In this document: positions 1 through 64,000 of the stretch, piece by piece
Layout of the letters: each line of letters opens with the position of its first letter
Numbering within the stretch: the stretch's first letter is position 1
Assembly (NCBI GenBank): GCA_024275575.1
Contig: JAJRYV010000056.1
Coordinates: 35,896-99,895 of the forward strand
Direction: 5' to 3'
Source of the DNA: a bacterium
GTDB lineage: Bacteria > Zhuqueibacterota > Zhuqueibacteria > Zhuqueibacterales > Geothermadaptataceae
Length of the DNA: 64,000 nt
Made by a program: the position numbers and the translations under genes
Notes under the pieces: model-generated
What the model saw: the letters and a program-made list of their open reading frames with translations, nothing else
What the model was told of the DNA's origin: nothing
The model's database searches: none

Positions 1-485
1 AGATCGATCAAATCCAGCCCCGGATTTGACGGTGTTTCGATGAATAACATGCGGGTATTTGGCTGAATTCGCTCATCCCACCCACCCTGATCTGCAGCGT
101 CGACATAAGTGCAGGAGATGCCCCAGCGCGGTAGAATTTGGGTAAAAATCTGATGGGTTGAACCGAAGAGTGAGCGGCAGGCGAGAATGTGATCGGCGGA
201 TTTCAGCAGGGGCGCCACGACGCCAAAAATCGCTGCCATACCGGTGGCATAGGCGACACCGTCCTGCGCATTTTCCAGCTCCACCATTTTGTCGATAAAC
301 TCACTGGTATTCGGATTGGAAAATCGTGAATATATGTTGCCGGCGACTTCTTCGGCGAACATTGCCCTGCCCGCTTCCGCGCTGTCAAAAGTAAATCCGG
401 AAGTGAGAAACAAGGGCGTCGAATGCTCGCGCAAAGGGGTTTTTTCAACCCGGGTTCGAATGGCTTTGGTTTCTTTTTTTGCCAA
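1..485 (-). CDS. O-succinyl/O-acetylhomoserine sulfhydrylase-type PLP enzyme (Cys/Met metabolism family); N-terminal part only, gene runs off the left edge
   Basis: Absent from the ORF track because it has no stop inside the window. My reverse-strand translation from TTG (485-483) reads (M)AKKETKAIRTRVEKTPLREHSTPLFLTSGFTFDSAEAGRAMFAEEVAGNIYSRFSNPNTSEFIDKMVELENAQDGVAYATGMAAIFG...MLFIETPSNPGLDLIDL. The LTSxFxF, GNxYSRxxNPN, tGMaAi and ETPxNP blocks are canonical for MetZ/MetY/MetB. An in-frame TGA lies just upstream of the TTG. The listed 81-aa ORF 203..448 is an out-of-frame shadow. Confidence 0.8.
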   Translation of the reverse strand, partial: MAKKETKAIRTRVEKTPLREHSTPLFLTSGFTFDSAEAGRAMFAEEVAGNIYSRFSNPNTSEFIDKMVELENAQDGVAYATGMAAIFGVVAPLLKSADHILACRSLFGSTHQIFTQILPRWGISCTYVDAADQGGWDERIQPNTRMLFIETPSNPGLDLID

Positions 486-543
486 TTGACGATCTCACGT
501 TCGAATTCTGGGATGAATTTAAAAATCGCTCATTCGATTTGCT

Positions 544-1839
544 TTAATAGAGCACCGCACTGCAAAAGCTGACAACAGACTGCTTGTCGTCCATGATGCC
601 GTTATCATATCGCAGAATTTTTCCTTCGCCGGCATGGATGGTTTGCAGCAAGGTGTAAACCGGTGCGAAACCGCAAATCCGGTATTTGTCCTCAATCCGA
701 GCGATAGAATTCACCCAGCCGGTTGCGTCAGCGGTTTTGACATTTTCCAATGCCGACATATCCGCGCTTTTTACCTGTGCGAGAAATTTCTCATCCGGGA
801 TTATATCATCGCCGTATCGCGGCCCAACGTGGGCCAGGTCGACACTTGCGAGAACCGTGACTTTGCCCTTATAAGCTGCAATGGTCGTTTTCAATGCCCG
901 GATAAAATCGGCAATCATTTCCTGCTCGGCCTCAAAGAGTGGATTTTCCAGAACCTGAAAACCAAAGGAAGCAAGCACGGGCACAATCTTGAATGATTTC
1001 CCGGCCAGCGCCTGTTGCAAAAAAATTAGTTGAAACTCGATTGTATGTTCAGTTTTATGCGGCAAGACCTCGCTGAAAAAATCATGGTTTGTATTTTTTG
1101 CCACATTTTGAATAAATGTTTTATCGCTTTCGACCCGGCCCAGCGGCGTTTCAAAATCGATGGGCAAAACAGAATAAATATTTTGCAGGCCGGAATGCCC
1201 GGTACCGATAATGATGTAGAGATCGGCAGCCGGCGATTCAGCCAATATTTTGTAGGCATGACTGTAGGTAGTCCCGCCAATGCGCAAATCGATATGCGGG
1301 GCGATTAAACCCGCGGGAGTAGGACGGCCATTGACCGCACCCGGCAAACCGGCGCCTTCAGTATAAAACTCCTGCAGGGTTGCGCGCAACTCCTTTTCAT
1401 CTTTCGGATAACTGGCACCGGCATAGCGTGCCGGCCGGATACCTGAGGCTAAAAAATCCTGTTCCATTTTTTTTCTGACGGCTGAAAAATGATCATTTTC
1501 CAGAAACAACTTTTCATCCAATTGCGCAATGAGTTGCTCAATTTCACTTTTCTGAACATTCAGATGGGCATTCTGCTGTAAAAACTGCAGGATGGTATCG
1601 ATATCATGTTCACCATTAAAATACTGCAGAACGTAAACTGCAGCGTTGCTGAGCACAACTGTTTCTGTGGCAATACCGGCAGGATCACGCAGGGCGATCA
1701 TCCGACCATCCTCAGTTTCGACCGGAAAAGCATCGACATTTCGCAGCCTGGGGTTCGTCTCCATTAAAGAAATCCTTTCCTGAGCAATGAGGCTTTTTAA
1801 TAACAAAAGAAATAATAAAAATATTGCTGTCTTTTTCAT
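544..1839 (-). CDS. MEMO1 / AmmeMemoRadiSam-system-protein-B family protein with signal peptide and ~110-aa N-terminal extension
   Basis: MKKTAIFLLFLLLLKSLIAQE looks like a signal peptide; the ATG at 1839 is preferred over the GTG at 1854. The C-terminal ~290 aa show MEMO hallmarks: RPARYAGASYP, LIAPHIDLRIGG, IIIGTGH, KTEHTIEFQLIFLQ, ASVDLAHVGPRYGD, ICGFAP. The N-terminal extension resembles a PqqD/RRE-like fold (see findings). Confidence 0.75.
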   Translation of the reverse strand: MKKTAIFLLFLLLLKSLIAQERISLMETNPRLRNVDAFPVETEDGRMIALRDPAGIATETVVLSNAAVYVLQYFNGEHDIDTILQFLQQNAHLNVQKSEIEQLIAQLDEKLFLENDHFSAVRKKMEQDFLASGIRPARYAGASYPKDEKELRATLQEFYTEGAGLPGAVNGRPTPAGLIAPHIDLRIGGTTYSHAYKILAESPAADLYIIIGTGHSGLQNIYSVLPIDFETPLGRVESDKTFIQNVAKNTNHDFFSEVLPHKTEHTIEFQLIFLQQALAGKSFKIVPVLASFGFQVLENPLFEAEQEMIADFIRALKTTIAAYKGKVTVLASVDLAHVGPRYGDDIIPDEKFLAQVKSADMSALENVKTADATGWVNSIARIEDKYRICGFAPVYTLLQTIHAGEGKILRYDNGIMDDKQSVVSFCSAVLY

Positions 1840-2239
1840 ATTAAAACAGAGCACGTATAATTTTCACACCGCTTGTTGAGTTCTCCCCCGTTCCAAAGTA
1901 TCAAATCTGCTAATTGTATAAAATAAAAAACTACAGAGAAGTTGCGGGTTTTGAAAAAAACAAAAACTTTCCCGATATAAACGGTAACAATTTACAAATT
2001 TTGGCAAAAAAATGCTGTAAATTTTTTCATTTATTAAAAATTCGGTTCGATTCTTTAATATGCCATCAACTTTTAATTAAAATCAATCCGAATACTGCAA
2101 ACAGCATAATTCGTCGTTATATAAAACAAAAAAATAATTTTCATCATGATTCATAATTCAAGCAAAATTTACATTGATAAAAATTAAAATTTTAATTAAT
2201 TACAGGCTGGTCTTCATCTAAAAACAATTAAATAAATTT

Positions 2240-2259
2240 ATGGATTTTACAAAATCCAT
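2240..2259. promoter_or_regulatory. Perfect 9-bp-arm palindrome ATGGATTTT-AC-AAAATCCAT, candidate LysR-type operator
   Basis: Read directly from the sequence. It lies 86-105 nt upstream of the LysR ATG (2345), inside the 490-bp AT-rich divergent spacer shared with the MEMO-family gene. The dyad fits the T-N11-A logic of LTTR boxes. Confidence 0.4.
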
Positions 2260-2344
2260 TGTTTTTAAAAAAAGTAATAATATATTATAACTGGTGACAA
2301 CCAAATTAATAAATCTTATGTAATTTGATATCATTGGAATTAAA

Positions 2345-3235
2345 ATGCAAATCCGGACATTAAAAACATTTTGTGACGTTGTGGAGCTTCATTCTTTTTC
2401 AGAAGCCGCAAAAATCAACCACTTGACTCAATCTGCCGTGAGTCAGCAAATCAGTCATATCGAGAATGAATTCGGCGTACGCATGATTGAGCGAGCTCAG
2501 AGAAATCTGGCACTCACACCGGCAGGTGAAGTTTTCTATCGCACATGTAAAGATATCTTGCAATTATTGGAAGCCTCGCGTGTTGAAATCAATGAATTGG
2601 CCAACGTCATCGCCGGGACGATCAAACTCGAAAGTATTTATACGATTGGTTTACACGACCTGCCGATGTACGTCCAAAAATTCATGTCAAAATTTACAGA
2701 AGTCAAAGTGCTGTTAACTTACCGGCATTCCGCAGAAATTTATCAGGACATCCTGGGCAATATGGCCCACCTCGGCGTTGTCGCTGAACCACAAAAAAAC
2801 CGCCAGCTCGATATTCACCCCTGCTGGAAACAGAAAATGGTCGTTGTCGCTGCCCCCTCGCACAAATTGGGTTCGCGTGATGTCATCAATATCAACGAAT
2901 TAAATGACGAAGCGTTCATCGCATTTGAACGTAATATTCCGACGCGGAAACTGCTCGATAAAATCTTGCGGAAAAACAATGTTCAGCCGAAAATCACCAT
3001 GACGCTCGACAATGTTGAAACCATCAAACGAATTGTTGAAAACGGCACCGGCTTGTCGATCGTACCGGAAAATTCCATTCGTGAAGAAATGAAACGCGGT
3101 CTGCTCAAAGCACTGCAATTAGAAGGTATTTCCATCGAAAGGGAGATTGCCATTATCGCGAAAAAAGGACGTATTCTTTCGAACGCAGAAAACAAGTTCA
3201 TCGAATTACTGCGCGATGAGTTTGGCCCCCGTTAG
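2345..3235 (+). CDS. LysR-family transcriptional regulator
   Basis: N-terminal winged HTH (FSEAAKINHLTQSAVSQQISHIENEFGVRMIER) followed by a typical LysR substrate-binding domain; 296 aa. Confidence 0.9.
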   Translation: MQIRTLKTFCDVVELHSFSEAAKINHLTQSAVSQQISHIENEFGVRMIERAQRNLALTPAGEVFYRTCKDILQLLEASRVEINELANVIAGTIKLESIYTIGLHDLPMYVQKFMSKFTEVKVLLTYRHSAEIYQDILGNMAHLGVVAEPQKNRQLDIHPCWKQKMVVVAAPSHKLGSRDVININELNDEAFIAFERNIPTRKLLDKILRKNNVQPKITMTLDNVETIKRIVENGTGLSIVPENSIREEMKRGLLKALQLEGISIEREIAIIAKKGRILSNAENKFIELLRDEFGPR

Positions 3236-3293
3236 GAATAATTTTATATCTTAAAAAAAATTAATCGACAGCTCTGCAATTTTCGCATAAACG

Positions 3294-3321
3294 GCCATTC
3301 TGTTTTGGAATGGCTTTTTTT
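3294..3321 (+). terminator. Rho-independent terminator after the LysR gene
   Basis: GCCATTC-tgttttg-GAATGGC stem-loop followed by T7. Confidence 0.7.
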
Positions 3322-3367
3322 ATAAATAATTCAGGTTAGCCAAAACGTAAAAGTGAATATTACCGTA

Positions 3368-4750
3368 ATGAAATTCGGCGGGACATCCATGGGTTCCGCT
3401 GCTGCCATCAAACAATGCGCCGACATTGTCATCCGCCATGCAAAATCCGAAAATATAATCGCCGTCGTTTCCGCAATGCAGGGTGTGACAGACATATTGG
3501 TACAATCCGTTGAACAGGCGGCTGCCGGGGAAGGCAGGCATTTTAAAAACAATGCCGAAGTGCTGCGCCGGCGTCATTTTGAGACCGTCGCCGGATTAAA
3601 CCTGCGGGACCCCGGTATCGAAATAAAAAGAGCCATCGAAGAAAATATTGTCGAATTTGTTACGCTTTGCCATGCCGTGCATGTGCTCGGCGAAGTCACG
3701 CCCCGAGCTCTCGACGCTGTGGTTGCTCTCGGCGAACGCATGAGTGTTCATCTGCTTGCTGCGGCAATTTGCCAATCGGGGCAACAATCTGTCGCCGTTG
3801 ATTCCGGCGATTTTCTCATAACAGATGACCATTTTCAGCATGCCAACCCTGATTTCATCATGGCAAAAAAGAAGGCGTTACAAAAGCTGCTGCCACTGCT
3901 CAAAAAAAATATTATTCCGGTGGTGACGGGATTTATCGGCAAGACAAAAGATAACGTCACAACTACACTTGGCCGCGGTGGCAGCGATTATTCCGCTGCG
4001 ATCATCGGCAATATACTCAACTCAAAAAAAGTGACCATCTGGACGGATGTCACCGGTGTGATGAGCACTGATCCACGGATTGATGCGACAGCCCGGACAA
4101 TTCCGAGGCTGATTTACCGCGAGGTCGCTGAGCTGGCCTATTTCGGTGCAAAAGTACTACACCCCAAATGCATTCGCCCGGCGCTGGAAAACGGCGCTGA
4201 GCTCCGGGTTAAAAACACATTTGCCCCGGATGAAGCAGGCACTGAAATCGTGCCGGATATGCAACAGCCGCCGGGCACGATCCGCGCGGTCACCTCGATT
4301 CCCAATTTGAGTCTGATCACCATCGCCGGCACCGGCATGCTGGGCATCCCTGGTGTGGCTGCACGCGCCTTCGCCGCCACAGCAAAAAGCAAAACCAATA
4401 TTTTGATGATTTCACAGGCTTCATCCGAGCAGAGCATATGCTTTCTGGTGAAAGAAAAAAAAGCCGAACGAGTCATCGCTCTGCTGAAGCTGGAGTTTGC
4501 GCAGGAACTCAAAAACCGTGATATCGACGCGATCACCAGCACCACCGAAGTGGTCATCATCACTGCTGTCGGTGCGGGCATGCAATACACACCAGGTGTC
4601 GCGGGCCAGGTTTTTTCAGTCCTCGGCAAAAATAAAATCAACGTCATCGCTATCGCTCAGGGGTCTTCCGAGTGCAGTATTTCATTTGTCGTCAGCATGG
4701 AAGATGAAAAAAAAGCTGTCCACTGCATTCACAGTTTGACGCAAAATTGA
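3368..4750 (+). CDS. lysC: Aspartate kinase (monofunctional, two C-terminal ACT domains)
   Basis: MKFGGTSMGS N-terminus, GRGGSDYSAA motif and a C-terminal ACT-like duplication. The ORF opens at GTG 3353, but the ATG at 3368 gives the canonical MKFGGTS start. Confidence 0.9.
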   Translation: MKFGGTSMGSAAAIKQCADIVIRHAKSENIIAVVSAMQGVTDILVQSVEQAAAGEGRHFKNNAEVLRRRHFETVAGLNLRDPGIEIKRAIEENIVEFVTLCHAVHVLGEVTPRALDAVVALGERMSVHLLAAAICQSGQQSVAVDSGDFLITDDHFQHANPDFIMAKKKALQKLLPLLKKNIIPVVTGFIGKTKDNVTTTLGRGGSDYSAAIIGNILNSKKVTIWTDVTGVMSTDPRIDATARTIPRLIYREVAELAYFGAKVLHPKCIRPALENGAELRVKNTFAPDEAGTEIVPDMQQPPGTIRAVTSIPNLSLITIAGTGMLGIPGVAARAFAATAKSKTNILMISQASSEQSICFLVKEKKAERVIALLKLEFAQELKNRDIDAITSTTEVVIITAVGAGMQYTPGVAGQVFSVLGKNKINVIAIAQGSSECSISFVVSMEDEKKAVHCIHSLTQN

Positions 4751-4934
4751 ATGATGGATTGCGGATATCATTTTGCAAAGCATACTTCAACTGAACCCGA
4801 AAAACGGATAAACACAGACCTGTCAAAACTCGAAAGGAAAAAAATGAATAAAAATCTATTCTGGCAATGCTGGGCTGCGACCCTGATTTCACTCTCGATT
4901 TTATCTGCAATAATCAGCCTGCTGAGCATTTGAT

Positions 4935-5309
4935 TTGTCAATTGTCAAAAATAAAATACTGCGAATATGCGCTCTGCTTTTTGTGATGTTTCATATTTTG
5001 GAAGCAAGCGATCTCGCACCGGCAATTCTCGCTGCCTACCTCGATGATTTTCTTTGTTTACCGCTGCTGCTTTCCGCTATTTTACTGCTGCAGCAGCGAT
5101 TCATCGTGCACAACGTCGAATTCAGCTTGCCGCCGGCACAGGTGGTTTTTTCCCTCATCTATATCAGCATTTTGTTCGAAATCATTCTGCCGAATTTTTC
5201 TGAAAAATTCAACGCCGACCCTTTTGATTTTTTCGCTTATGCAGCCGGTGCGCTGCTCTTTTATTTTTTTATTAACAAAAATCTCCTCCCGGCTACCCGA
5301 TCAATCTAA
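4935..5309 (+). CDS. Small multi-pass membrane protein (about 4 TM), function unknown
   Basis: 124 aa with a TTG start and strongly hydrophobic segments (ICALLFVMFHIL, LCLPLLLSAILLL, VVFSLIYISILFEIIL, FFAYAAGALLFYFFI). No catalytic motif recognised. Confidence 0.5.
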   Translation: MSIVKNKILRICALLFVMFHILEASDLAPAILAAYLDDFLCLPLLLSAILLLQQRFIVHNVEFSLPPAQVVFSLIYISILFEIILPNFSEKFNADPFDFFAYAAGALLFYFFINKNLLPATRSI

Positions 5310-5500
5310 AAATAACCCAGCATGCGCCTTGCGGAAATACAATATATTTTCAAGTTGAACTCAGGCGTCGTTGACATATTCCCTTTGCCACCAAGTCATA
5401 TTCCCATTACAAATGTATTGCTTTTTTAACGATTCTTGTTTAATATTAGCTTTCCTGTTCAAATATAGCAAATCTAATATTTTCAATCACATGGTTCATT

Positions 5501-7051
5501 ATGCCACACACGAAAAAACTTGAAGAACTACACAAAAAGAAGAATTCGGCCCACGAAGGCGGCGGCGCAAAGCGAATAGCATCGCAACATAAAAAAGGAA
5601 AATTAACCGCCCGGGAACGCCTCGATGTGTTGCTGGACAAAGGCAGCTTTCACGAACTTGATATGCTGGTGCGGCATCGGTCCAACAGTTTCGGACTGGA
5701 GAAACAAAAGTATTACGGTGATGGCGTCGTCACCGGTTACGGCCGTATCGACGGTCGTCTCGTGTATGTTTTTTCGCAAGATTTTACTGTTTTTGGCGGT
5801 TCACTTTCAGAAGCGCACGGTGAAAAGATATGCAAGATTATGGATTTGGCGCTGAAAAACGGCGCACCGGTAATCGGCATCAACGATTCGGGGGGTGCGC
5901 GAATTCAGGAGGGGGTTGCCAGTCTCGGAGCCTATGCAGAAATTTTTCTGCGTAACACCCTGGCCTCCGGTGTGGTGCCGCAAATTTCGGCGGTTGTCGG
6001 GCCTTGTGCCGGCGGCGCTGTATACTCGCCGGCGATTACAGATTTTATTTTTATGGTGGATAAAACGAGTCACATGTTCGTAACCGGCCCCAACGTCGTC
6101 AAAACCGTGACCCACGAAAACGTCACTTTTGACGAATTGGGTGGCGCCTCAACACACGCACAGAAAAGCGGCGTCGCTCATTTTAATGAAAAAAGTGAAG
6201 TCAATTGCCTGCAGAACATCCGCAAACTGATGGGATTCATTCCGCAGAATAATGCTGAAGACCCGCCGGAGCAGCAATCCGGAGATGCTCCTGACCGTAT
6301 CGCGACTCAATTGAACTCATTCGTTCCCACTTCGGCGACCTCACCGTATGATATGAAAGAAATCATCAAAACGGTTATCGATGACGGTGAGTTTATGGAA
6401 GTGCATGAAGAATATGCCGGCAATATCATCATCGGTTTTGCACGATTTGCATGGAAACCGGTGGGGATCATCGCCAACCAGCCGATGATGCTTGCCGGTG
6501 TTCTCAATATCAACGCTTCGGTGAAAGCAGCCCGCTTCGTACGTTTTTGCGATGCTTTCAACATTCCGCTGGTCACATTTGTCGATGTGCCGGGATTTTT
6601 GCCGGGAACAGAGCAGGAATGGCAGGGCATCATTCGCCACGGCGCAAAACTGCTCTATGCCTATTGTGAAGCAACCGTTCCAAAAATCACCCTAATCACC
6701 CGCAAGGCTTACGGCGGCGCCTATGATGTTATGAGTTCGAAACACATTCGCGGCGATATCAATCTGGCCTGGCCCACCGCCGAAATTGCCGTTATGGGCC
6801 CCAAAGGAGCAGTAGAAATTATCTTTAAAAAAGAACTCGAAAAATCAAAGGACCCGGAAGCATTGCTGCAGCAACGCACCGAGGAATACGGCGAAACCTT
6901 TGCCAACCCATACATCGCAGCCGAACGCGGTTATATCGATGACGTCATCGAACCTGCACAGACGCGACCGGAAATAATTTCAGCGCTTCAAATGCTTGAA
7001 AATAAAGTCGATACAAATCCGAAACGGAAACACGGCAATATCCCTCTGTAA
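5501..7051 (+). CDS. Acyl-CoA carboxylase carboxyltransferase (beta) subunit, propionyl-CoA carboxylase / methylmalonyl-CoA decarboxylase type
   Basis: 516 aa: [90 protein letters not shown]. Canonical PccB/MmdA family. Confidence 0.9.
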
Positions 7052-7089
7052 TCAATACACAACCCACAATTATAGATTTTGGTGGCATT

Positions 7090-7434
7090 ATGAATTTTAA
7101 AATTGAAACAATAAACGATATTCACATTCTGCGACTGCATGAATCACGGCTCGACACCAGCGTTGCACCTGAACTGAAAGCCGAACTTATGGTACTGATT
7201 CAGCACGACGCTGAACAAAAAATTCTCATCGATTTAAAAGAAGTCGACTATGCTGACAGCAGCGGTCTCGGTGCAATTCTTTTCGGCATCCGCCAGGCGC
7301 GGGAAAATGACAGCACATTAAAACTGCTGCATATCAATATCCGCGTGATGAGCCTGATCCGGATTGCAAAACTCGATAATATCATCGAGTTTTTCGACGA
7401 TGAGGTCACCGCTCTCGCCAGTTTTGAAGCTTAA
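7090..7434 (+). CDS. STAS-domain protein (anti-sigma-factor antagonist, SpoIIAA/RsbV type)
   Basis: 114 aa. The VDYADSSGLGAILFG block contains the DSSG phospho-serine motif. Typical length and beta-alpha pattern. Confidence 0.8.
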   Translation: MNFKIETINDIHILRLHESRLDTSVAPELKAELMVLIQHDAEQKILIDLKEVDYADSSGLGAILFGIRQARENDSTLKLLHINIRVMSLIRIAKLDNIIEFFDDEVTALASFEA

Positions 7435-7527
7435 AATAAGCAATTCGTGAATCTCCAACCGGCTGGATTTTGCATGCCAATTGCCGAACCGGGATCTCAT
7501 AAAATTTAAAAATTGCAACAGGTTCTC

Positions 7528-9036
7528 ATGTCTTTCATTAAAAAAATTCTCATCGCCAACCGGGGTGAAATCGCCGTTCGTATCATGCGCACCAGTCGTG
7601 AAATGGGGATAAAAACCGTCGCTGTCTACTCCGAAGCCGACAAACACGCCCGGCATGTACAGCTTGCTGACGAAGCTTTTTATATCGGGAAATCCCCGGT
7701 ACACGAGAGTTATCTGCGGCAGGATGCCATTCTGCAAGCTGCGCAAGAAAGTTGTGCCGATGCCATTCATCCGGGTTATGGTTTTCTTTCCGAGAACGCA
7801 GAATTCGCCGAGAAAGTGATTGGCGCCGGTTTAATATTCATCGGCCCGCCTGCGCAAGCCATTCGTCTTATGGGCGATAAAACCGCTGCAAAAAAAATCA
7901 TGCGTAAAGCCGGGGTTCCCGTTATTCCAGGGACGAAAGATGCGATTGCCAATGCCAAAGATGCCTTAAAAAAAGCGGAGGAAATCGGCTGGCCTGTCTT
8001 GCTCAAAGCGGCCGCAGGCGGAGGCGGTAAAGGCATGCGAATCGTCGAAAATGCGGACGAGATGGACAGCCAGTTTGAACGCGCTGCTTCGGAAGCGGAA
8101 ACAGCATTCGGCGACGCACGCATATTCATGGAAAAATACCTGAAAAAACCGCGGCACATCGAATTTCAGATTTTCGTCGATCATTTCGGCCACGCCGTTC
8201 ATTTGTTCGAGCGTGAATGTTCGATTCAGCGGCGGCATCAGAAAGTGATCGAAGAAGCGCCGTCGAGTGTGCTCGATGATCGATTGCGACAAAAAATGGG
8301 AGCGGTTGCCACCCAGGCCGCACTCGCCTGCAATTACACCAATGCCGGCACAGTGGAATTTCTAATCGATGAAAACAGAGATTTTTATTTTCTTGAAATG
8401 AATACACGCCTGCAGGTCGAACATCCGGTTACCGAGATGATCACCGGCCTCGACCTCGTGCGTCTGCAGATTGAAACGGCAGGCGGCAAAGCACTGGCAT
8501 TAAAACAAGATGAAATTCAGGCAAACGGCCACGCCATCGAATGCCGGATTTATGCGGAAGACCCGAAAAACAACTTTCTCCCCTACACCGGAGAAATCAC
8601 CCATCTCGAACCGCCGGATGGGCCTGGCATTCGCGAAGATTCAGGTGTTGCCCGCGGTGATGCCGTTTCGATGTTTTACGACCCGATGCTGGCAAAACTT
8701 GTTGCACATGCGCAAAACCGCGAGCAGGCGATCGCCCGCATGCTGCGGGCACTGCACGAATACCGCATCGCCGGGGTGGTGACAACCATTCCATTTTGTG
8801 CCTGGGTGTTAAAACACGAACGTTTCAAACAAGGGACGATCGACACCGGTTTTATCGATCAGGAATTTTTCAGTAAAGAGATCAGTGAAACGCTGGGTTT
8901 TTCCGAGGAAGAAAAAAAGGAAATCGCCATCGCTGCGACACTTTTTGAGCTGACGCAATCCAGCGACCACGAGCGGACAAATTCAAATAAAACCGGCATC
9001 TCCAATTGGCGTCGGCGCAGCTGGAAAAATCTGTAA
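7528..9036 (+). CDS. accC: Biotin carboxylase subunit of acetyl/propionyl-CoA carboxylase
   Basis: KILIANRGEIAVRIMRT, HPGYGFLSEN, KAAAGGGGKGMRIV, EMNTRLQVEHPVTE. The ATG at 7528 is preferred over the TTG at 7513. The ~55-aa C-terminal tail has no biotinyl (AMKM) motif. Confidence 0.9.
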   Translation: MSFIKKILIANRGEIAVRIMRTSREMGIKTVAVYSEADKHARHVQLADEAFYIGKSPVHESYLRQDAILQAAQESCADAIHPGYGFLSENAEFAEKVIGAGLIFIGPPAQAIRLMGDKTAAKKIMRKAGVPVIPGTKDAIANAKDALKKAEEIGWPVLLKAAAGGGGKGMRIVENADEMDSQFERAASEAETAFGDARIFMEKYLKKPRHIEFQIFVDHFGHAVHLFERECSIQRRHQKVIEEAPSSVLDDRLRQKMGAVATQAALACNYTNAGTVEFLIDENRDFYFLEMNTRLQVEHPVTEMITGLDLVRLQIETAGGKALALKQDEIQANGHAIECRIYAEDPKNNFLPYTGEITHLEPPDGPGIREDSGVARGDAVSMFYDPMLAKLVAHAQNREQAIARMLRALHEYRIAGVVTTIPFCAWVLKHERFKQGTIDTGFIDQEFFSKEISETLGFSEEEKKEIAIAATLFELTQSSDHERTNSNKTGISNWRRRSWKNL

Positions 9037-9050
9037 AAGGCAAAGAATCA

Positions 9051-10766
9051 TCAAAGCTGTTGCCTGATCAATTTTTCGGCTGCCCGGGCTGAAACTGGTT
9101 TGGAAAAATAAAACCCCTGAACGATATCGCAGCCATGTTGCTTGAGAAACTCCAGTTGTTCCCGTCGCTCCACCCCCTCGGCAACTACTTGCAATTCCAT
9201 AATTTTTGCCAGTGCGATGATCGCTGTTGTGATCGAACAATCCTGGTTGTTTTCGGGGATACCATGAATGAATGAACGATCGATTTTCAACGTATCGATC
9301 GGCAGCCGGCGCAAATAACTCAGCGAGCTGTAACCCGTACCGAAATCATCGAGAGATAAGCGCACATCCATCTCCCGGAAACGTGATAAAATATTAATCG
9401 TATTGTCGATATTATCCATCGCATTGGATTCTGTGATTTCGAGCTCCAGATAGCGCGCCGGCAGTTGCGACTTTTGCAGAACATTTTGAATGAGATCATG
9501 CAGCGATTCATCTCGAAACTGGCGTGGTGAAAGGTTGACGGCAATGCACAAATCAGCAAACCCCTCCTCGTGCCAGTGTTGCATCCGGTTGCAAGCTGCC
9601 TGCAATACGTATTTGCCAATTTCGATGATCAATCCCGATTCTTCTGCAATCGGAATAAAAACCGATGGAGAAATTGCCCCCCTGCGCGGATGCCACCAAC
9701 GCAGTAATGCTTCAAAAGCGATAAGCCGGTTTTGTTGAATGTCAAACTGCGGTTGGTAATAAACTTCCAGCTCATCGTTCGTCAGGGCAAAGCGTAAATC
9801 CTGCTCCAGTTCGATTCGCTCAACAGCTTTTTTATCCAAACCGGAATTAAAGAACTGGAATGAGTTTGCAGCATTGAGTTTAGCCCGTTGATGCGCCAGT
9901 TCAGCATTGCGCACGAGAATTTCCGCGTCATCCGCATCCGCCGGAAAGACGCTGATGCCGAGACAGGCCGATACACTGTCTTTGTTGCCGCTGAGAATTA
10001 TCGGCTGGGCGACATTTGATAAAACTTTCTGCGCAATGCGGATAATATCCTTTTCATCAGAGATATCGTTGATGATGAAAGCAAATTCATCACTGCCCAT
10101 GCGGGCGACAGTATCGCTTTCGCGAATGCAGCATTGCAGGCGGCTGGCAACATTTTTCAATATCATATCTCCGGCGCGGTGCCCGATCGCATCATTGATG
10201 AGCTTGAAATTATTGATATCGAGATACATGATTGCCAACAGCGTACCACTGCGTTTGGCAGATGCCAGCGCCTGAAACAGACGGTCAAAAAAAAGCTGGC
10301 GATTGGGCAAATCCGTGAGCTGATCATAAAAGAGCAGGTGTTGCTGCTGGCTCGATTTCTTCTGCAATTTCCCGTTAAGTTGGTGGATCTCTTGCGCGTG
10401 TCGCAGGCTGCGCAGCAATGAATCGGCTGCGATTTGTTCTTTCAAAACGTAATCCTGCGCACCAAATTGCAGCGCAGTGAGCGCGATATTTTCTTCTTCC
10501 GTCGGGCTGATGACGACGATGGGAACGGCAGATTCCACGACCTGACTGATCGTCCGCAATTTCCCCATTCCCGAAGCTGAGTCGACATTGACGAGAATCG
10601 CCTCCGGTAACGATTCTTCAAGCTGCTGTAATAGTTTTTCAGTTTCATGCAAATGTACGATATTCACCGAAAGCCCGGGTTTAAGCGATTCCAAATCAGC
10701 AGCCATCTGTGCAGCCTGTTCTTGCTCCTCAGTAAACCAGATTATATTCAGCCTGTTTTTGATCAT
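9051..10766 (-). CDS. Atypical receiver - GGDEF (GSDEF variant) - EAL c-di-GMP turnover protein
   Basis: The N-terminal REC-like fold lacks the acidic DD pair (IIWFTEEQ). The GGDEF domain carries an RESD I-site followed by RMGSDEF. The EAL domain retains all canonical blocks: EALLRW, NLSP, ELEITE, DDFGTGYSSL, KIDRSF, EGVE, QGFYF. Confidence 0.85.
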   Translation of the reverse strand: MIKNRLNIIWFTEEQEQAAQMAADLESLKPGLSVNIVHLHETEKLLQQLEESLPEAILVNVDSASGMGKLRTISQVVESAVPIVVISPTEEENIALTALQFGAQDYVLKEQIAADSLLRSLRHAQEIHQLNGKLQKKSSQQQHLLFYDQLTDLPNRQLFFDRLFQALASAKRSGTLLAIMYLDINNFKLINDAIGHRAGDMILKNVASRLQCCIRESDTVARMGSDEFAFIINDISDEKDIIRIAQKVLSNVAQPIILSGNKDSVSACLGISVFPADADDAEILVRNAELAHQRAKLNAANSFQFFNSGLDKKAVERIELEQDLRFALTNDELEVYYQPQFDIQQNRLIAFEALLRWWHPRRGAISPSVFIPIAEESGLIIEIGKYVLQAACNRMQHWHEEGFADLCIAVNLSPRQFRDESLHDLIQNVLQKSQLPARYLELEITESNAMDNIDNTINILSRFREMDVRLSLDDFGTGYSSLSYLRRLPIDTLKIDRSFIHGIPENNQDCSITTAIIALAKIMELQVVAEGVERREQLEFLKQHGCDIVQGFYFSKPVSARAAEKLIRQQL

Positions 10767-11129
10767 CCACTACTACCGTTCATTTTTCGTATTTTCTGCG
10801 GATCGATTTTTCAATTATTGAGTCATTCTCCCGACTCTGATTTGCATTTACCGGGAAATTCAGCAGTCGCTGCTCAATTTACATGCACGCGTTACTTTTG
10901 TTTTTGCCTGTTTTCGAACCTAACAATAAAGTCGTCTGATTGAGCCTTTTGCTAAAGCTCGGTGGCCGATAAAAATAGACCATTGCCTGCAAGGCCGGTG
11001 CAGAGCGAGCAAAGCAGAGAAAAATTTCTTGCGATCCAGGTTAAAATTAAATACTCTTGCACTTGTATAATTTTACAACCCGTCAGCTTGTTTGATGGTA
11101 ACAATTCTTCTTTTCAAATTGGCAATCAC

Positions 11130-11903
11130 ATGATTTCAGCTCAAAACCTCGAAAAATTCTTCGGCGATAAACAGGCGCTGAAAAAAATCACTTTTTCAGT
11201 GCAACCGGGTGAAATTCTCGGTTTCCTCGGCCCCAACGGCGCTGGGAAAACCACCACGGTGAAAATCCTCACCGGGCTCATTCCAGCCACCTCCGGCAGT
11301 GCGGAAATTGCTGGTCTGTCGATCGACCGCGAACCCGTTGCCGTGAAAAAAAAATTTGGCTACATTCCAGAAAGCGGTGCCCTTTTTGAATCTTTGACCG
11401 CCTGGGAATACCTCGAACTGATCGCCGATTTACATCATCTGCCACGGGCGACATTCCAGCAACGTGTGCAGGATCTCCTCGGGCTTTTCAATATGCAAGA
11501 GGATTGCCATTCCCGCTTGTCCGGTTTTTCCAAAGGTATGAAACAGAAAATTCTCATCATCGCCGCCCTGTTGCACAACCCCGAAGTACTCTTTTTCGAT
11601 GAGCCGCTTAACGGCGTCGATGCAAACACGGCTCTGGTTTTTAAAACCCTGCTGAAACAACTCCGCGAGCAGGGCAAAACCATTCTCTTCTGCTCCCATA
11701 TTCTCGAAGTCGTCGAACGCCTGTGTACGCGCATCATCATCATCAACGACGGACAGATCATTGCGCAAGGGACCCCGAAATCCATTGCCGAACAAACCGG
11801 TCGCCAAACACTGGAGCTTGCATTCAACGCGCTCACCGGCGGCTCCGACGCCGAGCAAAAAACGGTAGATTTCCTTTCTGCGTTGCGGGAGGCGCCGGAA
11901 TGA
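11130..11903 (+). CDS. ABC transporter ATP-binding protein
   Basis: Walker A GPNGAGKTT, signature LSGFSKGMKQK, Walker B LFFDEP, H-loop CSHIL. The ATG at 11130 (MISAQNLEKFFG) is preferred; the upstream part of the listed ORF (10962-) has no ABC similarity. Confidence 0.9.
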   Translation: MISAQNLEKFFGDKQALKKITFSVQPGEILGFLGPNGAGKTTTVKILTGLIPATSGSAEIAGLSIDREPVAVKKKFGYIPESGALFESLTAWEYLELIADLHHLPRATFQQRVQDLLGLFNMQEDCHSRLSGFSKGMKQKILIIAALLHNPEVLFFDEPLNGVDANTALVFKTLLKQLREQGKTILFCSHILEVVERLCTRIIIINDGQIIAQGTPKSIAEQTGRQTLELAFNALTGGSDAEQKTVDFLSALREAPE

Positions 11904-13552
11904 AACGGCTGCTGGAAAAATTTGCCATCGACAGGCGGCAATTCAAAGCGCTGCTGCGGCTCGCTTGGCGGCTCGATATGCGCAGCAGCAAGCTGGGTTT
12001 CGGGCTCTCGCGCAAAGGTAAAAAGCCCCTGTTCATATTTCTCTTTGCCATTGCTTTTTATTTCTTTTTCGGTTTCGTTTTTGCTGTAACATGCTATAAA
12101 ATTCAGGACACATTCCTCGCCGCAACCCTCATTACCGGCATCATCATGCTGATGATGTCGGCAATCATGCTCATCGAATACAATGCCATCATCATCGCAC
12201 CCGATGATTATAGCGTGCTCGGATATATGCCCGTCAGCTCGCGAACCTACTTTTTAAGCAAACTGCTCAATTTATTATTTTACACGCTGACTTTCACACT
12301 GATTCTGGGCGGCCCCACCGCGCTGGTTCTATCGATGCGCCACGGTTTTTCCATCTTTAAACTCTTCACCGCCTTTGCCGCAATTCTCGGGGCCGGGCTT
12401 TTCGTAACCCTGCTCATCGCCAGTTTGTATTCCCTGTTACTGAAACTGATCTCACCGGCACGCATGAAACGCCTGCTCTCCTATCTGCAATTTGCGCTGG
12501 CGCTATTTATTTACCTTGGTTACATCGTCATACCGCAGCTGCTGGCGCAATACACCGCGGGTTTACAGATTGAGCAGACCGGCTGGTGGCTTTTTTCTCC
12601 AACCTCATGGTTTTCAGCTTTTGTGCTTCTCGGGCAGGGACGTTTTGGTCTATTTGAGCTCAGCGGCGCGTTTTTGGCGACCGCTTCACTTGGTTTTCTG
12701 TTTTATTTTGCCGCGGCCAGGCTCTCACTCAGTTACGCTCAGAAACTGGCGTCATTTGAAACAACAAGCGAGTCGACGAAGGAAAAATCACCGGCATCTG
12801 CAGTGCAAAAAAACGGCTTTCTTTTTACTCATACCCCGGCCGAAATACGCGTTGTTGCCAAACTGTTGCGTGGACAGTTCCGCCACGATTTGCGTTTTCG
12901 TTTTTCGGTCCTCGGCATGCTGCCGATCTTGATCGTCTATTTTTACCTCGGTCTGCAGCAAGGCACATTTTCCGATCCATTCGTTACCAGCTCCGCAAAT
13001 CTGCAAGATTTCGGTATTTTCTTTTTTGCTATTTTGATGATGCCCATGATTATGAAAAAAAATATTGAAACCAGCTCAGCCTTCGCCGCAAGCTGGATTT
13101 TCTACACAGCACCAACCGAGCCGGCCAAACTGGTTCTCGCTGCGCGCAATCTCTTGTTTGCCCTGTTTTCATTGCCCGGCCTGATGCTGATTTTTCTCAT
13201 ATTTTTCTTTTATTTTGCAAATCTGATGCATGCCTTTTTACACACACTGACCCTTTTTCTGCTTAGCTTTCTCATTTTGCAACTCATTTATTTTATCAAT
13301 CCCAAATTACCTTTTTCAGAGCCTAAAACCCGAAGCGCTCAATCCAAAAGCAATATGATTATCTTTCTATTTCTACCTGCCGGCGGTTTGCTGTTACTGC
13401 ATTTGGTCACAACAAACTTCTATTTCCGACAAAGCCGGTTGATGCTGTTTTATATCGCAATCCTGGCAGCGATATTCCTGATTGAAAAATTGACCCGGCT
13501 GCGAATCAGGCAGCGTCTACAGCGTCTGAATTTTGAACTTGCACGGGAATAA
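11900..13552 (+). CDS. Polytopic membrane protein, putative ABC-exporter permease partner
   Basis: ATGA start/stop overlap with the ATPase gene. About 550 aa with roughly 12 hydrophobic spans. The listed ORF start (11723) lies inside the ATPase gene in another frame. Confidence 0.6.
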   Translation: MKRLLEKFAIDRRQFKALLRLAWRLDMRSSKLGFGLSRKGKKPLFIFLFAIAFYFFFGFVFAVTCYKIQDTFLAATLITGIIMLMMSAIMLIEYNAIIIAPDDYSVLGYMPVSSRTYFLSKLLNLLFYTLTFTLILGGPTALVLSMRHGFSIFKLFTAFAAILGAGLFVTLLIASLYSLLLKLISPARMKRLLSYLQFALALFIYLGYIVIPQLLAQYTAGLQIEQTGWWLFSPTSWFSAFVLLGQGRFGLFELSGAFLATASLGFLFYFAAARLSLSYAQKLASFETTSESTKEKSPASAVQKNGFLFTHTPAEIRVVAKLLRGQFRHDLRFRFSVLGMLPILIVYFYLGLQQGTFSDPFVTSSANLQDFGIFFFAILMMPMIMKKNIETSSAFAASWIFYTAPTEPAKLVLAARNLLFALFSLPGLMLIFLIFFFYFANLMHAFLHTLTLFLLSFLILQLIYFINPKLPFSEPKTRSAQSKSNMIIFLFLPAGGLLLLHLVTTNFYFRQSRLMLFYIAILAAIFLIEKLTRLRIRQRLQRLNFELARE

Positions 13553-13849
13553 ATTATGGGAAATAACAGAGAGTGATTTATTGTTCTGATCATCACAATC
13601 GGAAAAATCCAAACGCTGCAATGCACCAGTTTTGAGATTTAAACAAGCAGTGGATTTAAGTGAAATTACGGGGAGATTTCTGCAGCCAACCATTGGCTTC
13701 CTCGCTGCAAAGTGCGTTCGAAATAACCCGGGCAAATGGGTTTAAAGATAACCCAAAGAGCTCAAATTAAATAAATGATAAACCATGGATCAATTCCATT
13801 TCTCCGGCAAATGATGCCGCGAAGTTAGAATTTCACAAGAAAGAAAATT

Positions 13850-14974
13850 ATGAAAATTGGTATCTCCTGTTACCCGACTCATGGCGGCTCCGGCGTCGTC
13901 GCTTCCGAACTGGCCCTGCAATTGGCGAACAATGGCAATGAAGTCCACATTTTAAGCTACGCCACCCCGTTCCGACTGACGGAATACCACCCCAACATTC
14001 TGCTGCACGATATCGAAGTCGGCGTTTATCCCCTGTTCAAATATCCGCCCTATGCCCTCGGTCTGGCGACGAAAATGGCCGAAGTTGCCCAGGATTATAA
14101 CCTCGATATTCTGCACGCCCATTATGCAGTGCCCCATGCGACCAGCGCCTATCTGGCAAAACAGATTATCGGCGGAGATAAAATTAAAATTATTACAACG
14201 TTACATGGCACCGACATCACCCTGACCGGCGCCGACCCCAGCTTTAAAAGAGTGGTGAAATTCAGCATCGAGCAATCGGACGGTGTCAGCGCAGTATCAC
14301 ACTATCTGCGAGATCGAACCTGTGAGGAGTTTGAAATCCCAAAAGATAAAATTGAGGTCATTCACAACTTCATCGATGCCAACCGCGGCATGCGGCGCAA
14401 CACTGCTTGCCGCCGCAATCAGTACGCACCCAATGGTGAGAAAATTCTCATGCACGCCTCAAACTTTCGCCCGGTAAAGAGAACGACCGATGTGGTGCGC
14501 ATTTTTCAGCGTGTTCACGAGCAGATCCCGGCAAAACTATTACTCGTCGGTGAGGGGCCTGACCGCATTCTCGTTCAGCAGGTCATTCGTGATCTTAATT
14601 TACAAAACGATGTCATTTTTCTCGGACAGGTCGATTTTATCGATGATTTGCTCAAATGTGCGGATATATTTCTCCTGCCCTCAGAACAGGAAAGCTTTGG
14701 CCTGGCAGCGCTGGAAGCGATGAACTGCGCTATCCCGGTCATCGGCGCCACGACCGGTGGCATGGCCGAAGTGGTCGTTGATGGTGAGACCGGCTTTTTA
14801 TTTCCGGTAGGTGAAATTTCCGCTATGGCAAAAGCGGCCGTCGAACTGTTGCATGACAGCGAAAAACATATAAAATTTAAGGAAAACGCCCGCAAACGCG
14901 CCGTCCATACATTTGCCACCGACGTCATCATGCCGCAATGGGACCAGTTTTACGCGCGTGTGCTCAATGGTTAA
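13850..14974 (+). CDS. bshA: N-acetyl-alpha-D-glucosaminyl L-malate synthase (bacillithiol biosynthesis glycosyltransferase, GT4)
   Basis: [87 protein letters not shown]. Collinear with BshA as I recall the B. subtilis sequence. Confidence 0.8.
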
Positions 14975-16538
14975 CTTTTCAGCAAAATACGGCCTCGCCC
15001 TGACGCTGCTGCTCAATCTTCCGGGGGGGCAAGATGTTCGCAGCGCTGAACTTTTTAGTGAATATTTCCTTTCCTGTGCCGGCAAAATAGAACGCGTTCA
15101 CACACAAGACCTCAACGCCGACCACCGCGCCGATATCATTCTGTTCTACCACGATAAGAATTCATCGCAACGAAAGTTCGCCCTGTTTTTTCAGCGGAAT
15201 GACGGATTTCCCGAACAAGCTGACCAGGTTTTCACCCTGCCGGAAGATGCTTCCATCATCGATTTCGGAGATATTGCAAGAACCGCGGGACAAGAACTTG
15301 TTTATTTCACGCCGAACGCCCTGTTTTTTCACACACTTGATGATTCCGGTTATCAAAATCAGCGATCGGTTTTTCAAAAAATCCGCTCAATTTTTCTTTA
15401 TCCTGATAAAAGAAAAATTCGCCTCTGGGATTTTGTCACCGATTTCAACGGAGATACACGTGATGAGGTTTTCGTGCCGCAGTTTACCGGCTCAACGATT
15501 TTCATCATGCAAAAACAGTCCGATGAATGGCGCAGAAACGACCTCGACTTGCGGCCGCTTTCCCGTCCATTTTCGCATTTTGATCCCCGTTTTTCGGTGG
15601 GCACAAAAGCCGGTTCAGTCATTACTCTTCCCTATTTGCTTTTGCATGATTTTGATGCGGACGGCCGTAACGATCTCATCACGATTGAAAAAAAACGTCT
15701 TACCGTACATCGATTGCTGCCCGATGGATCATTTTCAAAAACCGCAGTGGAAACCATTCCGCTCAACCACGGCGACATTTGGCCGGGCGCCAAAATCATG
15801 CGCACCCATCTCGATGACGAAGGTGAACGGCAATTTTTAATGCGCCTCACCGATATCGATGGTGACGGATTGCTGGATATCGTCTCCGCATTCATTTCGA
15901 CGAAAAATAGCCTGATCAATCCCGAGACCAGCACGAGAATTTATTGTGGCAAAAAGACGGCTGACGGGCGATTTTATTTCGAAAAAAATCCCGACTACTA
16001 CATCGAACCTGACGGTACGCAAATGGTCATCGATATTTTTGATTTCAACCACGATGGCCGTATGGATTTTCTCATCCCGACGATCAAAATCGGTGTGACC
16101 AGCATTATTAAAATGCTTTTGACACGCTCGGTGAACTTTGAAGCTCAGCTTTTTTTGATGCACGGCGAACGCGGCTACAGCGCGAAAGCACAGCAGAAAA
16201 TCGAAATGAACGTGAAATTTTCCTTTCGCGGCGGCGCCGCTTCGCCAATTTATGAAGTCGCCGATCTCACCGGCGATGGCTTGCTCGATATTCTAACCAG
16301 TGCTGATGAAGAAAAGCTGCTGCTATACCACGGTGGTCAGTCCAGAATATTCAAAAAAACAGCTAGAGATTCCTACCGGATCATATTGCCGCAGGATGGC
16401 ACGCTGGTTAAAACGGTAGAGCTCAATGAGGATAGTCGAGCCGATGTCATCATTCGGTATGAGGAAGAAAAACTCCGCTGGATGGGAAAATCAAATGGTA
16501 TCATCGTCCTGCTCAATAATTATGGCGGCAGAAAATAA
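14967..16538 (+). CDS. FG-GAP/VCBS-repeat (integrin-alpha-like beta-propeller) protein
   Basis: Repeated Ca-binding-like D-x-D/N-x-D-G motifs: DFNGDTRDEVFV, DFDADGRNDLITI, DIDGDGLLDIVSA, DFNHDGRMDFLIP, DLTGDGLLDILTS. The ATG at 14967 overlaps the bshA stop by 8 nt. Confidence 0.7.
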   Translation: MVNFSAKYGLALTLLLNLPGGQDVRSAELFSEYFLSCAGKIERVHTQDLNADHRADIILFYHDKNSSQRKFALFFQRNDGFPEQADQVFTLPEDASIIDFGDIARTAGQELVYFTPNALFFHTLDDSGYQNQRSVFQKIRSIFLYPDKRKIRLWDFVTDFNGDTRDEVFVPQFTGSTIFIMQKQSDEWRRNDLDLRPLSRPFSHFDPRFSVGTKAGSVITLPYLLLHDFDADGRNDLITIEKKRLTVHRLLPDGSFSKTAVETIPLNHGDIWPGAKIMRTHLDDEGERQFLMRLTDIDGDGLLDIVSAFISTKNSLINPETSTRIYCGKKTADGRFYFEKNPDYYIEPDGTQMVIDIFDFNHDGRMDFLIPTIKIGVTSIIKMLLTRSVNFEAQLFLMHGERGYSAKAQQKIEMNVKFSFRGGAASPIYEVADLTGDGLLDILTSADEEKLLLYHGGQSRIFKKTARDSYRIILPQDGTLVKTVELNEDSRADVIIRYEEEKLRWMGKSNGIIVLLNNYGGRK

Positions 16539-16892
16539 TAAAAAAACGCGTCAACCCTGGATGATGTACAGATCATCACTTGAATGAACACAAATGGATA
16601 TATATGAATTGAAAACAATGGATAAATGGATCAGGTTATTGTGGTGCATAAAAGGCACGCAGAAACTTTAACTTCATCATAGCTGTTCAGCGCATCAGGT
16701 GGATGCTGAGCTTGCCGAGGCGGGATATCTTCTCACTTGTTCGAAACGTAATGAACTCAGGACATTGCTTCGGCAAGCTCAGGGAACGCTTCTCGCACGC
16801 TGAATGAGTTACAATAATTCACAGATAATTTCAAACAAAACAGGCTATTCCGGGATTTCCCACAGCACAGGATTGTTAACCGGGTAAAATTC

Positions 16893-19052
16893 ATGCATAA
16901 AACGCCAATTTCAGTTTTTACCGCAATTTGTTCATTGCTCATTCTGGTTTCCGGCCTTTACGGGCAGGAAAAAGAAATCAGGATCGGCCTGGCCCTCAGC
17001 GGTGGTGGCGCCAAAGGTCTGGCGCATATCGGTGTGCTCAAAGTGTTGGATGAGGCCGGTATTCCGGTTCATCTAATTTCCGGAACCAGTATGGGCGCCA
17101 TCGTCGGCGCGTTTTATTCTCTCGGCTATTCACCGGCAGAGATCGAAACGCTGGTCACGTTAATGGATTGGCAACAGGTATTGACGGATCAAATTCGCCG
17201 TCGTTCATTGCCGATGGTGGAAAAATATAAATACGATCGCTACCTCGGTTCTCTCGAATTGCAAAAGGGCATGATCAGCCTGCCTACGGGGATTATCAAA
17301 GGGCAGAACGTCGCCATGTTGCTGGCAAAAATGACCTGGCGGGCCAATGGCCTCAGCGATTTCAGCAAACTGCCGATTCCATTCGTTGCGGTGGCGACCG
17401 ATATCGCTTCCGGCAAAGCAATAGCGCTGAAATCAGGCAATCTCGCCACTGTCCTGCGGGCGACAATGGCCATCCCCAGTCTTTTGACGCCGCAGGTTTT
17501 GCAGGGTAAGTTGCTCGTCGATGGAGGCATTACACGCAATTTACCAGCACAGGACGTGAAAGCGCTTGGCGCTGATTATATCATCGGTGTCGATGTGGGA
17601 ACGGCTTTGCGTTCGGTGGAGGAGCTCAATACTTTTATCGATATTATGGATCAGTCCATCCGCCTGGGTTCCTATTTACAAACTATTGAACAACGGCAGA
17701 TTTGTGATTTAGTCATAGCGCCGGATATGAGTGGTCTGACATTTTCCGATTTTAGTTCCAGCCGTGAATTTATCCGTCGCGGCGTGCTGGCTGCACGAAA
17801 AATGCTGCCGCAAATCACAATCTATGTGGAAAACCACAAAATAGCAGCTACAGTGAATGCGGAAACCCGCCGCCGGCAATTGAGTAAAAAAACCGTCTTC
17901 ATCGATAGTGTTAAAATTTCAGGGGCGATTCAACGACCGCTGCAAGTCGTAAAGGATGAGCTCGATTTGTCTGTTCCCGGTGATATTACCGCTGCAACAA
18001 TGAGCGCTGCGATGAACCGGGTGTACAGCAGCCAGGCATACCACAAAGTTTCATATCGAATCAAAGAGCAGGGTGAAAGGCATATCGCCTATATCGAGTT
18101 ACAGGAAAAAGACGCCCAGGTTTTGCGCTATGGGTTTCACTACAATTCGCGTGATGCCGCGAAATTTTTACTCAATACGACGATTCGCAACCTGCCCGGC
18201 GCCAATTCCGTTTTTTCGGTCGATTTGCAACTGGCAAACCGTACGCAAATCGATGCAGAGTATTATTATACACCGGAGGTGGCGCGGCATCTCGGCTTTC
18301 GCCTGCGCGCCTATCATCATTCGACCATTTATGATATTTATAAAAATGACAACCGGGTCGCCCAATTCGGTAGCCAGATTCAGGGCCTCGATTTGTTCAT
18401 TGGTTCGATTTATTCTACCCGGCTAATGTCGGGATTTGCCTATAATCTGGAATTTGTCGCTGTCGAACGGGAGATCGGTGCACCGGTGCGCCGCGATTCT
18501 TTTTCCCGCATTGCACGGCTGAGTTATTTGCTGCAATTCGATACGCTGGACAAAACCGACTTCCCCCGGCAAGGGATGCTTTTTACTGCAAATACTGAAT
18601 TCGCGCTAAATGAAATCGGCAGCGAAGAGAAATTCTGGCGCAGCAGCGCAGACCTGCAAACTTATATGCCTCTTTCAAAAAAGCTGAGTCTGTTAATGCA
18701 TTTGCAGGCCGGCTTCACCACCAGCAACTCCCTGCCTTTGCCGCAGCAGTTTTACCTCGGCGGCAATGGATCCTTCAGTGGTTTCAAAACACATGAGTTG
18801 GCTGGCACCAATTTGCAGGCATTTTCACTCGGATTGCGCTGGCAGGTTTTACGTGATAAATTTATCACCGCGCGTTTTGATATCGGCAATACATTTCCGA
18901 CATGGGAATTATCCCGGGACTTCGGTTTTTATGAACAGGGATTTGGACTGGGAATCGGCGCGGCAACACCATTCGGCCCCCTGGAAATTACATTCGAAAC
19001 CAGCAAACGGCATGCAATTCTTACGCATATTAATATCGGCTATTTGTTTTGA
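16893..19052 (+). CDS. Patatin-like phospholipase fused to an Omp85/bacterial-surface-antigen beta-barrel (PlpD-like, type Vd autotransporter architecture)
   Basis: Signal peptide, then GLALSGGGAKGLAHIGV (oxyanion hole), GTSMG (GxSxG) and LVDGGITRN (Asp of the dyad). A POTRA-like middle region follows, then an aromatic-rich C-terminal barrel ending in ...INIGYLF. Confidence 0.8.
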   Translation: MHKTPISVFTAICSLLILVSGLYGQEKEIRIGLALSGGGAKGLAHIGVLKVLDEAGIPVHLISGTSMGAIVGAFYSLGYSPAEIETLVTLMDWQQVLTDQIRRRSLPMVEKYKYDRYLGSLELQKGMISLPTGIIKGQNVAMLLAKMTWRANGLSDFSKLPIPFVAVATDIASGKAIALKSGNLATVLRATMAIPSLLTPQVLQGKLLVDGGITRNLPAQDVKALGADYIIGVDVGTALRSVEELNTFIDIMDQSIRLGSYLQTIEQRQICDLVIAPDMSGLTFSDFSSSREFIRRGVLAARKMLPQITIYVENHKIAATVNAETRRRQLSKKTVFIDSVKISGAIQRPLQVVKDELDLSVPGDITAATMSAAMNRVYSSQAYHKVSYRIKEQGERHIAYIELQEKDAQVLRYGFHYNSRDAAKFLLNTTIRNLPGANSVFSVDLQLANRTQIDAEYYYTPEVARHLGFRLRAYHHSTIYDIYKNDNRVAQFGSQIQGLDLFIGSIYSTRLMSGFAYNLEFVAVEREIGAPVRRDSFSRIARLSYLLQFDTLDKTDFPRQGMLFTANTEFALNEIGSEEKFWRSSADLQTYMPLSKKLSLLMHLQAGFTTSNSLPLPQQFYLGGNGSFSGFKTHELAGTNLQAFSLGLRWQVLRDKFITARFDIGNTFPTWELSRDFGFYEQGFGLGIGAATPFGPLEITFETSKRHAILTHINIGYLF

Positions 19053-20128
19053 TATTGCAAAACCTGCTCTTCTCCATGCAAAACGCGCAACGCCCCTTCG
19101 GCGAGGGCGCGCAATTCTTCTTCACCGGCAAAAACATAGACGGGTGCGATCCATGCTGTTTTGTCGCGAATGGCCGCAACGATTTCACCGCTATGCGCCA
19201 TGCCGCCGGTGAGCAAGATTGCGGCAACACGTCCGGCCAAAACCGTTGCCATGGCGCCGATTTCTTTGGCGATTTGATAAACCATCGCTGCGAAAACTAT
19301 AGCGGCCTGCGGTTCACCCTGATTTTTCAACTCCAGCAACCGGCGGATATCTTTAAATCCGTAATAGGAATACAGACCACCTTCTTTAAAAATGCGATCG
19401 ATCATTTGCTTTTTTGAATAGCGACCGCAGAAACAATCTTCGATCAGCGGCATGACCGGCAGCGACCCGGCCCGCTCCGGCGAAAAAGCACCCTCATCAC
19501 GCGGATTGGTGACGTCGATCATGCGACCGTCTTCATGGGCCGAGATGGAAATGCCGCTGCCGAGATGGGCAACGATTAGTCGTAATTCAGCGTAATTCTG
19601 ATTTTGCTCTTTGGCAAAACGTTTGGCGATAGCTTTTGTATTGAGGGCATGGCTCAGGCATTGCCGGTCCATGCCTTGCAGGCCGGAAAGCCGCGCTACC
19701 GGCTGCCATTCATCAACGCTGACCGGATCGACGATACAGGCCAAAGCCGTGGATTCTCCGGCAATTTCTTTTGCCAGCATGGCGCCCAGGTTTGAAGCAT
19801 GTTCACCCCGGGCAGCTTGTCCGAGATCAGCAAGCATTTCGGCATTGACGGCGTAAGTACCACTTTGAACGGGTTTCAGCAGCCCGCCGCGCCCCACTAC
19901 GGCATGCAATTTTTTGAGCTCAATATGATGCGATCGACAAAATTCGCTGATTTTTTGCAGACGAAAGGAAAGCTGTTCTGCCATCGGCTCTTTAACGAAT
20001 GGCTGTAATTCCTGCGGCGCATGCACGATATTTTCTTCAACGCGACAAAATTCATTCTCAAAATAAGCGATCTTGGTTGAAGCCGATCCGGGATTGATAG
20101 CGAGTATGCGATAACTATCAGGCTGCAT
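19040..20128 (-). CDS. buk: Butyrate (branched-chain fatty acid) kinase
   Basis: ILAINPGSASTKIAYFE, HASNLGA, VAHLGSGISISAH and GGMAHS blocks of the Buk/acetate-kinase superfamily. The ATG at 20128 is preferred; it overlaps the ptb stop by 11 nt. Confidence 0.85.
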   Translation of the reverse strand: MQPDSYRILAINPGSASTKIAYFENEFCRVEENIVHAPQELQPFVKEPMAEQLSFRLQKISEFCRSHHIELKKLHAVVGRGGLLKPVQSGTYAVNAEMLADLGQAARGEHASNLGAMLAKEIAGESTALACIVDPVSVDEWQPVARLSGLQGMDRQCLSHALNTKAIAKRFAKEQNQNYAELRLIVAHLGSGISISAHEDGRMIDVTNPRDEGAFSPERAGSLPVMPLIEDCFCGRYSKKQMIDRIFKEGGLYSYYGFKDIRRLLELKNQGEPQAAIVFAAMVYQIAKEIGAMATVLAGRVAAILLTGGMAHSGEIVAAIRDKTAWIAPVYVFAGEEELRALAEGALRVLHGEEQVLQYQNK

Positions 20129-21047
20129 CGATGAGCACCCCCAACGCAATGGCGTACAGTTTATCTTCCGCGTTCTCAACCCGCGAGGGGATGAGCACCG
20201 GTATTTGTGCGCCCATAATCACATGTGCACAGGCAGAACCGCCGATGTATTTCACCGCTTTCGCCGTCATATTCGCTGCTTCAATATTCGGCGCCACCAT
20301 GCAATCGACCGCACCGGCAACAGATGAATCGATGCCTTTGGCTTCTGCTGCGGATTTGAGCAGGGCATTATCCAGCGCCAAAGGGCCGAATACATCGCAA
20401 TCGCTAAAGAATTCAGCGGCGCGTGCGGTGATTTTTTCAGCGTCAACCGTCGAAGGTATCGCCTCGGAAACCGCCTCAGTGGCGCTCATCAAACCGATTT
20501 TCGGCCGTGCTATGCCCAGCGCCTGCAGCACCGGTACCGCATTGCCGATGATCGCCAGCTTCTGCTGGAAATCCGGCAGCGGATTGAGACCGCCGTCGGT
20601 GATGCCGACCAGCCTTTTATTGCCGGAGCACTGGTCTTCATAGAGCAGGATATCGCTGAGCAATTTACCCTTGCGCAAGCCGGTTTCACGGTTTAAAACA
20701 GCGCGCAATAACTGGTCGGTGCGCAAATTCCCTTTCAGCAGAATATCGATTTCTCCGGCACGGGCGAGAGCCACCGCCTTTTGCGCCGCATTTTCAACGT
20801 TTTCTGCAGTGTGAAATATCGAATTTTCGAGTTGTGGCAGCAAATTCAAAGTGACAATTTTCTCACGAATTTTTGTCTCATCACCGATTAAAATCGGATG
20901 GACAATTTTTTTCTTTACCGCTGCAGCCAGTGCCGACAGCGCGACGTCGTTTTCAGCGCAGACAACCGCCACTTTTTTTTCCTGCCTCTGTTGTGCCGTG
21001 GAAAGCAATTGGGCAAAAGTTCTTATTGAATATTCATTCATGTTCAT
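20118..21047 (-). CDS. ptb: Phosphate butyryltransferase / phosphotransacylase
   Basis: 309 aa of the PTA_PTB family: VAVVCAEND, HPILIGD, LLKGNLRTDQLLRAVL, MVAPNIEAANM. Classic ptb-buk gene pair. Confidence 0.85.
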   Translation of the reverse strand: MNMNEYSIRTFAQLLSTAQQRQEKKVAVVCAENDVALSALAAAVKKKIVHPILIGDETKIREKIVTLNLLPQLENSIFHTAENVENAAQKAVALARAGEIDILLKGNLRTDQLLRAVLNRETGLRKGKLLSDILLYEDQCSGNKRLVGITDGGLNPLPDFQQKLAIIGNAVPVLQALGIARPKIGLMSATEAVSEAIPSTVDAEKITARAAEFFSDCDVFGPLALDNALLKSAAEAKGIDSSVAGAVDCMVAPNIEAANMTAKAVKYIGGSACAHVIMGAQIPVLIPSRVENAEDKLYAIALGVLIDAA

Positions 21048-21230
21048 TCCTGGTTTTGCTAAGAAGCATGACAGTTTAAATAATGCCGGATCGATTTTTG
21101 TGAATGGGAGGGAGCAGCCAGAAATTTTTTACAGATACCCGCTGCATATTAAAACAGGCAGCGACATAAACCTAAGCGCGCTGAAGCGAGCTTGATGATT
21201 GAGCCGCCTTCAGGCGGTTTTTTAAAATTA

Positions 21231-21252
21231 GCTGCGGGATTCATTCCGCAGC
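21231..21252 (-). terminator. Stem-loop downstream of the RnfC-like gene (possible operon terminator or leader element for ptb)
   Basis: On the minus strand: GCTGCGG-aatgaatc-CCGCAGC followed by TAATTTT. It is one of three hairpins in the 335-nt spacer. Confidence 0.35.
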
Positions 21253-21382
21253 GGATATTATATCATCATTGTTTTCAAATGATTTACGCTCTTAATTTGC
21301 CAGTGATGCCCCGGATAGACAAGCTCAGGGAGCCTTCTTTGACGCTTGCCGACCTGTTACAAACATTGTTACATTGAGATGC

Positions 21383-22735
21383 TTATCCGTTAGCTCGTTC
21401 CCGTGCCATTTTTTCCCGCAACAGGGCTTTGCCGATGCGAAATCGCTGCACAAGGGGAATATTCGAGGGGCAGGCATAAGAGCAGGAGCCGCATTCCATG
21501 CAATCCATGATGTTCAAATCCATCATTTCATCGTAGCGGCCGGCGCGGGCGAGGGCGCCGAGCTGTGTCGGGTTGAGATAAACCGGGCAGGCATCGACAC
21601 AGCGCATGCAGCGAATACAGGGATACTCCCGGGTAGAGATCATTTCATCTTCGGTAAAAAAGACCACCCCGGAGGTCCCTTTTGTGATGGGGATATCCGT
21701 CGTGCGTATCGCATTGCCCATCATCGGGCCGCCGAAGAGGATTTGCCGCACGTCGTCGCTCATACCGCCGCAAAACTCGATAACTTCAGATAATTTCGTA
21801 CCGATGGGAATGAGCACGTTGCGTGGCTTGCGAATTCCCGGCCCGGTAATGGTCGTCACCCGTTCGATCACCGGCTGGTTATAACGAAACAGATCGCCGA
21901 TTGCGGCAACTGTCCCAACATTATTCACCACAACCGAAATATCGATGGGCAATTTACCACTGGGAATTTCGCGTTTTAAAACAGCTTCGGTGAGCATTTT
22001 TTCCGCACCCTGCGGATATTTTGTTTGCAGCGGTACGATTTCACAGGGCAGGTCGGCAGGGACTTTATTTTGCAGCCTGGCCAATGCATCGAGTTTATTG
22101 ATTTCAGCGCCCAGATACGCACGTTCGGCACCGAGAATTTTCAGACAAATTTTGATACCGAGAAAGATAGCTTCAGGCTGCTCGAGCATCACCCGGTGGT
22201 CGCTCGTGAGATAGGGTTCGCATTCCGCTGCGTTGACGATGAAAAACTCCACCCTTTTGCCTTCCGGAATGCTCAGTTTAACATGGGTGGGAAATGCGGC
22301 GCCGCCAAGACCGACAAAACCACCTTTTTGAATGGCGCTCAAAAGCTCCGCCGGTTGCATATTTTCCCAGTCCAGTACATGCTCATCAAACAGGCGCTGG
22401 GCCGAATGCAGATCGCGTTTGATGACGATGGATTCAACCATGCGGCCGCTGGGATGTGGGCGCGGTTCGATGGCTGTGACCGTCCCCGTGACCGAAGCAT
22501 GCAAAGCAGCGGAGACAAAACCACCGGCTTGCGCAATCAATTGGCCACGATAAACTTTTTCACCGGCTTTGACGACCGGTTTTGAGGGGCCGCCGAGGTG
22601 CTGGCTCAAAGGCAGAATATACTCATCCACCAACGGCATGCGCTCGACCATGTGCGTGCGCGTCAATTCCTTAAAATCTCCCGGGTGCACGCCCCGGTCA
22701 AAAGTTTTGTTTGCAGAGCTCAAAAATGTGAACAT
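21383..22735 (-). CDS. rnfC: RnfC-like NADH/FMN-binding iron-sulfur subunit (orphan; no RnfDGEA nearby)
   Basis: RnfC_N barrel-sandwich N-terminus (HPGDFKELT...PLSQHLGGPSKPVVKAGEKVYRGQLIA). The VGLGGAAFPTHVKL motif and an SLBB-like region follow. Two ferredoxin motifs are present: CIRCMRCVDACP and CMECGSCSYACP. Confidence 0.85.
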   Translation of the reverse strand: MFTFLSSANKTFDRGVHPGDFKELTRTHMVERMPLVDEYILPLSQHLGGPSKPVVKAGEKVYRGQLIAQAGGFVSAALHASVTGTVTAIEPRPHPSGRMVESIVIKRDLHSAQRLFDEHVLDWENMQPAELLSAIQKGGFVGLGGAAFPTHVKLSIPEGKRVEFFIVNAAECEPYLTSDHRVMLEQPEAIFLGIKICLKILGAERAYLGAEINKLDALARLQNKVPADLPCEIVPLQTKYPQGAEKMLTEAVLKREIPSGKLPIDISVVVNNVGTVAAIGDLFRYNQPVIERVTTITGPGIRKPRNVLIPIGTKLSEVIEFCGGMSDDVRQILFGGPMMGNAIRTTDIPITKGTSGVVFFTEDEMISTREYPCIRCMRCVDACPVYLNPTQLGALARAGRYDEMMDLNIMDCMECGSCSYACPSNIPLVQRFRIGKALLREKMARERANG

Positions 22736-22768
22736 ATATTTTCTACCGCTTTAAATATCTTTGTAAAT

Positions 22769-23098
22769 TTAAACTTCGTTAGATGTTTCATTCAATCCGG
22801 CTAAAAATGAACGCAACGTTTCCTGAAAATCATTGCTGCCGACGGCAAAACCACTCAAATGCAATAAGCGGCTCTTGAGTTTTTCGTGCATAACCTGATC
22901 GCTGCTCTGTTCAAGTTGCCGGATTCTGCTTTCGCGTTCATCTTTCTCAACTGCTGAAAACAGATCGCTCACGGTTTCGCTTTTCTGTGTTTTTCGTATC
23001 TCGAGCGGTTTTGCGAGATTTTGCAGTAGCGCCCAGACATGCGCCGCCCCAGTGCAAATTTCCACTATTTCAGCCGCAACCCGATAATAGTGGAGCAC
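22769..23098 (-). CDS. Hypothetical 109-aa helical protein embedded in the Kor/Rnf-like operon
   Basis: The GTG start lies 3 nt after the stop of the 1344-aa gene; same strand, 33 nt before the rnfC-like gene. No motif recognised; charged helical middle (EKDERESRIRQLEQSSDQVMHEKLKSRL). Confidence 0.45.
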   Translation of the reverse strand: MLHYYRVAAEIVEICTGAAHVWALLQNLAKPLEIRKTQKSETVSDLFSAVEKDERESRIRQLEQSSDQVMHEKLKSRLLHLSGFAVGSNDFQETLRSFLAGLNETSNEV

Positions 23099-23101
23099 AT
23101 T

Positions 23102-26100
23102 CTATGCATCGATTGAGCGGATATAAGGGATTCTTCCGTTTTGATCAGCGGCAGATAGCTCAAGAAAATCCGGCAACGGCATTGTCCGTTCGTCAATTGC
23201 TGCGGCTTCAAATTCCTCAAATTGTCTTTGAAATTTCGGCCACTGCACGAGAAAATGCGCCGGCGTTAAAAGCTCGGTAATTTCCTTTTTCAATCCGTCA
23301 CGACTCTGCTGAACCCATGTGACGGCAGCCCATTTTTTATCCGGGGCAGGATTTTCACTAATGTCTAAACCTGGTAAAATCTGGTCTTTTTCGGTCACAG
23401 CACAACTGAACAACGGCGCGTAGCGGCAATGCACCGCCAGTTGCGACAATGCCGTTGCGGCGCTGCCGGGAAGTTTATTTGACGCTTCAATTTGCAGAAA
23501 AGCCGCGCCGTCAAATTCGATGGCGGCGAAAGCATTTTTCAATAAATTTTTCGGTGTGCCAATGGCACTTTGCGCAACTTGAACGTTGTTGAGAAAACAG
23601 GAATTTAACGCTGCCACTGTGTCGATTACGGAAGCACCATGAGTCAATCGGGGCTCTGTATTTAAAAAGACGCATTTAAACGGTTTGGCGCCATCAGCCA
23701 GCGGTAACAAATCCGCCGGATTTGCAGCCGATAAAAGGCCCGGGAAAACACCCACAACAGGCGGGTAAAAAGATTTTTCCTCCTCGCTGAAATCCTGCCA
23801 TTGCAGAGAAAGCGGAAGTTTCCCATGGTGATTTTCCAGTAAATTCTCGGCCCGGCGCAAAACGAGAAACGTCTCCGACATTTGCTGCATGAGCCCGGCA
23901 AAAAGACCGCTTAAGCTGCTCACGGAACAGGAAGGTTGCATTTGCAGCCACGGCGATTTAAAGGCATTGTACGGGAACTGCAACACATCGAGGCGGGAAT
24001 CGATTGCAATAATGGCATTGGCGCGCGCAAAACGATTATTCTCAGTGGAATAGGCCTGCTGCAGGGCGACGAGTTTTTCGCGTATGGCGACCAATTCCTG
24101 AATTTTCCCTGCATCCGGCTCGTCGTTTAAACGACTTGCAGCCAGGCGCGCCGCGTTGATATTTTGTTTACCCTGCGCCAGCAATTCGCTCAACCTGCGG
24201 CCGTAAGCCTCGAAGTCATTGATCTGGCTGGTTTTACTGAGATCACCCTGCACTCGGGTTTCGATTTTATCTTTCAGGTCATCGATTTTTGCCTGCAATT
24301 TCGCGACGCGCTCCTGCATCGTTTTTTCGATGGCCACTGTCAGCAAACGCAAAGCATTTTGTACATTAGCGGTTTTAGCAGCGTCGGGAAAAGGCAAGAC
24401 AGCCGCACGCACATTTTTATTAAGCAGGCTGTGCCAGGGCAATTCATCACAGCTTAAATCAGCGAGATCAGCAGCCGGCAACGCCTGTAAAAATGTCCAG
24501 TTTTGCTGATTCAGGGAAATAACTTCGGGTGTCGCCGCAACGATTTCCGCCGCCAGTTCGGGCAAAGCAGCGAGCAGCGGCGCTGCATTGCGGTATTCCG
24601 CCGGATTGATGGCGAGAACGATGACGCGGCCGCTGCCTTTGTTTTGCTCGTTGGCGCGACCGAAAAAATGATGATTCTTCAGTAGCAGCACTTTGCTGCA
24701 GATGGCCATGGTTAGGGCGAATTCTTCTTTAATTTGCTGTTTTTGCTCCTCGTTCGGCTTCATTTTTTCGATGAGTTTCACCAGGGACGAATCGAACAAT
24801 TCACCGGCATAACAGAAATTTTCGATGATCTCCGTTTGCAAATGCTTATAAGCCAGCCTGGCCAAATTATCGCGCAAGCGCGGCAGTTGGGTGAAAACAG
24901 CGCCCTCATTTTGCTTCAGCGCCATTGCGGTTTCGAGAATCGTTGCCAAATCCTGAACAGACGCCCAAACTCCGGCTTCAAAAGCTAACAAAAAGTCGAG
25001 ACGATCCACCGGCAAATTTTCGGGAATAAACTGCACGATCTTGCCGGTTTCCCGTGCGCCGTGGGTGAAAGCGCTGCTGCCGGCAGGCATCGTTGATATC
25101 GCGGCGAACGGATCGGCGCTGATGTTTTTCCATTGACCGTCAGCCTGCAGATATCCGATTCGGCTCCAAAATTTTTCCAGATCAAACAGGCTGCCATCCA
25201 AATCCTGCGTATTTTTGACGGTCCAGGGTGCGTCAATTTCATCGACACCGGGCTGATCCGTTGCTGCGATTTTCTTTATTATTACACTGTTAACGACTTC
25301 ATATCCCGCCTTGAAGGCCTCGGCTTCCGCGGCAGGCGCTGTTGCGGTGAATTGCTTTTTAATTTTGACGTTTAATTTTTTATCACCGAGATCGAATATT
25401 CGAGTGATTGCACCGAGAAGCGCGCTTTGCGTTTGCAGTTCAGGTGCGGCGGACGCTGCAAATACTTTGACTCCGGCTGTTTTCAAATCCGCTGCAATTT
25501 TTTCCGGCAAATCGATCTTTGTTGCACAATTGCGCAGCAGTAGAGCGCCCCCTGCCGCAATGCCGTCATTTGCTATATATTTTTCCAGTTCAGCAACGTT
25601 GCTGCAAACGACGAGCTTGCGGCCGGTGCGCGGTTCTGCTTTCAGCGGGAGAAAATTAAAATAAAAAGCCGGCTCGCCCTGATGCCAGGTTTGCCCGGCT
25701 TCCATCTGGCCCTGTTCGATGCCGGTAAAAGCTTCGCAAAAATATGCCGATATTTGGGGGTCAAATCTGCTTTGTTGCAGAACGAGAATTTCATCGCCGT
25801 TGATAAAATCCACCGTGGTCATGTCGATTTTCAGGCCGAGATCAGCCGCTGCAGGATAATCTTTACGCACGGCCTGTTGCAGCATTTCCAGTTTGGGCAA
25901 ACGCAAATCCGGCTGCCGGAAATTTACTCCGATGAAAAAGGTATTGCCCGTTGCCGTGCTGCCCGCCAGCGCCGCCAATTCGGCGAAGGAGACTTTGCGC
26001 TGCCCGCCGGCATCGACGGCGGTTGTAAAACCAATTTCACGGCCGGCCGCTGCAGAAAATTGTTGTTGAATCAACCGCGTGAAACTACCGGGCTTGCTGC

Positions 26101-27136
26101 CGGCGTTCGCTGATTTTTCGATCACCGTTATTCTTTCAATTGTCGTGAGCGTTTTTGCCAATTCCTGAAAAACTGCAGGGGAAAAATGATTCAGATGCAA
26201 AACGCTGAAACCGGCTTTTTTCTCCTTAGCCAGGTGATCGGCGACCCGGCAAGTTTCACGAAAAACAGCGCCCTGGGCGACGATCAGGTGATTTGCCTTT
26301 TTTACAGAATGCAAGCTGTTGCAACTGTAATCTCTGCCGGTCAATTGGGCGAATTCGCTGATGCAGCGCTGCAAAATCTCGTCGTGATGGGTGGCGGAAA
26401 AGGCAAAATTTGCTGCATTTGATTGCGCCAGCCAGCCGGTCTCCATTTGCGATAAAACGGCGATGGGGCGGTCGAGATCACAATAGCGCGGCACGCGTCG
26501 ACGTTTTTCGCCGAAGACCAGGGTCTGTGCCGGAGTGCTCGCTTCGGGAAAGTCTGAAGCATCACCGTTGAATTTTTGCAGCAAAGCATTTGCAGGTCGG
26601 AAGAAACTTTGAACACGGTTGAGCAAATCAACATCATTGAGAACGACGCAGGGAGCCAGCGCCTGTTCCGCCGCAGCATGGCCGATGAGCGCAAGATCGA
26701 CTGCCGATTGCACATCATTGGCATGGAGAACAATGGCACCACTGTCTATGAGTTGCTGCAGAAAAAAGCTGTCATGCAATGTCAGATGAAACAGGATCGG
26801 TAAATGTTTGCCCACGGCATCGGCAATACCATCGATGAGTTCAGCCGTATTTCTCGCTGAAGAAAACAGTGTGGTGCGCAAACCTGTGGCTGTTGCGCCT
26901 TGTGTAAAACCCAGTCCAGCAGAGCAATCCTGCGAAATTTCAATATTGTCGGGAAGGTTTTTATTGTGTGATTTCCACGGCTGCCGTGAAATATCCAAAG
27001 CGACGACATTGCATAATACAGCCTCAATATCGAGCAAAACCGCTCGTGTTGCTGCAATATTACTCTGGTCGCCAAACGGCGCCTGATCGATTTTTGATTT
27101 ATTTTTTTTCTTGAAAATCATTGCGATTTCTCTCAA
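23102..27136 (-). CDS. 1344-aa PFOR-like protein lacking cofactor-binding signatures (putative pseudoenzyme or scaffold)
   Basis: Collinear by eye with full-length PFOR/NifJ/YdbK, but the diagnostic residues are replaced (details in findings). No CxxCxxCxxxCP and no GDG...NN ThDP motif anywhere. The start is either TTG 27136 (TTGA overlap with the rnfB-like stop) or ATG 27121. Confidence 0.6.
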   Translation of the reverse strand: MREIAMIFKKKNKSKIDQAPFGDQSNIAATRAVLLDIEAVLCNVVALDISRQPWKSHNKNLPDNIEISQDCSAGLGFTQGATATGLRTTLFSSARNTAELIDGIADAVGKHLPILFHLTLHDSFFLQQLIDSGAIVLHANDVQSAVDLALIGHAAAEQALAPCVVLNDVDLLNRVQSFFRPANALLQKFNGDASDFPEASTPAQTLVFGEKRRRVPRYCDLDRPIAVLSQMETGWLAQSNAANFAFSATHHDEILQRCISEFAQLTGRDYSCNSLHSVKKANHLIVAQGAVFRETCRVADHLAKEKKAGFSVLHLNHFSPAVFQELAKTLTTIERITVIEKSANAGSKPGSFTRLIQQQFSAAAGREIGFTTAVDAGGQRKVSFAELAALAGSTATGNTFFIGVNFRQPDLRLPKLEMLQQAVRKDYPAAADLGLKIDMTTVDFINGDEILVLQQSRFDPQISAYFCEAFTGIEQGQMEAGQTWHQGEPAFYFNFLPLKAEPRTGRKLVVCSNVAELEKYIANDGIAAGGALLLRNCATKIDLPEKIAADLKTAGVKVFAASAAPELQTQSALLGAITRIFDLGDKKLNVKIKKQFTATAPAAEAEAFKAGYEVVNSVIIKKIAATDQPGVDEIDAPWTVKNTQDLDGSLFDLEKFWSRIGYLQADGQWKNISADPFAAISTMPAGSSAFTHGARETGKIVQFIPENLPVDRLDFLLAFEAGVWASVQDLATILETAMALKQNEGAVFTQLPRLRDNLARLAYKHLQTEIIENFCYAGELFDSSLVKLIEKMKPNEEQKQQIKEEFALTMAICSKVLLLKNHHFFGRANEQNKGSGRVIVLAINPAEYRNAAPLLAALPELAAEIVAATPEVISLNQQNWTFLQALPAADLADLSCDELPWHSLLNKNVRAAVLPFPDAAKTANVQNALRLLTVAIEKTMQERVAKLQAKIDDLKDKIETRVQGDLSKTSQINDFEAYGRRLSELLAQGKQNINAARLAASRLNDEPDAGKIQELVAIREKLVALQQAYSTENNRFARANAIIAIDSRLDVLQFPYNAFKSPWLQMQPSCSVSSLSGLFAGLMQQMSETFLVLRRAENLLENHHGKLPLSLQWQDFSEEEKSFYPPVVGVFPGLLSAANPADLLPLADGAKPFKCVFLNTEPRLTHGASVIDTVAALNSCFLNNVQVAQSAIGTPKNLLKNAFAAIEFDGAAFLQIEASNKLPGSAATALSQLAVHCRYAPLFSCAVTEKDQILPGLDISENPAPDKKWAAVTWVQQSRDGLKKEITELLTPAHFLVQWPKFQRQFEEFEAAAIDERTMPLPDFLELSAADQNGRIPYIRSIDA

Positions 27137-27972
27137 ATATTTTGCACTTCTGCAGCACGTTGTTCCTGCGGGAATTGTTGCTTTTCAATCCATAAAATGG
27201 CACCTGTGGGGCAGCGCAAGGTGGCGATTTCCGTCTGTTGGGAAAAGTTATTATCGATGACGGCGAGATTATTTTTAATTTCGATCAAACCGGCCGGGGC
27301 ATCGGCTGCGCAGATGCCGCAGCCGGTGCAAGCGACTTTGCACAAATCGGTAGCGCTATCGCCGGCGAGCAGGGATTTGCATTGTACCAGCAGTTTTTGT
27401 TTTTCGGAGCGAAGTTCAAACAAATCTTTGGGGCAAATTTCGACACAATCACCGCAAGCGGTGCATTTGTCTGCATCGACGACGGGCAGGCCGGTGGAAC
27501 TCATGTGAATCGCTTCAAAAGTACAAACGACCTCGCAATCAGCGAGCCCGAGGCAGCCCCAGGAGCAGGCCTTGCCACCGCCGGCAACAACAGCCGCCGC
27601 CCGGCAGGAGGAGAACCCCTGATAATCGACGATATCCCCGGCAACATCGCAGCCGCCGGCGCACATGAGCCGGGCAATTTTCCGCTCTGCCTCACCGGCA
27701 TCGATGCCGAGAAAATTTGCGATAGTTTCTGCTGAATCCGCTCCACCCACCGAACAGGCACTCGGCGACTTGCTGCCGCCAACCACTTCTTCGGCAAAAG
27801 CGGCGCACCCGGGAACACCACAGGCACCGCAATTAGCGCCGGGCAACATATCGGTCACCTGGCCGATGCGCGGGTCTTCATAAACGCTGAGTTTTCGATT
27901 GGCAAAAACGAGCACCAGGGCAAGCGCGGCACTCAGCCCTGTGAGAAATCCTACGGATGATAAAAATTCCAT
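27133..27972 (-). CDS. rnfB: RnfB-like membrane-anchored polyferredoxin
   Basis: N-terminal TM helix (FLTGLSAALALVLVFA). The RnfB Fe-S domain follows (LPGANCGACGVPGCAAFAEEVV ... CSVGG), then several Cys clusters: CAGGC, CSWGCLGLADCEVVC, CTACGDCVEICP, CTGCGICAADAP. Confidence 0.8.
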   Translation of the reverse strand: MEFLSSVGFLTGLSAALALVLVFANRKLSVYEDPRIGQVTDMLPGANCGACGVPGCAAFAEEVVGGSKSPSACSVGGADSAETIANFLGIDAGEAERKIARLMCAGGCDVAGDIVDYQGFSSCRAAAVVAGGGKACSWGCLGLADCEVVCTFEAIHMSSTGLPVVDADKCTACGDCVEICPKDLFELRSEKQKLLVQCKSLLAGDSATDLCKVACTGCGICAADAPAGLIEIKNNLAVIDNNFSQQTEIATLRCPTGAILWIEKQQFPQEQRAAEVQNI

Positions 27973-28030
27973 AATTGATCGTTTGGATTAAATTTTATAA
28001 TTGCAGCAGGTCAAACGGCCGGATGAAATC

Positions 28031-30403
28031 TTAATTAAAAGGCTGCGCTCGTTTCATCAGGTCTTCAAGACCCTCTTCGTCCGGGTTTAGCGGTTTGCCG
28101 GGGTGGATGATTTTCACCGGACATTTTTCCGCAGCTTCGACGATATCGCGGAAAGGGCCGGCGCCGGCATCTTTGATAATTGCTTGCTGATTGCCGTCGT
28201 AAATGAAGATCAGCGAATTCCGTTGTATGCATTCATTGCAACTCGTGCACAGCGGTGTATCGATGTAAGCGGCATCGAATGATATATCATCATCAGCTTC
28301 CCCGGCAATTTCAGCTTTTGGTGTTTCCTCGCTTTTCGGCGCCGAGACTGCTTGTTCCGGCGCCGCAGCAGGTGCAGTCGCAGGTACGGCAACGGGTGCC
28401 GCCGTCTGACCGAGCAATCCGGCAGCAATATTGCCGACAATCTCATCAGCAAGGGAACCGACGGTCGAGTCGAGTTTAGCCTGATAAGTTTGTTCCAGTT
28501 CATTTTCTTTGGCGGCCAGGGCTGCTGCAAGTTTTTCCTGTTCAATCTGCATTTGAGCCTGCACATGGGAATTTTCTATCCCGGCCAGTTCCTGTAAATT
28601 CTGCCAGTTCAACTGAAGTTTTTGCCCTGAATTCAGCAGAAATTGTGAAACGACGACAGCGAATTTATGCCCTTTTTTATCGTATTTAATAACAAATGGA
28701 ATCTTGTTCGATGTTGTACTTTCGTGCAAAAAATCTGCAACGGGAATAAAATCATCGGTCAATTCAGCAGCATTTATTTCGACACAATGGGCGGCAAATT
28801 CCGGTTGGTCGGAAAGGAAATCGACGGTTGTATAACAATCTTCGATAGTGATATGATCGCCGTTTTCATCAATAAAACCGGCCTTTGTCCTGATCCAGTC
28901 GCCGGCGAAATCTTCATTCGTTGCGATGGAAAACTTATCAGCCCATTTTAAACCCTTGCCGGGGTCGAGTGCAAATGCCGGATTAACGCGGGACGAAGTG
29001 GCTCCAATGACTTGTTTAAAGCGATTTTCAGCATCCTTGTGCCCGCCGACAAAAACCCCCCAAAATGATGGGCCGCTAAACTGCAAACCATTTTGAAAAA
29101 CTTCGGTTAGTGAGGTAAAATTCGACAATGAAAGCTGTGCGGCAAATATATTATTCTCCTGCAAAAGGCTGCGCATTAATCGGTTGGCAGCAGCAGAATA
29201 AAAATGCGATTCATGGGGTGCTTTGCCCTGTTCCAGCACCTTGTCGAATTCGATAATAACTTTGACGGGTGCTTCTGTCGCCGCGAGTCGTAAAATTTCG
29301 CTGATATGATCGGCGGTGAGTTTACTCTGTTTCAAATAGACAACCGCAGGCCAGATCATCTTCAGCTCAGAAACCGGCACATTGATAAGATCAAATTTCT
29401 CAAAATAGGCATCATGTTGTTGTGCATCGTATCGATTTTCAACTTCGAGCATGGCGATTTGCCGGGCGCGGAAATAACCGATAAACTTTTTCAAGGTGGA
29501 TTCATACTGCTTGAATGCAGTCTTAAAATCACTTGCAACGGTCATCTCACCGTTTTCCAGTTCTTCGATCATCTGCGTCAATTTATCTTTTACCAGTTGC
29601 AGCCGGGCATTTCTCGTCTGCGATGGATTGAGATGGCCCACATGCGCCATGAGGCCGGCAAAAGTATCAGGTTTGATTTCATCGGTTGCGAGACGGCCGG
29701 CCAATTCTTCCGGTGACTTTGCCGCCTCCGATTTTTCATATTCAATGGTGAGAATATCACTGACACGCTGCAGCAGGTCGTGATTTTGACGGAGAAATTC
29801 AGCACTGGAATTTGCCGCCTGCCGCGCATAAATACGGGAAAATATGCGTTGGATGACTTGCGGCTGGAAAGCGAGCAATTCTGCTGGAAAGCTCTTTTCG
29901 CTGAATAGTGTTTTGAGCGTTTTTTGCAGGTTTTCTTTTTTATCTTTTGCGGTTCTCGCTGATTTAATAACGTCTTTTAGCGCTTTTTCCCAGGTTTCTT
30001 CCAGGTTTGCGGATTTCGCAAAGCACTTTTGGCGCATCGCATTTTCGAGGAGATATAAATAATGTCGCAATTCGGCAGTTTCTTCGTTTTCCGCGTCCAA
30101 ACTGGTGATCATTTCATCGATAAATTGCGTCAATGTGATCATCGGTTTTTCAGTATCTTCCGGTAAGATCAGCGGGAAATCAAGGCGCATTTTTTCAAGA
30201 TGACGCAAGCCGGCATCAAAAACCGAGCTTACCCCCGACAGAGGCACTGGTTTTGCTTTAAACTCGCTCTTTTCTCCGGTGATAAAAAAATGACGCAAAT
30301 CAGTAATAAAGTTCTGTTCATCTATTTGAGCAAGGGCGCCGTTGTTGCTGACCTGCCCAACTTGATTTTCAACCACGACATCAGGCATGGCCGTTTCCTC
30401 CAC
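28031..30403 (-). CDS. 790-aa protein: helical N-region, degenerate PFOR domain-VI-like region, coiled coil, Ala/Pro-rich linker, C-terminal single-cluster ferredoxin domain
   Basis: C-terminal 84 aa: YIDTPLCTSCNECIQRN...AAEKCPVKIIHPG, a CxxCxxC...CP single-[4Fe-4S]/[3Fe-4S]-type ferredoxin pattern. It is preceded by QTAAPVAVPATAPAAAPEQAVSAPKSEETPKAE. The start (30403 or ATG 30388) overlaps the korB stop. Confidence 0.55.
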   Translation of the reverse strand: MEETAMPDVVVENQVGQVSNNGALAQIDEQNFITDLRHFFITGEKSEFKAKPVPLSGVSSVFDAGLRHLEKMRLDFPLILPEDTEKPMITLTQFIDEMITSLDAENEETAELRHYLYLLENAMRQKCFAKSANLEETWEKALKDVIKSARTAKDKKENLQKTLKTLFSEKSFPAELLAFQPQVIQRIFSRIYARQAANSSAEFLRQNHDLLQRVSDILTIEYEKSEAAKSPEELAGRLATDEIKPDTFAGLMAHVGHLNPSQTRNARLQLVKDKLTQMIEELENGEMTVASDFKTAFKQYESTLKKFIGYFRARQIAMLEVENRYDAQQHDAYFEKFDLINVPVSELKMIWPAVVYLKQSKLTADHISEILRLAATEAPVKVIIEFDKVLEQGKAPHESHFYSAAANRLMRSLLQENNIFAAQLSLSNFTSLTEVFQNGLQFSGPSFWGVFVGGHKDAENRFKQVIGATSSRVNPAFALDPGKGLKWADKFSIATNEDFAGDWIRTKAGFIDENGDHITIEDCYTTVDFLSDQPEFAAHCVEINAAELTDDFIPVADFLHESTTSNKIPFVIKYDKKGHKFAVVVSQFLLNSGQKLQLNWQNLQELAGIENSHVQAQMQIEQEKLAAALAAKENELEQTYQAKLDSTVGSLADEIVGNIAAGLLGQTAAPVAVPATAPAAAPEQAVSAPKSEETPKAEIAGEADDDISFDAAYIDTPLCTSCNECIQRNSLIFIYDGNQQAIIKDAGAGPFRDIVEAAEKCPVKIIHPGKPLNPDEEGLEDLMKRAQPFN

Positions 30404-31361
30404 TTACCGGCTCGATCAAAATCTTGTTAAAAGCGTTCTCCAGAACATTTTTGCGCATCTCGCTGGTCACAAAACGCTTGCGCCGCTTTGCATCATCATA
30501 AACTTCAACATTTTCATTGCGGTAAAGAATACCCACTGGCAATAGGTCTTCTTTTTCAGCCAGCTCGCGAGCTCGGTTCAAGTTGGATGGATCATGATTT
30601 TCATGATTTTTAAAAGTTTTGAGCATGGTTTCGCTGGAGTTCAATCCGTCTTCGTGCTGCAGCATTAAAATCGATTCCGGTTGCATCAGATGATCGAACA
30701 TGTGCGGGGTGAAATGCGGGCAGCGCTGCACGATATGAATAAACGAGAAACCACGATGGTGATAGGCCGCTTTAATAATATCATACATCATTTCAGGCAT
30801 CCATTCACCGACTTGAGCGACGAATGAGACATTGCTGATACCCAATGTGACGCTGAGTGGTTTGATGGGCTTCAACGGCGAACCTGTTGGTGTAGTATTG
30901 GTTACCAGCCCTTGCGGTGAAGTTGGGGAAACCTGCAGTTTTGTAAGACCATAAATTTCATTATTATGCAGCATTGCGACCATATTCATATTGTATCGCA
31001 CAGCGTGGATCCAGTGCGCCGTTCCGATGCTGCAGCAATCGCCGTCGCCCATATTGACAAATACGTCAAGATCGGGCCGGCGGATTTTGATGCCTTCGGC
31101 GATGGGCAAAGCACGGCCGTGCAAACCGTGGAAACCGTCTGTTCCCATGTAGTGGGGGAAGCGGCTCGAACAACCGATACCGGAGACAAATACAGTTTTC
31201 TCCGGTGCGAGTTGTTCATCGCGGCACAAGCGCTGGACAGATGTCAGAATAGAATTATCACCACAGCCGGGGCACCAGCGCGGCACATTGCTTTGATATT
31301 CTTCCAAAGTGTAGTAAGTATCCGGTAATGCAATTTCACAATTTTGATTTATGCCAAACAT
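30381..31361 (-). CDS. korB: 2-oxoacid:ferredoxin oxidoreductase beta subunit (ThDP-binding; two-subunit KorAB type)
   Basis: WCPGCGDNSIL, SGIGCSSRFPHYM, ThDP motif NMGDGDCCSIG...NNEIYGLTK. Confidence 0.9.
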   Translation of the reverse strand: MFGINQNCEIALPDTYYTLEEYQSNVPRWCPGCGDNSILTSVQRLCRDEQLAPEKTVFVSGIGCSSRFPHYMGTDGFHGLHGRALPIAEGIKIRRPDLDVFVNMGDGDCCSIGTAHWIHAVRYNMNMVAMLHNNEIYGLTKLQVSPTSPQGLVTNTTPTGSPLKPIKPLSVTLGISNVSFVAQVGEWMPEMMYDIIKAAYHHRGFSFIHIVQRCPHFTPHMFDHLMQPESILMLQHEDGLNSSETMLKTFKNHENHDPSNLNRARELAEKEDLLPVGILYRNENVEVYDDAKRRKRFVTSEMRKNVLENAFNKILIEPVSGGNGHA

Positions 31362-31413
31362 GGCTCACCTCATGTCATTATGTGCTTAAATTTCTGGCGC
31401 AATCAGCGCGGCA

Positions 31414-33303
31414 TTATTTGAGACGTTCCTCGATCATATCGATAATGGAATGCGGCTTGATCGGCTGTCCGAAAACATTGGACCAGCAATCGACATCGAT
31501 GAGATAACGTGCCCGTAGCAACAATGCAAGGTTTGAGTAACGGCGATTATTTTCATCGAAAAATTTATCCTTATAACTGTCCGAATAATTAATTTCAACG
31601 GTCATCACCTGCTTGAATTGCTGCAGTATTTCCTTGATTCCTGAAGCCATGGGTTGCAAATATTTGAGATGCAACGAGGAGACTGAATAGCCTTTTTCAC
31701 AGGCTGCATCCACGGCTTCTTCGATCACGCCGAGTGTACTGCCCCAGCCGATGATGAGCAAATCACCTTTTTTATCACCGTGAACTTTCGGTGTTTGCAG
31801 TGTTTTTTGAAATGCTGCCAGTTTCTTGCTGCGCTTTTCCATTGCAAATTGATTGATCCAGGGATCGTAGGCCACTTTGCTTTCGCGTGAATGCGCCAGG
31901 CCGGTCAGGGTGTGCATGCCGCCGGGCTGCCCGGGAATGATCCGGCTTGAAAGTCCGGTTTCTTCATCCCAATCGTAGGGGGCCATGTCTTCCGGAACCG
32001 GCGACTGGTCAAACGGCGGCGCCACCCATTCTTCTTTAAACTCCGGTTTCATGAATGGTTGCTGGCCGGTTGCCAGGTTGGCATCAGAAAGAATATAAAC
32101 CGGCATGCGGAAGGTTTCAGCGATTTTGCGCGCGGTTATCGGCGCATAAAAACAGTCTTCGATGGTCGCCGGCGCCATGACGATTTTGGGCGCGTCGCCA
32201 TGAGTATGGAAAAGCGACATAAGCAAATCGCCCTGTTCGACTTTAGTCGGCAAGCCAGTGCTTGGGCCGCCACGCTGAACGTTCACAACAACGAGTGGGA
32301 TTTCCGCCATTGAAGCGAGCCCCAGAACTTCGGTTTTTAATGACAACCCGGGCCCGGAAGTGATGGTCACCGCGCATTTGCCGGCATAGGAGGCGCCAAC
32401 GGCAAATGCCGCCGCCGCAATCTCATCTTCCGCCTGATGCACGACGCCACCGACATGTTCAAAAATCTCGCTGAGATAATGAGACGCCGAAGTTGCCGGT
32501 GTGATGGGATACATGGCGCAGACATCCATGCCGGATGCGACAACGCCCAACGCCAGCGCGGTATTGCCATTCAAAACAATTTGCCGATCTTTGATGCCTG
32601 CAGACGGAATTTCAAATTTAAAATCGAGGTTTTCTTCAGCCCATGCATAGCCGGATTCGAGCAATTGAATATTCGGCGCGATGACCTTCTCGCCTTTTTT
32701 GGCAAAGGTCAGACGAATCTCATTGCGCGCAGCCTCGAGGTCGCGTGAATAAATACTGCACAACATGCCGAGAGCCCACATGTTTTTACCGCGCTGCGGA
32801 TTTTGTACAATTTTCAGGCATTCCTTTTCCATCGGCACTTCATAGATGCGCAATTTCGTTTTGCTCAGTTCATCCAGGCCTTCCCGGTACATTTTTTTGA
32901 TTTCCGGGTCCGCATGATCACGCCATTTGTCTTCAAGCAAAACGATGGCATTGGGTTTCATATTGTCTGACTCAAAGCGGCCGAGCAGCGATTGTTCATT
33001 AAAGGCGACAACGAGATCGGCTTCATCGCCGGCATTGGTGATATAAAAGGAACCGATACGAATTCTGTTGCCGCTGCCGCCGACCTTGCTGCGGGGCGGC
33101 GGCTGAATTTCTGCAGGAATAATTTCCACAGTCCAGATCCCGTTGCCGCTTTTTGCGGAAATCGCACCGAATGCCTGCCCGGCTTTCTGCGCACCCTCAC
33201 CAGCGTCACTGACGATTTCAATAATATGCTCTTTTAACAGAACTTTCTTTTTTTCACCCGCAGCAAGCGGGGAAACCTTTGCCAAAGCTTCTACTTTGTC
33301 CAT
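31414..33303 (-). CDS. korA: 2-oxoacid:ferredoxin oxidoreductase alpha subunit (fused gamma+alpha domains; KorA type)
   Basis: 629 aa: N-terminal gamma-like domain (IVSDAGEGAQKAGQ), then MYPITPATSAS, QAEDEIAAAAFAVGASYAG, GPGLSLKTEVLG, VNVQRGGPSTGLPTK. Confidence 0.9.
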   Translation of the reverse strand: MDKVEALAKVSPLAAGEKKKVLLKEHIIEIVSDAGEGAQKAGQAFGAISAKSGNGIWTVEIIPAEIQPPPRSKVGGSGNRIRIGSFYITNAGDEADLVVAFNEQSLLGRFESDNMKPNAIVLLEDKWRDHADPEIKKMYREGLDELSKTKLRIYEVPMEKECLKIVQNPQRGKNMWALGMLCSIYSRDLEAARNEIRLTFAKKGEKVIAPNIQLLESGYAWAEENLDFKFEIPSAGIKDRQIVLNGNTALALGVVASGMDVCAMYPITPATSASHYLSEIFEHVGGVVHQAEDEIAAAAFAVGASYAGKCAVTITSGPGLSLKTEVLGLASMAEIPLVVVNVQRGGPSTGLPTKVEQGDLLMSLFHTHGDAPKIVMAPATIEDCFYAPITARKIAETFRMPVYILSDANLATGQQPFMKPEFKEEWVAPPFDQSPVPEDMAPYDWDEETGLSSRIIPGQPGGMHTLTGLAHSRESKVAYDPWINQFAMEKRSKKLAAFQKTLQTPKVHGDKKGDLLIIGWGSTLGVIEEAVDAACEKGYSVSSLHLKYLQPMASGIKEILQQFKQVMTVEINYSDSYKDKFFDENNRRYSNLALLLRARYLIDVDCWSNVFGQPIKPHSIIDMIEERLK

Positions 33304-33751
33304 CTTTGCCTCATGTGTGGTACTTTTCGTTAAAATTCGTTGGCTTCCACTTCACATCGACTGCTCAAAAATAATGGGCTGAATCCAGAGGGGAGCAAGA
33401 GACCATCGGAATGATTGTGAACCAAATTTTCAGGGAAGGTTGACTCTCTCCACCTAATCGGTTTTAAAATAAATCAGTAAACAAAAATTAAGCGCTTAAA
33501 GTAAATTTTAAAAAAATAATTCGCAAGCAGAGAATACAATAATTCTGAACATATAAATTATTTTAATTAACGACATTATGAAAACAGGCGCAACGATATG
33601 CAATCATTAGACCAAACTCATCGTTAAACGATTATCTCTTTTGACTCGAAGCAGCGATGAAAAAAAAATGCAGCATAATAATTAATTTCCTGTTTATAAA
33701 AAATCCCGATATTTTTTCCCACAATTAAGAATTCTGATATTTATTTTTAAT

Positions 33752-33784
33752 AAAAAAACGGGACCTGGTCAAGCCAAATCCCGC
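33752..33784 (-). terminator. Candidate rho-independent terminator of htrA
   Basis: Minus strand: CGGGA-tttggcttgaccagg-TCCCG followed by T7, about 170 nt after the htrA stop. The stem is short, so confidence is moderate. Confidence 0.45.
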
Positions 33785-33954
33785 TTTGAAATGCGTCGTA
33801 ACGAGCGAACCCTGGCAGGGTATTGCCGTCAAGTTATTGATTCAATTTTGTAAAACTCGCTGTTGTGTTGATTACTATATATAAAACAGGCAGCGACGTC
33901 AATCCAGTCTCACTGAAGCGCGTTTGTAATTGAACTGCCTGCATTGTTGCACGA

Positions 33955-35451
33955 TTATTTTACTGTGATAGCGCTGAAAAATCGCCGTGAGCCGCGTTTG
34001 CAGCGCAGGAGAATAGTATCGCCGGTTTTCAGCCCGTCGACGATCCGGTTAAAACTACGTACCGAATCAACCGTTTTTTTGTTAACCGACAGGATAACAT
34101 CGCCCACGCGCAACTGCTCCTGCCAGGCATCACTGTTGCGATCGATATTGGTGATCACAACCCCCTCATCGCCATCTTCAATATTGTAGCGTCTGAGAAT
34201 ATCATTGGTCAGATTTGCAACCTCAAGACCGAGTTTGTTATAATTGTCTTTTTTCTGCGTTTTCGTTACCGCGGTCAAGTTCTCCGGATAATCACCCAAA
34301 GTTACTTTCACAGTCTTTCGTTTCCCATCACGAACGATACCCATGGAAACGCTGGTGCCTGGTCGAATCGTTCCCACGACTTTACGCAAATGATTGTCGT
34401 CACGAATTTCACGGCCATCGATATCGGTGATCACGTCGCTTTCGCGCAATCCGGATTTGGCCGCCGGCGTACCATCGGTCACTTCGCTTATCAACGCACC
34501 TTTTGTCGATTCGAGTTTGAGGGCCTCGGCAACTTTTTCAGTCACTGGCTGCGGGATGATGCCGAGATAACCATAACTGACTTTCCCATCTTTGATCAAG
34601 CTGTCCATCACCCATTTTGCCAGATTGATCGGTACGGCAAAACCGATTCCCTGGAAGCCACCCGATTGGCTAACGATCGCCGTATTGACCCCCACCAACT
34701 GGCCATATAAATTGATCATTGCACCACCGGAATTGCCGGGGTTGATCGCTGCATCAGTTTGGATAAAATTTTCCACGGCGGCGAGCTGCAGCGCCCGACC
34801 TTTGGCGCTGACAATACCCGCCGAAACTGTATTCGCCAGACCTTCGCGCAGCGGGCTGCCGATCGCCATCACCCACTCACCGACACGAAGATTTTCAGAA
34901 TTACCGAAATCGATGGGGTGCAGGTTCTTTGCATCGACTTTGACGACGGCGATATCACTGCGCGGGTCACGACCGATGATTTCAGCATCCAGTTTTTTCC
35001 CATCATACAGCATGATTTTGATTTCATCGGCATCATTGACAACGTGATTATTCGTCAAAATATAACCGTCGCTGCTGACGATTACACCTGAACCCTGGCC
35101 GCTCATATGCCTCTCTTGCGGCATATCAGGTAAGTTGAAAAAATCAAAAAAGTCACCAAACGGCGTCTGGCGGCGGTGAGGATTGGTGGCGGACGTTTTA
35201 ACGATTTTGTCTGTCAGGATTGTGACGACGCTCAACCTTGCCCGCTCGGCAATGGTAATAAATGCGTTGTTCAAATCGCGAATAACGTCCGGGTTGTACT
35301 TTAACGGCTCCGGACTGTTTGTCGTTACCGGCACATTTACCGGCTGTGGAGAGCCGGCTTCAGATTTTGGCAGCCATTCCAGTTGTGTCGTCGCCAAAAT
35401 ACCCACAAGAATACCGATCGCTAATACAGCAAAAACTTTCATAGATCGCAT
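33955..35451 (-). CDS. htrA: Periplasmic serine endoprotease DegP/HtrA (Do family, two PDZ domains)
   Basis: Signal/TM N-terminus. Catalytic triad context TNNHVV, DIAVVKV, GNSGGAMIN. Two PDZ-like C-terminal segments. Confidence 0.9.
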   Translation of the reverse strand: MRSMKVFAVLAIGILVGILATTQLEWLPKSEAGSPQPVNVPVTTNSPEPLKYNPDVIRDLNNAFITIAERARLSVVTILTDKIVKTSATNPHRRQTPFGDFFDFFNLPDMPQERHMSGQGSGVIVSSDGYILTNNHVVNDADEIKIMLYDGKKLDAEIIGRDPRSDIAVVKVDAKNLHPIDFGNSENLRVGEWVMAIGSPLREGLANTVSAGIVSAKGRALQLAAVENFIQTDAAINPGNSGGAMINLYGQLVGVNTAIVSQSGGFQGIGFAVPINLAKWVMDSLIKDGKVSYGYLGIIPQPVTEKVAEALKLESTKGALISEVTDGTPAAKSGLRESDVITDIDGREIRDDNHLRKVVGTIRPGTSVSMGIVRDGKRKTVKVTLGDYPENLTAVTKTQKKDNYNKLGLEVANLTNDILRRYNIEDGDEGVVITNIDRNSDAWQEQLRVGDVILSVNKKTVDSVRSFNRIVDGLKTGDTILLRCKRGSRRFFSAITVK

Positions 35452-36102
35452 TTTTGTACTCCTTGATGTTTATTTTAAAACTCAGATAACCGAGCAAAGT
35501 GATAGGATTGCTCATAATTTACATTTTAATCAGATAAACAGTGACTACTTTCGATGAATCAATTTTTATGTTTACCCACCTTGTTTCTTAAGTCCCGATT
35601 AGGACGAGCTTTCCAAAAAAAAAGATTTAACTGATGATAGAAACAATCTTTTCCGATCAGCATCTTCCAGAAAAGATTTTCGTGTCTATATAAAGAGCCT
35701 TAATAAACAAGTATAGCACAACTTTTTAATCTCCCGGCCCTGAATTAAGTTATTTATAAAACTCCATTAGTATTATTAAATAACTTTAGCAATAGATTCA
35801 ATTTGGTAAATAAAGTAATAAAACCTGTTGCATTTTATGCTGCCTGTTGCTTATATTTCGCCTCATTAAATCTCACTAAAAATCAAATAAAAACCCACAA
35901 AACAGTATAAAAATACACCAAAACCAAAGAATTACATTCTTTTTTGAATAAATATTATTTTGTTTGCCGAAGTATGTGGAAATTAGCGGACATGCTTGAC
36001 AAATGCTGACCATCAATAGTGAAAATGTGACTATTTAGCCAACTGTTAAACCGACGAGCTAACGCTATTCAACACTTTTTCATACAAAATCAAACATTTC
36101 CA

Positions 36103-39100
36103 ATGAATTTCAATTACATAAATGAACTCGAGCAACAGGAATATGATGCCTGCGCCATTATCGCCAGTGTTAAAAAAGATGGCCAGGCGACCCACGGCAG
36201 CGTGAAAAGAACGCTGGAAGCGCTGGACCAGATGGGCCATCGCACCGGGGTTATCGATCAGGAAGGCGACGGATCAGGTATTCAAACAGATATCCCCTAT
36301 CTCATGTGGGAACGATGGATCGGTGAGGCGGAACTCAATTCCGTTGTTGCATCAGACCCCTATTTCACAGTCGGCCACTTTTTAATTGAGAAGTGTGAAC
36401 AGAGGCAAGTCGAAGATTTAATCACCAAATTGCAGGAAATTATCTGTAATTTTGCATATGAGATCGTTCTTTCGCGCCGGCATAAAGTCCACAGCTATGA
36501 GCTCGGCCCGCGCGCTAAAATGACCGAACCATACTTTCTGCAAATCGCATCACTGCCATCGCGCCACCGCACCAGCAGCGATGCGCGGAGTTTCCGGGCG
36601 ATGATAGAAATCGAGAAAAAGCTACCGCAAGTCCATGTCGCTTCATTCAGCAAAAACTCAGTGATATACAAAGGGCTCGGCGACATCAGCACGATCTGGA
36701 GCTACTATCCGGAATTGCGGCACCCGGATTATACTTCGGCGATTTCCCTGGCACACGGCCGCTACAGCACCAACACTGCCTCCGTGCCCCGGCGCGCGCA
36801 AATGTTTTCGACCCTAGGCCACAACGGCGAAATCAACACCATCGCCCGGCTGCGGCGGGAAGCACGCCTGCTCGGATTTGATCTCATCGACGACGGCAGT
36901 GATTCGCAAAACCTCGATCGCATCGTCGAATCGTTGATGTTCTCATTTGGCTGTTCATTATCGGAAACGATCGAACTGCTATTTCCGCCGGTATGGTCTG
37001 AGATGCTGCAACTGCCTGCCGAAGTGCAAAAATTTTATCTCTATGGCCGCCGTGCTTTTGGAAAACTGGCACAGGGTCCGGCAGCGATTATCGCCCGCCA
37101 GGGAGATGAAATTGTTTTCAGCGCCGATGCTCTCGGCTTGCGGCCGTTGTGGTTCTGCGAAACGGAGAAAGAATACATTGCTTCTTCGGAAAAAGGTGTC
37201 GTCGATATCAGCCGTATGGAAAGGGACCCCAAACCGCTGGCGCCGGGCGAAAAAATGGCTATTCGAATCAAACGACCATACCGTGCCGACAAACGCCGTT
37301 TCCCTGCAAGCCGCGAAGCGGGCAGCCGTGTTTATTCGCATAAGCAATTGCAAAAACGAATTGTCGACCGCTTTAATAAAAGAAACGGCAACGCCCTGGC
37401 AAAATCAAACTTGCGCATAATGGTGAATATGAATATCGGTGAGCCGCCGCTAATCACGAGGCCGGAACCATTGCCGGAATCACATTTTTCAGCTTTTGGC
37501 TGGCGACGGGAAGATGTGCAAAATCTCGAGGCCCAGTCCGACAGCAGCAAAGAAGCCATCGGCGCCACGGGTTATGATGGCCAGTTAACCATTCTCGCGC
37601 CCGGTTTGCACAATCTCGTCGATTATTTTAAAGAACGCGTTGCCGTGGTGACCAATCCGGCTATCGATCAGGTGCGCGAGGGGGCACATTTCTCGACACA
37701 TACATTTCTCGGCGGCAAACCGCCATTTTATCTGCCGGCAAAAAAAAATGTTGAAAACCTCACATCTCTTGCAGCGCAAATACTGATCAGTTTACCGATT
37801 TTATTCGACAGCGCTGATGCGGCGATGGAAGATTTATTACAGCATGAAGCCAGAAAATTTGCCACACTGACACTCAACACGTTATACGATAATTCCGGAA
37901 TCAGCGCCAAAGCTGTGCCGCAATGCGGCAGCGAAGACTTGCAGCGGACGCCACAAGACGCGCGAGAAACCGGCAAGCCGGAAACCGTACTTTTACCTAC
38001 GACTTTTCCCTCAGGTACCGACCTGGCTACCTGCATGGAACAACTGAAAATTTCTGCTGAAAAAGTCGTACAAAACTACGAATCTTCAATCATCGTGCTC
38101 GATGATCGCAAAGCATTCTCGAACGGCCATGAATTTGTCCTTGACGGCCATTTTGCACTCGCTGTGATCAATAATCACCTGGAAGCACTCGTGAACGCTG
38201 AGGGGATCAGCCTGCGGCGAAAAACCAGCCTTGTCTTGTGCTCCGGCATGTTGTGCAATACACACGCGATCATGCTCGCTCTCGGCCTCGGCGCTGAAGC
38301 CGTGGCTCCCTATTTGATGTTCCATCGTGTTCTGGCAAATAAAGCCGGCACAGAGGCGAACGCAGCCATCGAAAATCTCGTTAGCGGCATGCAGTCCGGC
38401 ATTAAAAAAGTCATGTCGACCATGGGCATTCACGAAATTAGCGGTTACGGAAAACTCTTCGCCTCGATCGGCTTTAGCCCGGAGCTCGCTGATCTGTTCC
38501 GCTGCAAAAACGACCTCGCAAGTTCGAAAGCCGGAAAAACACTAGCAGCGGTAGCCGGGGATATGCGTTTGCGTTTTGAAATTGCACAAAGTGAGCGCAC
38601 ACGCACCCCGGCTGACAGCCATCTTTATCCGAAAATCTGGAAAGCCATCGGCGATACGGCACTCGGTAAGATTTCCTATGATGATTTCCTGCAAAAATTA
38701 AAATTTACTGAAGAGAAAACTCCGGCTTCTCTGCGCCATACCTGGGATTTAAAAAAGGCTAAACAGCCCCTGGCGCACGATGATGTTCAGCTCGATATCT
38801 GCGGCCTGGCAGCGCCTGTTTATATCTCTGCGATGAGCTATGGCAGCCAGGGCGAGACTTCTTTCCGGGCCTATGCCGAGGCCGCACGCCAGCTCAATAT
38901 CCTGGCGATGAATGGCGAAGGCGGAGAAATTCCAGATATGCTGGGGAAATATTATGATAATCGTGGACAGCAAGTAGCCAGCGGCCGTTTCGGTGTTAAT
39001 GCGCGCATGCTCAATTCGGCAAAATATCTTGAAATAAAAATTGGTCAGGGTGCCAAACCCGGTGAAGGTGGACAGCTTCCCGGATTTAAAGTCACCAAAA

Positions 39101-40764
39101 AAATTGCCGCCGCGCGCAACACTGAAGCCGGCGTCGAGTTGATTTCACCGAGCAATAACCATGATATTTATTCCATCGAAGACCTGGCACAAATCATCGA
39201 AGAACTGAAAACCATCAACCCGGACGCTAAAGTTGCGGTGAAAATTCCGGCGATTCCCAACATCGCACCCATCGCTACCGGCATCGCTAAGGGCGGCGCT
39301 GATATTATCGCCATTTCAGGTTACGATGGCGGTACCGGCGCCGCGCGAAAACATGCGTTGAAATACGTCGGTTATCCTGCTGAAATTGCCGTTCGCCAGG
39401 CACATCTTGCACTCGTCGCCTCCGGCCTGCGCGAGCGGGTGGAAATCTGGTCGGACGCCGGCATGAAATCGAGCGAGGATGTGATTAAAATGATGGCCCT
39501 CGGCGCTAACCGGGTGGGGTTTGCCACTGCCGCCATGGTTGCTATCGGCTGCACTATTTGCCGCGATTGTAATCTCGGAACATGCCACGTCGGCATCACT
39601 TCCCATTTTTCCAGCCAGGCTGCGGCGCAGGAATATGGTTTGAACAAGTTTACCCCACGCGAATATGGAGAAGCGGTCAGGCGTCTTTGTACATTTTTTC
39701 AAGCGATGTTCGACGATCTGCAAGACCGCAGCGCACAACTGGGATTAGACAATTTACAGGATATCGTCGGACGGACGGAATTTCTGCAGCAAACACGGGA
39801 AACGCAGCGCGTCGATTGCAGCTCGCTGCTACGGCAAACACGCGCGCAGGAGGGCGCTCCTGCCATTTTCAATGAAGCGATACGCCTGCGCCGTCGCATG
39901 ACCACCGTAACGCGCAGTATTTCGCAACTCGTTTTGCAACAGGTAAAAAATGACTCGCATCGCATTATTTATGAAGACGATAAAATCGCCAATGTCGACC
40001 GTGCGATCGGCACCCATTTGGCCGGCGCCCTTGAACGTTTTAAATTTGAAAAAAACGGCCATGTCGGGATATTTGATATCACCCTGAAAGCAAAAGGTGA
40101 TCGCGTGCCGGGAAACGGTCTTGGTGCTTTTTCCAGCGACAGCATCAAGCTCATGATATATGGCGGTGCGCAGGATGGTACGTTGAAATGCGGCAATGGC
40201 GGCACAGCCTACATTCTCAAAGGCAGCAACCACGATGGCCTGCGCGTCGACGGGTCGGTCGGCAAATGCTTCGCTTACGGTGCACAAAAAGGCCTGTATA
40301 TCGTGCAGGGCAATGCCGATTCCCGCGCGGGAATCCGGCTTTCAGGAGCCGATATCGTCATCGGCGGCATGCCTGAGAAGCCATTGAAAGATGATGATGG
40401 GCACCTTGCCGGCAGGGCCAATATCAAAGGTTTTGCTTTCGAATATATGACCGGTGGCAGGGCGCTGGTGCTCGGTGATCCGGGCCCATGGATGTGCGCC
40501 GGTATGAGCGGTGGTGTGGTCTATTTTCGTCTTGATAAAAAAATGAAACTGACACGTGAAGCACTGCAACGCCGGCTCGCCCGTGCAAGCCTAGCCAAAA
40601 TTCAGAAACTACAGCGAAATGATTTGGCCAACGTTAGCGAATTGCTAACAGCCTACGAAACCGCACTGCGTGAAACGCATCAAAATGAAGCAGCAGACCG
40701 AATAAAAATGATGCAAAGAAATATATCGACAACTTTTATCAAAGCGGCTATCTCCGCTGATTGA
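36103..40764 (+). CDS. gltB: Glutamate synthase large subunit (amidotransferase + FMN/3Fe-4S + GXGXG domains)
   Basis: 1553 aa. Ntn-amidotransferase Cys after a short propeptide (YDACAIIASV). LAHGRYSTNT, central domain, FMN domain (GEGGE, KPGEGGQLPG, ISGYDGGTGAA), C-terminal beta-helix (GNGLGAF...GGMSGGVVY). Confidence 0.9.
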   Translation: MNFNYINELEQQEYDACAIIASVKKDGQATHGSVKRTLEALDQMGHRTGVIDQEGDGSGIQTDIPYLMWERWIGEAELNSVVASDPYFTVGHFLIEKCEQRQVEDLITKLQEIICNFAYEIVLSRRHKVHSYELGPRAKMTEPYFLQIASLPSRHRTSSDARSFRAMIEIEKKLPQVHVASFSKNSVIYKGLGDISTIWSYYPELRHPDYTSAISLAHGRYSTNTASVPRRAQMFSTLGHNGEINTIARLRREARLLGFDLIDDGSDSQNLDRIVESLMFSFGCSLSETIELLFPPVWSEMLQLPAEVQKFYLYGRRAFGKLAQGPAAIIARQGDEIVFSADALGLRPLWFCETEKEYIASSEKGVVDISRMERDPKPLAPGEKMAIRIKRPYRADKRRFPASREAGSRVYSHKQLQKRIVDRFNKRNGNALAKSNLRIMVNMNIGEPPLITRPEPLPESHFSAFGWRREDVQNLEAQSDSSKEAIGATGYDGQLTILAPGLHNLVDYFKERVAVVTNPAIDQVREGAHFSTHTFLGGKPPFYLPAKKNVENLTSLAAQILISLPILFDSADAAMEDLLQHEARKFATLTLNTLYDNSGISAKAVPQCGSEDLQRTPQDARETGKPETVLLPTTFPSGTDLATCMEQLKISAEKVVQNYESSIIVLDDRKAFSNGHEFVLDGHFALAVINNHLEALVNAEGISLRRKTSLVLCSGMLCNTHAIMLALGLGAEAVAPYLMFHRVLANKAGTEANAAIENLVSGMQSGIKKVMSTMGIHEISGYGKLFASIGFSPELADLFRCKNDLASSKAGKTLAAVAGDMRLRFEIAQSERTRTPADSHLYPKIWKAIGDTALGKISYDDFLQKLKFTEEKTPASLRHTWDLKKAKQPLAHDDVQLDICGLAAPVYISAMSYGSQGETSFRAYAEAARQLNILAMNGEGGEIPDMLGKYYDNRGQQVASGRFGVNARMLNSAKYLEIKIGQGAKPGEGGQLPGFKVTKKIAAARNTEAGVELISPSNNHDIYSIEDLAQIIEELKTINPDAKVAVKIPAIPNIAPIATGIAKGGADIIAISGYDGGTGAARKHALKYVGYPAEIAVRQAHLALVASGLRERVEIWSDAGMKSSEDVIKMMALGANRVGFATAAMVAIGCTICRDCNLGTCHVGITSHFSSQAAAQEYGLNKFTPREYGEAVRRLCTFFQAMFDDLQDRSAQLGLDNLQDIVGRTEFLQQTRETQRVDCSSLLRQTRAQEGAPAIFNEAIRLRRRMTTVTRSISQLVLQQVKNDSHRIIYEDDKIANVDRAIGTHLAGALERFKFEKNGHVGIFDITLKAKGDRVPGNGLGAFSSDSIKLMIYGGAQDGTLKCGNGGTAYILKGSNHDGLRVDGSVGKCFAYGAQKGLYIVQGNADSRAGIRLSGADIVIGGMPEKPLKDDDGHLAGRANIKGFAFEYMTGGRALVLGDPGPWMCAGMSGGVVYFRLDKKMKLTREALQRRLARASLAKIQKLQRNDLANVSELLTAYETALRETHQNEAADRIKMMQRNISTTFIKAAISAD

Positions 40765-40798
40765 AAACGAACTTTTCCACACCAACCAACCATAGCAT

Positions 40799-40847
40799 CC
40801 CCCGTGCGTTTCAGGAGATTAGCCACCTCCAGCACGGGGGTTTTTTT
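40799..40847 (+). terminator. Rho-independent terminator of gltB
   Basis: CCCCCGTGC ... GCACGGGGG (9-bp stem, 24-nt loop) followed by T7. Confidence 0.75.
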
Positions 40848-41132
40848 ATGTGAACAGGTGAGTTCAAACAGGCATCATCTTCGCCTTTCCCTTAAGTCCA
40901 TATGAAATCTTTCTCATCGGGAGATAACGATAGGAACACATTGTCATCCTTATACAAAATACTGTGCAGAATTTGCACTTGATGGGCATGAAATACACTT
41001 CCGAGATCAAATCAACATTCCATAACTCATTGATTTTAATAAATATCTACCTTTGGCATGACCTTTGACAAAAAAAGGAAAAACATACGTATGGACACGC
41101 TTCAACAACTAATCTAACAAGGAGTTAATTTA

Positions 41133-43148
41133 ATGAACACACCTCGAATGAACAACGTTGGGACATGGAGGTTATTCACAGTTGTAATCGCCCTTTTAAT
41201 GCTTTCCGGTATCGCCGTGGCTGATGATTCCGATTTCGAAACGCAGGGTGTGATCGAATCCATCGGGGCTGACAGTTTAGTCGTCAATGGATTTATTTTC
41301 GATGTTGATAATGACACAGAGATCAAAACCGACCACCGCGGTAACGCCGGTTTTGCTGATCTCAAAGTCGGCGATTTTGTCGAAGTCGAAGGTGTCGAAA
41401 AAGATTCTTCACGCTATTATGCGAAGAAAATTGAACGCAAGGGGAATCACCATTCATCGAAGCATGATCTGAAAATGAAAGGTATGATCAGCGAGCTTGG
41501 TGAAGATTATCTCACTGTCAACAATTACACATTTTTTGTTGACAGCACAACCCGTTATGAAGGCAAGCATCGAGCCTCTTTTTCATTTGCCGATTTGCAA
41601 GTCGGTATGCGTGTGGAAGTTAAAGGCGTGAAAATGGACAACGGTGATTTTCTTGCCGTAAAAATAGAAATGGAAGACCATTCCGAGCATGATAGTGACA
41701 ACGATTTCGAAGTCAAAGGGACCATCGATTCGGTTTTATCTGCTGCAGTCGTCATCAATAATACGCAATTTTCCATCGATGATCAGACCCGAATCGAGCT
41801 GGACCATCATGTGTTTGGTACGTTGAACGATTTGAGCGCGGGAATGTATGTAGAGGTGAAAGCCTCGCGTTTGAGCGATGGCAGTTATTACGCACGCAAA
41901 ATTGAAGTTGAGAACGAAAACGACACCCGCGTGAAAATTACCGGCGCTATCGATTCTGTCGGTACGGACTTCCTGATGGTTCTCAATTATACGGTACAAA
42001 TCGACAGCAACACCCAAATAATGGACTATAACAAAGCGGCCCTGACATTGGCTGATCTTGAAAACGGTCAGCGTGTCCAGATCAAGGGAAAACTGATTGC
42101 GGAGAATACAATTCTTGCCGACCGGATCAAAGTGAAACCTTTCCACCAGTCTGATATTGAACTCACCGGTCAGATCACTTTTCTCGAACCAGGCCGTATT
42201 CAGGTCGGACAATCCAGTTTTATGCTCGATAGCGCGACAGTTATTCTCGACAACAACAGAAACTCGATGACCGCCGATCAGTTGGCCGTCGGCATGCTTG
42301 TCGAAATAAAAGGTTTTATGCACAACGATGGCAATCTGCACGCCCTGCGCATCAAAGTTGAAAATCAGGCAAACGATGAAATCGAATTGACCGGTTCAAT
42401 CGAAGCGCTCACTGCCGGCTCACTGACTGTTAATGGCATTGAATTCCTGGTCGACAGCACGGTGATGGTATTCGATTTACAGCATAATCTGATCACTTTC
42501 GCCGACCTGGCGCCGACCGATCTCGTCGAAGTTAGAGCCCTCCTGCAGGCTGACGGCTCCTATCTCGCGGTACGCATCAAACTGGAAGATACCTCGAATC
42601 TGATCGTTGTTGCCGGTATCATCAGTGCAAAAAGCGCCAATGCAATGTGGATTGACGGGCCGCAATATCAGATAACCGCCCAGTCGGTACTGCTCGACAG
42701 TCAATACCAGCCGACCGATTTGACCCAATTCAACACCGGTGATCAGGTCATGCTCTGGGCTGTTGCAAGCAATGGCAGCGCTTCGGAATTGCTGCAAGTA
42801 AAATTGGATAAAACCGCATCGGTGACCACCGGTGCAGCCGAGCAGACGCTGGCACAGGTTCCACAAACACTGCAATTGCATGCGAACTATCCCAACCCGT
42901 TCAACCCGTCAACCACAATTTCTTTCACCCTGGCAAAAAGTGAATTTAACCGTGTTCGCCTGGAAGTTTATGACATCACCGGACGAAAAATCAAAACACT
43001 CTTCAACGGTGTGCTGAACGACGGCAGTTATTCATTCAAATGGAACGGCACCAACTTCGCCAATCAGGTTGTCTCCAGCGGTGTATATTTCTATCGCATC
43101 AGCACGGGTGCGAATGTTATCAGTAAGAAAATGACACTGATGCGCTAA
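41133..43148 (+). CDS. Secreted protein with seven tandem ~65-70-aa DUF5666-like repeats and a C-terminal T9SS-type (Por_Secre_tail) sorting domain
   Basis: AAGGAG RBS and a signal peptide. The repeat pattern G.I.s...d.l.V.g..f.vd..T.i......f.dL..G..VeV.g....dG...A..I... recurs 7 times. C-terminus: NYPNPFNPSTTISFTL...VYDITGRKI...SSGVYFYRI. Confidence 0.75.
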   Translation: MNTPRMNNVGTWRLFTVVIALLMLSGIAVADDSDFETQGVIESIGADSLVVNGFIFDVDNDTEIKTDHRGNAGFADLKVGDFVEVEGVEKDSSRYYAKKIERKGNHHSSKHDLKMKGMISELGEDYLTVNNYTFFVDSTTRYEGKHRASFSFADLQVGMRVEVKGVKMDNGDFLAVKIEMEDHSEHDSDNDFEVKGTIDSVLSAAVVINNTQFSIDDQTRIELDHHVFGTLNDLSAGMYVEVKASRLSDGSYYARKIEVENENDTRVKITGAIDSVGTDFLMVLNYTVQIDSNTQIMDYNKAALTLADLENGQRVQIKGKLIAENTILADRIKVKPFHQSDIELTGQITFLEPGRIQVGQSSFMLDSATVILDNNRNSMTADQLAVGMLVEIKGFMHNDGNLHALRIKVENQANDEIELTGSIEALTAGSLTVNGIEFLVDSTVMVFDLQHNLITFADLAPTDLVEVRALLQADGSYLAVRIKLEDTSNLIVVAGIISAKSANAMWIDGPQYQITAQSVLLDSQYQPTDLTQFNTGDQVMLWAVASNGSASELLQVKLDKTASVTTGAAEQTLAQVPQTLQLHANYPNPFNPSTTISFTLAKSEFNRVRLEVYDITGRKIKTLFNGVLNDGSYSFKWNGTNFANQVVSSGVYFYRISTGANVISKKMTLMR

Positions 43149-43188
43149 AATGCATCGGTTTTAAAAGGACCCCCCATATCCCAGCCAG

Positions 43189-43227
43189 CCCCGGTGTTAT
43201 TGTCTGTGATGACACCGGGGTCTTTTT
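43189..43227 (+). terminator. Rho-independent terminator
   Basis: CCCCGGTGT-(14 nt)-ACACCGGGG followed by TCTTTTT. Confidence 0.75.
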
Positions 43228-43304
43228 AATTTGAAGCATTTTTACAAGCAGGTCCGAAAGGATTTCGGAAAGCACACTCCAACCTGGAAACGGAGAACAC
43301 ATCT

Positions 43305-43490
43305 ATGATATTGAATAAAGTAAAAACGCTAACCCGGGTATTGATCATCTGCGCCTTTTGTAAAAAATTTCGTAATGAAGATGGGGAATGGAGCGATGCC
43401 GAAAATCTCGACCACCGGCATGCCAAATTAAAGATAAGCCACGGCGTTTGTACAAGTTGCCTGGAAAAGTATTATCCCGAATACATGTAA
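43305..43490 (+). CDS. 61-aa stand-alone zinc-ribbon-like miniprotein (CxxC...SHGxCxxC)
   Basis: MILNKVKTLTRVLIICAFCKKFRNEDGEWSDAENLDHRHAKLKISHGVCTSCLEKYYPEYM. A GGAG lies about 10 nt upstream. It sits between a terminator and a promoter, so it appears to be its own unit. Confidence 0.55.
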   Translation: MILNKVKTLTRVLIICAFCKKFRNEDGEWSDAENLDHRHAKLKISHGVCTSCLEKYYPEYM

Positions 43491-43576
43491 CCCACCGATT
43501 TTATCCAAACACTGCATCCGAATTGAAATTGTGACTAGCGCCTTAGCCTCGACTTCCAAAAGGTGTAAAAACATGC

Positions 43577-43605
43577 TTGACTCCTTGTTTTTGCCTGTGT
43601 ATTAT
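43577..43605 (+). promoter_or_regulatory. Sigma-70-type promoter TTGACT-N17-TATTAT
   Basis: -35 at 43577-43582 and -10 at 43600-43605 with an exact 17-nt spacer, upstream of the GGDEF-EAL gene. Confidence 0.55.
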
Positions 43606-43727
43606 AAACAAAAAAGTTCGACTATGACAAAAACAACATTGCAGTCCTTTTTTAAAAACTCCGAAAGTAAGAGGGAGCCATCGTATGTGCTGAACAGCTT
43701 TCACAGCAGGTTTCAAATCAGGTAGAA

Positions 43728-45965
43728 ATGCTGTTTTTAACACTACAAGAGCAGGCTCCATTTTCAAAACCCTTGAACAATTTACAGGCACAAACAGACC
43801 CACAGACAGACAAAATGCGGGCATCGATGCAGAGGTCGCTAAAAAAAGATGACAGACGCGCTGAAACTCCGGTCATTATTCTGGTAATCGGATTACTGAG
43901 ACAGGACGATTGCTATATTTCAGAGCTCATCGATTTTGTTCAGCATACTTCCGAAACTGAATTGATTTTTATCTACTGCAAAAATTTCAATGAAGTACGT
44001 CAGTTGTCCATTCTGGAAAACGTGAATGTCATTCTGCTGGATTTAACCGAGCAGGAAAAAAGCAGCCAATGCCTGATCAGCAGCGTCAATCAACTCATCC
44101 CCGACCAGCCGATTATCGCCTTTACGACCCTCGATGCAGATCTCATGCACTTGAACCTGCAACATGAAAGTGTGCAGGACTATCTGGCCATCGAACACCT
44201 CGACAGCAATTTCCTGAAACATTCCATTCACTATGCGATTCAAAAGCAGCACATACAAAACGGCCGTCGCGAAAGCGGCCTTTCCCTGGAACAGCGATGC
44301 CGGCAATTGAACCAAATTTTGAGCAGCAGCATCGATGGTGTGCTCATCATCGACATGAAAAACAAGATCCGGTTCATCAACCCTGCAGGCGAGTTTTTAT
44401 TGGGTGCAAAACGCAATCAACTATTGAACACTTTCTTTGCACACCCCTTGCATGACCGTACGAAATTTGAAATTAAACAGGCAAACAGCCGCGGGAAAGT
44501 AATGATTTTGGAAGCGCGCTCTGTTCGGACGAGCTGGGAAAATCAATTCGCTTTTCTGGTGACTTTACGCAATATTACTGATGAAAAAAAACAACATGTG
44601 CGCGACGAGAAACAGCGCCTTCGCGTTAAACATCTCGCCTATCATGATCTTCTCACGCGGCTGCCTAACCGGCAATTGCTCGACGACCGCCTGACACAAG
44701 CGTTAGTACAAGGCCGGCGGGAGAACAAACGTTTCGCCCTTCTTTTTCTCGATCTTGACGATTTCAAAGAGATCAACGATACCTGCGGGCATCATACCGG
44801 TGATGAAATTCTAAGGAAAGTTGCCCGCCGTTTGACTAATTGTGTGCGTGAGAGTGATACGGTGGGGCGCTACGGCGGGGATGAATTTGTCATCATCATG
44901 AACGATATTTCAGAATCTGCCGACGCTGCGAAAGTTTCGAGCAAAATTATTTCACAAATCAAACGTCCCTTTATTCTCGGGAATCGCCAGATTCATCTGA
45001 CAACGAGTATCGGTATCGCCATATTTCCAGTTGATGGTAACACGATTTCTCAGCTTTTGCATCACGCCGACGCGGCGATGTACCTGGCGAAAAAGAATCG
45101 TAAAGGCACCTATAACTTTTATAACAGAACTATTAAACTCAACAAACAGCTCACTGAGCGCAAAGAATTCAACTTGCGCGGGGCGTATAAGAAGCATGAG
45201 TTTATCATCTATTATCAGCCGCAAATTGAATGTGGCGGCAATTTGATTGCCGGCGTCGAGGCTTTGCTGCGCTGGCAGCATCCAAAGCGGGGTATTTTAA
45301 ATCCGGAAGATTTCCTGCCAAAAGTTAAAAACAGTAAATTCAGTGAGAAGCTCGGGCTGTGGATATTGAGTCAGGCCGTCGGTCAGTGCAAGTGTTGGCA
45401 ATCCCAATATGGCTTTGATTTAAGGGTGGCGCTGAGCCTTTCCGATTTTCAATGGCACCAGAAAAACCTGCCCCACAAAATGCAGGCCATCCTGGAAAAT
45501 CTCGACCTGTCACCGGGCGCTTTAAACCTGGAAATTGACGGCAGGCAGGCTGATTTTACTTCACATATATTTCGCCTGCGTTTGCATAATTTACATCGAA
45601 CAGGGGTCAATTTGACTTATGTCGGATTTGGTAAAGATAATTGTTCTATGCCCTATTTACTGGAATTGCCATTCGATATTTTCAAAATCGACACGGCAAC
45701 AACGGCATTTATCAGACAAAAAACGAGCATGCGCAAGGCCTTTGCAGCGCTTATCGATATGGTGCATTCCTTTGATAAAACCGTTATCGCCTCCGGGGTT
45801 GAGTCAGAAGATGATATCAGAATGCTGAGAGCTCTCGGTTGCGATTTGTTGCAGGGCCCGGGTTGTTGTGAGCCGTTACCGGTGGCGCGCATTTCTGATT
45901 TTATTCGCTCAACAAGAAAAAAGACGCATTTTTATACAAAAATACAAAAGGCAGGTTTCCAATGA
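43728..45965 (+). CDS. Atypical receiver - PAS - GGDEF - degenerate EAL protein (probable diguanylate cyclase)
   Basis: REC-like fold (VILLDLTEQ, IIAFTT). PAS (SSIDGVLIIDMKNKIRFINPAGEFLLG). GGDEF domain with an RESD I-site and RYGGDEF. The EAL domain keeps EALLRW but has degraded metal and substrate blocks. The start is uncertain (43728, or ATG 43815/43827). Confidence 0.8.
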   Translation: MLFLTLQEQAPFSKPLNNLQAQTDPQTDKMRASMQRSLKKDDRRAETPVIILVIGLLRQDDCYISELIDFVQHTSETELIFIYCKNFNEVRQLSILENVNVILLDLTEQEKSSQCLISSVNQLIPDQPIIAFTTLDADLMHLNLQHESVQDYLAIEHLDSNFLKHSIHYAIQKQHIQNGRRESGLSLEQRCRQLNQILSSSIDGVLIIDMKNKIRFINPAGEFLLGAKRNQLLNTFFAHPLHDRTKFEIKQANSRGKVMILEARSVRTSWENQFAFLVTLRNITDEKKQHVRDEKQRLRVKHLAYHDLLTRLPNRQLLDDRLTQALVQGRRENKRFALLFLDLDDFKEINDTCGHHTGDEILRKVARRLTNCVRESDTVGRYGGDEFVIIMNDISESADAAKVSSKIISQIKRPFILGNRQIHLTTSIGIAIFPVDGNTISQLLHHADAAMYLAKKNRKGTYNFYNRTIKLNKQLTERKEFNLRGAYKKHEFIIYYQPQIECGGNLIAGVEALLRWQHPKRGILNPEDFLPKVKNSKFSEKLGLWILSQAVGQCKCWQSQYGFDLRVALSLSDFQWHQKNLPHKMQAILENLDLSPGALNLEIDGRQADFTSHIFRLRLHNLHRTGVNLTYVGFGKDNCSMPYLLELPFDIFKIDTATTAFIRQKTSMRKAFAALIDMVHSFDKTVIASGVESEDDIRMLRALGCDLLQGPGCCEPLPVARISDFIRSTRKKTHFYTKIQKAGFQ

Positions 45966-46822
45966 AATCTTACAGGATGTTATTACTCGTAGCGATATGT
46001 ACACCGGTTTTACTCAACAGTTGTGCTGACTTGCAAAAATTAGCTTCTCTGCAAAAACCGCTGGCGAATATCACCAGTGTGCGTTTTGCCGGTATCTCGT
46101 TCGACGATCTCAACCTGCTTGCCGAAGTGCAGATAAAAAACCCCAACGCCCTCGCGATCACCCTTGCCGGTTTTGATTATGATTTGCAAATTGCAGGCAC
46201 TTCCTTTTTATCGGGTGAACAGACGGAGACAATGCGCATTGCAGCAAATGGAGCCGGCATGCTCTCCATTCCGCTGACGATAAATTACAAAGAACTTTAT
46301 CGTACGTTCAAGGCGCTGGAAAAACAAGACAGTACAAAATATAAAATTGCTGCCGGCCTCAAATTCGACGTCCCTGTTTTGGGCCCAATCCGAATCCCGG
46401 TAAGCCATACAGCATATCTGCCGGTGATGAAAATTCCTAAAATAAAACTGGGATCGCTGCGTTTGAAAAAGCTGGGATTTACCAAAGCGGACCTCGAATT
46501 AAAGCTGGATATCAATAATCCCAATGCCATCGGTTTTGTTGTGAATAGTCTTAACTACAGTTTGAATATCAACAAACAAAACTGGGCCAAAGGCACAACG
46601 GCAAAAGCCTTGCACATCGCGAAAAAAGGAAAAAGCACGGTGGCAATTCCTGTGAGTTTGAGCTTTGCACAGGTCGGAAAAACAGTGATCGGAATTCTCA
46701 AAGGCCAGCGAGCGCTCGATTATACGCTCATCGGCGACATCGGCCTGAAGACCTCGTTTCCCGGTTTCAAATCGGTGACTTTGCCGCTAAACAATAGTGG
46801 GAAAGTTAAAATTACGCGCTAA
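45962..46822 (+). CDS. Lipoprotein with two LEA_2 (LEA14/WHy-like) domains
   Basis: Lipobox LLNSC. NITSVRFAGISFDDLNLLAEVQIKNPNALAITLAGFDYDLQIAG and a second copy (ADLELKLDINNPNAIGFVVNSLNYSLNIN). ATGA overlap with the upstream gene. Confidence 0.7.
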   Translation: MKSYRMLLLVAICTPVLLNSCADLQKLASLQKPLANITSVRFAGISFDDLNLLAEVQIKNPNALAITLAGFDYDLQIAGTSFLSGEQTETMRIAANGAGMLSIPLTINYKELYRTFKALEKQDSTKYKIAAGLKFDVPVLGPIRIPVSHTAYLPVMKIPKIKLGSLRLKKLGFTKADLELKLDINNPNAIGFVVNSLNYSLNINKQNWAKGTTAKALHIAKKGKSTVAIPVSLSFAQVGKTVIGILKGQRALDYTLIGDIGLKTSFPGFKSVTLPLNNSGKVKITR

Positions 46823-46831
46823 TTTGGCGGT

Positions 46832-47824
46832 TTATTTCTTCTTCAACTTTACCAGCACAAGATCGACTTTTTGCTGTGACAGAATTTTTGCCGCCGGCAG
46901 CCTTTTCAACAATTCCAGCCAGCGTTTTTCTTTTTCGATGACTTTTTGAAATAGCGGCAAGGCTTCATCCATTCTATCGACGGATGCGAGGGTGACTGCC
47001 GGCCAGAAAACCATCTCCAGATTATCCGGCGCTAATTGCATGGCTTTGCTGTATTCTTCCATGGCTTCGGCGACTTTGTTTTCCGTCATCAGTTCATCAC
47101 CGTAATTAGCGTGCTGATAAACCCGGCTGACATGCAACAAACGGCGCATTTCTTTCAGCGGCGCCGGGTGGTCTTCGATGCGTAAATCGACGATGCGGCT
47201 GTTCCACGGAGCGCCGCTGCGTTCACCGGCAACCACGAGAATCGCTGCTGATTGTTTGCCGCGGATATCGCCACCTTCGGCTTGGGCCGCTTCCAGCGCA
47301 ATCATCAGGCGTTCAGCCAGATCGCCTTTGGCGTTGCTGTATGCTTTGGCCATCGCCGCCGGAACGGTCGATGCGCCCATCATATTTGCCTGGCAGGAAA
47401 ATCCGGGTCCCTGCACATCACCGGCGTAGATGATGCAGTTTTCCCCGGTATGCGCACTGACATTGCCGGCAGCATCGACCATCGCCACTTGCCGGACATC
47501 GGTGTGATCATCCGCTTTCAGCAAAGCGGCCAAGCTTTGTTTTGCCGTTTTACCGGCGCGCATTAAACCGAGACCGAGAGGGCCATAAGAGGGTTCGACG
47601 AATGATTGGGTGGCGACCGCGCCGATGCCAGGTTCAGCCCAGCTTACAATACTGCCGACTGAAAACCAGTTCGATTGCACCGCCACGCCCAATTGCCTGG
47701 TAATGGAATCCCGCGCGACGATGGAATAAGTGGCCACCGGCCTTGATTTTTCACCGGCAAAGAGGGAAAAAACAGGGAGCAGAACAAGAGTTAAAAAAAC
47801 GAATTTTACTTTGAATAATTTCAT
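46832..47824 (-). CDS. DUF1028-family (Ntn-hydrolase-like) protein with C-terminal TPR-like region, secreted
   Basis: Signal peptide. TYSIVARDSITRQLGVAVQSNWFSVGSIVSWAEPGIGAVATQS is the DUF1028 signature N-terminus. The C-terminal helical repeat region is AEAMEEYSKAMQLAPDNLE. Confidence 0.7.
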   Translation of the reverse strand: MKLFKVKFVFLTLVLLPVFSLFAGEKSRPVATYSIVARDSITRQLGVAVQSNWFSVGSIVSWAEPGIGAVATQSFVEPSYGPLGLGLMRAGKTAKQSLAALLKADDHTDVRQVAMVDAAGNVSAHTGENCIIYAGDVQGPGFSCQANMMGASTVPAAMAKAYSNAKGDLAERLMIALEAAQAEGGDIRGKQSAAILVVAGERSGAPWNSRIVDLRIEDHPAPLKEMRRLLHVSRVYQHANYGDELMTENKVAEAMEEYSKAMQLAPDNLEMVFWPAVTLASVDRMDEALPLFQKVIEKEKRWLELLKRLPAAKILSQQKVDLVLVKLKKK

Positions 47825-47836
47825 GATGCCCTCAAA

Positions 47837-48001
47837 TTATAAATAGAAAGTAAATCGTCGTGGAAAAACGGCGCTCACCGCTAAATCGTACAGGCCTTGT
47901 TTGCCCATCGTTTCTTGCGAACGATAAGTTTCACGAAAATAGCCGCCTGCAGGATGGACTGTGAGGTTGAGTTTTTTAACCCAGTCGTCTGTGGTTTTCA
48001 T
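47837..48001 (-). pseudogene. Truncated remnant of a DUF985-type cupin gene (first ~54 codons only)
   Basis: MKTTDDWVKKLNLTVHPAGGYFRETYRS matches the conserved N-terminus of the ~160-aa DUF985 cupins. The reading frame stops after ...RRFTFYL, 12 nt before the next gene start. Confidence 0.5.
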
Positions 48002-48768
48002 TTTCGAATCTCCAAACACGCTTCTGCGGCGAGCCAAAACAGTTTTTCACGAATGGAAATGTCTTTGGTAAAACCGCGGGAATCCCACATTTCGCCGCCG
48101 AGGGAATCACCGCCGTAAAGAATTTGCCCGAGTGCTACATTGCGGAATTTTGCTACGGCAAAAAGTGCAGCAGCTTCCATTTCTACCGTCAGGCACCCTT
48201 CATTTTTGCGTATTTGCATGCGCTGCCGTGTTTCACGGTAAAGCCCGGAAGTCGTCCAGGTTTTTGTGCGAATATATGGAATCTCATTTCGATTCAATAC
48301 TTTTTCGATGGCATCGACGGCTGCTGGTGTTGCGCTAACCTCGCGGGCGGCTTCGAGGTAGTGATATGAGGCGCCCTCATCGCGCACGGCAGATAGCGGC
48401 AGCAATACATGCCCCATAGCAATTTGATCGTCGAGTACACCAGCACTGCCGCAAGCGATAAATTTCCGGCATCCGCGGGCGATGACTTCCTCAAGCATTG
48501 CTGCTGCAAACGAATCACCGATTCCAGGATGAAATACGGCCAGACGTTGACCGTTGAATTCAAATTCCCACAAAGGATGCATACCCATTTCCGAACGCTG
48601 GCGAGCGACTTTTTGAAACGGAACTTTTTGCGCCAGCCGTGTGAGCACATCCTGAAAAAAACAGAGCACACAGCATTCCGGCGCATCGACGCCACGGATG
48701 ATATTTACCGGTTCAATTATAGCCGTTTTTGCCGGGTCAAATTCTAAAATCGGAGCGCAACTCTTCAT
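47998..48768 (-). CDS. Nucleoside phosphorylase (PNP_UDP_1 family)
   Basis: 256 aa: FHPGIGDSFAAAMLEEVIARGCRKFIACGSAG, RDEGASYHY, VEMEAAALFAVA. Typical uridine/purine nucleoside phosphorylase fold motifs. Confidence 0.75.
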   Translation of the reverse strand: MKSCAPILEFDPAKTAIIEPVNIIRGVDAPECCVLCFFQDVLTRLAQKVPFQKVARQRSEMGMHPLWEFEFNGQRLAVFHPGIGDSFAAAMLEEVIARGCRKFIACGSAGVLDDQIAMGHVLLPLSAVRDEGASYHYLEAAREVSATPAAVDAIEKVLNRNEIPYIRTKTWTTSGLYRETRQRMQIRKNEGCLTVEMEAAALFAVAKFRNVALGQILYGGDSLGGEMWDSRGFTKDISIREKLFWLAAEACLEIRK

Positions 48769-48971
48769 CCGGTTTTCCTTTCTTTTGCCATCCAGCCGGT
48801 ATCTGTTCAGCGTGAAAAATTAAATCAATAAAGAAACAAAACGTTGCATGCTCTGCGCCTCATGAAAAGCTTTTAAAAATCACTGGCGAAAAAGAGTCTT
48901 GGATTTTACAACAAAAAGCAGCTATTTTGCAAACAAAAGATTATATTTTTCACGCTGTCTGGAGAAGAGAT

Positions 48972-49727
48972 ATGCCCATTCCTGAAATCCTGATTTCGCA
49001 AAAAGACCACATCTGCATCCTGCAATTGAACCGGCTGCAGCAAAAAAACGCCCTTAACGAAACCATGTACACCGCTTTGGCCGACGCGTTGGAGGAAGCG
49101 GACGCTGATGGGGCGGTTCGTGTTATTCTCATTCAAGGCAGCGCCGAATGTTTTACCGCCGGCAATGATTTGCGGGAATTTCTCGAAAACCCACCCACAG
49201 GAGAAGACAGCCCGGGGTTTCGTTTTTTAAAAACACTCGTCAATTTACAAAAGCCTCTGGTTGCCGCCGTGAACGGGCCCGCTGTGGGCATTGGCACGAC
49301 GCTTTTGCTGCACTGCGATTTCGTTTATGCCGGTGAATCCGCTGTTTTTATTTTACCGTTTATCAATCTCGGTCTCTGCCCCGAGGCGGCGTGCAGCCTG
49401 CTCTTGCCACAGACAGTCGGGCGCCGCCGTGCCGCCGAATTATTGATGTTGGGGGAACCATTTGATGCGAAAACAGCAAAAGAATTCGGCATTATCAATG
49501 CGGTTTGCCGGGACGAAGAAACGCTCTCTCAAGCGATGGAAACAGCAGAAAAACTGGTCGGCAAACCGGCTGCTGCTTTGCGGCACACAAAAGCATTACT
49601 GAAAGCGACCACGGGAACAACTGTGGAAGAAGTGCTTTTCAAAGAGATCAAACTCTTCACAAAGCTGCTGCACAGCCCGGAAGCAAAAGCCGCGATGCAG
49701 GCTTTTTTAGAAAAACGGGCACGTTAA
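48972..49727 (+). CDS. Enoyl-CoA hydratase/isomerase (crotonase) family protein
   Basis: LNRLQQKNALN, FTAGNDL, PLVAAVNGPAVGIGTTLLLHCDFVYA, PEAKAAMQAFLEKR. The ATG at 48972 is preferred over the TTG at 48927. Confidence 0.85.
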   Translation: MPIPEILISQKDHICILQLNRLQQKNALNETMYTALADALEEADADGAVRVILIQGSAECFTAGNDLREFLENPPTGEDSPGFRFLKTLVNLQKPLVAAVNGPAVGIGTTLLLHCDFVYAGESAVFILPFINLGLCPEAACSLLLPQTVGRRRAAELLMLGEPFDAKTAKEFGIINAVCRDEETLSQAMETAEKLVGKPAAALRHTKALLKATTGTTVEEVLFKEIKLFTKLLHSPEAKAAMQAFLEKRAR

Positions 49728-49773
49728 ACATTTTTGTGGATATCATCTCCGCAATTTCATGAGTCCCAAAATA

Positions 49774-49801
49774 CGCAAAGAAAAGTCGGTCTTTCTTTGC
49801 G
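49774..49801 (-). terminator. Perfect 10-bp stem-loop between convergent genes
   Basis: CGCAAAGAAA-agtcggtc-TTTCTTTGCG. On the minus strand it is followed by TATTTTGGG. Confidence 0.5.
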
Positions 49802-49835
49802 TGAGAAGAGACCATTTAAAAAAGTAACCATTGAT

Positions 49836-50702
49836 TTATTGTTTCCCGATGGTGCACAGCACGACTTCCGGCCAGGCGAAAAAACGCAGCGGTAAGAAAT
49901 GATAGCCGATGCCACTGGAGACGATGATGGAACTTCGACCGTCCTCACCGACTTGATATCGGCCATAGCTATATTTGCGGCAACAGGGCTGGCGCGGCAG
50001 GATGAGGGGATATTGAAACGGCAACGCAACCTGTCCGGCATGGGTGTGGCCACAAAATGCCACATCAAACGGTCGGATTTTGATATCGAGATAATTGGCG
50101 GGATTATGCATGAGAACGAGATTGACTTTGCCGTTTTGCGCAAATGCCCGTGCCGGATCAGGCTCACCGGCGAGCCATTCGTCCAGACCGCAGAGGTAAA
50201 TACCATCAAATGGCGGGGGCAGAAACAGGCCATCGTTTATTAAAAATTTTACGCCGATTTCCTGCAACGATCTTTGAATTAGAACATCGTCCGACCACAA
50301 ATCGTGATTACCGGGAACGGCAAAGAGACCCAGCGGTGGTTGCAATTTTTCTAACGGCGGGATCACATCCCGCATAAAAGCCGCATCAAAATCGACGAAA
50401 TCTCCGCCGAGCAAAACGATGTCCGGATTTTCATTCTGAATTTGTTCGATACTGCGCTGAATCATTTTGGGGTGGGTCGCGTGTCCGGCATGAAAATCAG
50501 AGAGAAAGCCGATCTTTAACGACGGGTTTTGTGCCGGATAACTCGCCAGTGCAACGGTGTAGCGGACGGTTTTAATCTTGTTTTGCAGCCCCAACCGGAA
50601 CGCCACTTTTGCCGGCCAGGCATGGCGAAAGATGAGATTTTCAAAAGCGTTGATCGATGCGCGAAATCGCGGATAGTTCCTGCCCCTGCCTGCTAATGCC
50701 AC
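49836..50702 (-). CDS. Metallophosphoesterase (calcineurin-like, YaeI type)
   Basis: LSDFHAG, LLGGDFVDF, VPGNHDLW, LMHNP, GHTHAGQ. The listed ORF extends to 50867 but would overlap the upstream gene by 134 nt. The in-frame GTG at 50702 is proposed instead, so the 5' boundary is uncertain. Confidence 0.7.
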   Translation of the reverse strand: MALAGRGRNYPRFRASINAFENLIFRHAWPAKVAFRLGLQNKIKTVRYTVALASYPAQNPSLKIGFLSDFHAGHATHPKMIQRSIEQIQNENPDIVLLGGDFVDFDAAFMRDVIPPLEKLQPPLGLFAVPGNHDLWSDDVLIQRSLQEIGVKFLINDGLFLPPPFDGIYLCGLDEWLAGEPDPARAFAQNGKVNLVLMHNPANYLDIKIRPFDVAFCGHTHAGQVALPFQYPLILPRQPCCRKYSYGRYQVGEDGRSSIIVSSGIGYHFLPLRFFAWPEVVLCTIGKQ

Positions 50703-50733
50703 TGCTGTTTTCCGTCCATCGCTGTATTGCTTT

Positions 50734-51396
50734 CTATTCTTTTTCCATAAATTGTCGGACGAAATCAGCACGGCCTTCGGCGACTTCCTGGCTGCTGAAA
50801 TTGCCGAGCTGTAAATCTGCATCACTTTTTTCCGCCAGACGGTTGTAAAACAAAATACCGTTTTCAACCATGCCGGTTACGGCCGCTTCCGCGAGTTCGA
50901 ACAATATATTTTCAGCTTTATCAAAATCACCGCAGAGTTCATAATAGAGAAAAAGCCGGCGGCGAAAAGCCGCTGTTGTACCGCTCAGCTCGATATTTGC
51001 AAGCGCCGGGGCAATTTGGGGCAACGTTTGCGCATTGATTTCCGTGTTGCCGCTTTTCAGGATTTCAAGGTACAACGTCGCTGATTTTAAAAACAATGCA
51101 GAGGCTCTCTCTTGCTCTCGCCGGCGGCTGAGGGCATCCGCTTGTTCATAAAACAGTGAGGCCAAAACATAGGCTTTCGCCGAATCGATGAATTCACCAC
51201 TGCGCAACAGCTCGATGAGTTGTTCGCTTTCGATATGGCGAAACATGGCATAATCGACGCCGAGCATTTTTTCGCAAACAGCGCTGATGTTTTGCTCCAT
51301 CTCCCGCCAATTCCCTTTTTTCCTGCTGGATAAAATCGTTGCGAGCGCCTGCGCAAACTGCTCGATCATGCGCATAAAATAATCACGTTGGATCAT
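50734..51396 (-). CDS. Hypothetical helical-repeat protein (220 aa)
   Basis: MIQRDYFMRMIEQFAQALATIL... Predicted all-helical and TPR-like. No catalytic motif recognised. Confidence 0.5.
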   Translation of the reverse strand: MIQRDYFMRMIEQFAQALATILSSRKKGNWREMEQNISAVCEKMLGVDYAMFRHIESEQLIELLRSGEFIDSAKAYVLASLFYEQADALSRRREQERASALFLKSATLYLEILKSGNTEINAQTLPQIAPALANIELSGTTAAFRRRLFLYYELCGDFDKAENILFELAEAAVTGMVENGILFYNRLAEKSDADLQLGNFSSQEVAEGRADFVRQFMEKE

Positions 51397-51446
51397 TGAA
51401 TATTCACAGGTTGAAAATTAAGGATTGTCCGTTGCCGGGCCTCGAT

Positions 51447-52136
51447 TTATTTAAAAATTTCAATCGTTTTAATGCGCACCGGTTTGAGCGGACGATTGCG
51501 CTTATCTTTTTTAACCGCAGCGATAGCATCGACGACTTCCATGCCCTTCAGGACTTTGCCAAATGCCGTATATTGCCCATCGAGATTCGATTTTGTACCG
51601 TGCATGATAAAAAATTGCGAACCGGCACCCATTCGCACATCGCTGACACGCGCCATTGAGAGCACACCGGGCACATGTTTCGTCGTATTAAATTCGTGAG
51701 GGATGGCCAGCAGCGGCCCACCCGAGCCGTCGTTGGCTGGATCGTCATCTTTGGAGTTGGGATCGCCGCCCTGAATCATAAATCCCGGTATCACACGATG
51801 AAAAGTTGTATTGTCATAAAACCCGTTTACAGCACGTTCGATGAAGGCAAAACAATGGATTGGCGCTTTATAGGGCAAAAAACCGAGCTCGATATCACCA
51901 TAATTGGTGATGATTCGCGCTTTCAAATTCTTCATTTTGGCTGAAAGAAAATTGAGCTTCATGTCGGCTTTTTCGTAGAAGGCCAGGTCTTCTTTCATAT
52001 TTTCTATCTTTTTGCGCAACTCACTATTTTCGGTTTCGAGCTTTTCGAGCTTTTCGAGCTTTTCGAGCTTTTCCGAATTGTCGCATGCCGGTAAAAACAA
52101 GGCGAGGCAGAGTAAAACCAAAAATAATTTTTTCAT
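51447..52136 (-). CDS. Cyclophilin-type peptidyl-prolyl cis-trans isomerase lipoprotein with coiled-coil linker
   Basis: Lipobox LFLPAC, then (EKL)4 and a heptad-like linker. The cyclophilin core follows: FHRVIPGFMIQGGDP, LSMAR..MGAGSQFFI, FGKVLKGMEVVDAI. Confidence 0.85.
   Translation of the reverse strand: MKKLFLVLLCLALFLPACDNSEKLEKLEKLEKLETENSELRKKIENMKEDLAFYEKADMKLNFLSAKMKNLKARIITNYGDIELGFLPYKAPIHCFAFIERAVNGFYDNTTFHRVIPGFMIQGGDPNSKDDDPANDGSGGPLLAIPHEFNTTKHVPGVLSMARVSDVRMGAGSQFFIMHGTKSNLDGQYTAFGKVLKGMEVVDAIAAVKKDKRNRPLKPVRIKTIEIFK
52032..52071. repeat. Four perfect tandem copies of a 9-bp unit (TTTCGAGCT) plus a partial fifth
   Basis: Read directly from the sequence. It encodes the EKLEKLEKLEKLE stretch of the PPIase lipoprotein on the minus strand. 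Confidence 0.9.
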
Positions 52137-52520
52137 ATTACACCTGTACATTACAAAGTTTAAAGTATCAAAATTAAACTAACTACCAAGAACAAAGCTG
52201 CCCTATGTGTTACTACGAAAATATCAAAACTTTTGTAACTGGCAAGAACGTTTTTTATGGAATAGACGTTCCCCAAAAAACATTGGAATCTCTGTTAAAT
52301 TTTTACTCAAACAATGTATGCCCCGATCTTGAAAATAACGCAAATATAAGGAATGTTGGCCCGGTGCGTCGTGGGAGGTGCTGTAAAAACACGCAATAAA
52401 AATTAAAAATCAACACATTTTGCATTTCTTGATTGTTTATTCGAAATATTTTTCATTTTTTCTTGTTGCTCAATTTTTAAAAACAAGAACTTATCAATAC
52501 GATAAAATCAGGAGTTTGGT

Positions 52521-53231
52521 GTGAGATTAGGAGTTAACATCGACCACGTTGCAACCGTGCGCGAGGCCCGGCAAATTCGCGAACCCGATCCGATTGCAGC
52601 CGCTGTGCTGGCAGACCTGGCAGGTGCCCACGGCACCGTTTGCCATCTGCGTGAAGACCGACGCCACATTAAAGACCGCGATGTCTATTTCCTGCGTGAA
52701 ATCGTCAATTCGCATCTGAATCTCGAGATGGCGGCAACAGACGAAATGGTCAAAATCGCCATCGACCTGAAACCGGATATGGTCACGCTGGTGCCGGAAA
52801 AAAGGGAAGAACTGACGACGGAAGGCGGCCTGGAAATCGCCGCGAATCGGGATCATTTGCGCGAAGTTATCAACCAGTTGCGCAAGCAGAAAATCATCAC
52901 CAGTTTATTTATCGAGCCGGATATCCGGCAGATCAAAGCCAGTGCCCGCGTCAAGGCTGATTTCGTCGAATTACACACCGGCCGCTATGCAAATCTCCGC
53001 TCAAAAATACTGCTCGCAGACGAGTTGGACAGAATCGGTTCCGCTGCAGTGGCGGCCGGCAAACTTGGCCTTGGCGTCAGTGCCGGCCATGGTTTGAATT
53101 ATCATAATGTGCAAGAAATCGTCAAAATCCGGGAAATTGAAGAGCTCAATATCGGCCATTCAATCATCGGTCGTGCGCTGTTCGTCGGCATACAACAGGC
53201 CGTGCGTGAAATGGTGGAGTTGATAAAATAA
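52521..53231 (+). CDS. pdxJ: Pyridoxine 5'-phosphate synthase
   Basis: GTG start. [56 protein letters not shown]. Confidence 0.9.
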
Positions 53232-53524
53232 CCGTTAACCGCATCTCTATGCCATTAAGTTAAGCCGTGGGCACTCTTGCCAAGGTTACTGGAAATACAG
53301 GAGTTATGATATAGTGATACGTTTTGAGATTAATTTGTTAATTTTTCTAACCTTGTAAGGGTCAACATCCACTAACTTAATGACATTGTATTTAGAGTTC
53401 GTAATCGCTCCATGCTTGTCATTCCGGCAATTTTTTAACCGGAATGACGAAGATCGGGCGCTTCCGTTCAGACACTGCCCGTACATTAACCAGGTTAAAT
53501 ATATGCGAAGCCGGATTTTTCCTC

Positions 53525-54520
53525 ATGCCGAATAAAGTTGATTGCCGGGCGGTGCGCCTGGCGCGTGTATTTCGCGGTGAAAATATCGAAAGTGAACATT
53601 TTGGCCATGCCGTGCTCGTCGATGCAACGGGAACCGTTTTGCATCATTGGGGTGATGCCGGGCTGATCGTGCACATGCGTTCAGCGGCGAAACCGTTTCA
53701 GATTTTGCCGGCGCTGCGTGATGCTGTGGCGGAGCATTTCCATTTGCAACGGCAGGAACTGGCGCTGGCCTGTGCTTCACACAACGGCGAGGCAGTACAC
53801 ACGATGCTCGCAGCCGCAATTTTAAAAAAAACCGGCCTGTCGGATAAAGATTTGCAATGTGGCTCGCACCGACCGCTCGGTGTCGATATAGGCGCCCTGG
53901 CGGACAAACCACCCTGGTCTGTGTTGCACAATAATTGTTCCGGCAAACATGCCCTCATGCTGGCCGCCTGTGTTAAAAACGGCTGGCCGCTACAAAATTA
54001 TCTCGATCCGCAACACCCACACCAGCAACGCATTCTCCATACTCTGGCGAAAATGGGGCGAATCGGAAGTGATAAAATCGGTGTGCAGATCGATGGCTGC
54101 AGCGCGCCAGAATTTTCCTTGCCACTGCAAAATATCGCTACGCTTTTTGCAAATTTGGCGGCATTACCCGAAACACCGGAAAATTCCTTTGATCTGATGC
54201 GTGAATTCCCTTACATGGTCGCCGGGAAAAATCGATTCGATACAGCGATAATTGAAGCCGGCAAGGGCAAATTCATCGCAAAAACCGGCGCAGAAGGACT
54301 GGAGTGTTTTGCTATTCGCGGCAAAAAACCTCTCGGGCTGGTTATTTCTATCGCCGACGGCAATGGCCGGGCGGCACCGCCGGTTGCGTTGAAACTTTTA
54401 ACCCGGCTCAACATATTGAATACCGAATCCATACCATCGCTGCATGGCTTTCTGCGGCCACCTGTTTACAACCACCGAAAGCGAATCACCGGTCACATTG
54501 AGTGCGCTTTGGCGCCATAA
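53525..54520 (+). CDS. Asparaginase (asparaginase_II family, Rhizobium-type)
   Basis: RGENIESEHFGHAVLVDATG, MRSAAKPFQ, CASHNGE, CGSHRP, NNCSGKHALMLA, DGCSAP, KTGAEG. The ATG at 53525 is preferred. Confidence 0.75.
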   Translation: MPNKVDCRAVRLARVFRGENIESEHFGHAVLVDATGTVLHHWGDAGLIVHMRSAAKPFQILPALRDAVAEHFHLQRQELALACASHNGEAVHTMLAAAILKKTGLSDKDLQCGSHRPLGVDIGALADKPPWSVLHNNCSGKHALMLAACVKNGWPLQNYLDPQHPHQQRILHTLAKMGRIGSDKIGVQIDGCSAPEFSLPLQNIATLFANLAALPETPENSFDLMREFPYMVAGKNRFDTAIIEAGKGKFIAKTGAEGLECFAIRGKKPLGLVISIADGNGRAAPPVALKLLTRLNILNTESIPSLHGFLRPPVYNHRKRITGHIECALAP

Positions 54521-54581
54521 CTGCAGAAGGCGAGCAAAACAAGGATTATTTACTACTTTGATTATTTGAAAGGATTGAATA

Positions 54582-55229
54582 TTGTATAAAGCTGTATTAT
54601 TTGATTTTGACGGCGTTATTTTACAGAGCATGCCGGTACATGCCCGCTTGTGGCAGGAAATTCTGGCAAGAGAATATGATCTCAAAATCACCGCCCGGGA
54701 TATTTACCTCGATGAAGGTCGCACAACGGATGCGGTTGCCGAAATTATTTTTCAAAAATATGGCCGTTCAATTTCCGCTGCAGATGCTCACAAAATTGCC
54801 GAGCAAAAACAGGCAGCTTATTTTAATGCTGAAAAACCGGAGATATACCCGGAAATACCGGGGATACTACAGTTTCTGAAAAAAAAACATGTGCAGACAG
54901 CCGTGGTCACCGGGACGAGGCGGGCGAATGTTGACCGCGCATTACCACCGGTTTTACAGCCATATTTTGATGAATTCATCACCGCCGAAAAATACCAAAA
55001 CGGCAAACCACATCCCGAACCTTTTTTAAACGGTGCAAAATTTCTGGGTCTGAAACCGGATGAATGTATTGTTGTCGAGAATGCACCACTCGGCGTGATG
55101 GCGGCAAAAAACGCCGGAACATACGTCATCGCTGTTTGTACAACCCTCGCACCGCAAGACCTGCGGGAAGCCGATGAGATCGTACCTGATTTTGAATCGC
55201 TGTTAGAACAATTTCATGTTATTTTTTAA
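54582..55229 (+). CDS. HAD-superfamily hydrolase, subfamily IA (beta-phosphoglucomutase/phosphatase-like)
   Basis: Motif I LFDFDGV, motif II VVTGT, motif III/IV KPHPEPF ... VVENAPLGVMAAKNAG. TTG start. Confidence 0.8.
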   Translation: MYKAVLFDFDGVILQSMPVHARLWQEILAREYDLKITARDIYLDEGRTTDAVAEIIFQKYGRSISAADAHKIAEQKQAAYFNAEKPEIYPEIPGILQFLKKKHVQTAVVTGTRRANVDRALPPVLQPYFDEFITAEKYQNGKPHPEPFLNGAKFLGLKPDECIVVENAPLGVMAAKNAGTYVIAVCTTLAPQDLREADEIVPDFESLLEQFHVIF

Positions 55230-55266
55230 ATAAGGGATTCCCATTACCTTTTCTCTGGAGAAAAAT

Positions 55267-56412
55267 TTGAAAACAAAAATAACGGGGATTTTGGCGATTC
55301 TGCTATTCATTTTTATTGCCTGCAGCGAAGATCAAATCAGCCGGCCGGAATTGAATATCCCGGAAATCATTGATATATTGGCGCCATCGCAGATTTTTAT
55401 CGCGGAAACGACCATCCTGCAAGTTGTCATTGACGATCCTCAGGGCGCCGCTGATATTCGGTCAGTACAAATGATCCTGAATAATCCTGCCAGCAACATC
55501 AGTACCCTGGACATGCGTGATGACGGCGCTGAAGGTGACATCATCGCCGGCGACGGACAGTTTGTTATCGCTTTGACCGCCGGGCAGTGGCAGACTGCCG
55601 GCACAGCGAATTTATATATTATTGCGACCGATGCAGCGGGCCATTCGAGCGAAAGTGACACCGTCACAATAGCGGTTTTACCTGGAAGCCGCGGCTCTTC
55701 ACCGCGTATTTTACAGATTGTTTTTGCTGATTCAATTCGCATCGATTCAACATACGACGTACAACTACTTGCCACGGTTGAGGATGAAAATGGCCTGGCG
55801 ACGATCGACCGTGTCGAGGCGGCTTTTTACCGAAGCACGGCAGCGACGCCGGAGCTAAAACTGCGGCTGAACGACGATGGCCAAAGCGATGACGGCATCG
55901 CCGGCAACGGCATTTTCGGCGCTGAAATCATTTCTTCTGCAAGTGGTTTTGTGCGCGCCGCTTACCTCCTGCGGGTGATCGCCATCGACCAAAACGGCAA
56001 TCGCTCAAAAGCAGGTGTAAAAACATTTTTCACCACAAAACCAGGAGAAATCGCTCCGGAAATTCTCAGTGTGACCGCACCGGATACGATTTCACGCAGC
56101 GCCGGAGAGCCCATTGTTTTAAATGCACAAGTCATTGATCGCAATGGACTTGATGATATTCGACTCGTGATCTTCAACACCTTTAAACCCGATGGCACCC
56201 CCTCCAGCGGCAACCCGTTTTCCCTGCGCGACGACGGTGTGAAAGATGCGCTGGGGTTCGGCGATGCGACTGCCGGCGACGGCGAGTACACTGCGGTGAT
56301 CAGCATCGATGCGGCCAATGCCACCGGAAACTACCGCTTTGAATTTCAGGCTGAAGATAAAACCGGCTTGAAAAGCGAAAAAGTCAACCATATTTTAACG
56401 GTGATCGAATGA
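55267..56412 (+). CDS. Lipoprotein with three Ig-like repeats, each carrying a DDG..GD..AGDG motif
   Basis: Lipobox FIACS. Repeated motifs: MRDDGAEGDIIAGDGQF, LNDDGQSDDGIAGNGIF, LRDDGVKDALGFGDATAGDGEYT. TTG start. Confidence 0.6.
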   Translation: MKTKITGILAILLFIFIACSEDQISRPELNIPEIIDILAPSQIFIAETTILQVVIDDPQGAADIRSVQMILNNPASNISTLDMRDDGAEGDIIAGDGQFVIALTAGQWQTAGTANLYIIATDAAGHSSESDTVTIAVLPGSRGSSPRILQIVFADSIRIDSTYDVQLLATVEDENGLATIDRVEAAFYRSTAATPELKLRLNDDGQSDDGIAGNGIFGAEIISSASGFVRAAYLLRVIAIDQNGNRSKAGVKTFFTTKPGEIAPEILSVTAPDTISRSAGEPIVLNAQVIDRNGLDDIRLVIFNTFKPDGTPSSGNPFSLRDDGVKDALGFGDATAGDGEYTAVISIDAANATGNYRFEFQAEDKTGLKSEKVNHILTVIE

Positions 56413-57902
56413 AAAAAACAATTTATTTGCTACTGCTGTTTTCCATCTGCCAGGCACAGGAAAACCAGGTCGCAGCTTTGAATAAACAGGCCCACCTTTT
56501 AAATATAAACCAGCTCAAATCGAACGGTATTGCCGACGTCATTGCCGAAAATGACAGAATCTGGCTCGCCACCGGCGCCGGCTTATCGCTTTCCACCGAT
56601 GGCGGTGAAAGTTGGCAGACTTTTTCAAGAGCAGAAGGATTGGGACGCGGCGAAATTACGGCATTGGCGGTGCGCACTTTTGATTCACAAACGCTTGTTG
56701 TTGTGGCCACGGCATTTGACACCACCGTGGCAGAGGGCAACCTGCCCGTCGGCGGCGGCATCGCCTGGTCTGTGGATTTTGGTGCGACCTGGCAGCACAG
56801 CGCCCAGCCCGGATTGACGCCAATCCAAAATGTAACTTTTGATATTGCGATTCACGATGATAAGTCGGTGTGGATTACCAGCTGGGGTGGCGGCACCCGT
56901 CGGGGTACGGGTTGGGAAACAGGCGAGCCTCTGGTTTTCGAAAAAAATCCTGCTGATGAATATACCCATGACCCGCTGTGCAACCTCAACCACCGGGCGT
57001 TTTCGGCTACGAGCACCAATGGTGTTTTGTGGATCGGCACTGCCGGCGCCATCAACAAATCCCTGGATGACGGTCAATCCTGGATGAACATCACCCACCA
57101 AAATCAGGATGAACCTATTTCCGGCAATTTTGTCGTCTCCATCAGAGTGCAGAATGTCGGTGATGACGAATATATCTGGGCTGCCACCCGCCTGGTGCGT
57201 GATACGACGGAAGCATCCTGCTCCCGCCTGCTGTTTCCCGGTTCCGAGGGTCAGTTCAACGGTGTATCGGTGAGTGCCGACGGCGGATTTTCGTGGCACA
57301 CGACGCTGGCAGAAAAGAAAGTTCACAATTTTGCTTTTGACGGCGCAGTGGTTTATGCCGCAGCCGATGAAGGGCTTTTCAAATCCCTTGATTTCGGTCG
57401 CACATGGGCGGAATATCCACCGATTGTCGACAGTCAAAATGGCGGTGTCTATTTTTCGGAACGCCTGTTCTCCGTCGCTGTTTCTGCAGCGCAAACCCTG
57501 TGGGCGGGCGGGCCGGACGGCCTGGCGGTTTCTGAAAACGACGGCAATTCATGGCGCATCCTGCGTGGCAGCGTAAAAACCGGCAATACCGGCGAAACTC
57601 GAACCTATGCTTATCCCAGCCCGTTCTCCCCCAGCCGCCATAATGTGCTGGGCGGCGACGGCCATCTGCGATTTCAATACAACACACTCGGCGAGACACA
57701 GGTAACGCTGCGAATTTATGACTTTGCCATGGATTTGGTCAAAGAGGTTGTCAACGGTAAACCACGCGGGGCCGGAGATTTTTATGAAGTGTGGAACGGT
57801 TACAACGAGCACGGCGAAATTATCGCCAACGGCGTGTATTTTTACAGCCTCGTTCTCGCCGGTGATGGTGTGTACTGGGGAAAATTCATCGTTATGGATT
57901 AA
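56409..57902 (+). CDS. BNR/Asp-box beta-propeller protein with FlgD-Ig/T9SS-like C-terminal domain
   Basis: ATGA overlap with the upstream gene. Six SxDxGxxW boxes: STDGGESW, SVDFGATW, SLDDGQSW, SADGGFSW, SLDFGRTW, SENDGNSW. C-terminus: YPSPFSP...LRIYDFAMDLV...NGVYFYSL. Confidence 0.75.
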   Translation: MKKTIYLLLLFSICQAQENQVAALNKQAHLLNINQLKSNGIADVIAENDRIWLATGAGLSLSTDGGESWQTFSRAEGLGRGEITALAVRTFDSQTLVVVATAFDTTVAEGNLPVGGGIAWSVDFGATWQHSAQPGLTPIQNVTFDIAIHDDKSVWITSWGGGTRRGTGWETGEPLVFEKNPADEYTHDPLCNLNHRAFSATSTNGVLWIGTAGAINKSLDDGQSWMNITHQNQDEPISGNFVVSIRVQNVGDDEYIWAATRLVRDTTEASCSRLLFPGSEGQFNGVSVSADGGFSWHTTLAEKKVHNFAFDGAVVYAAADEGLFKSLDFGRTWAEYPPIVDSQNGGVYFSERLFSVAVSAAQTLWAGGPDGLAVSENDGNSWRILRGSVKTGNTGETRTYAYPSPFSPSRHNVLGGDGHLRFQYNTLGETQVTLRIYDFAMDLVKEVVNGKPRGAGDFYEVWNGYNEHGEIIANGVYFYSLVLAGDGVYWGKFIVMD

Positions 57903-57918
57903 AGAGGTGAAACTAAAA

Positions 57919-58905
57919 ATGATAAATTTTCAGCGATTGACAACTTTTTGTTTTATATTATCTTGCAATGCTTTGTTCTGCTCACTAAACGCCCAAGGTG
58001 GTTATGCCGGCGCATTTTTACGCATGGGAATCGCCGCACGTTCGGAAGCGATGGGGCGGGCCTATAGCGCGGTTGCGGGATCACCGGAGAGCGCTTTTTT
58101 CAACCCTGCTGCTGCGACGATGATGAAACGTCGGGGAATCGATTTATCGCTGCGTGCCCTGCCGCTTGACCGGCGTTTTGCCTACGCAGGCTTTTCAACA
58201 GCGATTAAACCGGGTGCAAAAAACAAAGCGAAATCCCGCGGCCGGGCACCTGAGGGAGGCATCGCGCTGACATGGATTCACGCTTCGACGACGAATATCG
58301 ACGGCCGTGACAGCGATGGCCGGAAATATGATTCTTTTTCAAATTATGAAAATGCTCTCAATCTTTCTTTCGCATTAAAATTCAGCGAAAAATTCTCCGT
58401 CGGTATGACCGCAAGAACAATCTGGAACAGTTTTCCCGCTCTGGGCACTGGCAAAGCCGATCTCTCCAGCCGGTCAGTCGGCATCGATATCGGCGCTCTT
58501 GCGCAACCATTGCGAAATATCTGGCTCGCAGCCGTACTGAAAAATATCAGCTCAAAATATAACTGGAACAGCGGCAAACTTTATGAACGCGGCAGCAGTA
58601 TTAAAAATGAATTCCCCAAGGTTTGGCGTCTCGGTATGGCTACACGGCAGCTTAAAAATAAACTGCTGCTCGCTGCAGATCTCGAGGGATCAAAAAAATT
58701 TAACCCGCGTATGATGATCGGCGCCGAATATGCTGTTTTGCAAAATGCGGTACTGCGCGCCGGCTTGCGCGATGGCAATGCAACATTCGGCACAGCCTAT
58801 TTTTTCACTTTTCAACGTATTGACACCGGTTTGCACTACGCTTTCGTTTCCCAACCGGATGATATTGACATCGAACACATCTTTTCGTGGAGTTTTGCAT
58901 TTTAG
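57919..58905 (+). CDS. PorV/PorQ-like outer-membrane beta-barrel protein, copy 1
   Basis: AGAGGTG RBS and a signal peptide. GGYAGAFLRMGIAARSEAMGRAYSAVAGSPESAFFNPAA is the characteristic N-terminal block. The C-terminus alternates amphipathic strands and ends in ...SWSFAF. Confidence 0.55.
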   Translation: MINFQRLTTFCFILSCNALFCSLNAQGGYAGAFLRMGIAARSEAMGRAYSAVAGSPESAFFNPAAATMMKRRGIDLSLRALPLDRRFAYAGFSTAIKPGAKNKAKSRGRAPEGGIALTWIHASTTNIDGRDSDGRKYDSFSNYENALNLSFALKFSEKFSVGMTARTIWNSFPALGTGKADLSSRSVGIDIGALAQPLRNIWLAAVLKNISSKYNWNSGKLYERGSSIKNEFPKVWRLGMATRQLKNKLLLAADLEGSKKFNPRMMIGAEYAVLQNAVLRAGLRDGNATFGTAYFFTFQRIDTGLHYAFVSQPDDIDIEHIFSWSFAF

Positions 58906-58962
58906 GAAAGTCATTAAACATTTATCCGAAAATATATTCTAATATTTAAACTTAAAGTTCTG

Positions 58963-59856
58963 ATGAAAAAACAACTCTTATTGTTAATTATTTTCCCGAC
59001 TTTGCTCTTTGCCCAGGCCGGTTCCACCGGATTGGCCTTGCTAAAAATAGGCATCGGCGGGCAGGGCGCCGCTCTCGGCGAGGCAGTCGTCGCCGGAGAA
59101 AATGGAGCGCTGGCAACATTTTGGAACCCTGCCGGATTGCGGCAGGCAAAAAATGAAATTACTTTCGGCCACTCCGAATGGCTGCAAGATGTGAGTTACG
59201 AATTTATCGCCATGAAATTCGACGCTTACAGCGCCAGTTGGGGGCTGTTGTTGCAAGTGCAAAATGTCGATAATATCATGCACCGCACCAAAGCGACACC
59301 GGAGCCGCTTGCCATTTATTCCGAGCACGAGATCGTCGCCGGTTTGAGTTATGCCCGAGCGCTGGCAACGAATATTTCCATGGGTGCAACGGTCAAATTT
59401 ATCAGCGAACGTCACTTCAGCTATACCTCCAAAGGTGCAGCGCTGGATTTGGGTTTGCATTATAAACTACCGCAATTCGCCGGCTTGCAGCTAGCAGCAT
59501 CAGTACATAACCTGGGAAAACTGAGCGAACTGCGCAGTGAATCCACCACATTGCCGGCCTTGTTTCGTACCGGCATATCCTGGACACCCACACTGAAACT
59601 GATGCAGGCGAAATACCGCCTGCTTGCAGGAATGACTAAAATTTTCGATAATGAAACCTATAGCGGTATCGGTATTGAAGCGTTGGCAAAAGAAACACTG
59701 GCCCTGCGTATCGGCTATCAGGCTGGTCGTGAGGCACAGTCCATAACGGCCGGGCTGGGCGTCAAATTAAACCGCTACCGTCTGGATTATGCCTATGTTC
59801 CATTTTCCTTCGATCTTGGCGATACACACCGACTGTCTTTTGTGTTCCTGCTGTGA
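58963..59856 (+). CDS. PorV/PorQ-like outer-membrane beta-barrel protein, copy 2
   Basis: Signal peptide. GSTGLALLKIGIGGQGAALGEAVVAGENGALATFWNPAGL, and a C-terminal ...HRLSFVFLL. Confidence 0.55.
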   Translation: MKKQLLLLIIFPTLLFAQAGSTGLALLKIGIGGQGAALGEAVVAGENGALATFWNPAGLRQAKNEITFGHSEWLQDVSYEFIAMKFDAYSASWGLLLQVQNVDNIMHRTKATPEPLAIYSEHEIVAGLSYARALATNISMGATVKFISERHFSYTSKGAALDLGLHYKLPQFAGLQLAASVHNLGKLSELRSESTTLPALFRTGISWTPTLKLMQAKYRLLAGMTKIFDNETYSGIGIEALAKETLALRIGYQAGREAQSITAGLGVKLNRYRLDYAYVPFSFDLGDTHRLSFVFLL

Positions 59857-59935
59857 ACAGTATGCCTTTATTGAATAGGAACCAGGCCGATCGAACGGTA
59901 CAGGACAGATTTACACTTAGTAATAAGGAATAAAC

Positions 59936-61525
59936 ATGCAAAAAGCAAAGCATGTCAAACCACTCATTTCAGGCATCGTTATCGGGCTGCTGATCGCTAT
60001 TTTATTGCAGCCGGTCATCGGTCTGTCGGGCGGCAATCTGCTCACCCACTTGCAGCGTTTTGCCGAGGTGATCACCGATGTTTCCGGCCTTTATGTGGAA
60101 GAAGTGGATGCGGAAAAATTGGTCAACAGCGCCATCGATGGCATGTTGAAGGAATTGGACCCGCATACGGTTTTTATCCCGAAAGAGGATTTAGCTGACG
60201 TCGTCGAACGTTTCGAGGGCCATTTTGAGGGCATCGGCATCGAATTCATCATCCAAAACAAATATCCAACCGTCGTTTCACCCATCGCCGATTCGCCGTC
60301 CGACCGTCTGGGATTGCGACCCGGTGACAAAATTGTGGAAATTGCCGGCCAATCGACTTACGATTTCACCGATGAACAGGTGATGAGCAAGCTGCGCGGG
60401 CCGCGTAATTCTGTTGTTGAAATCAAGATCGAACGGCAGGGCGAGCCCGGCCTGCTTCGTTTTTCCATTCGGCGCGACAAAATCTCAATCTACAGTATTC
60501 CTGCAGTTTTCATGCTCGACAAGGAAACCGGATATATCAAACTCAGCCGTTTTTCGCGTACGACGGACAGTGAATTTATCACTGCTTTACAGAAACTGGA
60601 AAAGTACGGGATGAAAAAGCTGATTCTCGATTTGCGCTATAACAGCGGTGGATTTTTAGACCAGGCCGTTGCTGTGGTGAGCAAATTTTTACAACCCGGA
60701 CAAAAAATCGTCTCGACAAAAGGCCGTATACCACAGGCGAATGAGAACTATTTTGCTGAAACAGATGAATACCACATGAAAGATTTGCCACTGATCATTT
60801 TAATCAATCATGGCTCGGCCAGCGCCTCGGAAATTGTCGCCGGCGCAATTCAGGATTGGGATCGGGGTCTGGTTGTCGGTGAACGAAGTTTCGGTAAAGG
60901 TTTGGTTCAGCGGCAGGTAGGGCTCAAAGACGGCGCTGCCATCCGCATTACCGTAGCGCGCTATTTTACGCCGAGCGGGCGGCTAATTCAGCGTCCATAT
61001 AAAAACGGATATGAGCAATATTATAAAGACGGGTGGAGCAATGATGACAGCACAACAGCCGACACCGCTGAAAAATATTTTACCGACGCCGGGCGTGTGG
61101 TTTACGGCGGCGGCGGCATTCGTCCGGATGTGCTTGCCAGGGCGGATACCATCACTTCCTTCTCAGCTTCATTAATTCGCAATCGCCTATTTTTTGAATT
61201 TGCCACCCAATTTGCCGGCCAACATCCTGAGCTCACAAAATCGGCGAACAAGTTTTTACAAAATTTTTCAGCCTCGGAGAATGAACTGCAGCAGTTTCGC
61301 ACCCTGATCGAAGCAAGGAAAATCGACTTCGATTTGCAAGGTTGGGCTCAGGATCGGGCATTCATCAAATTGCGCATCAAAAGCGAAATTGCACGGCATC
61401 TGTGGGACAGCGAGATGTACTATCGAGTTGAAACCAGCGGCGATAAACAATTGCAAAACGCCAACCGGCTTTTTTCCCGAATGGTCGATATATTACCCAT
61501 GTTACGACAAAATCAGAAAAATTGA
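59936..61525 (+). CDS. S41-family C-terminal processing peptidase (Ctp/Prc-like) with PDZ domain
   Basis: N-terminal TM helix. PDZ (GLRPGDKIVEIAG). LDLRYNSGG, catalytic Ser context NHGSASASEIVAGA, FGKGLVQ. Confidence 0.85.
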   Translation: MQKAKHVKPLISGIVIGLLIAILLQPVIGLSGGNLLTHLQRFAEVITDVSGLYVEEVDAEKLVNSAIDGMLKELDPHTVFIPKEDLADVVERFEGHFEGIGIEFIIQNKYPTVVSPIADSPSDRLGLRPGDKIVEIAGQSTYDFTDEQVMSKLRGPRNSVVEIKIERQGEPGLLRFSIRRDKISIYSIPAVFMLDKETGYIKLSRFSRTTDSEFITALQKLEKYGMKKLILDLRYNSGGFLDQAVAVVSKFLQPGQKIVSTKGRIPQANENYFAETDEYHMKDLPLIILINHGSASASEIVAGAIQDWDRGLVVGERSFGKGLVQRQVGLKDGAAIRITVARYFTPSGRLIQRPYKNGYEQYYKDGWSNDDSTTADTAEKYFTDAGRVVYGGGGIRPDVLARADTITSFSASLIRNRLFFEFATQFAGQHPELTKSANKFLQNFSASENELQQFRTLIEARKIDFDLQGWAQDRAFIKLRIKSEIARHLWDSEMYYRVETSGDKQLQNANRLFSRMVDILPMLRQNQKN

Positions 61526-61594
61526 AATAATAATGAAACCTGAAACCAGCCAATGTATTTACACGATGGCCGCAGCCCTTCAGGCAAAAAAGAG

Positions 61595-61623
61595 TTGACT
61601 CTTTTTGAAAATATTTCTATTAT
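61595..61623 (+). promoter_or_regulatory. Sigma-70-type promoter TTGACT-N17-TATTAT for the exbB operon
   Basis: -35 at 61595-61600 and -10 at 61618-61623 with an exact 17-nt spacer. The hexamers are identical to those at 43577-43605. A GGGAGGA RBS precedes exbB. Confidence 0.55.
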
Positions 61624-61699
61624 GAGAAATATTTTTCGTAGAAATTAATGTCTAAATTGCTGCGTTTTACTTACTAATTAATCGGGAGGATTTTTTAGA

Positions 61700-62329
61700 A
61701 TGGAAGTTAGTTTAATTCAACTCTATATCGATGGCGGCGGCTTCATGCATCCGATTCTTGCATTGCTCATCCTTGGTTTGGCTGTTAGCATTGAGCGTGT
61801 AATTACCCTGACGCGTGCTTCTGTCAACAACCAGAAATTTATTGCAAGAATCAAAGAATCTCTATCCGACGGCGGCATTGCAGCAGCGACTGAAGTGTGC
61901 TCCAATACACGCGGCCCTGTTGCTTCGATTTTTCACGCCGGCCTGCTGCGTGTGGATCGTGGCATTGAACATGTAGAGAAAGCTGTAATGAATGCCGGTT
62001 CAATTGAAATGGCTTTCCTGGAAAAAAATCTTATCTGGTTATCCACAGTAATCGCAGTTGCCCCGATGCTTGGATTTATGGGTACGGTTTGGGGAATGAT
62101 CATCGCCTTCCAGGATATCGCGGCTGCAAACGATATCAGCCCGGCTATCGTTGCCGGTGGTATTTCGACAGCGCTGCTGACCACGCTGATGGGCCTTGTC
62201 GTTGCAACCATCATTCAATTATTGCACAACTGGTTCATTTCAAGAATAGATAAACTCATCGTCGATATGGAAGAAAGCTCAACCGAACTGGTTGATACGC
62301 TCATCGAAATGCAGGCTTCTAACAAGTAA
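61700..62329 (+). CDS. exbB: MotA/TolQ/ExbB proton-channel protein
   Basis: 209 aa with three TM segments and a conserved C-terminal half: APMLGFMGTVWGMIIAF...GISTALLTTLMGLVVA. Confidence 0.85.
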   Translation: MEVSLIQLYIDGGGFMHPILALLILGLAVSIERVITLTRASVNNQKFIARIKESLSDGGIAAATEVCSNTRGPVASIFHAGLLRVDRGIEHVEKAVMNAGSIEMAFLEKNLIWLSTVIAVAPMLGFMGTVWGMIIAFQDIAAANDISPAIVAGGISTALLTTLMGLVVATIIQLLHNWFISRIDKLIVDMEESSTELVDTLIEMQASNK

Positions 62330-62344
62330 TCAGGAGCTTCGAAT

Positions 62345-62746
62345 ATGCTGGTAGATAAGAAAAAAAAGCGGGAAGCTGAAGTGCCGACCAGTTCGTTGGC
62401 CGATATTGCTTTTCTCATTCTCATCTTCTTCCTTATCTCTTCAACAATGAATGTGGACAAAGGAGTAACCCTGACCCTGCCGGGGATTGAACAGGAAAAG
62501 AAAATTAAGCAAAAAAATATTTCTAATATCCTGATCAGCGCCGAAGGAAATGTGATGTTTGATGAAGAACTCGTCGACATTCCAGTCATCAGGGAAATTG
62601 TTCGCGAAAAATTATTGGCCAATGAGAATCAGATTTTTTCGTTGAAACCTGTGGCCGAAACCGAATACGATGTTTATATTCGCGTTCTCGACCAATTAAA
62701 ACAAGGTGGAGCGAAAAAAATATCATTGGCAGAACCTGATTTTTAG
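62345..62746 (+). CDS. exbD: ExbD/TolR biopolymer transport protein, copy 1
   Basis: VPTSSLADIAFLILIFFLISS N-terminal TM helix followed by a periplasmic ExbD fold; 133 aa. Confidence 0.85.
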   Translation: MLVDKKKKREAEVPTSSLADIAFLILIFFLISSTMNVDKGVTLTLPGIEQEKKIKQKNISNILISAEGNVMFDEELVDIPVIREIVREKLLANENQIFSLKPVAETEYDVYIRVLDQLKQGGAKKISLAEPDF

Positions 62747-62762
62747 AGATAGGTAAATAACG

Positions 62763-63179
62763 ATGATGAAATTTAGTAAAAAATCAAAAGTCGATAGTGA
62801 AATACCGACATCATCACTTCCGGATATTGTATTTCTCTTGCTGATATTTTTCATGGTAACGACGGTTTTTAAAGAATTTACCGGACTACAAGTCAAGTTG
62901 CCGACAGCAAAAGAAATCACTAAACTACCCGGCAAGCGGGATGTCGCCCATATCTGGGCAGATCGCAGAGGGCTCATTTCCATCGATGATAAAATCGTCG
63001 AAGTCCCGGAGATTCAAGGTGTGATGTGGGAACTTCGGACCCGGACGATCAACCCGATACGTGTCACTTCCATGCGAATTGACCAAAAGGTGAAAATGAA
63101 AACTGTTACTGATATCCAGCAGCAATTGCGCAAAGCAGATTGCCTGGCGATCAATTATTCCGCCAAAGTCGGTTCTTAG
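62763..63179 (+). CDS. exbD: ExbD/TolR biopolymer transport protein, copy 2
   Basis: IPTSSLPDIVFLLLIFFMVTT; 138 aa; paralogous to copy 1. Confidence 0.85.
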   Translation: MMKFSKKSKVDSEIPTSSLPDIVFLLLIFFMVTTVFKEFTGLQVKLPTAKEITKLPGKRDVAHIWADRRGLISIDDKIVEVPEIQGVMWELRTRTINPIRVTSMRIDQKVKMKTVTDIQQQLRKADCLAINYSAKVGS

Positions 63180-63188
63180 GAGGGAATC

Positions 63189-63827
63189 ATGAAAAAAAGT
63201 CCCGATGCTGACCTGCGTATACGTTACAGAAAATTGATGGAATTGGGGATGATCGGCAGCTTGTCGTTTATCCTGATCAGCTTTCTGGCGTTTCGTGGCG
63301 GCGAACTCCAAAAAAGACAAGTGGATATTCCGGATCAAATGATCAAAATGGAAGAAATCCCACAAACGGAACAAGTCAAACGGCAGCCGCCACCACCACG
63401 GCCATCCGTTGCCGTTCCAACGGAAGACGAAGATGTTGATGATGATGAAACCATCGATGAAACCGATATCAATTTCGATGAGATCCCGCCACCGCCCGAA
63501 GAACCGCCTGTTGATGAAAGCGCCAATATTTTTGTGGCGTTTGATACAGCACCGGCGCCAATCGGTGGTTTTCCTGCAATTCAGAAAAAACTGAAGTATC
63601 CGGATATCGCCCGGAAAGCAGGAATTGAAGGCCGGGTGATCGTCAATGTTCTCGTCGGTACCGATGGTACGGTAAAAGATACAAGAATTCTCAAATCACT
63701 CGGTCACACTGGTTGTGATGAAGCCGCTGTCAAGGCGATCAAAGCCGTGCGCTGGACGCCGGCAAAACAACGCGACCGCGCCGTGCAGGTCTGGGTTGGT
63801 ATTCCTGTTATCTTTCGTCTGAAATAA
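63189..63827 (+). CDS. tonB: TonB-family energy transducer
   Basis: N-terminal TM helix. Pro/acidic-rich spacer (QPPPPRPSVAVPTEDEDVDDDE...PPPPEEPPVDE). C-terminal TonB domain: YPDIARKAGIEGRVIVNVLVGTDGTV...W.PA.Q. Confidence 0.85.
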   Translation: MKKSPDADLRIRYRKLMELGMIGSLSFILISFLAFRGGELQKRQVDIPDQMIKMEEIPQTEQVKRQPPPPRPSVAVPTEDEDVDDDETIDETDINFDEIPPPPEEPPVDESANIFVAFDTAPAPIGGFPAIQKKLKYPDIARKAGIEGRVIVNVLVGTDGTVKDTRILKSLGHTGCDEAAVKAIKAVRWTPAKQRDRAVQVWVGIPVIFRLK

Positions 63828-63934
63828 TTACCGGAGCGGTGAAACTTCCGACCAACAGATAAAACAGACCGGGAAAATTTAGCTTGGTATCAATAGGCTA
63901 AAGCTGGTCATCGAGAAATTCTATCGCGATAAAA

Positions 63935-63959
63935 GCGGCACAACGTGTCGCTTTTTTTT
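63935..63959 (+). terminator. Rho-independent terminator of the exbB-tonB operon
   Basis: GCGGCAC-aac-GTGTCGC (7-bp stem with one G-U pair) followed by T8. Confidence 0.6.
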
Positions 63960-64000
63960 ACGCAGGTGTTTTCTAAAAGGTAAAGCGGATGCGAACTTTA

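Follow-up and report, generated by a model that had tools for sequence, protein, structure and literature searches.

The known two-subunit 2-oxoacid:ferredoxin oxidoreductases (KorAB) contain a TPP motif and a single [4Fe-4S] cluster, possess no ferredoxin domain and use free ferredoxin. In other enzymes the oxidoreductase core is hard-linked to a pyridine-nucleotide module; these NAD(P)-linked enzymes, which include KorABC of Azoarcus evansii (2-oxoglutarate:NADP+), PadEFGHI (phenylglyoxylate:NAD+ oxidoreductase) and the PFOR-CPR fusions of Euglena and Cryptosporidium, are soluble and contain a flavoprotein of the ferredoxin:NADP+ reductase type or the CPR type. In tubeworm symbionts, korABCD is interleaved with flxABCD-hdrABC, and dimeric korAB is mentioned only as 'located elsewhere' with TCA genes (Rubin-Blum 2019, PMC6315080). 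In the solved Rnf complexes, the electrons pass from RnfB via RnfA/E, RnfG and RnfD to RnfC, with no direct path from RnfB to RnfC; the 2025 Rnf/Nqr review makes no mention of clusters with a PFOR-derived gene between rnfB and rnfC (PMC12174285).

The locus described here lies in a 64-kb window, by which we mean the whole stretch of DNA analysed. Judged by its synteny, it represents a shorter version of a cluster that is widely distributed and conserved, korA-korB-X-rnfB-Y-rnfC-rnfD-rnfG-rnfE-rnfA, where X and Y (the giant) are PFOR-related proteins. It shares with the known KorAB enzymes the subunit architecture, the cofactor sites and the lack of a ferredoxin domain, but its korAB genes share an operon with genes for Rnf subunits and for a protein to which a ferredoxin is tethered. 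Its RnfB and RnfC match the subunits of solved Rnf complexes (RnfABCDGE; A. woodii 9ERI, C. tetanomorphum 7ZC6, A. vinelandii 8AHX) end to end; unlike in Rnf, a PFOR-derived gene of 1300-1700 codons lies between rnfB and rnfC, korAB and X precede rnfB, and rnfA/D/E/G are not nearby in the window. The original prediction, a 2-oxoacid-to-NAD(P)+ electron wire, resembles the NAD(P)-linked enzymes in its hard-linked core, whereas the partner here is Rnf, in most lineages with an ion-translocating membrane core. The kor-flx-hdr system likewise ties an oxoglutarate oxidoreductase genetically to a complex supplying or taking low-potential electrons, and some of its hosts are the same (tubeworm symbionts, Chromatiaceae), but its oxidoreductase is of the four-subunit type and its partner is Flx-Hdr. 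Our literature search found no paper describing the present cluster as a unit, in agreement with the earlier suggestion that it may be undescribed.

Gene content and conservation of the cluster

All seven minus-strand ORFs of the original prediction are present at the coordinates given there, tightly packed as claimed, with overlaps or intergenic gaps of at most 58 nt. Domain and profile searches returned the same order and domain content, the 109-aa ORF excepted. The genes and the boundaries of the operon are:

33755..33787, minus strand: terminator-like hairpin after degP (14-bp stem and T run; consensus match only), upstream operon boundary
31414..33303, minus strand: korA, alpha subunit of a two-subunit 2-oxoacid:ferredoxin oxidoreductase, domains III-I-II (TIGR03710 526 bits, above cutoff; POR, POR_N, PFOR_II)
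30381..31361, minus strand: korB, beta subunit (TPP_enzyme_C; TPP motif GDGD..NN; four Cys for a single [4Fe-4S])
28031..30403, minus strand: X, non-catalytic, 790 aa, from the C-terminal third of PFOR (hhalign, BLASTP; only a weak Fer4_13 match, residues 714-767)
27133..27972, minus strand: rnfB, N-terminal membrane helix, PF04060 cluster domain and polyferredoxin (Fer4) (TIGR01944 above cutoff)
23102..27136, minus strand: giant (Y), full-length homologue of single-chain PFOR in which the TPP motif and the Cys of both the proximal cluster and the ferredoxin domain are missing (alignment A1)
22769..23098, minus strand: 109-aa ORF, helical C-terminal end of the giant rather than a gene family of its own (homologue alignment)
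21383..22735, minus strand: rnfC, NADH/FMN site and two [4Fe-4S] clusters (TIGR01945 526 bits)
21231..21252, minus strand: terminator-like hairpin after rnfC (7-bp stem, 6 G-C pairs; consensus match only)

The upstream hairpin falls in the interval from the degP stop (33955) to the korA start (33303). The downstream one is probably the operon end, ahead of ptb, which is consistent with the absence of ptb-buk at the same position in the sister MAG. The two exactly bracket korA to rnfC, and we counted this in favour of the reading preferred below. As had been noted earlier, ptb (20118-21047) and buk (19040-20179) do lie downstream of rnfC, but the link drawn from them to the operon did not survive, since their adjacency is not conserved and a terminator-like hairpin separates them from rnfC.

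By its motifs, KorAB is a catalytically intact two-subunit enzyme with a single [4Fe-4S] cluster; WCPGCG, GIGCSS, GDGD and QRCP are all conserved in the KorB alignment, and domain searches bore out that it has no ferredoxin domain of its own. The best solved relatives of KorA (6n2n_A, E 1e-79, full length) and KorB (6n2n_B, E 6e-49) are the subunits of the Magnetococcus marinus 2-oxoglutarate enzyme. Because of these relatives, and because sucCD comes after the giant in 10 loci, six of which have it ahead of rnfC, and gltB is a neighbour conserved between the window and the related locus L007, the substrate is most likely 2-oxoglutarate and not a branched-chain keto acid, as had also been proposed. 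Their matches mark RnfB and RnfC as full-length Rnf subunits of the canonical kind, RnfB retaining its membrane anchor: RnfB is matched over its full length by A. woodii 9eri_B (E 1e-58) and C. tetanomorphum 7zc6_B (E 7e-54), and RnfC end to end by 9eri_C and 7zc6_C (E ~1e-111). A tblastn search of the 64 kb with references from two phyla found no RnfA/D/E/G, as predicted, and ApbE is not encoded anywhere in the window.

To describe the conservation of the cluster we took the giant as seed and used 80 loci, each from a different GTDB species, with denominators of 59 loci upstream and 62 downstream. Upstream of the giant, korA and korB were found in 52/59, rnfB in 56/59 and an X-type gene in 54/59; downstream, rnfC was found in 55/62 and rnfD/G/E/A in 53/62. 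All 30 loci of at least 6 kb from an independent metagenome scan seeded with X fit the conserved order up to the contig ends, one having rnfB and the giant on the opposite strand. The giant genes nearly always travel with korAB, rnfB and rnfC, as anticipated; relatives in which they mostly lack these neighbours, which had been named as refuting, were not the picture seen. The cluster occurs in >100 bacterial species; the bacteria carrying it include sulfur-oxidising Gammaproteobacteria (some of them animal symbionts), Planctomycetota, Acidobacteriota and Myxococcota. Nearly every cluster has one terminal ferredoxin domain, on X or, where X is without one, on an additional complete long PFOR. 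In the Riftia symbiont, 'korAB(3)' and 'PFOR-like' drop together in expression (PMC11636981).

The description of RnfB and RnfC as 'orphan' fits the window and a few lineages; elsewhere rnfD-G-E-A come directly after rnfC (53/62), giving the same rnfBCDGEA order as in Caldithrix abyssi (PMC5317091), sometimes with apbE. The clusters of the window and of a Calditrichota MAG end after rnfC, and no rnfA/D/E/G occur within the 10 kb that flank the cluster in that MAG. Since Caldithrix has a complete rnfBCDGEA (PMC5317091), it is plausible that shared membrane subunits are encoded elsewhere.

Within the rnf operon, the giant gene is flanked by rnfB and rnfC and not by korAB, and in the Thiosymbion loci L013 and L020, where rnfB, the giant and rnfC are all present, there is no korAB within 10 kb. 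These features would suit X and Y being Rnf accessory proteins (e.g. shielding from oxygen, capping RnfB for assembly or regulation, or gating the access of ferredoxin) that do not dock KorAB, korAB being only co-regulated as maker or user of the ferredoxin pool; RnfH of A. vinelandii is a precedent (PMC12174285), and many hosts live at oxic-anoxic interfaces according to record titles. We consider this unlikely, because korAB occurs in 52/59 loci and then always immediately precedes X, the ancestor of X and Y was a 2-oxoacid oxidoreductase, whose family works as dimers, and the tethered ferredoxin would have no obvious role if KorAB used free ferredoxin.

The PFOR-derived proteins X and Y

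Homology indicates that X and Y, neither of them catalytic, descend from a long single-chain PFOR with a C-terminal ferredoxin, which X keeps. X aligned over residues 201-790 with the giant/long-PFOR alignment (hhalign probability 100%, E 7e-42), upholding the predicted PFOR origin, and matched the complete long PFOR P0004 in BLASTP (1e-35); X is homologous to domain VI plus extension of the single-chain enzymes (D. africanus 1B0P, M. thermoacetica 6CIN). The complete long relatives P0003, P0004 and P0007 have an extra terminal ferredoxin, whereas PFORs of known structure do not. The TPP motif is absent from X, and Pfam gives no family but Fer4_13. The X family has 909 representatives at E<=1e-30. 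The start of X is likely ATG 30388, which matches the N-termini of homologues and gives 785 aa; the overlap with the korB stop (8 nt) had thus been rightly foreseen, the start codon had not. The following elements within X and the giant were distinguished:

28415..28573, minus strand: long helix of X, residues ~611-663 (conserved W..LQELAGI... then a heptad-like stretch, alignment A4)
28268..28414, minus strand: Ala/Pro/Glu-rich low-complexity linker of X, residues ~664-712 (sequence)
28034..28267, minus strand: terminal single-[4Fe-4S] ferredoxin domain of X (Fer4_13; D. africanus ferredoxin I, 1dax)
23102..23104, minus strand: in-frame TAG splitting the giant from its conserved tail (P0002 and the L007 orthologue read through here)

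The AF2 model of X is too poor for use (pLDDT 47.5); residues 611-663 form a single helix in it, probably a coiled-coil stalk. The linker varies in length and sequence across alignment A4 and has no secondary structure in the low-confidence model. The ferredoxin domain, whose presence at the end of X had been correctly predicted, carries CTSCNEC...CP and ends in ...HPGKPLNPDE..RAQPFN; no other part of the X family is as well conserved, and its Cys, HPG and terminal N are invariant or nearly so.

For the giant (1344 aa), the domain search gave only weak POR_N and PFOR_II matches. Its family profile matched the PFORs 6cin, 1b0p and 7plm (E 1e-84 to 1e-90), and the top Foldseek matches of its AF2 model (pLDDT 72.7) were PFOR (6cin, E 5e-28). 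These results and the alignment confirm a PFOR homologue that has lost every cofactor motif. It is homologous to the single-chain PFORs over its whole length, but it has lost the TPP motif and proximal-cluster Cys, and in the window lineage the ferredoxin-domain Cys as well, and a helical region is inserted and a C-terminal helical tail added. Most giants in the family keep only the two ferredoxin-domain clusters; those of the window lineage and of Phycisphaerales have none, the latter still with full rnfCDGEA, and no CxxCxxC motif occurs in the intact orthologues L001, L002, L007 and L008. Without a redox cofactor motif, the giant here cannot carry electrons. Its start is likely ATG 27121 (1339 aa, 11 nt after the rnfB stop), which matches the N-termini of homologues, so the TTGA overlap previously reported is probably not real.

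The 109-aa ORF shares its frame with the 1344-aa ORF, one TAG and one codon lying between. In P0002, a 50% identical homologue of 1459 aa, both parts are one continuous protein, and the tail is 50% identical to that of the L007 orthologue, equal to the rest of the giant, and aligns with the family-wide W..LQ.L.. / ..LR..L..L.G tail. We concluded that the operon comprises six genes and not seven, although all seven ORFs and their coordinates are as predicted. TAG is an ordinary stop in the window, used by 5/39 genes.

It might be supposed that the locus is a decaying remnant, no longer a working unit here, which lost the membrane genes and the giant's Fe-S sites and had its giant cut by a nonsense codon. 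The TAG, the missing Cys motifs, the lack of rnfDGEA nearby and the rapid divergence of X and the giant (50-55% identity to L007, against 82-88% for their neighbours) point that way. This is very improbable in our view: the same architecture, lacking both DGEA and Cys, recurs undamaged in a second species (50-88% identity), whose giant is one unbroken protein of 1459 aa, the 109 codons past the TAG are still open and conserved like the rest of the giant, KorAB, RnfB and RnfC keep all motifs, and the TAG may be a MAG assembly error or a very recent change.

A possible hard-wired oxidoreductase-Rnf assembly

The best reading, to which we give about an even chance, is that the oxoglutarate oxidoreductase is hard-wired to Rnf in one assembly, with a ferredoxin that swings. 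In its favour we counted the conserved synteny, including the place of the giant gene amid the rnf genes, the intact KorAB and its likely substrate, the terminal ferredoxin of nearly every cluster, the canonical RnfB and RnfC, and the joint expression change in the Riftia symbiont. X and Y would form a physical scaffold, probably paired via their homologous C-terminal helices, that holds KorAB beside RnfB, the ferredoxin-accepting subunit. The tethered ferredoxin of X would swing between the KorB cluster and the RnfB polyferredoxin, replacing free ferredoxin, and from RnfB the electrons would take the normal Rnf route (RnfA/E, RnfG, RnfD, RnfC) to NAD+. The net reaction would be 2-oxoglutarate + CoA + NAD+ <-> succinyl-CoA + CO2 + NADH, coupled to Na+/H+ translocation. 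It may run in the oxidative, energy-conserving direction in a peptide-degrading FCB-group (Calditrichota-like) bacterium, and in reverse, driven by the ion gradient, in autotrophic sulfur oxidisers with the full cluster. In the window lineage, rnfD/G/E/A would have to sit elsewhere in the genome; as they are absent from the window and the Calditrichota MAG flanks, membrane coupling in this lineage is an assumption.

For the window lineage only, KorAB, the X ferredoxin, RnfB and RnfC could instead constitute a membrane-independent or merely anchored 2-oxoacid:NAD+ oxidoreductase without RnfA/D/E/G, in which X and Y bring the RnfB and RnfC clusters in range. NAD(P)-linked enzymes such as KorABC and PadEFGHI are known (NF045764 and NF045766 appeared in the profile search output), rnfD/G/E/A are not beside the cluster in two species of the lineage, and tubeworm-symbiont loci also lack them, with sucCD after the giant and then nothing Rnf-like. 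We regard this as rather doubtful, as RnfB and RnfC are canonical end to end with the RnfB membrane helix kept, no direct RnfB-to-RnfC path exists in solved Rnf complexes (PMC12174285), rnfDGEA directly follow rnfC in most related loci, the complete Caldithrix set makes subunits elsewhere plausible, and direct transfer would waste ~200 mV. The wire originally predicted is only partly supported: KorAB without a ferredoxin domain and the tethered ferredoxin of X are borne out, while the direct RnfB-to-RnfC step is at odds with the canonical subunits and the solved route.

Against the hard-wired assembly we counted that the giant is cut by the TAG and has no redox motif, that X and the giant diverge fast, and that the AF2 model of X is poor.

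Gene content and boundaries of the cluster

The original prediction described a minus-strand operon of seven genes. All seven ORFs were found in the window at the predicted positions, and searches against Pfam and NCBIfam confirmed KorA, KorB, a ferredoxin-tailed protein (here called X), RnfB, a PFOR-like protein (the giant) and RnfC. The number of genes, however, was reduced to six, as described below. The features are:

31414-33303, minus strand: korA; TIGR03710, 526 bits, above cutoff
30381-31361, minus strand: korB; TPP_enzyme_C
28031-30403, minus strand: gene for X; sole match a weak single-cluster ferredoxin at residues 714-767
27133-27972, minus strand: rnfB; TIGR01944, above cutoff
23102-27136, minus strand: gene for the giant; weak POR_N and PFOR_II matches only
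22769-23098, minus strand: 109-aa ORF, tail of the giant
21383-22735, minus strand: rnfC; TIGR01945, 526 bits
19040-21047, minus strand: ptb-buk; ptb of the phosphate butyryltransferase family, below equivalog cutoffs; buk matching NF002834, 468 bits

The 109-aa ORF lies in the same frame as the 1344-aa ORF of the giant, from which it is separated by one TAG (23102-23104) and one codon. In P0002, a homologue of 1459 aa and 50% identity, both parts form a single protein; therefore, the operon consists of six genes. When the window was compared with the orthologue in the sister locus L007, the tail was found to be as conserved as the rest of the giant. Recoding of the TAG was considered and is unsupported, TAG being the terminator of 5 of the 39 genes in the window. 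Judging by the N-termini of homologues, X probably begins at ATG 30388 and the giant at ATG 27121.

The gene korA is flanked upstream by degP, and rnfC downstream by ptb and buk. Terminator-like hairpins at 33787-33755 and 21252-21231, which are consensus matches only, enclose korA to rnfC and set ptb-buk apart; the second lies inside the 335-nt gap between rnfC and ptb. The original prediction had included ptb-buk in the system. We discarded this part, because the pair is absent at the same position in the sister metagenome-assembled genome (MAG) and the hairpin separates ptb from rnfC; ptb-buk is thus probably a separate unit. A glutamate synthase large subunit of 1553 aa (36103-40764, plus strand; GATase_2, Glu_syn_central, Glu_synthase and GXGXG) is encoded nearby, with no adjoining small-subunit gene seen. 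The neighbourhood gltB-degP-korA is kept in the Calditrichota MAG (73% identity), and gltB is a further 2-oxoglutarate-handling enzyme gene adjoining the cluster.

The predicted lack of RnfA, RnfD, RnfE and RnfG was borne out: tblastn with these four proteins and ApbE, using references from two phyla, gave no match in the 64-kb window, and no A/D/E/G gene was found within 10 kb in L007. Rfam and tRNA scans of the window gave no matches.

Intact subunits and PFOR-derived proteins

Among solved structures, the Magnetococcus marinus two-subunit 2-oxoglutarate:ferredoxin oxidoreductase (6n2n) is nearest to KorA (E 1e-79) and KorB (E 6e-49). The alpha subunit has domains III-I-II, and KorB keeps the TPP motif GDGD..NN and the four Cys of one [4Fe-4S] cluster, both in the alignment and directly readable in the sequence, as is characteristic of two-subunit enzymes; neither a delta subunit nor a ferredoxin domain is present. 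2-Oxoglutarate is the probable substrate, going by the nearest solved relative and by the sucCD genes embedded in related clusters; the NCBIfam equivalog cutoffs were not reached. We concluded that KorAB is an intact, predicted oxoglutarate oxidoreductase with one cluster.

RnfB matches 9eri_B (A. woodii, E 1e-58) and 7zc6_B (C. tetanomorphum, E 7e-54) over its full length and keeps the N-terminal membrane helix, seen as a hydrophobic N-terminus, the PF04060 cluster domain and the polyferredoxin domain. RnfC, whose TIGR01945 score far exceeds the cutoff of 246 bits, matches 9eri_C and 7zc6_C from end to end (E about 1e-111) and has the RnfC_N barrel, the NADH/FMN (Complex1_51K) domain, the SLBB domain and two [4Fe-4S] motifs. 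Judged by these features, the two are canonical Rnf subunits, more than Rnf-like proteins.

Residues 201-790 of X are homologous to the C-terminal third of the family formed by the giant and the long PFORs (hhalign probability 100%, E 7e-42), and X matches P0004, a complete long PFOR relative, in BLASTP at 1e-35. From a degenerate domain VI it runs over a long helix and an Ala/Pro-rich linker into the terminal ferredoxin, which is the best-conserved segment of X. The only Pfam family in X is Fer4_13, and its only Cys motif is the extra terminal ferredoxin motif. When 1.84 billion representatives were searched with a profile, 1536 relatives of X were obtained at E<=1e-10, of which 909 reach E<=1e-30; the family size of about 900 counts representatives at 50% clustering. 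The best 150 are mostly near-full-length matches. A profile search through a word-indexed database gave 5 matches. The AF2 model of X is of low confidence (pLDDT 47.5).

The giant belongs to a family of PFOR homologues of 1400-1730 aa, in which the alignment distinguishes three grades. P0003, P0004 and P0007 are complete, having all PFOR motifs and, beyond them, a helical extension at the C-terminus that is followed by one additional ferredoxin; the majority keep just the two ferredoxin-domain clusters; and the window giant and P0002 have neither a Cys motif nor a TPP motif. Where the complete relatives show GGDGAMLDIG..NTGGQ (alignment A1), the window giant has FPGLLSAANP, and it has no equivalent of their YPITPST. 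The TPP determinants of catalytic PFORs (GDG..N in domain VI and YPITP/Glu of domain I) are missing from the giant, which gave no TPP_enzyme_C match, as are those of the three [4Fe-4S] clusters (two CxxCxxCxxxCP in domain V and the proximal Cys); no CxxCxxC was found in window-lineage giants. Homology to PFOR and the overall PFOR fold are clear, with the family profile matching PDB PFORs at E 1e-84 to 1e-90 (6cin, 4e-90). The AF2 model of residues 1-1200 (pLDDT 72.7) gave 6cin as the best Foldseek match (E 5e-28), with the PorA-type domains at TM 0.72-0.75. Superposition of the whole model on PFOR gave a TM of 0.27 despite this E value and about 1150-1380 aligned columns, which we read as shifted domain placement in the monomer model of the same fold. 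The view that both large proteins are pseudoenzymes thus held, their catalytic motifs being lost and their PFOR homology supported by profile and Foldseek for the giant and by hhalign for X.

On sequence grounds, the window-lineage giant cannot carry electrons. The Phycisphaerales giants (L032, L036 and L052) also have no CxxCxxC, yet they are followed by rnfCDGEA and apbE; therefore, loss of Fe-S motifs from the giant occurred more than once and independently of the loss of membrane genes.

Conservation of the gene order in other genomes

Genomes were scanned with alignment A2, taking one genome per GTDB species; at least 101 species matched, and 80 loci were analysed. The neighbourhood is conserved. 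Among loci with at least 6.5 kb visible upstream of the giant, rnfB was found in 56 of 59, korA plus korB in 52 and an X-type gene in 54. Downstream (at least 5.5 kb visible), rnfC was present in 55 of 62 loci and rnfD/G/E/A in 53, so that RnfB and RnfC are not generally orphan as had been supposed. Distant homologues of the giant from a Polyangiaceae MAG, a Longimicrobiales MAG and a metagenome contig are likewise encoded within a complete rnf operon, where they separate rnfB from rnfC; korAB and an X-type gene precede them. The window has the same defined order (korA, korB, X with terminal ferredoxin, rnfB, PFOR-like giant, rnfC), and nearly every cluster encodes one conserved protein-tethered ferredoxin. 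When metagenomes were scanned independently with X as the seed, 55 loci were obtained, and all 30 of those of at least 6 kb keep the gene order up to the contig ends; one of these 30 has rnfB and the giant on the opposite strand.

By record titles, the hosts of the 80 loci are Gammaproteobacteria/Pseudomonadota (53), Planctomycetota (8), Acidobacteriota (7), Myxococcota/Deltaproteobacteria (5), Eisenbacteria (2) and unclassified (5). The first group includes Chromatiaceae, Sedimenticolaceae, Ca. Thiosymbion, Ca. Thiodiazotropha, Thioploca, Achromatium, Woeseiaceae and the symbionts of Lamellibrachia and Escarpia. The cluster thus ranges over more than 100 species, with tubeworm, lucinid and nematode symbionts among them.

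Several loci depart from the common layout. In six Sedimenticola-type loci (L017 14702-17173; L018, L022, L047, L056 and L065), sucCD, which encodes succinyl-CoA synthetase, lies between the giant and rnfC; in four tubeworm-symbiont/Sedimenticolaceae loci (L027-L029 and L041), sucCD follows the giant and no rnfCDGEA is nearby. A NuoF-like gene was considered as a substitute for RnfC in the tubeworm symbionts and rejected, since the NuoF-like/FAD_binding_2 pair also precedes korA in Sedimenticola-type loci that keep rnfCDGEA. The original prediction had proposed a wire running from KorAB through ferredoxin and RnfB to RnfC, and the missing membrane genes in the window lineage and the tubeworm symbionts would fit such a wire in soluble form. 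We consider it unlikely, as RnfB is canonical and membrane-anchored, the known electron path in Rnf is different, and most related loci do encode the membrane subunits.

Five loci of Acidobacteriota/Eisenbacteria (L074 8802-13997; L044, L075, L079 and L081) have a third gene of the PFOR type, about 1700 codons long, that separates X from rnfB. Its product appears complete, with the TPP motif and three CxxCxxC in four loci (two in L075); X has no CxxCxxC in these loci, and the complete PFOR bears the ferredoxin. In the Longimicrobiales locus L006, the giant itself is a complete enzyme (P0004, 1728 aa). These complete third PFORs and the L006 giant suggest, as the ancestor of the pseudoenzymes, a functional long PFOR that ended in a ferredoxin.

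Two Ca. Thiosymbion loci (L013 and L020) are exceptions to the order: rnfB, the giant and rnfC are spaced apart, and korAB and X are absent within 10 kb upstream. Such loci, together with the position of the giant within the rnf operon, would fit the view that X and the giant are accessory or protective proteins of Rnf that do not dock KorAB. The tethered ferredoxin and the near-constant presence of korAB would then be left unexplained, and we regard this reading as quite improbable.

The nearest relative of the window cluster, in the Calditrichota MAG GCA_008501765.1, reads gltB-degP-korA-korB-X-rnfB-giant-rnfC and is followed by unrelated genes, with neither rnfDGEA nor ptb-buk after rnfC. 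Identity between the two loci is 82-88% for KorA, KorB, RnfB and RnfC, 55% for X and 50% for the giant. This rapid divergence and the in-frame TAG might be taken to mean that the window cluster is a decaying remnant, but the same architecture is intact in this second species and the tail is still open and conserved; decay is very improbable. A metagenome scan for close relatives of the giant (alignment A3) found none, and none of the relatives from the X-seeded scan exceeded 34% identity over a long stretch; therefore, the window lineage is known from two or three species only.

Proposed electron transfer and other features of the window

Rnf complexes, KorAB enzymes and PFOR have each been characterised in detail. 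Anaerobic energy conservation and the reductive TCA cycle depend centrally on Rnf and on 2-oxoacid oxidoreductases that use ferredoxin. The two are usually held to communicate via diffusible ferredoxin. In the conserved arrangement, an rnf operon also contains the genes of an oxoglutarate oxidoreductase, of a tethered ferredoxin and of two catalytically dead PFOR paralogues, which suggests that low-potential electrons are channelled directly. We read the cluster as Rnf plus an oxoglutarate oxidoreductase, which scaffolds descended from PFOR would link with the help of a tethered ferredoxin; the window holds a rare reduced form of it.

As to the mechanism, a membrane-coupled assembly of KorAB, an X/giant scaffold and Rnf, with the ferredoxin of X as shuttle, is a reading to which we give about even credence. 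X and the giant would form a scaffold docking KorAB at RnfB. 2-Oxoacid oxidoreductases are obligate dimers, and the homologous C-terminal helices of X and the giant would be natural pairing elements. The ferredoxin of X, on its helix and flexible linker, would carry electrons between the KorB cluster and RnfB, and from there they would reach NAD+ by way of RnfA/E, RnfG, RnfD and RnfC, the route taken in solved Rnf complexes (PMC12174285). Interconversion of 2-oxoglutarate and succinyl-CoA would thereby be coupled to an ion gradient. For a peptide-degrading bacterium of the FCB group, the oxidative, energy-conserving direction would be natural. The reverse would be more likely in sulfur oxidisers that live autotrophically, NADH and the gradient driving reduction to fix CO2 or to provide 2-oxoglutarate. 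In the window lineage, rnfD/G/E/A would have to be encoded elsewhere; Caldithrix abyssi has a complete rnfBCDGEA (PMC5317091).

A stronger version, which we put forward tentatively, is a widespread supercomplex in which the 2-oxoglutarate oxidoreductase is bolted to Rnf by two PFOR pseudoenzymes and served by a swinging ferredoxin without a free pool, the window lineage being derived. Oxidation of 2-oxoglutarate would then pump ions directly; run in reverse, the oxidoreductase would let microaerobic sulfur oxidisers and animal symbionts fix CO2 at the expense of the membrane potential. The giant of the window lineage would be purely structural, and RnfB and RnfC would be an alternative input/output pair for membrane subunits encoded elsewhere.

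Known NAD(P)-linked 2-oxoacid oxidoreductases (Azoarcus KorABC, PadEFGHI and PFOR-CPR fusions) have other partners than this cluster, and the supercomplex is apparently undescribed. No description of the cluster was found in the openly accessible literature. A 2025 review of Rnf/Nqr does not mention oxoglutarate (PMC12174285). Mitchell et al. (2024) report that 'korAB(3)' and a 'PFOR-like' gene of the Riftia symbiont drop together in expression (PMC11636981), and Rubin-Blum et al. (2019) describe dimeric korAB beside TCA genes, proposing hard-wiring only for the four-subunit enzyme with Flx-Hdr (PMC6315080). If direct channelling is true, it would give a testable answer to how the oxidoreductase is supplied with reduced ferredoxin in oxygen-exposed autotrophs, a route for fermenters to conserve roughly 200 mV between 2-oxoglutarate and NADH, a clear example of enzyme-to-scaffold evolution, and a role for genes now annotated 'PFOR-like', 'ferredoxin' or '4Fe-4S binding protein'.

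Elsewhere in the window, two GGDEF-EAL c-di-GMP turnover proteins (9051-10766, minus strand; 43728-45965, plus strand) and a homologue of AmmeMemoRadiSam system protein B (544-1854, minus strand) are encoded, with no evident operon link. Secreted proteins are encoded at 41133-43148 and 55267-57902 (both plus strand): the first carries six DUF5666 repeats and, at its C-terminus, a T9SS sorting domain, the next has a choice-of-anchor X domain, and the last matches the F510_1955 glycosylhydrolase family weakly. Within the window, the T9SS tail is the chief sign of an FCB-group organism. The genes at 5501-9036 (plus strand) encode, one after another, a carboxyltransferase of the methylmalonyl-CoA decarboxylase alpha-like type (TIGR01117, 822 bits, below cutoff), a short ORF with a STAS domain, and a biotin carboxylase (NF006367, above cutoff); together they may form a module that carboxylates or decarboxylates acyl-CoA.

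What the first reader, a model, noticed from the sequence alone, without database searches (positions are those of the whole stretch)
21383..27972. RnfB-like and RnfC-like genes without RnfA/D/E/G, split by about 4.4 kb of unknown genes
Canonical rnf loci keep B and C next to the membrane subunits (orders such as BCDGEA, CDGEAB or ABCDGE). Here the RnfB-like gene still has its N-terminal anchor helix and Fe-S domain. The RnfC-like gene keeps GLGGAAFPTHVKL and both CxxCxxCxxxCP motifs. The two are separated by the 1344-aa and 109-aa genes, and no D/G/E/A homologue is in the 64 kb. Stand-alone RnfC-like proteins are known as NADH-linked electron donors to other enzymes (for example PrdC of proline reductase and PduS). 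A comparable recruited role for a 2-oxoacid oxidoreductase is therefore plausible, and energetically notable because it would be non-ion-pumping.
Basis: partly seen in the sequence, partly recalled or inferred. Interest (0 to 1): 0.6.

Follow-up and report, generated by a model that had tools for sequence, protein, structure and literature searches.

The report
Rnf B/C genes tied to oxoacid oxidoreductase
The rnfB- and rnfC-like genes are real, and they sit in a shortened copy of a widespread but undescribed operon that links a 2-oxoacid oxidoreductase, two dead pyruvate-oxidoreductase relatives and a tethered ferredoxin to the Rnf ion pump; here the pump's membrane genes are missing.

Summary
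rnfB (27972-27133, minus strand) and rnfC (22735-21383) are full-length and keep their cofactor motifs. No rnfA/D/E/G exists anywhere in the 64 kb.

The interpretation needs revision. The "1344-aa and 109-aa unknown genes" are one gene (Y). It descends from pyruvate:ferredoxin oxidoreductase (PFOR), has lost its thiamine and Fe-S sites, and is interrupted by one in-frame TAG.

The operon is korA-korB-X-rnfB-Y-rnfC. X is a second PFOR-derived protein. It carries a single-cluster ferredoxin on a roughly 40-residue disordered tether.

The same order, followed by rnfDGEA, recurs across phyla: 43 of 61 loci with enough downstream sequence carry all five downstream genes. These include sulfur-oxidising Gammaproteobacteria, Myxococcota, Gemmatimonadota, Acidobacteriota and Calditrichota. 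A giant gene between rnfB and rnfC is therefore the rule for this family, and these B/C are orthologues of true Rnf subunits, not PrdC/PduS-like recruits.

A small Calditrichota/KSB1 clade (window, L087, L091) lost rnfDGEA from the locus and also lost Y's ferredoxin clusters.

It is unresolved whether the membrane core is supplied from elsewhere (my lean, about 0.5) or the module is non-pumping (about 0.3). I found no paper describing the cluster as a unit; one paper lists its genes as "por-like, rnfB, por".

The parts
31414..33303 (-). korA: 2-oxoacid:acceptor oxidoreductase alpha/gamma fusion subunit (629 aa)
   Evidence: TIGR03710 526 bits (cut-off 483); Pfam POR, POR_N and PFOR_II. Best solved relative is Magnetococcus 2-oxoglutarate:ferredoxin oxidoreductase 6n2n_A, E 1e-79. 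88% identical to L087 and 56% to L004.
30381..31361 (-). korB: OFOR beta subunit (326 aa), catalytically complete
   Evidence: TPP_enzyme_C and PFO_beta_C domains. The sequence shows CPGCGD, GIGCSS and RCPH (four cluster Cys) and GDGD...NNEIYG (thiamine-PP motif).
28031..30403 (-). X: PFOR-derived scaffold protein (790 aa from the GTG; the true start is probably the ATG five codons further in, at codon 6 of the ORF). It comprises a helical N-domain, an OFOR-beta/PFOR-domain-VI-like fold without cofactor motifs, and a 52-residue helix.
   Evidence: The only Pfam hit is the C-terminal Fer4_13. AF2 model: pLDDT 84.5, pTM 0.73. Foldseek best hits are PFOR 7plm_A/6cin and OFOR beta subunits. It is a paralogue of the C-terminal half of Y (tblastn). 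Family size: 652 representatives of 50%-identity clusters at E<=1e-30.
28280..28408 (-). X residues 666-708: disordered Ala/Pro/Glu-rich tether ending in an acidic run
   Evidence: pLDDT is below 50 over 666-677 and 682-708, flanked by confident domains. All 16 ferredoxin-bearing X homologues examined have an equivalent stretch, similar in composition but not in sequence.
28034..28279 (-). X residues 709-790: tethered single-[4Fe-4S] ferredoxin domain
   Evidence: C719, C722, C725 and C761 are invariant in 51 homologues. The domain superposes on Desulfovibrio africanus ferredoxin I 1fxr_A (TM 0.84, rmsd 1.2 A, 29% identity).
27133..27972 (-). rnfB: membrane-anchored polyferredoxin subunit of Rnf (279 aa)
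   Evidence: It is 52-64% identical to the RnfB of complete clusters and of L089. Between the window and L087 the TM helix is 87%, the B8 domain 79% and the core 86% identical.
23102..27136 (-). Y, part 1 (1344 codons; the database start is at Met6, giving 1339 aa): PFOR-derived pseudoenzyme. It ends at an in-frame TAG (23104-23102).
   Evidence: Weak POR_N hit. 50% identical to the continuous 1459-aa P0002 and 22-30% to 1400-1730-aa relatives that carry PFOR domains. It lacks the GDG...N motif, the proximal-cluster Cys and both CxxCxxCxxxCP motifs. The AF2 model of residues 431-1344 matches PFOR 6cio/6cin at E 2e-12, plus OFOR beta and gamma subunits.
22769..23098 (-). Y, part 2 (the '109-aa gene'): C-terminal tail of Y, in the same frame as part 1
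   Evidence: Frame arithmetic and read-through translation. A tblastn HSP from the L004 giant crosses the stop. 50% identical to the tail of L087 Y and 61% to L091.
21383..22735 (-). rnfC: NAD(H)/FMN subunit of Rnf with two [4Fe-4S] clusters (450 aa)
   Evidence: 87% identical to L087, 81% to L091, 71% to L089, 67% to L088 and 56% to L004.
21231..21252 (-). terminator-like hairpin about 130 nt after the rnfC stop; probable 3' end of the operon
   Evidence: 7-bp stem with 6 G-C pairs followed by TAATTTTAAA. This is a consensus match only.

Best explanation
rnfB and rnfC are true Rnf subunit genes inside a six-gene operon, korA-korB-X-rnfB-Y-rnfC (33303-21383, minus strand). This operon is a 3'-shortened member of a widespread conserved cluster, korA-korB-X-rnfB-Y-rnfC-rnfD-rnfG-rnfE-rnfA.

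What the sequence shows:
- KorAB is a complete two-subunit 2-oxoacid:ferredoxin oxidoreductase, and its nearest solved relative is a 2-oxoglutarate enzyme.
- X and Y are PFOR descendants with no thiamine site.
- X ends in a single-cluster ferredoxin held on a disordered tether of about 40 residues.
- Here Y has also lost both ferredoxin-domain clusters.

Inferred mechanism: X and Y act as scaffolds that hold KorAB against the cytoplasmic face of Rnf. KorAB oxidises its 2-oxoacid. The swinging ferredoxin domain of X takes the electrons from the KorB cluster to the Fe-S chain of RnfB. The electrons end on NAD+ at the FMN of RnfC, and no free ferredoxin is needed.

In most family members the path from B to C runs through RnfA/E, G and D and pumps ions. 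In this Calditrichota/KSB1 clade those four genes are gone from the locus. My committed guess is that RnfB and RnfC still dock on an RnfDGEA core encoded elsewhere in the genome, either a split operon or a second canonical rnf operon. On that reading the system remains ion-pumping.
For: Family and synteny:
- The Y search and contig look-ups show the same gene order in Myxococcota, Gemmatimonadota and an unnamed metagenome contig (L003), each followed by rnfCDGEA.
- A scan of one genome per species found 111 relatives and kept 80 loci.
- Of 61 non-redundant loci with at least 6 kb downstream, 43 have C+D+G+E+A. Of 53 with at least 7.5 kb upstream, 46 have korA+korB+X+rnfB.
- A Calditrichota relative (L088, RnfC 67% identical) has the complete set.

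Subunit integrity.

Dead PFOR status of X and Y.

Tethered ferredoxin.

Catalytic versus scaffold evolutionary rates: between the window and L087, KorA is 88%, KorB 84%, RnfB 82.5% and RnfC 87% identical, against 55% for X and 50% for Y.

For a membrane core supplied in trans:
- RnfB keeps TM1 and all four Cys of the B8 domain, with no relaxation relative to its core. In the A. woodii structure B8 serves only to reduce the RnfA/E cluster, TM1 packs on RnfG, and the nearest B and C clusters are more than 30 A apart (PMC11889175).
- RnfC changed at only 5 of 189 family-conserved positions in the clade lacking rnfDGEA at the locus.
- The sister lineage L089 keeps an intact rnfD (66% identical to L088) with no G/E/A nearby, so split arrangements with partners elsewhere exist in this group.
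- The cultured Calditrichota species Caldithrix abyssi has a canonical rnfBCDGEA (PMC5317091).
Against: - No complex has been isolated. Physical association of KorAB, X, Y and Rnf is inferred only from gene order, tight gene spacing and domain architecture.
- No rnfD at 58% identity or more to the L089 RnfD lies on the window's 126.6-kb contig or on the 1.3-Mb contig of L087.
- The loss of rnfDGEA coincides with loss of Y's two [4Fe-4S] motifs in the window, L087 and L091, and partly in L089. That looks like a functional change rather than a mere relocation.
- The RnfC stem branch of the clade is somewhat long.
- Y carries an in-frame TAG in this assembly.
- The substrate (2-oxoglutarate) and the direction of electron flow are inferred, not shown.
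Confidence: 0.5

Rival explanations
1. This is a self-contained, non-pumping 2-oxoacid:NAD+ oxidoreductase. The clade has truly dispensed with RnfDGEA. KorAB, X, RnfB, Y and RnfC form a membrane-anchored but non-translocating complex. Electrons pass from the RnfB chain directly to the RnfC clusters, for example through the mobile B8 domain of RnfB swinging to RnfC instead of to RnfA/E.
For: - Independent assemblies of the clade (window, L087, L091) lack rnfD after rnfC, and the sequence downstream differs in each: ptb-buk, Fic, and a reverse transcriptase.
- All the catalytic subunits stay under strong constraint after the loss, at 81-88% identity.
- No close rnfD lies on 1.3 Mb plus 126 kb of the same contigs.
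- Y's ferredoxin clusters were lost together with the pump genes.
- RnfC and RnfB touch each other in the canonical complex, and B8 is a mobile tethered domain.
- A hairpin right after rnfC closes the operon.
Against: - The gap between the nearest B and C clusters is more than 30 A in the known architecture.
- TM1 and B8 of RnfB, and 184 of 189 conserved RnfC positions, are retained as if their old partners were still present.
- The intermediate L089, with rnfD but no G/E/A, is hard to explain without partners encoded elsewhere.
- About 180 mV per electron pair would be discarded. This estimate is from textbook potentials, not computed here.
- The rest of both genomes is unseen.
Confidence: 0.3
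2. The parts are the same but the physiological direction is reversed. NADH, with or without membrane potential, drives reduction of the tethered ferredoxin and reductive carboxylation of succinyl-CoA by KorAB. This is 2-oxoglutarate synthesis, as has been proposed for the sulfur-oxidising autotrophs that carry the full cluster.
For: - The full cluster is most common in autotrophic sulfur oxidisers. In tubeworm symbionts it lies in an 'rTCA cycle cluster 2' and is transcribed.
- The nearest solved KorA relative is a CO2-fixing OGOR.
- A glutamate synthase large subunit lies 3 kb away in the window.
Against: - Without the pump genes, NADH cannot by itself reduce a low-potential ferredoxin.
- The window organism groups with Calditrichota/KSB1. 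Its neighbouring genes are catabolic: ptb, buk, acyl-CoA carboxylase and enoyl-CoA hydratase.
- Both directions are chemically allowed, so gene content cannot decide between them.
Confidence: 0.1
3. This is a decaying remnant. After rnfDGEA was deleted the remaining genes are on their way to becoming pseudogenes, and the TAG in Y is the first visible lesion.
For: - Y has an in-frame stop here.
- Y has lost all cofactor motifs.
- X and Y evolve three to four times faster than their neighbours.
Against: - Five or six long ORFs, over 11 kb in total, remain open in the window, L087 and L091. RnfC, RnfB, KorA and KorB are 81-88% identical between them, and every cofactor ligand is kept.
- The 109-codon tail after the TAG is still conserved, at 50-61% identity.
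- X and Y are equally fast-evolving in lineages with complete clusters.
Confidence: 0.05

Closest known systems
Canonical Rnf complex (RnfABCDGE), e.g. Acetobacterium woodii 9eri and Clostridium tetanomorphum 7zc6
   Same: RnfC and RnfB align over their full length with the solved subunits. All FMN/NADH and Fe-S motifs, the RnfB membrane helix and the B8 domain are present. Relatives of this locus encode all six subunits in the order B...CDGEA.
   Different: No A, D, E or G gene lies in the window. A 4.4-kb PFOR-derived gene sits between B and C, and korAB and X precede B. The electron donor is predicted to be a built-in ferredoxin domain rather than a free ferredoxin.
Pyruvate:ferredoxin oxidoreductase (single-chain PFOR; Moorella 6cin, Desulfovibrio africanus 1b0p)
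   Same: The Y family aligns with PFOR domains I-II, V and the end of VI by profile. The modelled C-terminal 914 residues of the window's Y match PFOR at E 2e-12. A minority of family members (P0003, P0004, P0007, P0020) keep the full thiamine and three-cluster motif set.
   Different: The window's Y has no GDG...N motif, no proximal-cluster cysteines and no CxxCxxCxxxCP motifs. It also has long helical insertions and a C-terminal extension, so it cannot be a catalytic PFOR.
[quoted passage not shown]
   Same: It has the alpha/gamma fusion plus beta architecture, the thiamine motif, four cluster cysteines and no delta or ferredoxin subunit.
   Different: Substrate was not tested. Here the genes are encoded with two scaffold proteins and Rnf subunits.
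'rTCA cycle cluster 2' of tubeworm symbionts (Rubin-Blum et al. 2019, PMC6315080): korA, korB, por-like, rnfB, por
   Same: It is the same gene family and order as L040-L042 and as the window's korA-korB-X-rnfB-Y.
   Different: That paper treats 'por' as a working PFOR. In the main text and the supplement passages I read, it does not note the missing cofactor sites, the tethered ferredoxin or the usual continuation into rnfCDGEA. In those symbionts rnfC is also absent from the locus.
Swinging-arm carriers of 2-oxoacid dehydrogenase complexes (lipoyl domains of E2 on Ala/Pro-rich linkers)
   Same: It works alike: a small redox carrier domain sits on a compositionally conserved, disordered Ala/Pro/Glu-rich linker attached to a scaffold.
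   Different: There is no homology. The carrier is a [4Fe-4S] ferredoxin, not a lipoyl domain. This analogy comes from my own knowledge and was not tested.
Stand-alone RnfC-like electron-transfer proteins (PrdC of proline reductase, PduS)
   Same: An RnfC-type flavoprotein is encoded without Rnf membrane subunits next to it.
   Different: The window protein scores 196 bits against the 490-bit cut-off of the PrdC model, but 526 bits on the rnfC model. It clusters with RnfCs of complete operons, and no prd or pdu genes are nearby.

Membership tests
Rnf complex (RnfABCDGE) | RnfC: FMN/NADH-binding Complex1_51K fold plus two C-terminal [4Fe-4S] motifs | tested here: met
   TIGR01945 526 bits against a 246-bit cut-off. 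Full-length alignment to 9eri_C. Both CxxCxxCxxxCP motifs present.
Rnf complex (RnfABCDGE) | RnfB: N-terminal membrane helix, PF04060 (B8) cluster domain and a polyferredoxin core | tested here: met
   TIGR01944 79.8 bits against a 68.7-bit cut-off. Alignment to 9eri_B residues 8-260.
Rnf complex (RnfABCDGE) | Membrane subunits RnfA, RnfE, RnfD and RnfG encoded with B and C | tested here: not met
   There is no tblastn or Pfam hit in the 64-kb window. The rest of the genome could not be read.
Rnf complex (RnfABCDGE) | Ion-translocating ferredoxin:NAD+ oxidoreductase activity | not testable with these tools
   This needs biochemistry.
korAB-X-rnfB-Y-rnfCDGEA cluster family (defined here) | Gene order korA, korB, X, rnfB, Y, rnfC on one strand with short gaps | tested here: met
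   compared.
korAB-X-rnfB-Y-rnfCDGEA cluster family (defined here) | X with a C-terminal single-cluster ferredoxin behind a disordered linker | tested here: met
korAB-X-rnfB-Y-rnfCDGEA cluster family (defined here) | Y with two CxxCxxCxxxCP motifs (PFOR domain V) | tested here: not met
   The motifs are absent in the window, L087, L089 and L091, and present in all other family members examined.
korAB-X-rnfB-Y-rnfCDGEA cluster family (defined here) | rnfDGEA directly downstream of rnfC | tested here: not met
   They are present in 43 of 61 loci and absent here.
Pyruvate:ferredoxin oxidoreductase (for Y) | Thiamine-PP binding motif GDG(X)nN in domain VI | tested here: not met
   The window has GV-FPGLL...LNTEPRL where P0003/4/7/20 have GGDGAMLDIG...LDTQVYSNTGGQ.
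Pyruvate:ferredoxin oxidoreductase (for Y) | Three [4Fe-4S] clusters (proximal Cys set plus domain V) | tested here: not met
Pyruvate:ferredoxin oxidoreductase (for Y) | PFOR multi-domain fold | tested here: met
   POR_N hit. Foldseek E 2e-12 to 6cio/6cin for residues 431-1344. Model pLDDT is 71.9, so domain-level only.
Two-subunit OFOR (KorAB type) | Alpha/gamma fusion plus a beta subunit with the thiamine motif and four cluster Cys, and no delta subunit | tested here: met
Two-subunit OFOR (KorAB type) | Specificity for 2-oxoglutarate | not tested
   This rests only on the nearest solved homologue (6n2n). The NCBIfam hit that passes its cut-off is a subfamily-level model.
PrdC / stand-alone RnfC-like proteins | Passing the PrdC equivalog model and having a proline-reductase gene neighbourhood | tested here: not met
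   TIGR04481 195.9 bits against a 490-bit cut-off. There are no prd genes in the window.

The most novel reading that the evidence does not exclude
The parent family is a new kind of respiratory supercomplex. In it, a KorAB 2-oxoacid oxidoreductase is bolted onto Rnf by two dead PFOR paralogues and wired to it by a ferredoxin on a swinging tether. Such an assembly would work without free ferredoxin and would couple 2-oxoglutarate/succinyl-CoA+CO2 directly to NAD(H) and the ion gradient.

The window's clade would then be a natural pump-less derivative. In it, the mobile B8 domain of RnfB has been re-aimed from RnfA/E to RnfC, giving a membrane-anchored, non-translocating 2-oxoacid:NAD+ oxidoreductase.
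Probability: 0.3. Interest if true: 0.8.

Novelty: new variant of a known kind. Interest (0 to 1): 0.65.

Why it matters
Rnf is normally described as exchanging electrons with free ferredoxin. A conserved operon that adds a dedicated oxidoreductase, two scaffolds and a tethered ferredoxin suggests a hard-wired donor for this pump.

X-family proteins fall into 652 protein clusters at 50% identity, and Y-family clusters occur in at least five phyla.

In sulfur-oxidising autotrophs and animal symbionts this bears on an open problem: how the low-potential electrons for 2-oxoglutarate synthase in the reverse TCA cycle are supplied.

The window's lineage offers a natural experiment, because the same module is present without the pump genes. 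It is also a warning for annotation. The genes called 'PFOR' or 'por' in these clusters mostly lack the thiamine and cluster ligands and should not be counted as pyruvate synthases in metabolic reconstructions.

Tried and rejected
- **Finding the source genome.** The presence of rnfDGEA elsewhere therefore could not be tested. As a substitute I searched with the L089 RnfD and looked for hits on contigs of length 126601 or 1315045. There were none among the best 120, which is weak evidence only.
- **Genome scan.** It worked with the gammaproteobacterial subset A3, which biases the 80 loci towards Gammaproteobacteria.
- **Metagenome scan.** The scan with window Y plus P0002 found no relative. 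I did not use the second scan that was allowed.
- **Literature.** Searches for a description of the cluster found only Rubin-Blum 2019.
- **RnfC surface changes.** Looking for clade-specific changes that would betray loss of the RnfD contact found only 5 replacements. They could not be mapped to the interface without coordinates.
- **ptb-buk as part of the system.** I rejected this as not conserved. They are absent next to the cluster in L087, and a terminator-like hairpin separates them from rnfC.
- **RnfD remnant.** The 335-bp rnfC-ptb spacer gave no tblastn hit.
- **The 160-aa ORF after rnfD in L089.** It is not recognisable as RnfG.
- **Substrate-specificity residues of KorAB.** Not pursued.

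Full report
**1. The observation**

On the minus strand the window carries, back to back:
- a 629-aa ORF (33303-31414)
- a 326-aa ORF (31361-30381)
- a 790-aa ORF (30403-28031)
- a 279-aa ORF (27972-27133)
- a 1344-aa ORF (27136-23102)
- a 109-aa ORF (23098-22769)
- a 450-aa ORF (22735-21383)

The 450-aa protein is an RnfC. It scores 526 bits on TIGR01945 (cut-off 246) and carries RnfC_N, Complex1_51K, SLBB and two 4Fe-4S motifs. It aligns end to end with the solved RnfC subunits of Acetobacterium woodii, Clostridium tetanomorphum and Azotobacter vinelandii.

The 279-aa protein is an RnfB. It has the N-terminal hydrophobic helix, the PF04060 cluster domain and the ferredoxin core. It aligns with residues 8-260 of A. 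woodii RnfB.

No RnfA, D, E or G is encoded in the 64 kb:
- tblastn with these four subunits from three phyla finds nothing at E<=1e-3.
- Pfam scans of essentially all long ORFs find none of PF02508, PF03116 or PF04205.
- Only three ORFs have 3 or more hydrophobic segments. One is MotA/ExbB; the other two have no Pfam match and draw no RnfD/G/E/A tblastn hit.

**2. The genes in between**

The 1344-aa and 109-aa ORFs are in the same reading frame. They are separated by one TAG (23104-23102) and one further codon. In the closest relatives the gene is continuous: 1459-1483 aa in L001/L087, and an uninterrupted junction in L091. I call this gene Y.

Y gives a weak POR_N hit. Its homologues are proteins of 1400-1730 aa that carry PFOR domains. 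A profile of the family matches solved PFORs over domains I-II, V and the end of VI. An AlphaFold model of the window's residues 431-1344 (pLDDT 71.9) has PFOR as its best structural match (E 2e-12), followed by OFOR beta and gamma subunits.

The cofactor sites, however, are gone. Four family members (P0003, P0004, P0007, P0020) keep the thiamine motif GGDG...SNTGGQ and the proximal-cluster cysteines. Most members keep only the two CxxCxxCxxxCP motifs of the ferredoxin domain. The window's Y and P0002 keep none of these. Y is therefore a PFOR-derived pseudoenzyme.

**3. The rest of the operon**

The 629-aa and 326-aa proteins are the alpha/gamma and beta subunits of a two-subunit 2-oxoacid:ferredoxin oxidoreductase. 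The beta subunit has all four cluster cysteines and the thiamine motif. The nearest solved relative is the Magnetococcus 2-oxoglutarate enzyme.

The 790-aa protein (X) has no Pfam domain except a C-terminal Fer4_13. It is a paralogue of the C-terminal half of Y. Its AlphaFold model is confident (pLDDT 84.5). The model shows, in order:
- a helical N-domain
- an OFOR-beta/PFOR-domain-VI-like fold
- a 52-residue helix
- a disordered stretch (residues 666-708, pLDDT below 50)
- a compact domain that superposes on Desulfovibrio africanus ferredoxin I (rmsd 1.2 A)

The four cluster cysteines are invariant in 51 homologues. The linker is conserved in length and in Ala/Pro/Glu-rich composition, with a terminal acidic run, but not in sequence.

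Terminator-like hairpins lie after the upstream htrA gene and about 130 nt after rnfC. The transcription unit is therefore probably korA-korB-X-rnfB-Y-rnfC. The ptb and buk genes further downstream are probably separate, and they are not next to the cluster in L087.

**4. Relatives elsewhere**

Contig look-ups for Y homologues show the order korA-korB-X-rnfB-Y-rnfC-rnfD-rnfG-rnfE-rnfA in a Polyangiaceae genome, a Longimicrobiales genome (there followed by apbE) and an unnamed metagenome contig.

A scan of one genome per species found 111 relatives, and 80 loci were kept. Most are sulfur-oxidising Gammaproteobacteria: Thiodiazotropha, Thiosymbion, Sedimenticola, tubeworm symbionts, Thiomargarita, Beggiatoa relatives, Achromatium and Chromatiaceae. 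One is from Acidobacteriota. The query alignment was gammaproteobacterial, so this distribution is biased.

In a tblastn survey:
- 46 of 53 loci with enough upstream sequence have korA, korB, X and rnfB.
- 43 of 61 loci with at least 6 kb downstream have rnfC, D, G, E and A.
- 12 have no rnf gene downstream. These are mainly tubeworm symbionts and large sulfur bacteria.
- 4 have rnfC only: the window, L087, a Thiosymbion (L016) and a Sedimenticola MAG (L052).
- 1 has rnfC-rnfD only (L089).

The X family alone has 652 representatives of 50%-identity clusters at E<=1e-30. So the giant gene between rnfB and rnfC is the family norm.

**5. The window's own lineage**

The nearest RnfC sequences are annotated as Calditrichaeota (87%, GCA_008501765.1, L087) and KSB1 (81%, L091). 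This fits the type IX secretion sorting domains seen in the window.

| Locus | RnfC identity to window | Y ferredoxin motifs | rnf genes after Y |
|---|---|---|---|
| L087 | 87% | absent | rnfC only, then a Fic gene on the opposite strand |
| L091 | 81% | absent | rnfC only, then a reverse transcriptase |
| L092 | 73% | both present | rnfC, rnfD (contig ends) |
| L089 | 71% | absent | rnfC, rnfD; no G, E or A |
| L088 | 67% | both present | rnfCDGEA, complete |

L087 has the same six genes as the window.

In a neighbour-joining tree of RnfC, the window, P0032, L091 and L087 form one clade on a moderately long stem. The pump genes and Y's clusters were thus lost in the same small part of the tree.

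Between the window and L087, KorA, KorB, RnfB and RnfC are 82-88% identical, whereas X and Y are 50-55% identical. The cofactor subunits are under strong constraint, and the scaffolds evolve fast but stay open.

**6. How it most likely works**

Shown:
- A complete OFOR that lacks a ferredoxin subunit.
- A ferredoxin domain on a flexible tether, attached to a cofactor-less PFOR-like scaffold.
- A second such scaffold.
- Intact RnfB and RnfC.

Inferred: X and Y hold KorAB on the cytoplasmic face of Rnf. The tethered ferredoxin shuttles electrons from the KorB cluster to the RnfB chain. NAD+ is reduced at RnfC. Where rnfDGEA are present, the flow runs through the membrane and pumps ions. In autotrophs it may run in reverse to make 2-oxoglutarate.

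For the window the open step is how electrons get from B to C.

Arguments that a membrane core is still used (encoded elsewhere):
- The A. woodii structure paper (PMC11889175) reports that RnfC touches RnfB and that the nearest B and C clusters are more than 30 A apart.
- The same paper reports that the mobile B8 domain of RnfB feeds the RnfA/E cluster and that the RnfB helix packs on RnfG.
- The window's RnfB keeps this helix and B8 with no sign of relaxation.
- RnfC differs at only 5 of 189 conserved positions.
- L089 keeps a well-conserved rnfD without G/E/A nearby.
- Caldithrix abyssi, a cultured member of the phylum, has a canonical rnfBCDGEA.

Arguments for a genuinely pump-less module:
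- The loss is shared by three assemblies with different downstream genes.
- It coincides with loss of Y's clusters.
- No close rnfD lies on the 1.3-Mb and 126-kb contigs.

I put about 0.5 on the in-trans pump, about 0.3 on the non-pumping short circuit, about 0.1 on a mainly reductive direction, and about 0.05 on decay.

**7. Comparison with what is known**

The components belong to known families: Rnf, PFOR/OFOR and single-cluster ferredoxins.

I found the cluster in only one paper. Rubin-Blum et al. 2019 list 'korA, korB, por-like, rnfB, por' in a tubeworm-symbiont rTCA cluster, show that it is transcribed, and treat 'por' as a working PFOR. A 2025 review of Rnf/Nqr does not mention such clusters, and other searches found nothing.

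The window's RnfC is not a PrdC- or PduS-type protein. In my view the best description is a new variant of a known kind: an Rnf-associated OFOR module with PFOR-derived scaffolds and a tethered ferredoxin, seen here in a form without the pump genes.

**8. Limits**

- Nothing about physical association, substrate, direction or pumping has been measured.
- The locus survey relies on tblastn with a few query sets and on loci biased by the search alignment.
- The Y model is only moderately confident.
- The TAG may be an assembly error.
- The rest of the source genome was not available.

Noticed in passing
window 23102-23104 (minus strand): A single in-frame TAG splits the PFOR-like gene Y into 1344 and 109 codons. 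A GTG lies two codons after the stop. The relatives L087 and L091 read through at a non-conserved position (N or G/Q). It may be a sequencing error, a recent nonsense mutation or a tolerated split.
   Followed up: partly
L087:12645-12773: A 44-residue fragment 59% identical to the C-terminus of RnfC lies about 1.3 kb downstream of the intact rnfC, beyond an oppositely oriented Fic gene. It looks like a scar of the rearrangement that removed rnfDGEA.
   Followed up: no
L089:9166-13044 (also L090): In this relative a 271-aa ORF (weak Peptidase_MA_2 hit) sits between Y and rnfC. An intact rnfD is followed by a 160-aa ORF that is not recognisable as RnfG, and no rnfG/E/A follows. rnfC-rnfD without G/E/A is unexplained.
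   Followed up: partly
L091:4540-5313: A reverse-transcriptase (RVT_1) gene lies directly downstream of rnfC in the KSB1 relative. This suggests a possible group II intron or retroelement at the site where rnfD would be.
   Followed up: no
L026:19216-24391: A second rnfB-Y pair starts immediately after the rnfA of a complete korAB-X-rnfB-Y-rnfCDGEA cluster in a Pseudomonadales MAG, i.e. a tandem duplication of part of the system.
   Followed up: no
L025, L027, L029, L040, L041, L045-L048, L050, L052, L066, L071, L072 (about 0.8-3 kb in locus coordinates): Many gammaproteobacterial loci have a partial RnfC/NuoF-like gene upstream of korA. It probably corresponds to the 'nuoF*' listed by Rubin-Blum et al. 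Its role is unknown.
   Followed up: no
L016:14441-15301: In Candidatus Thiosymbion a PD-(D/E)XK transposase gene sits between Y and rnfC, and two unknown ORFs sit between rnfB and Y. korAB, X and rnfDGEA are not nearby, so the cluster is fragmented by mobile elements.
   Followed up: partly
window 36103-40764 (+): A 1553-aa glutamate synthase large subunit lies about 3 kb from korA, beyond htrA and on the opposite strand. A shared substrate (2-oxoglutarate) is possible but was not examined.
   Followed up: no
window 11723-13552 (+) and 10962-11903 (+): A 609-aa protein with about 11 hydrophobic segments and no Pfam match lies next to an ABC ATPase gene. It is possibly a novel permease.
   Followed up: no
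window 41133-43148 (+): A 671-aa protein has six DUF5666 repeats and a type IX secretion C-terminal sorting domain. This supports an FCB-group origin for the window.
   Followed up: no
window 19040-21047 (minus strand); 5501-9036 (+); 48927-49727 (+): Phosphate butyryltransferase and butyrate kinase lie directly downstream of rnfC. An acyl-CoA carboxylase pair and an enoyl-CoA hydratase lie elsewhere in the window. Together these point to amino-acid or short-chain acyl-CoA catabolism in this organism.
   Followed up: partly
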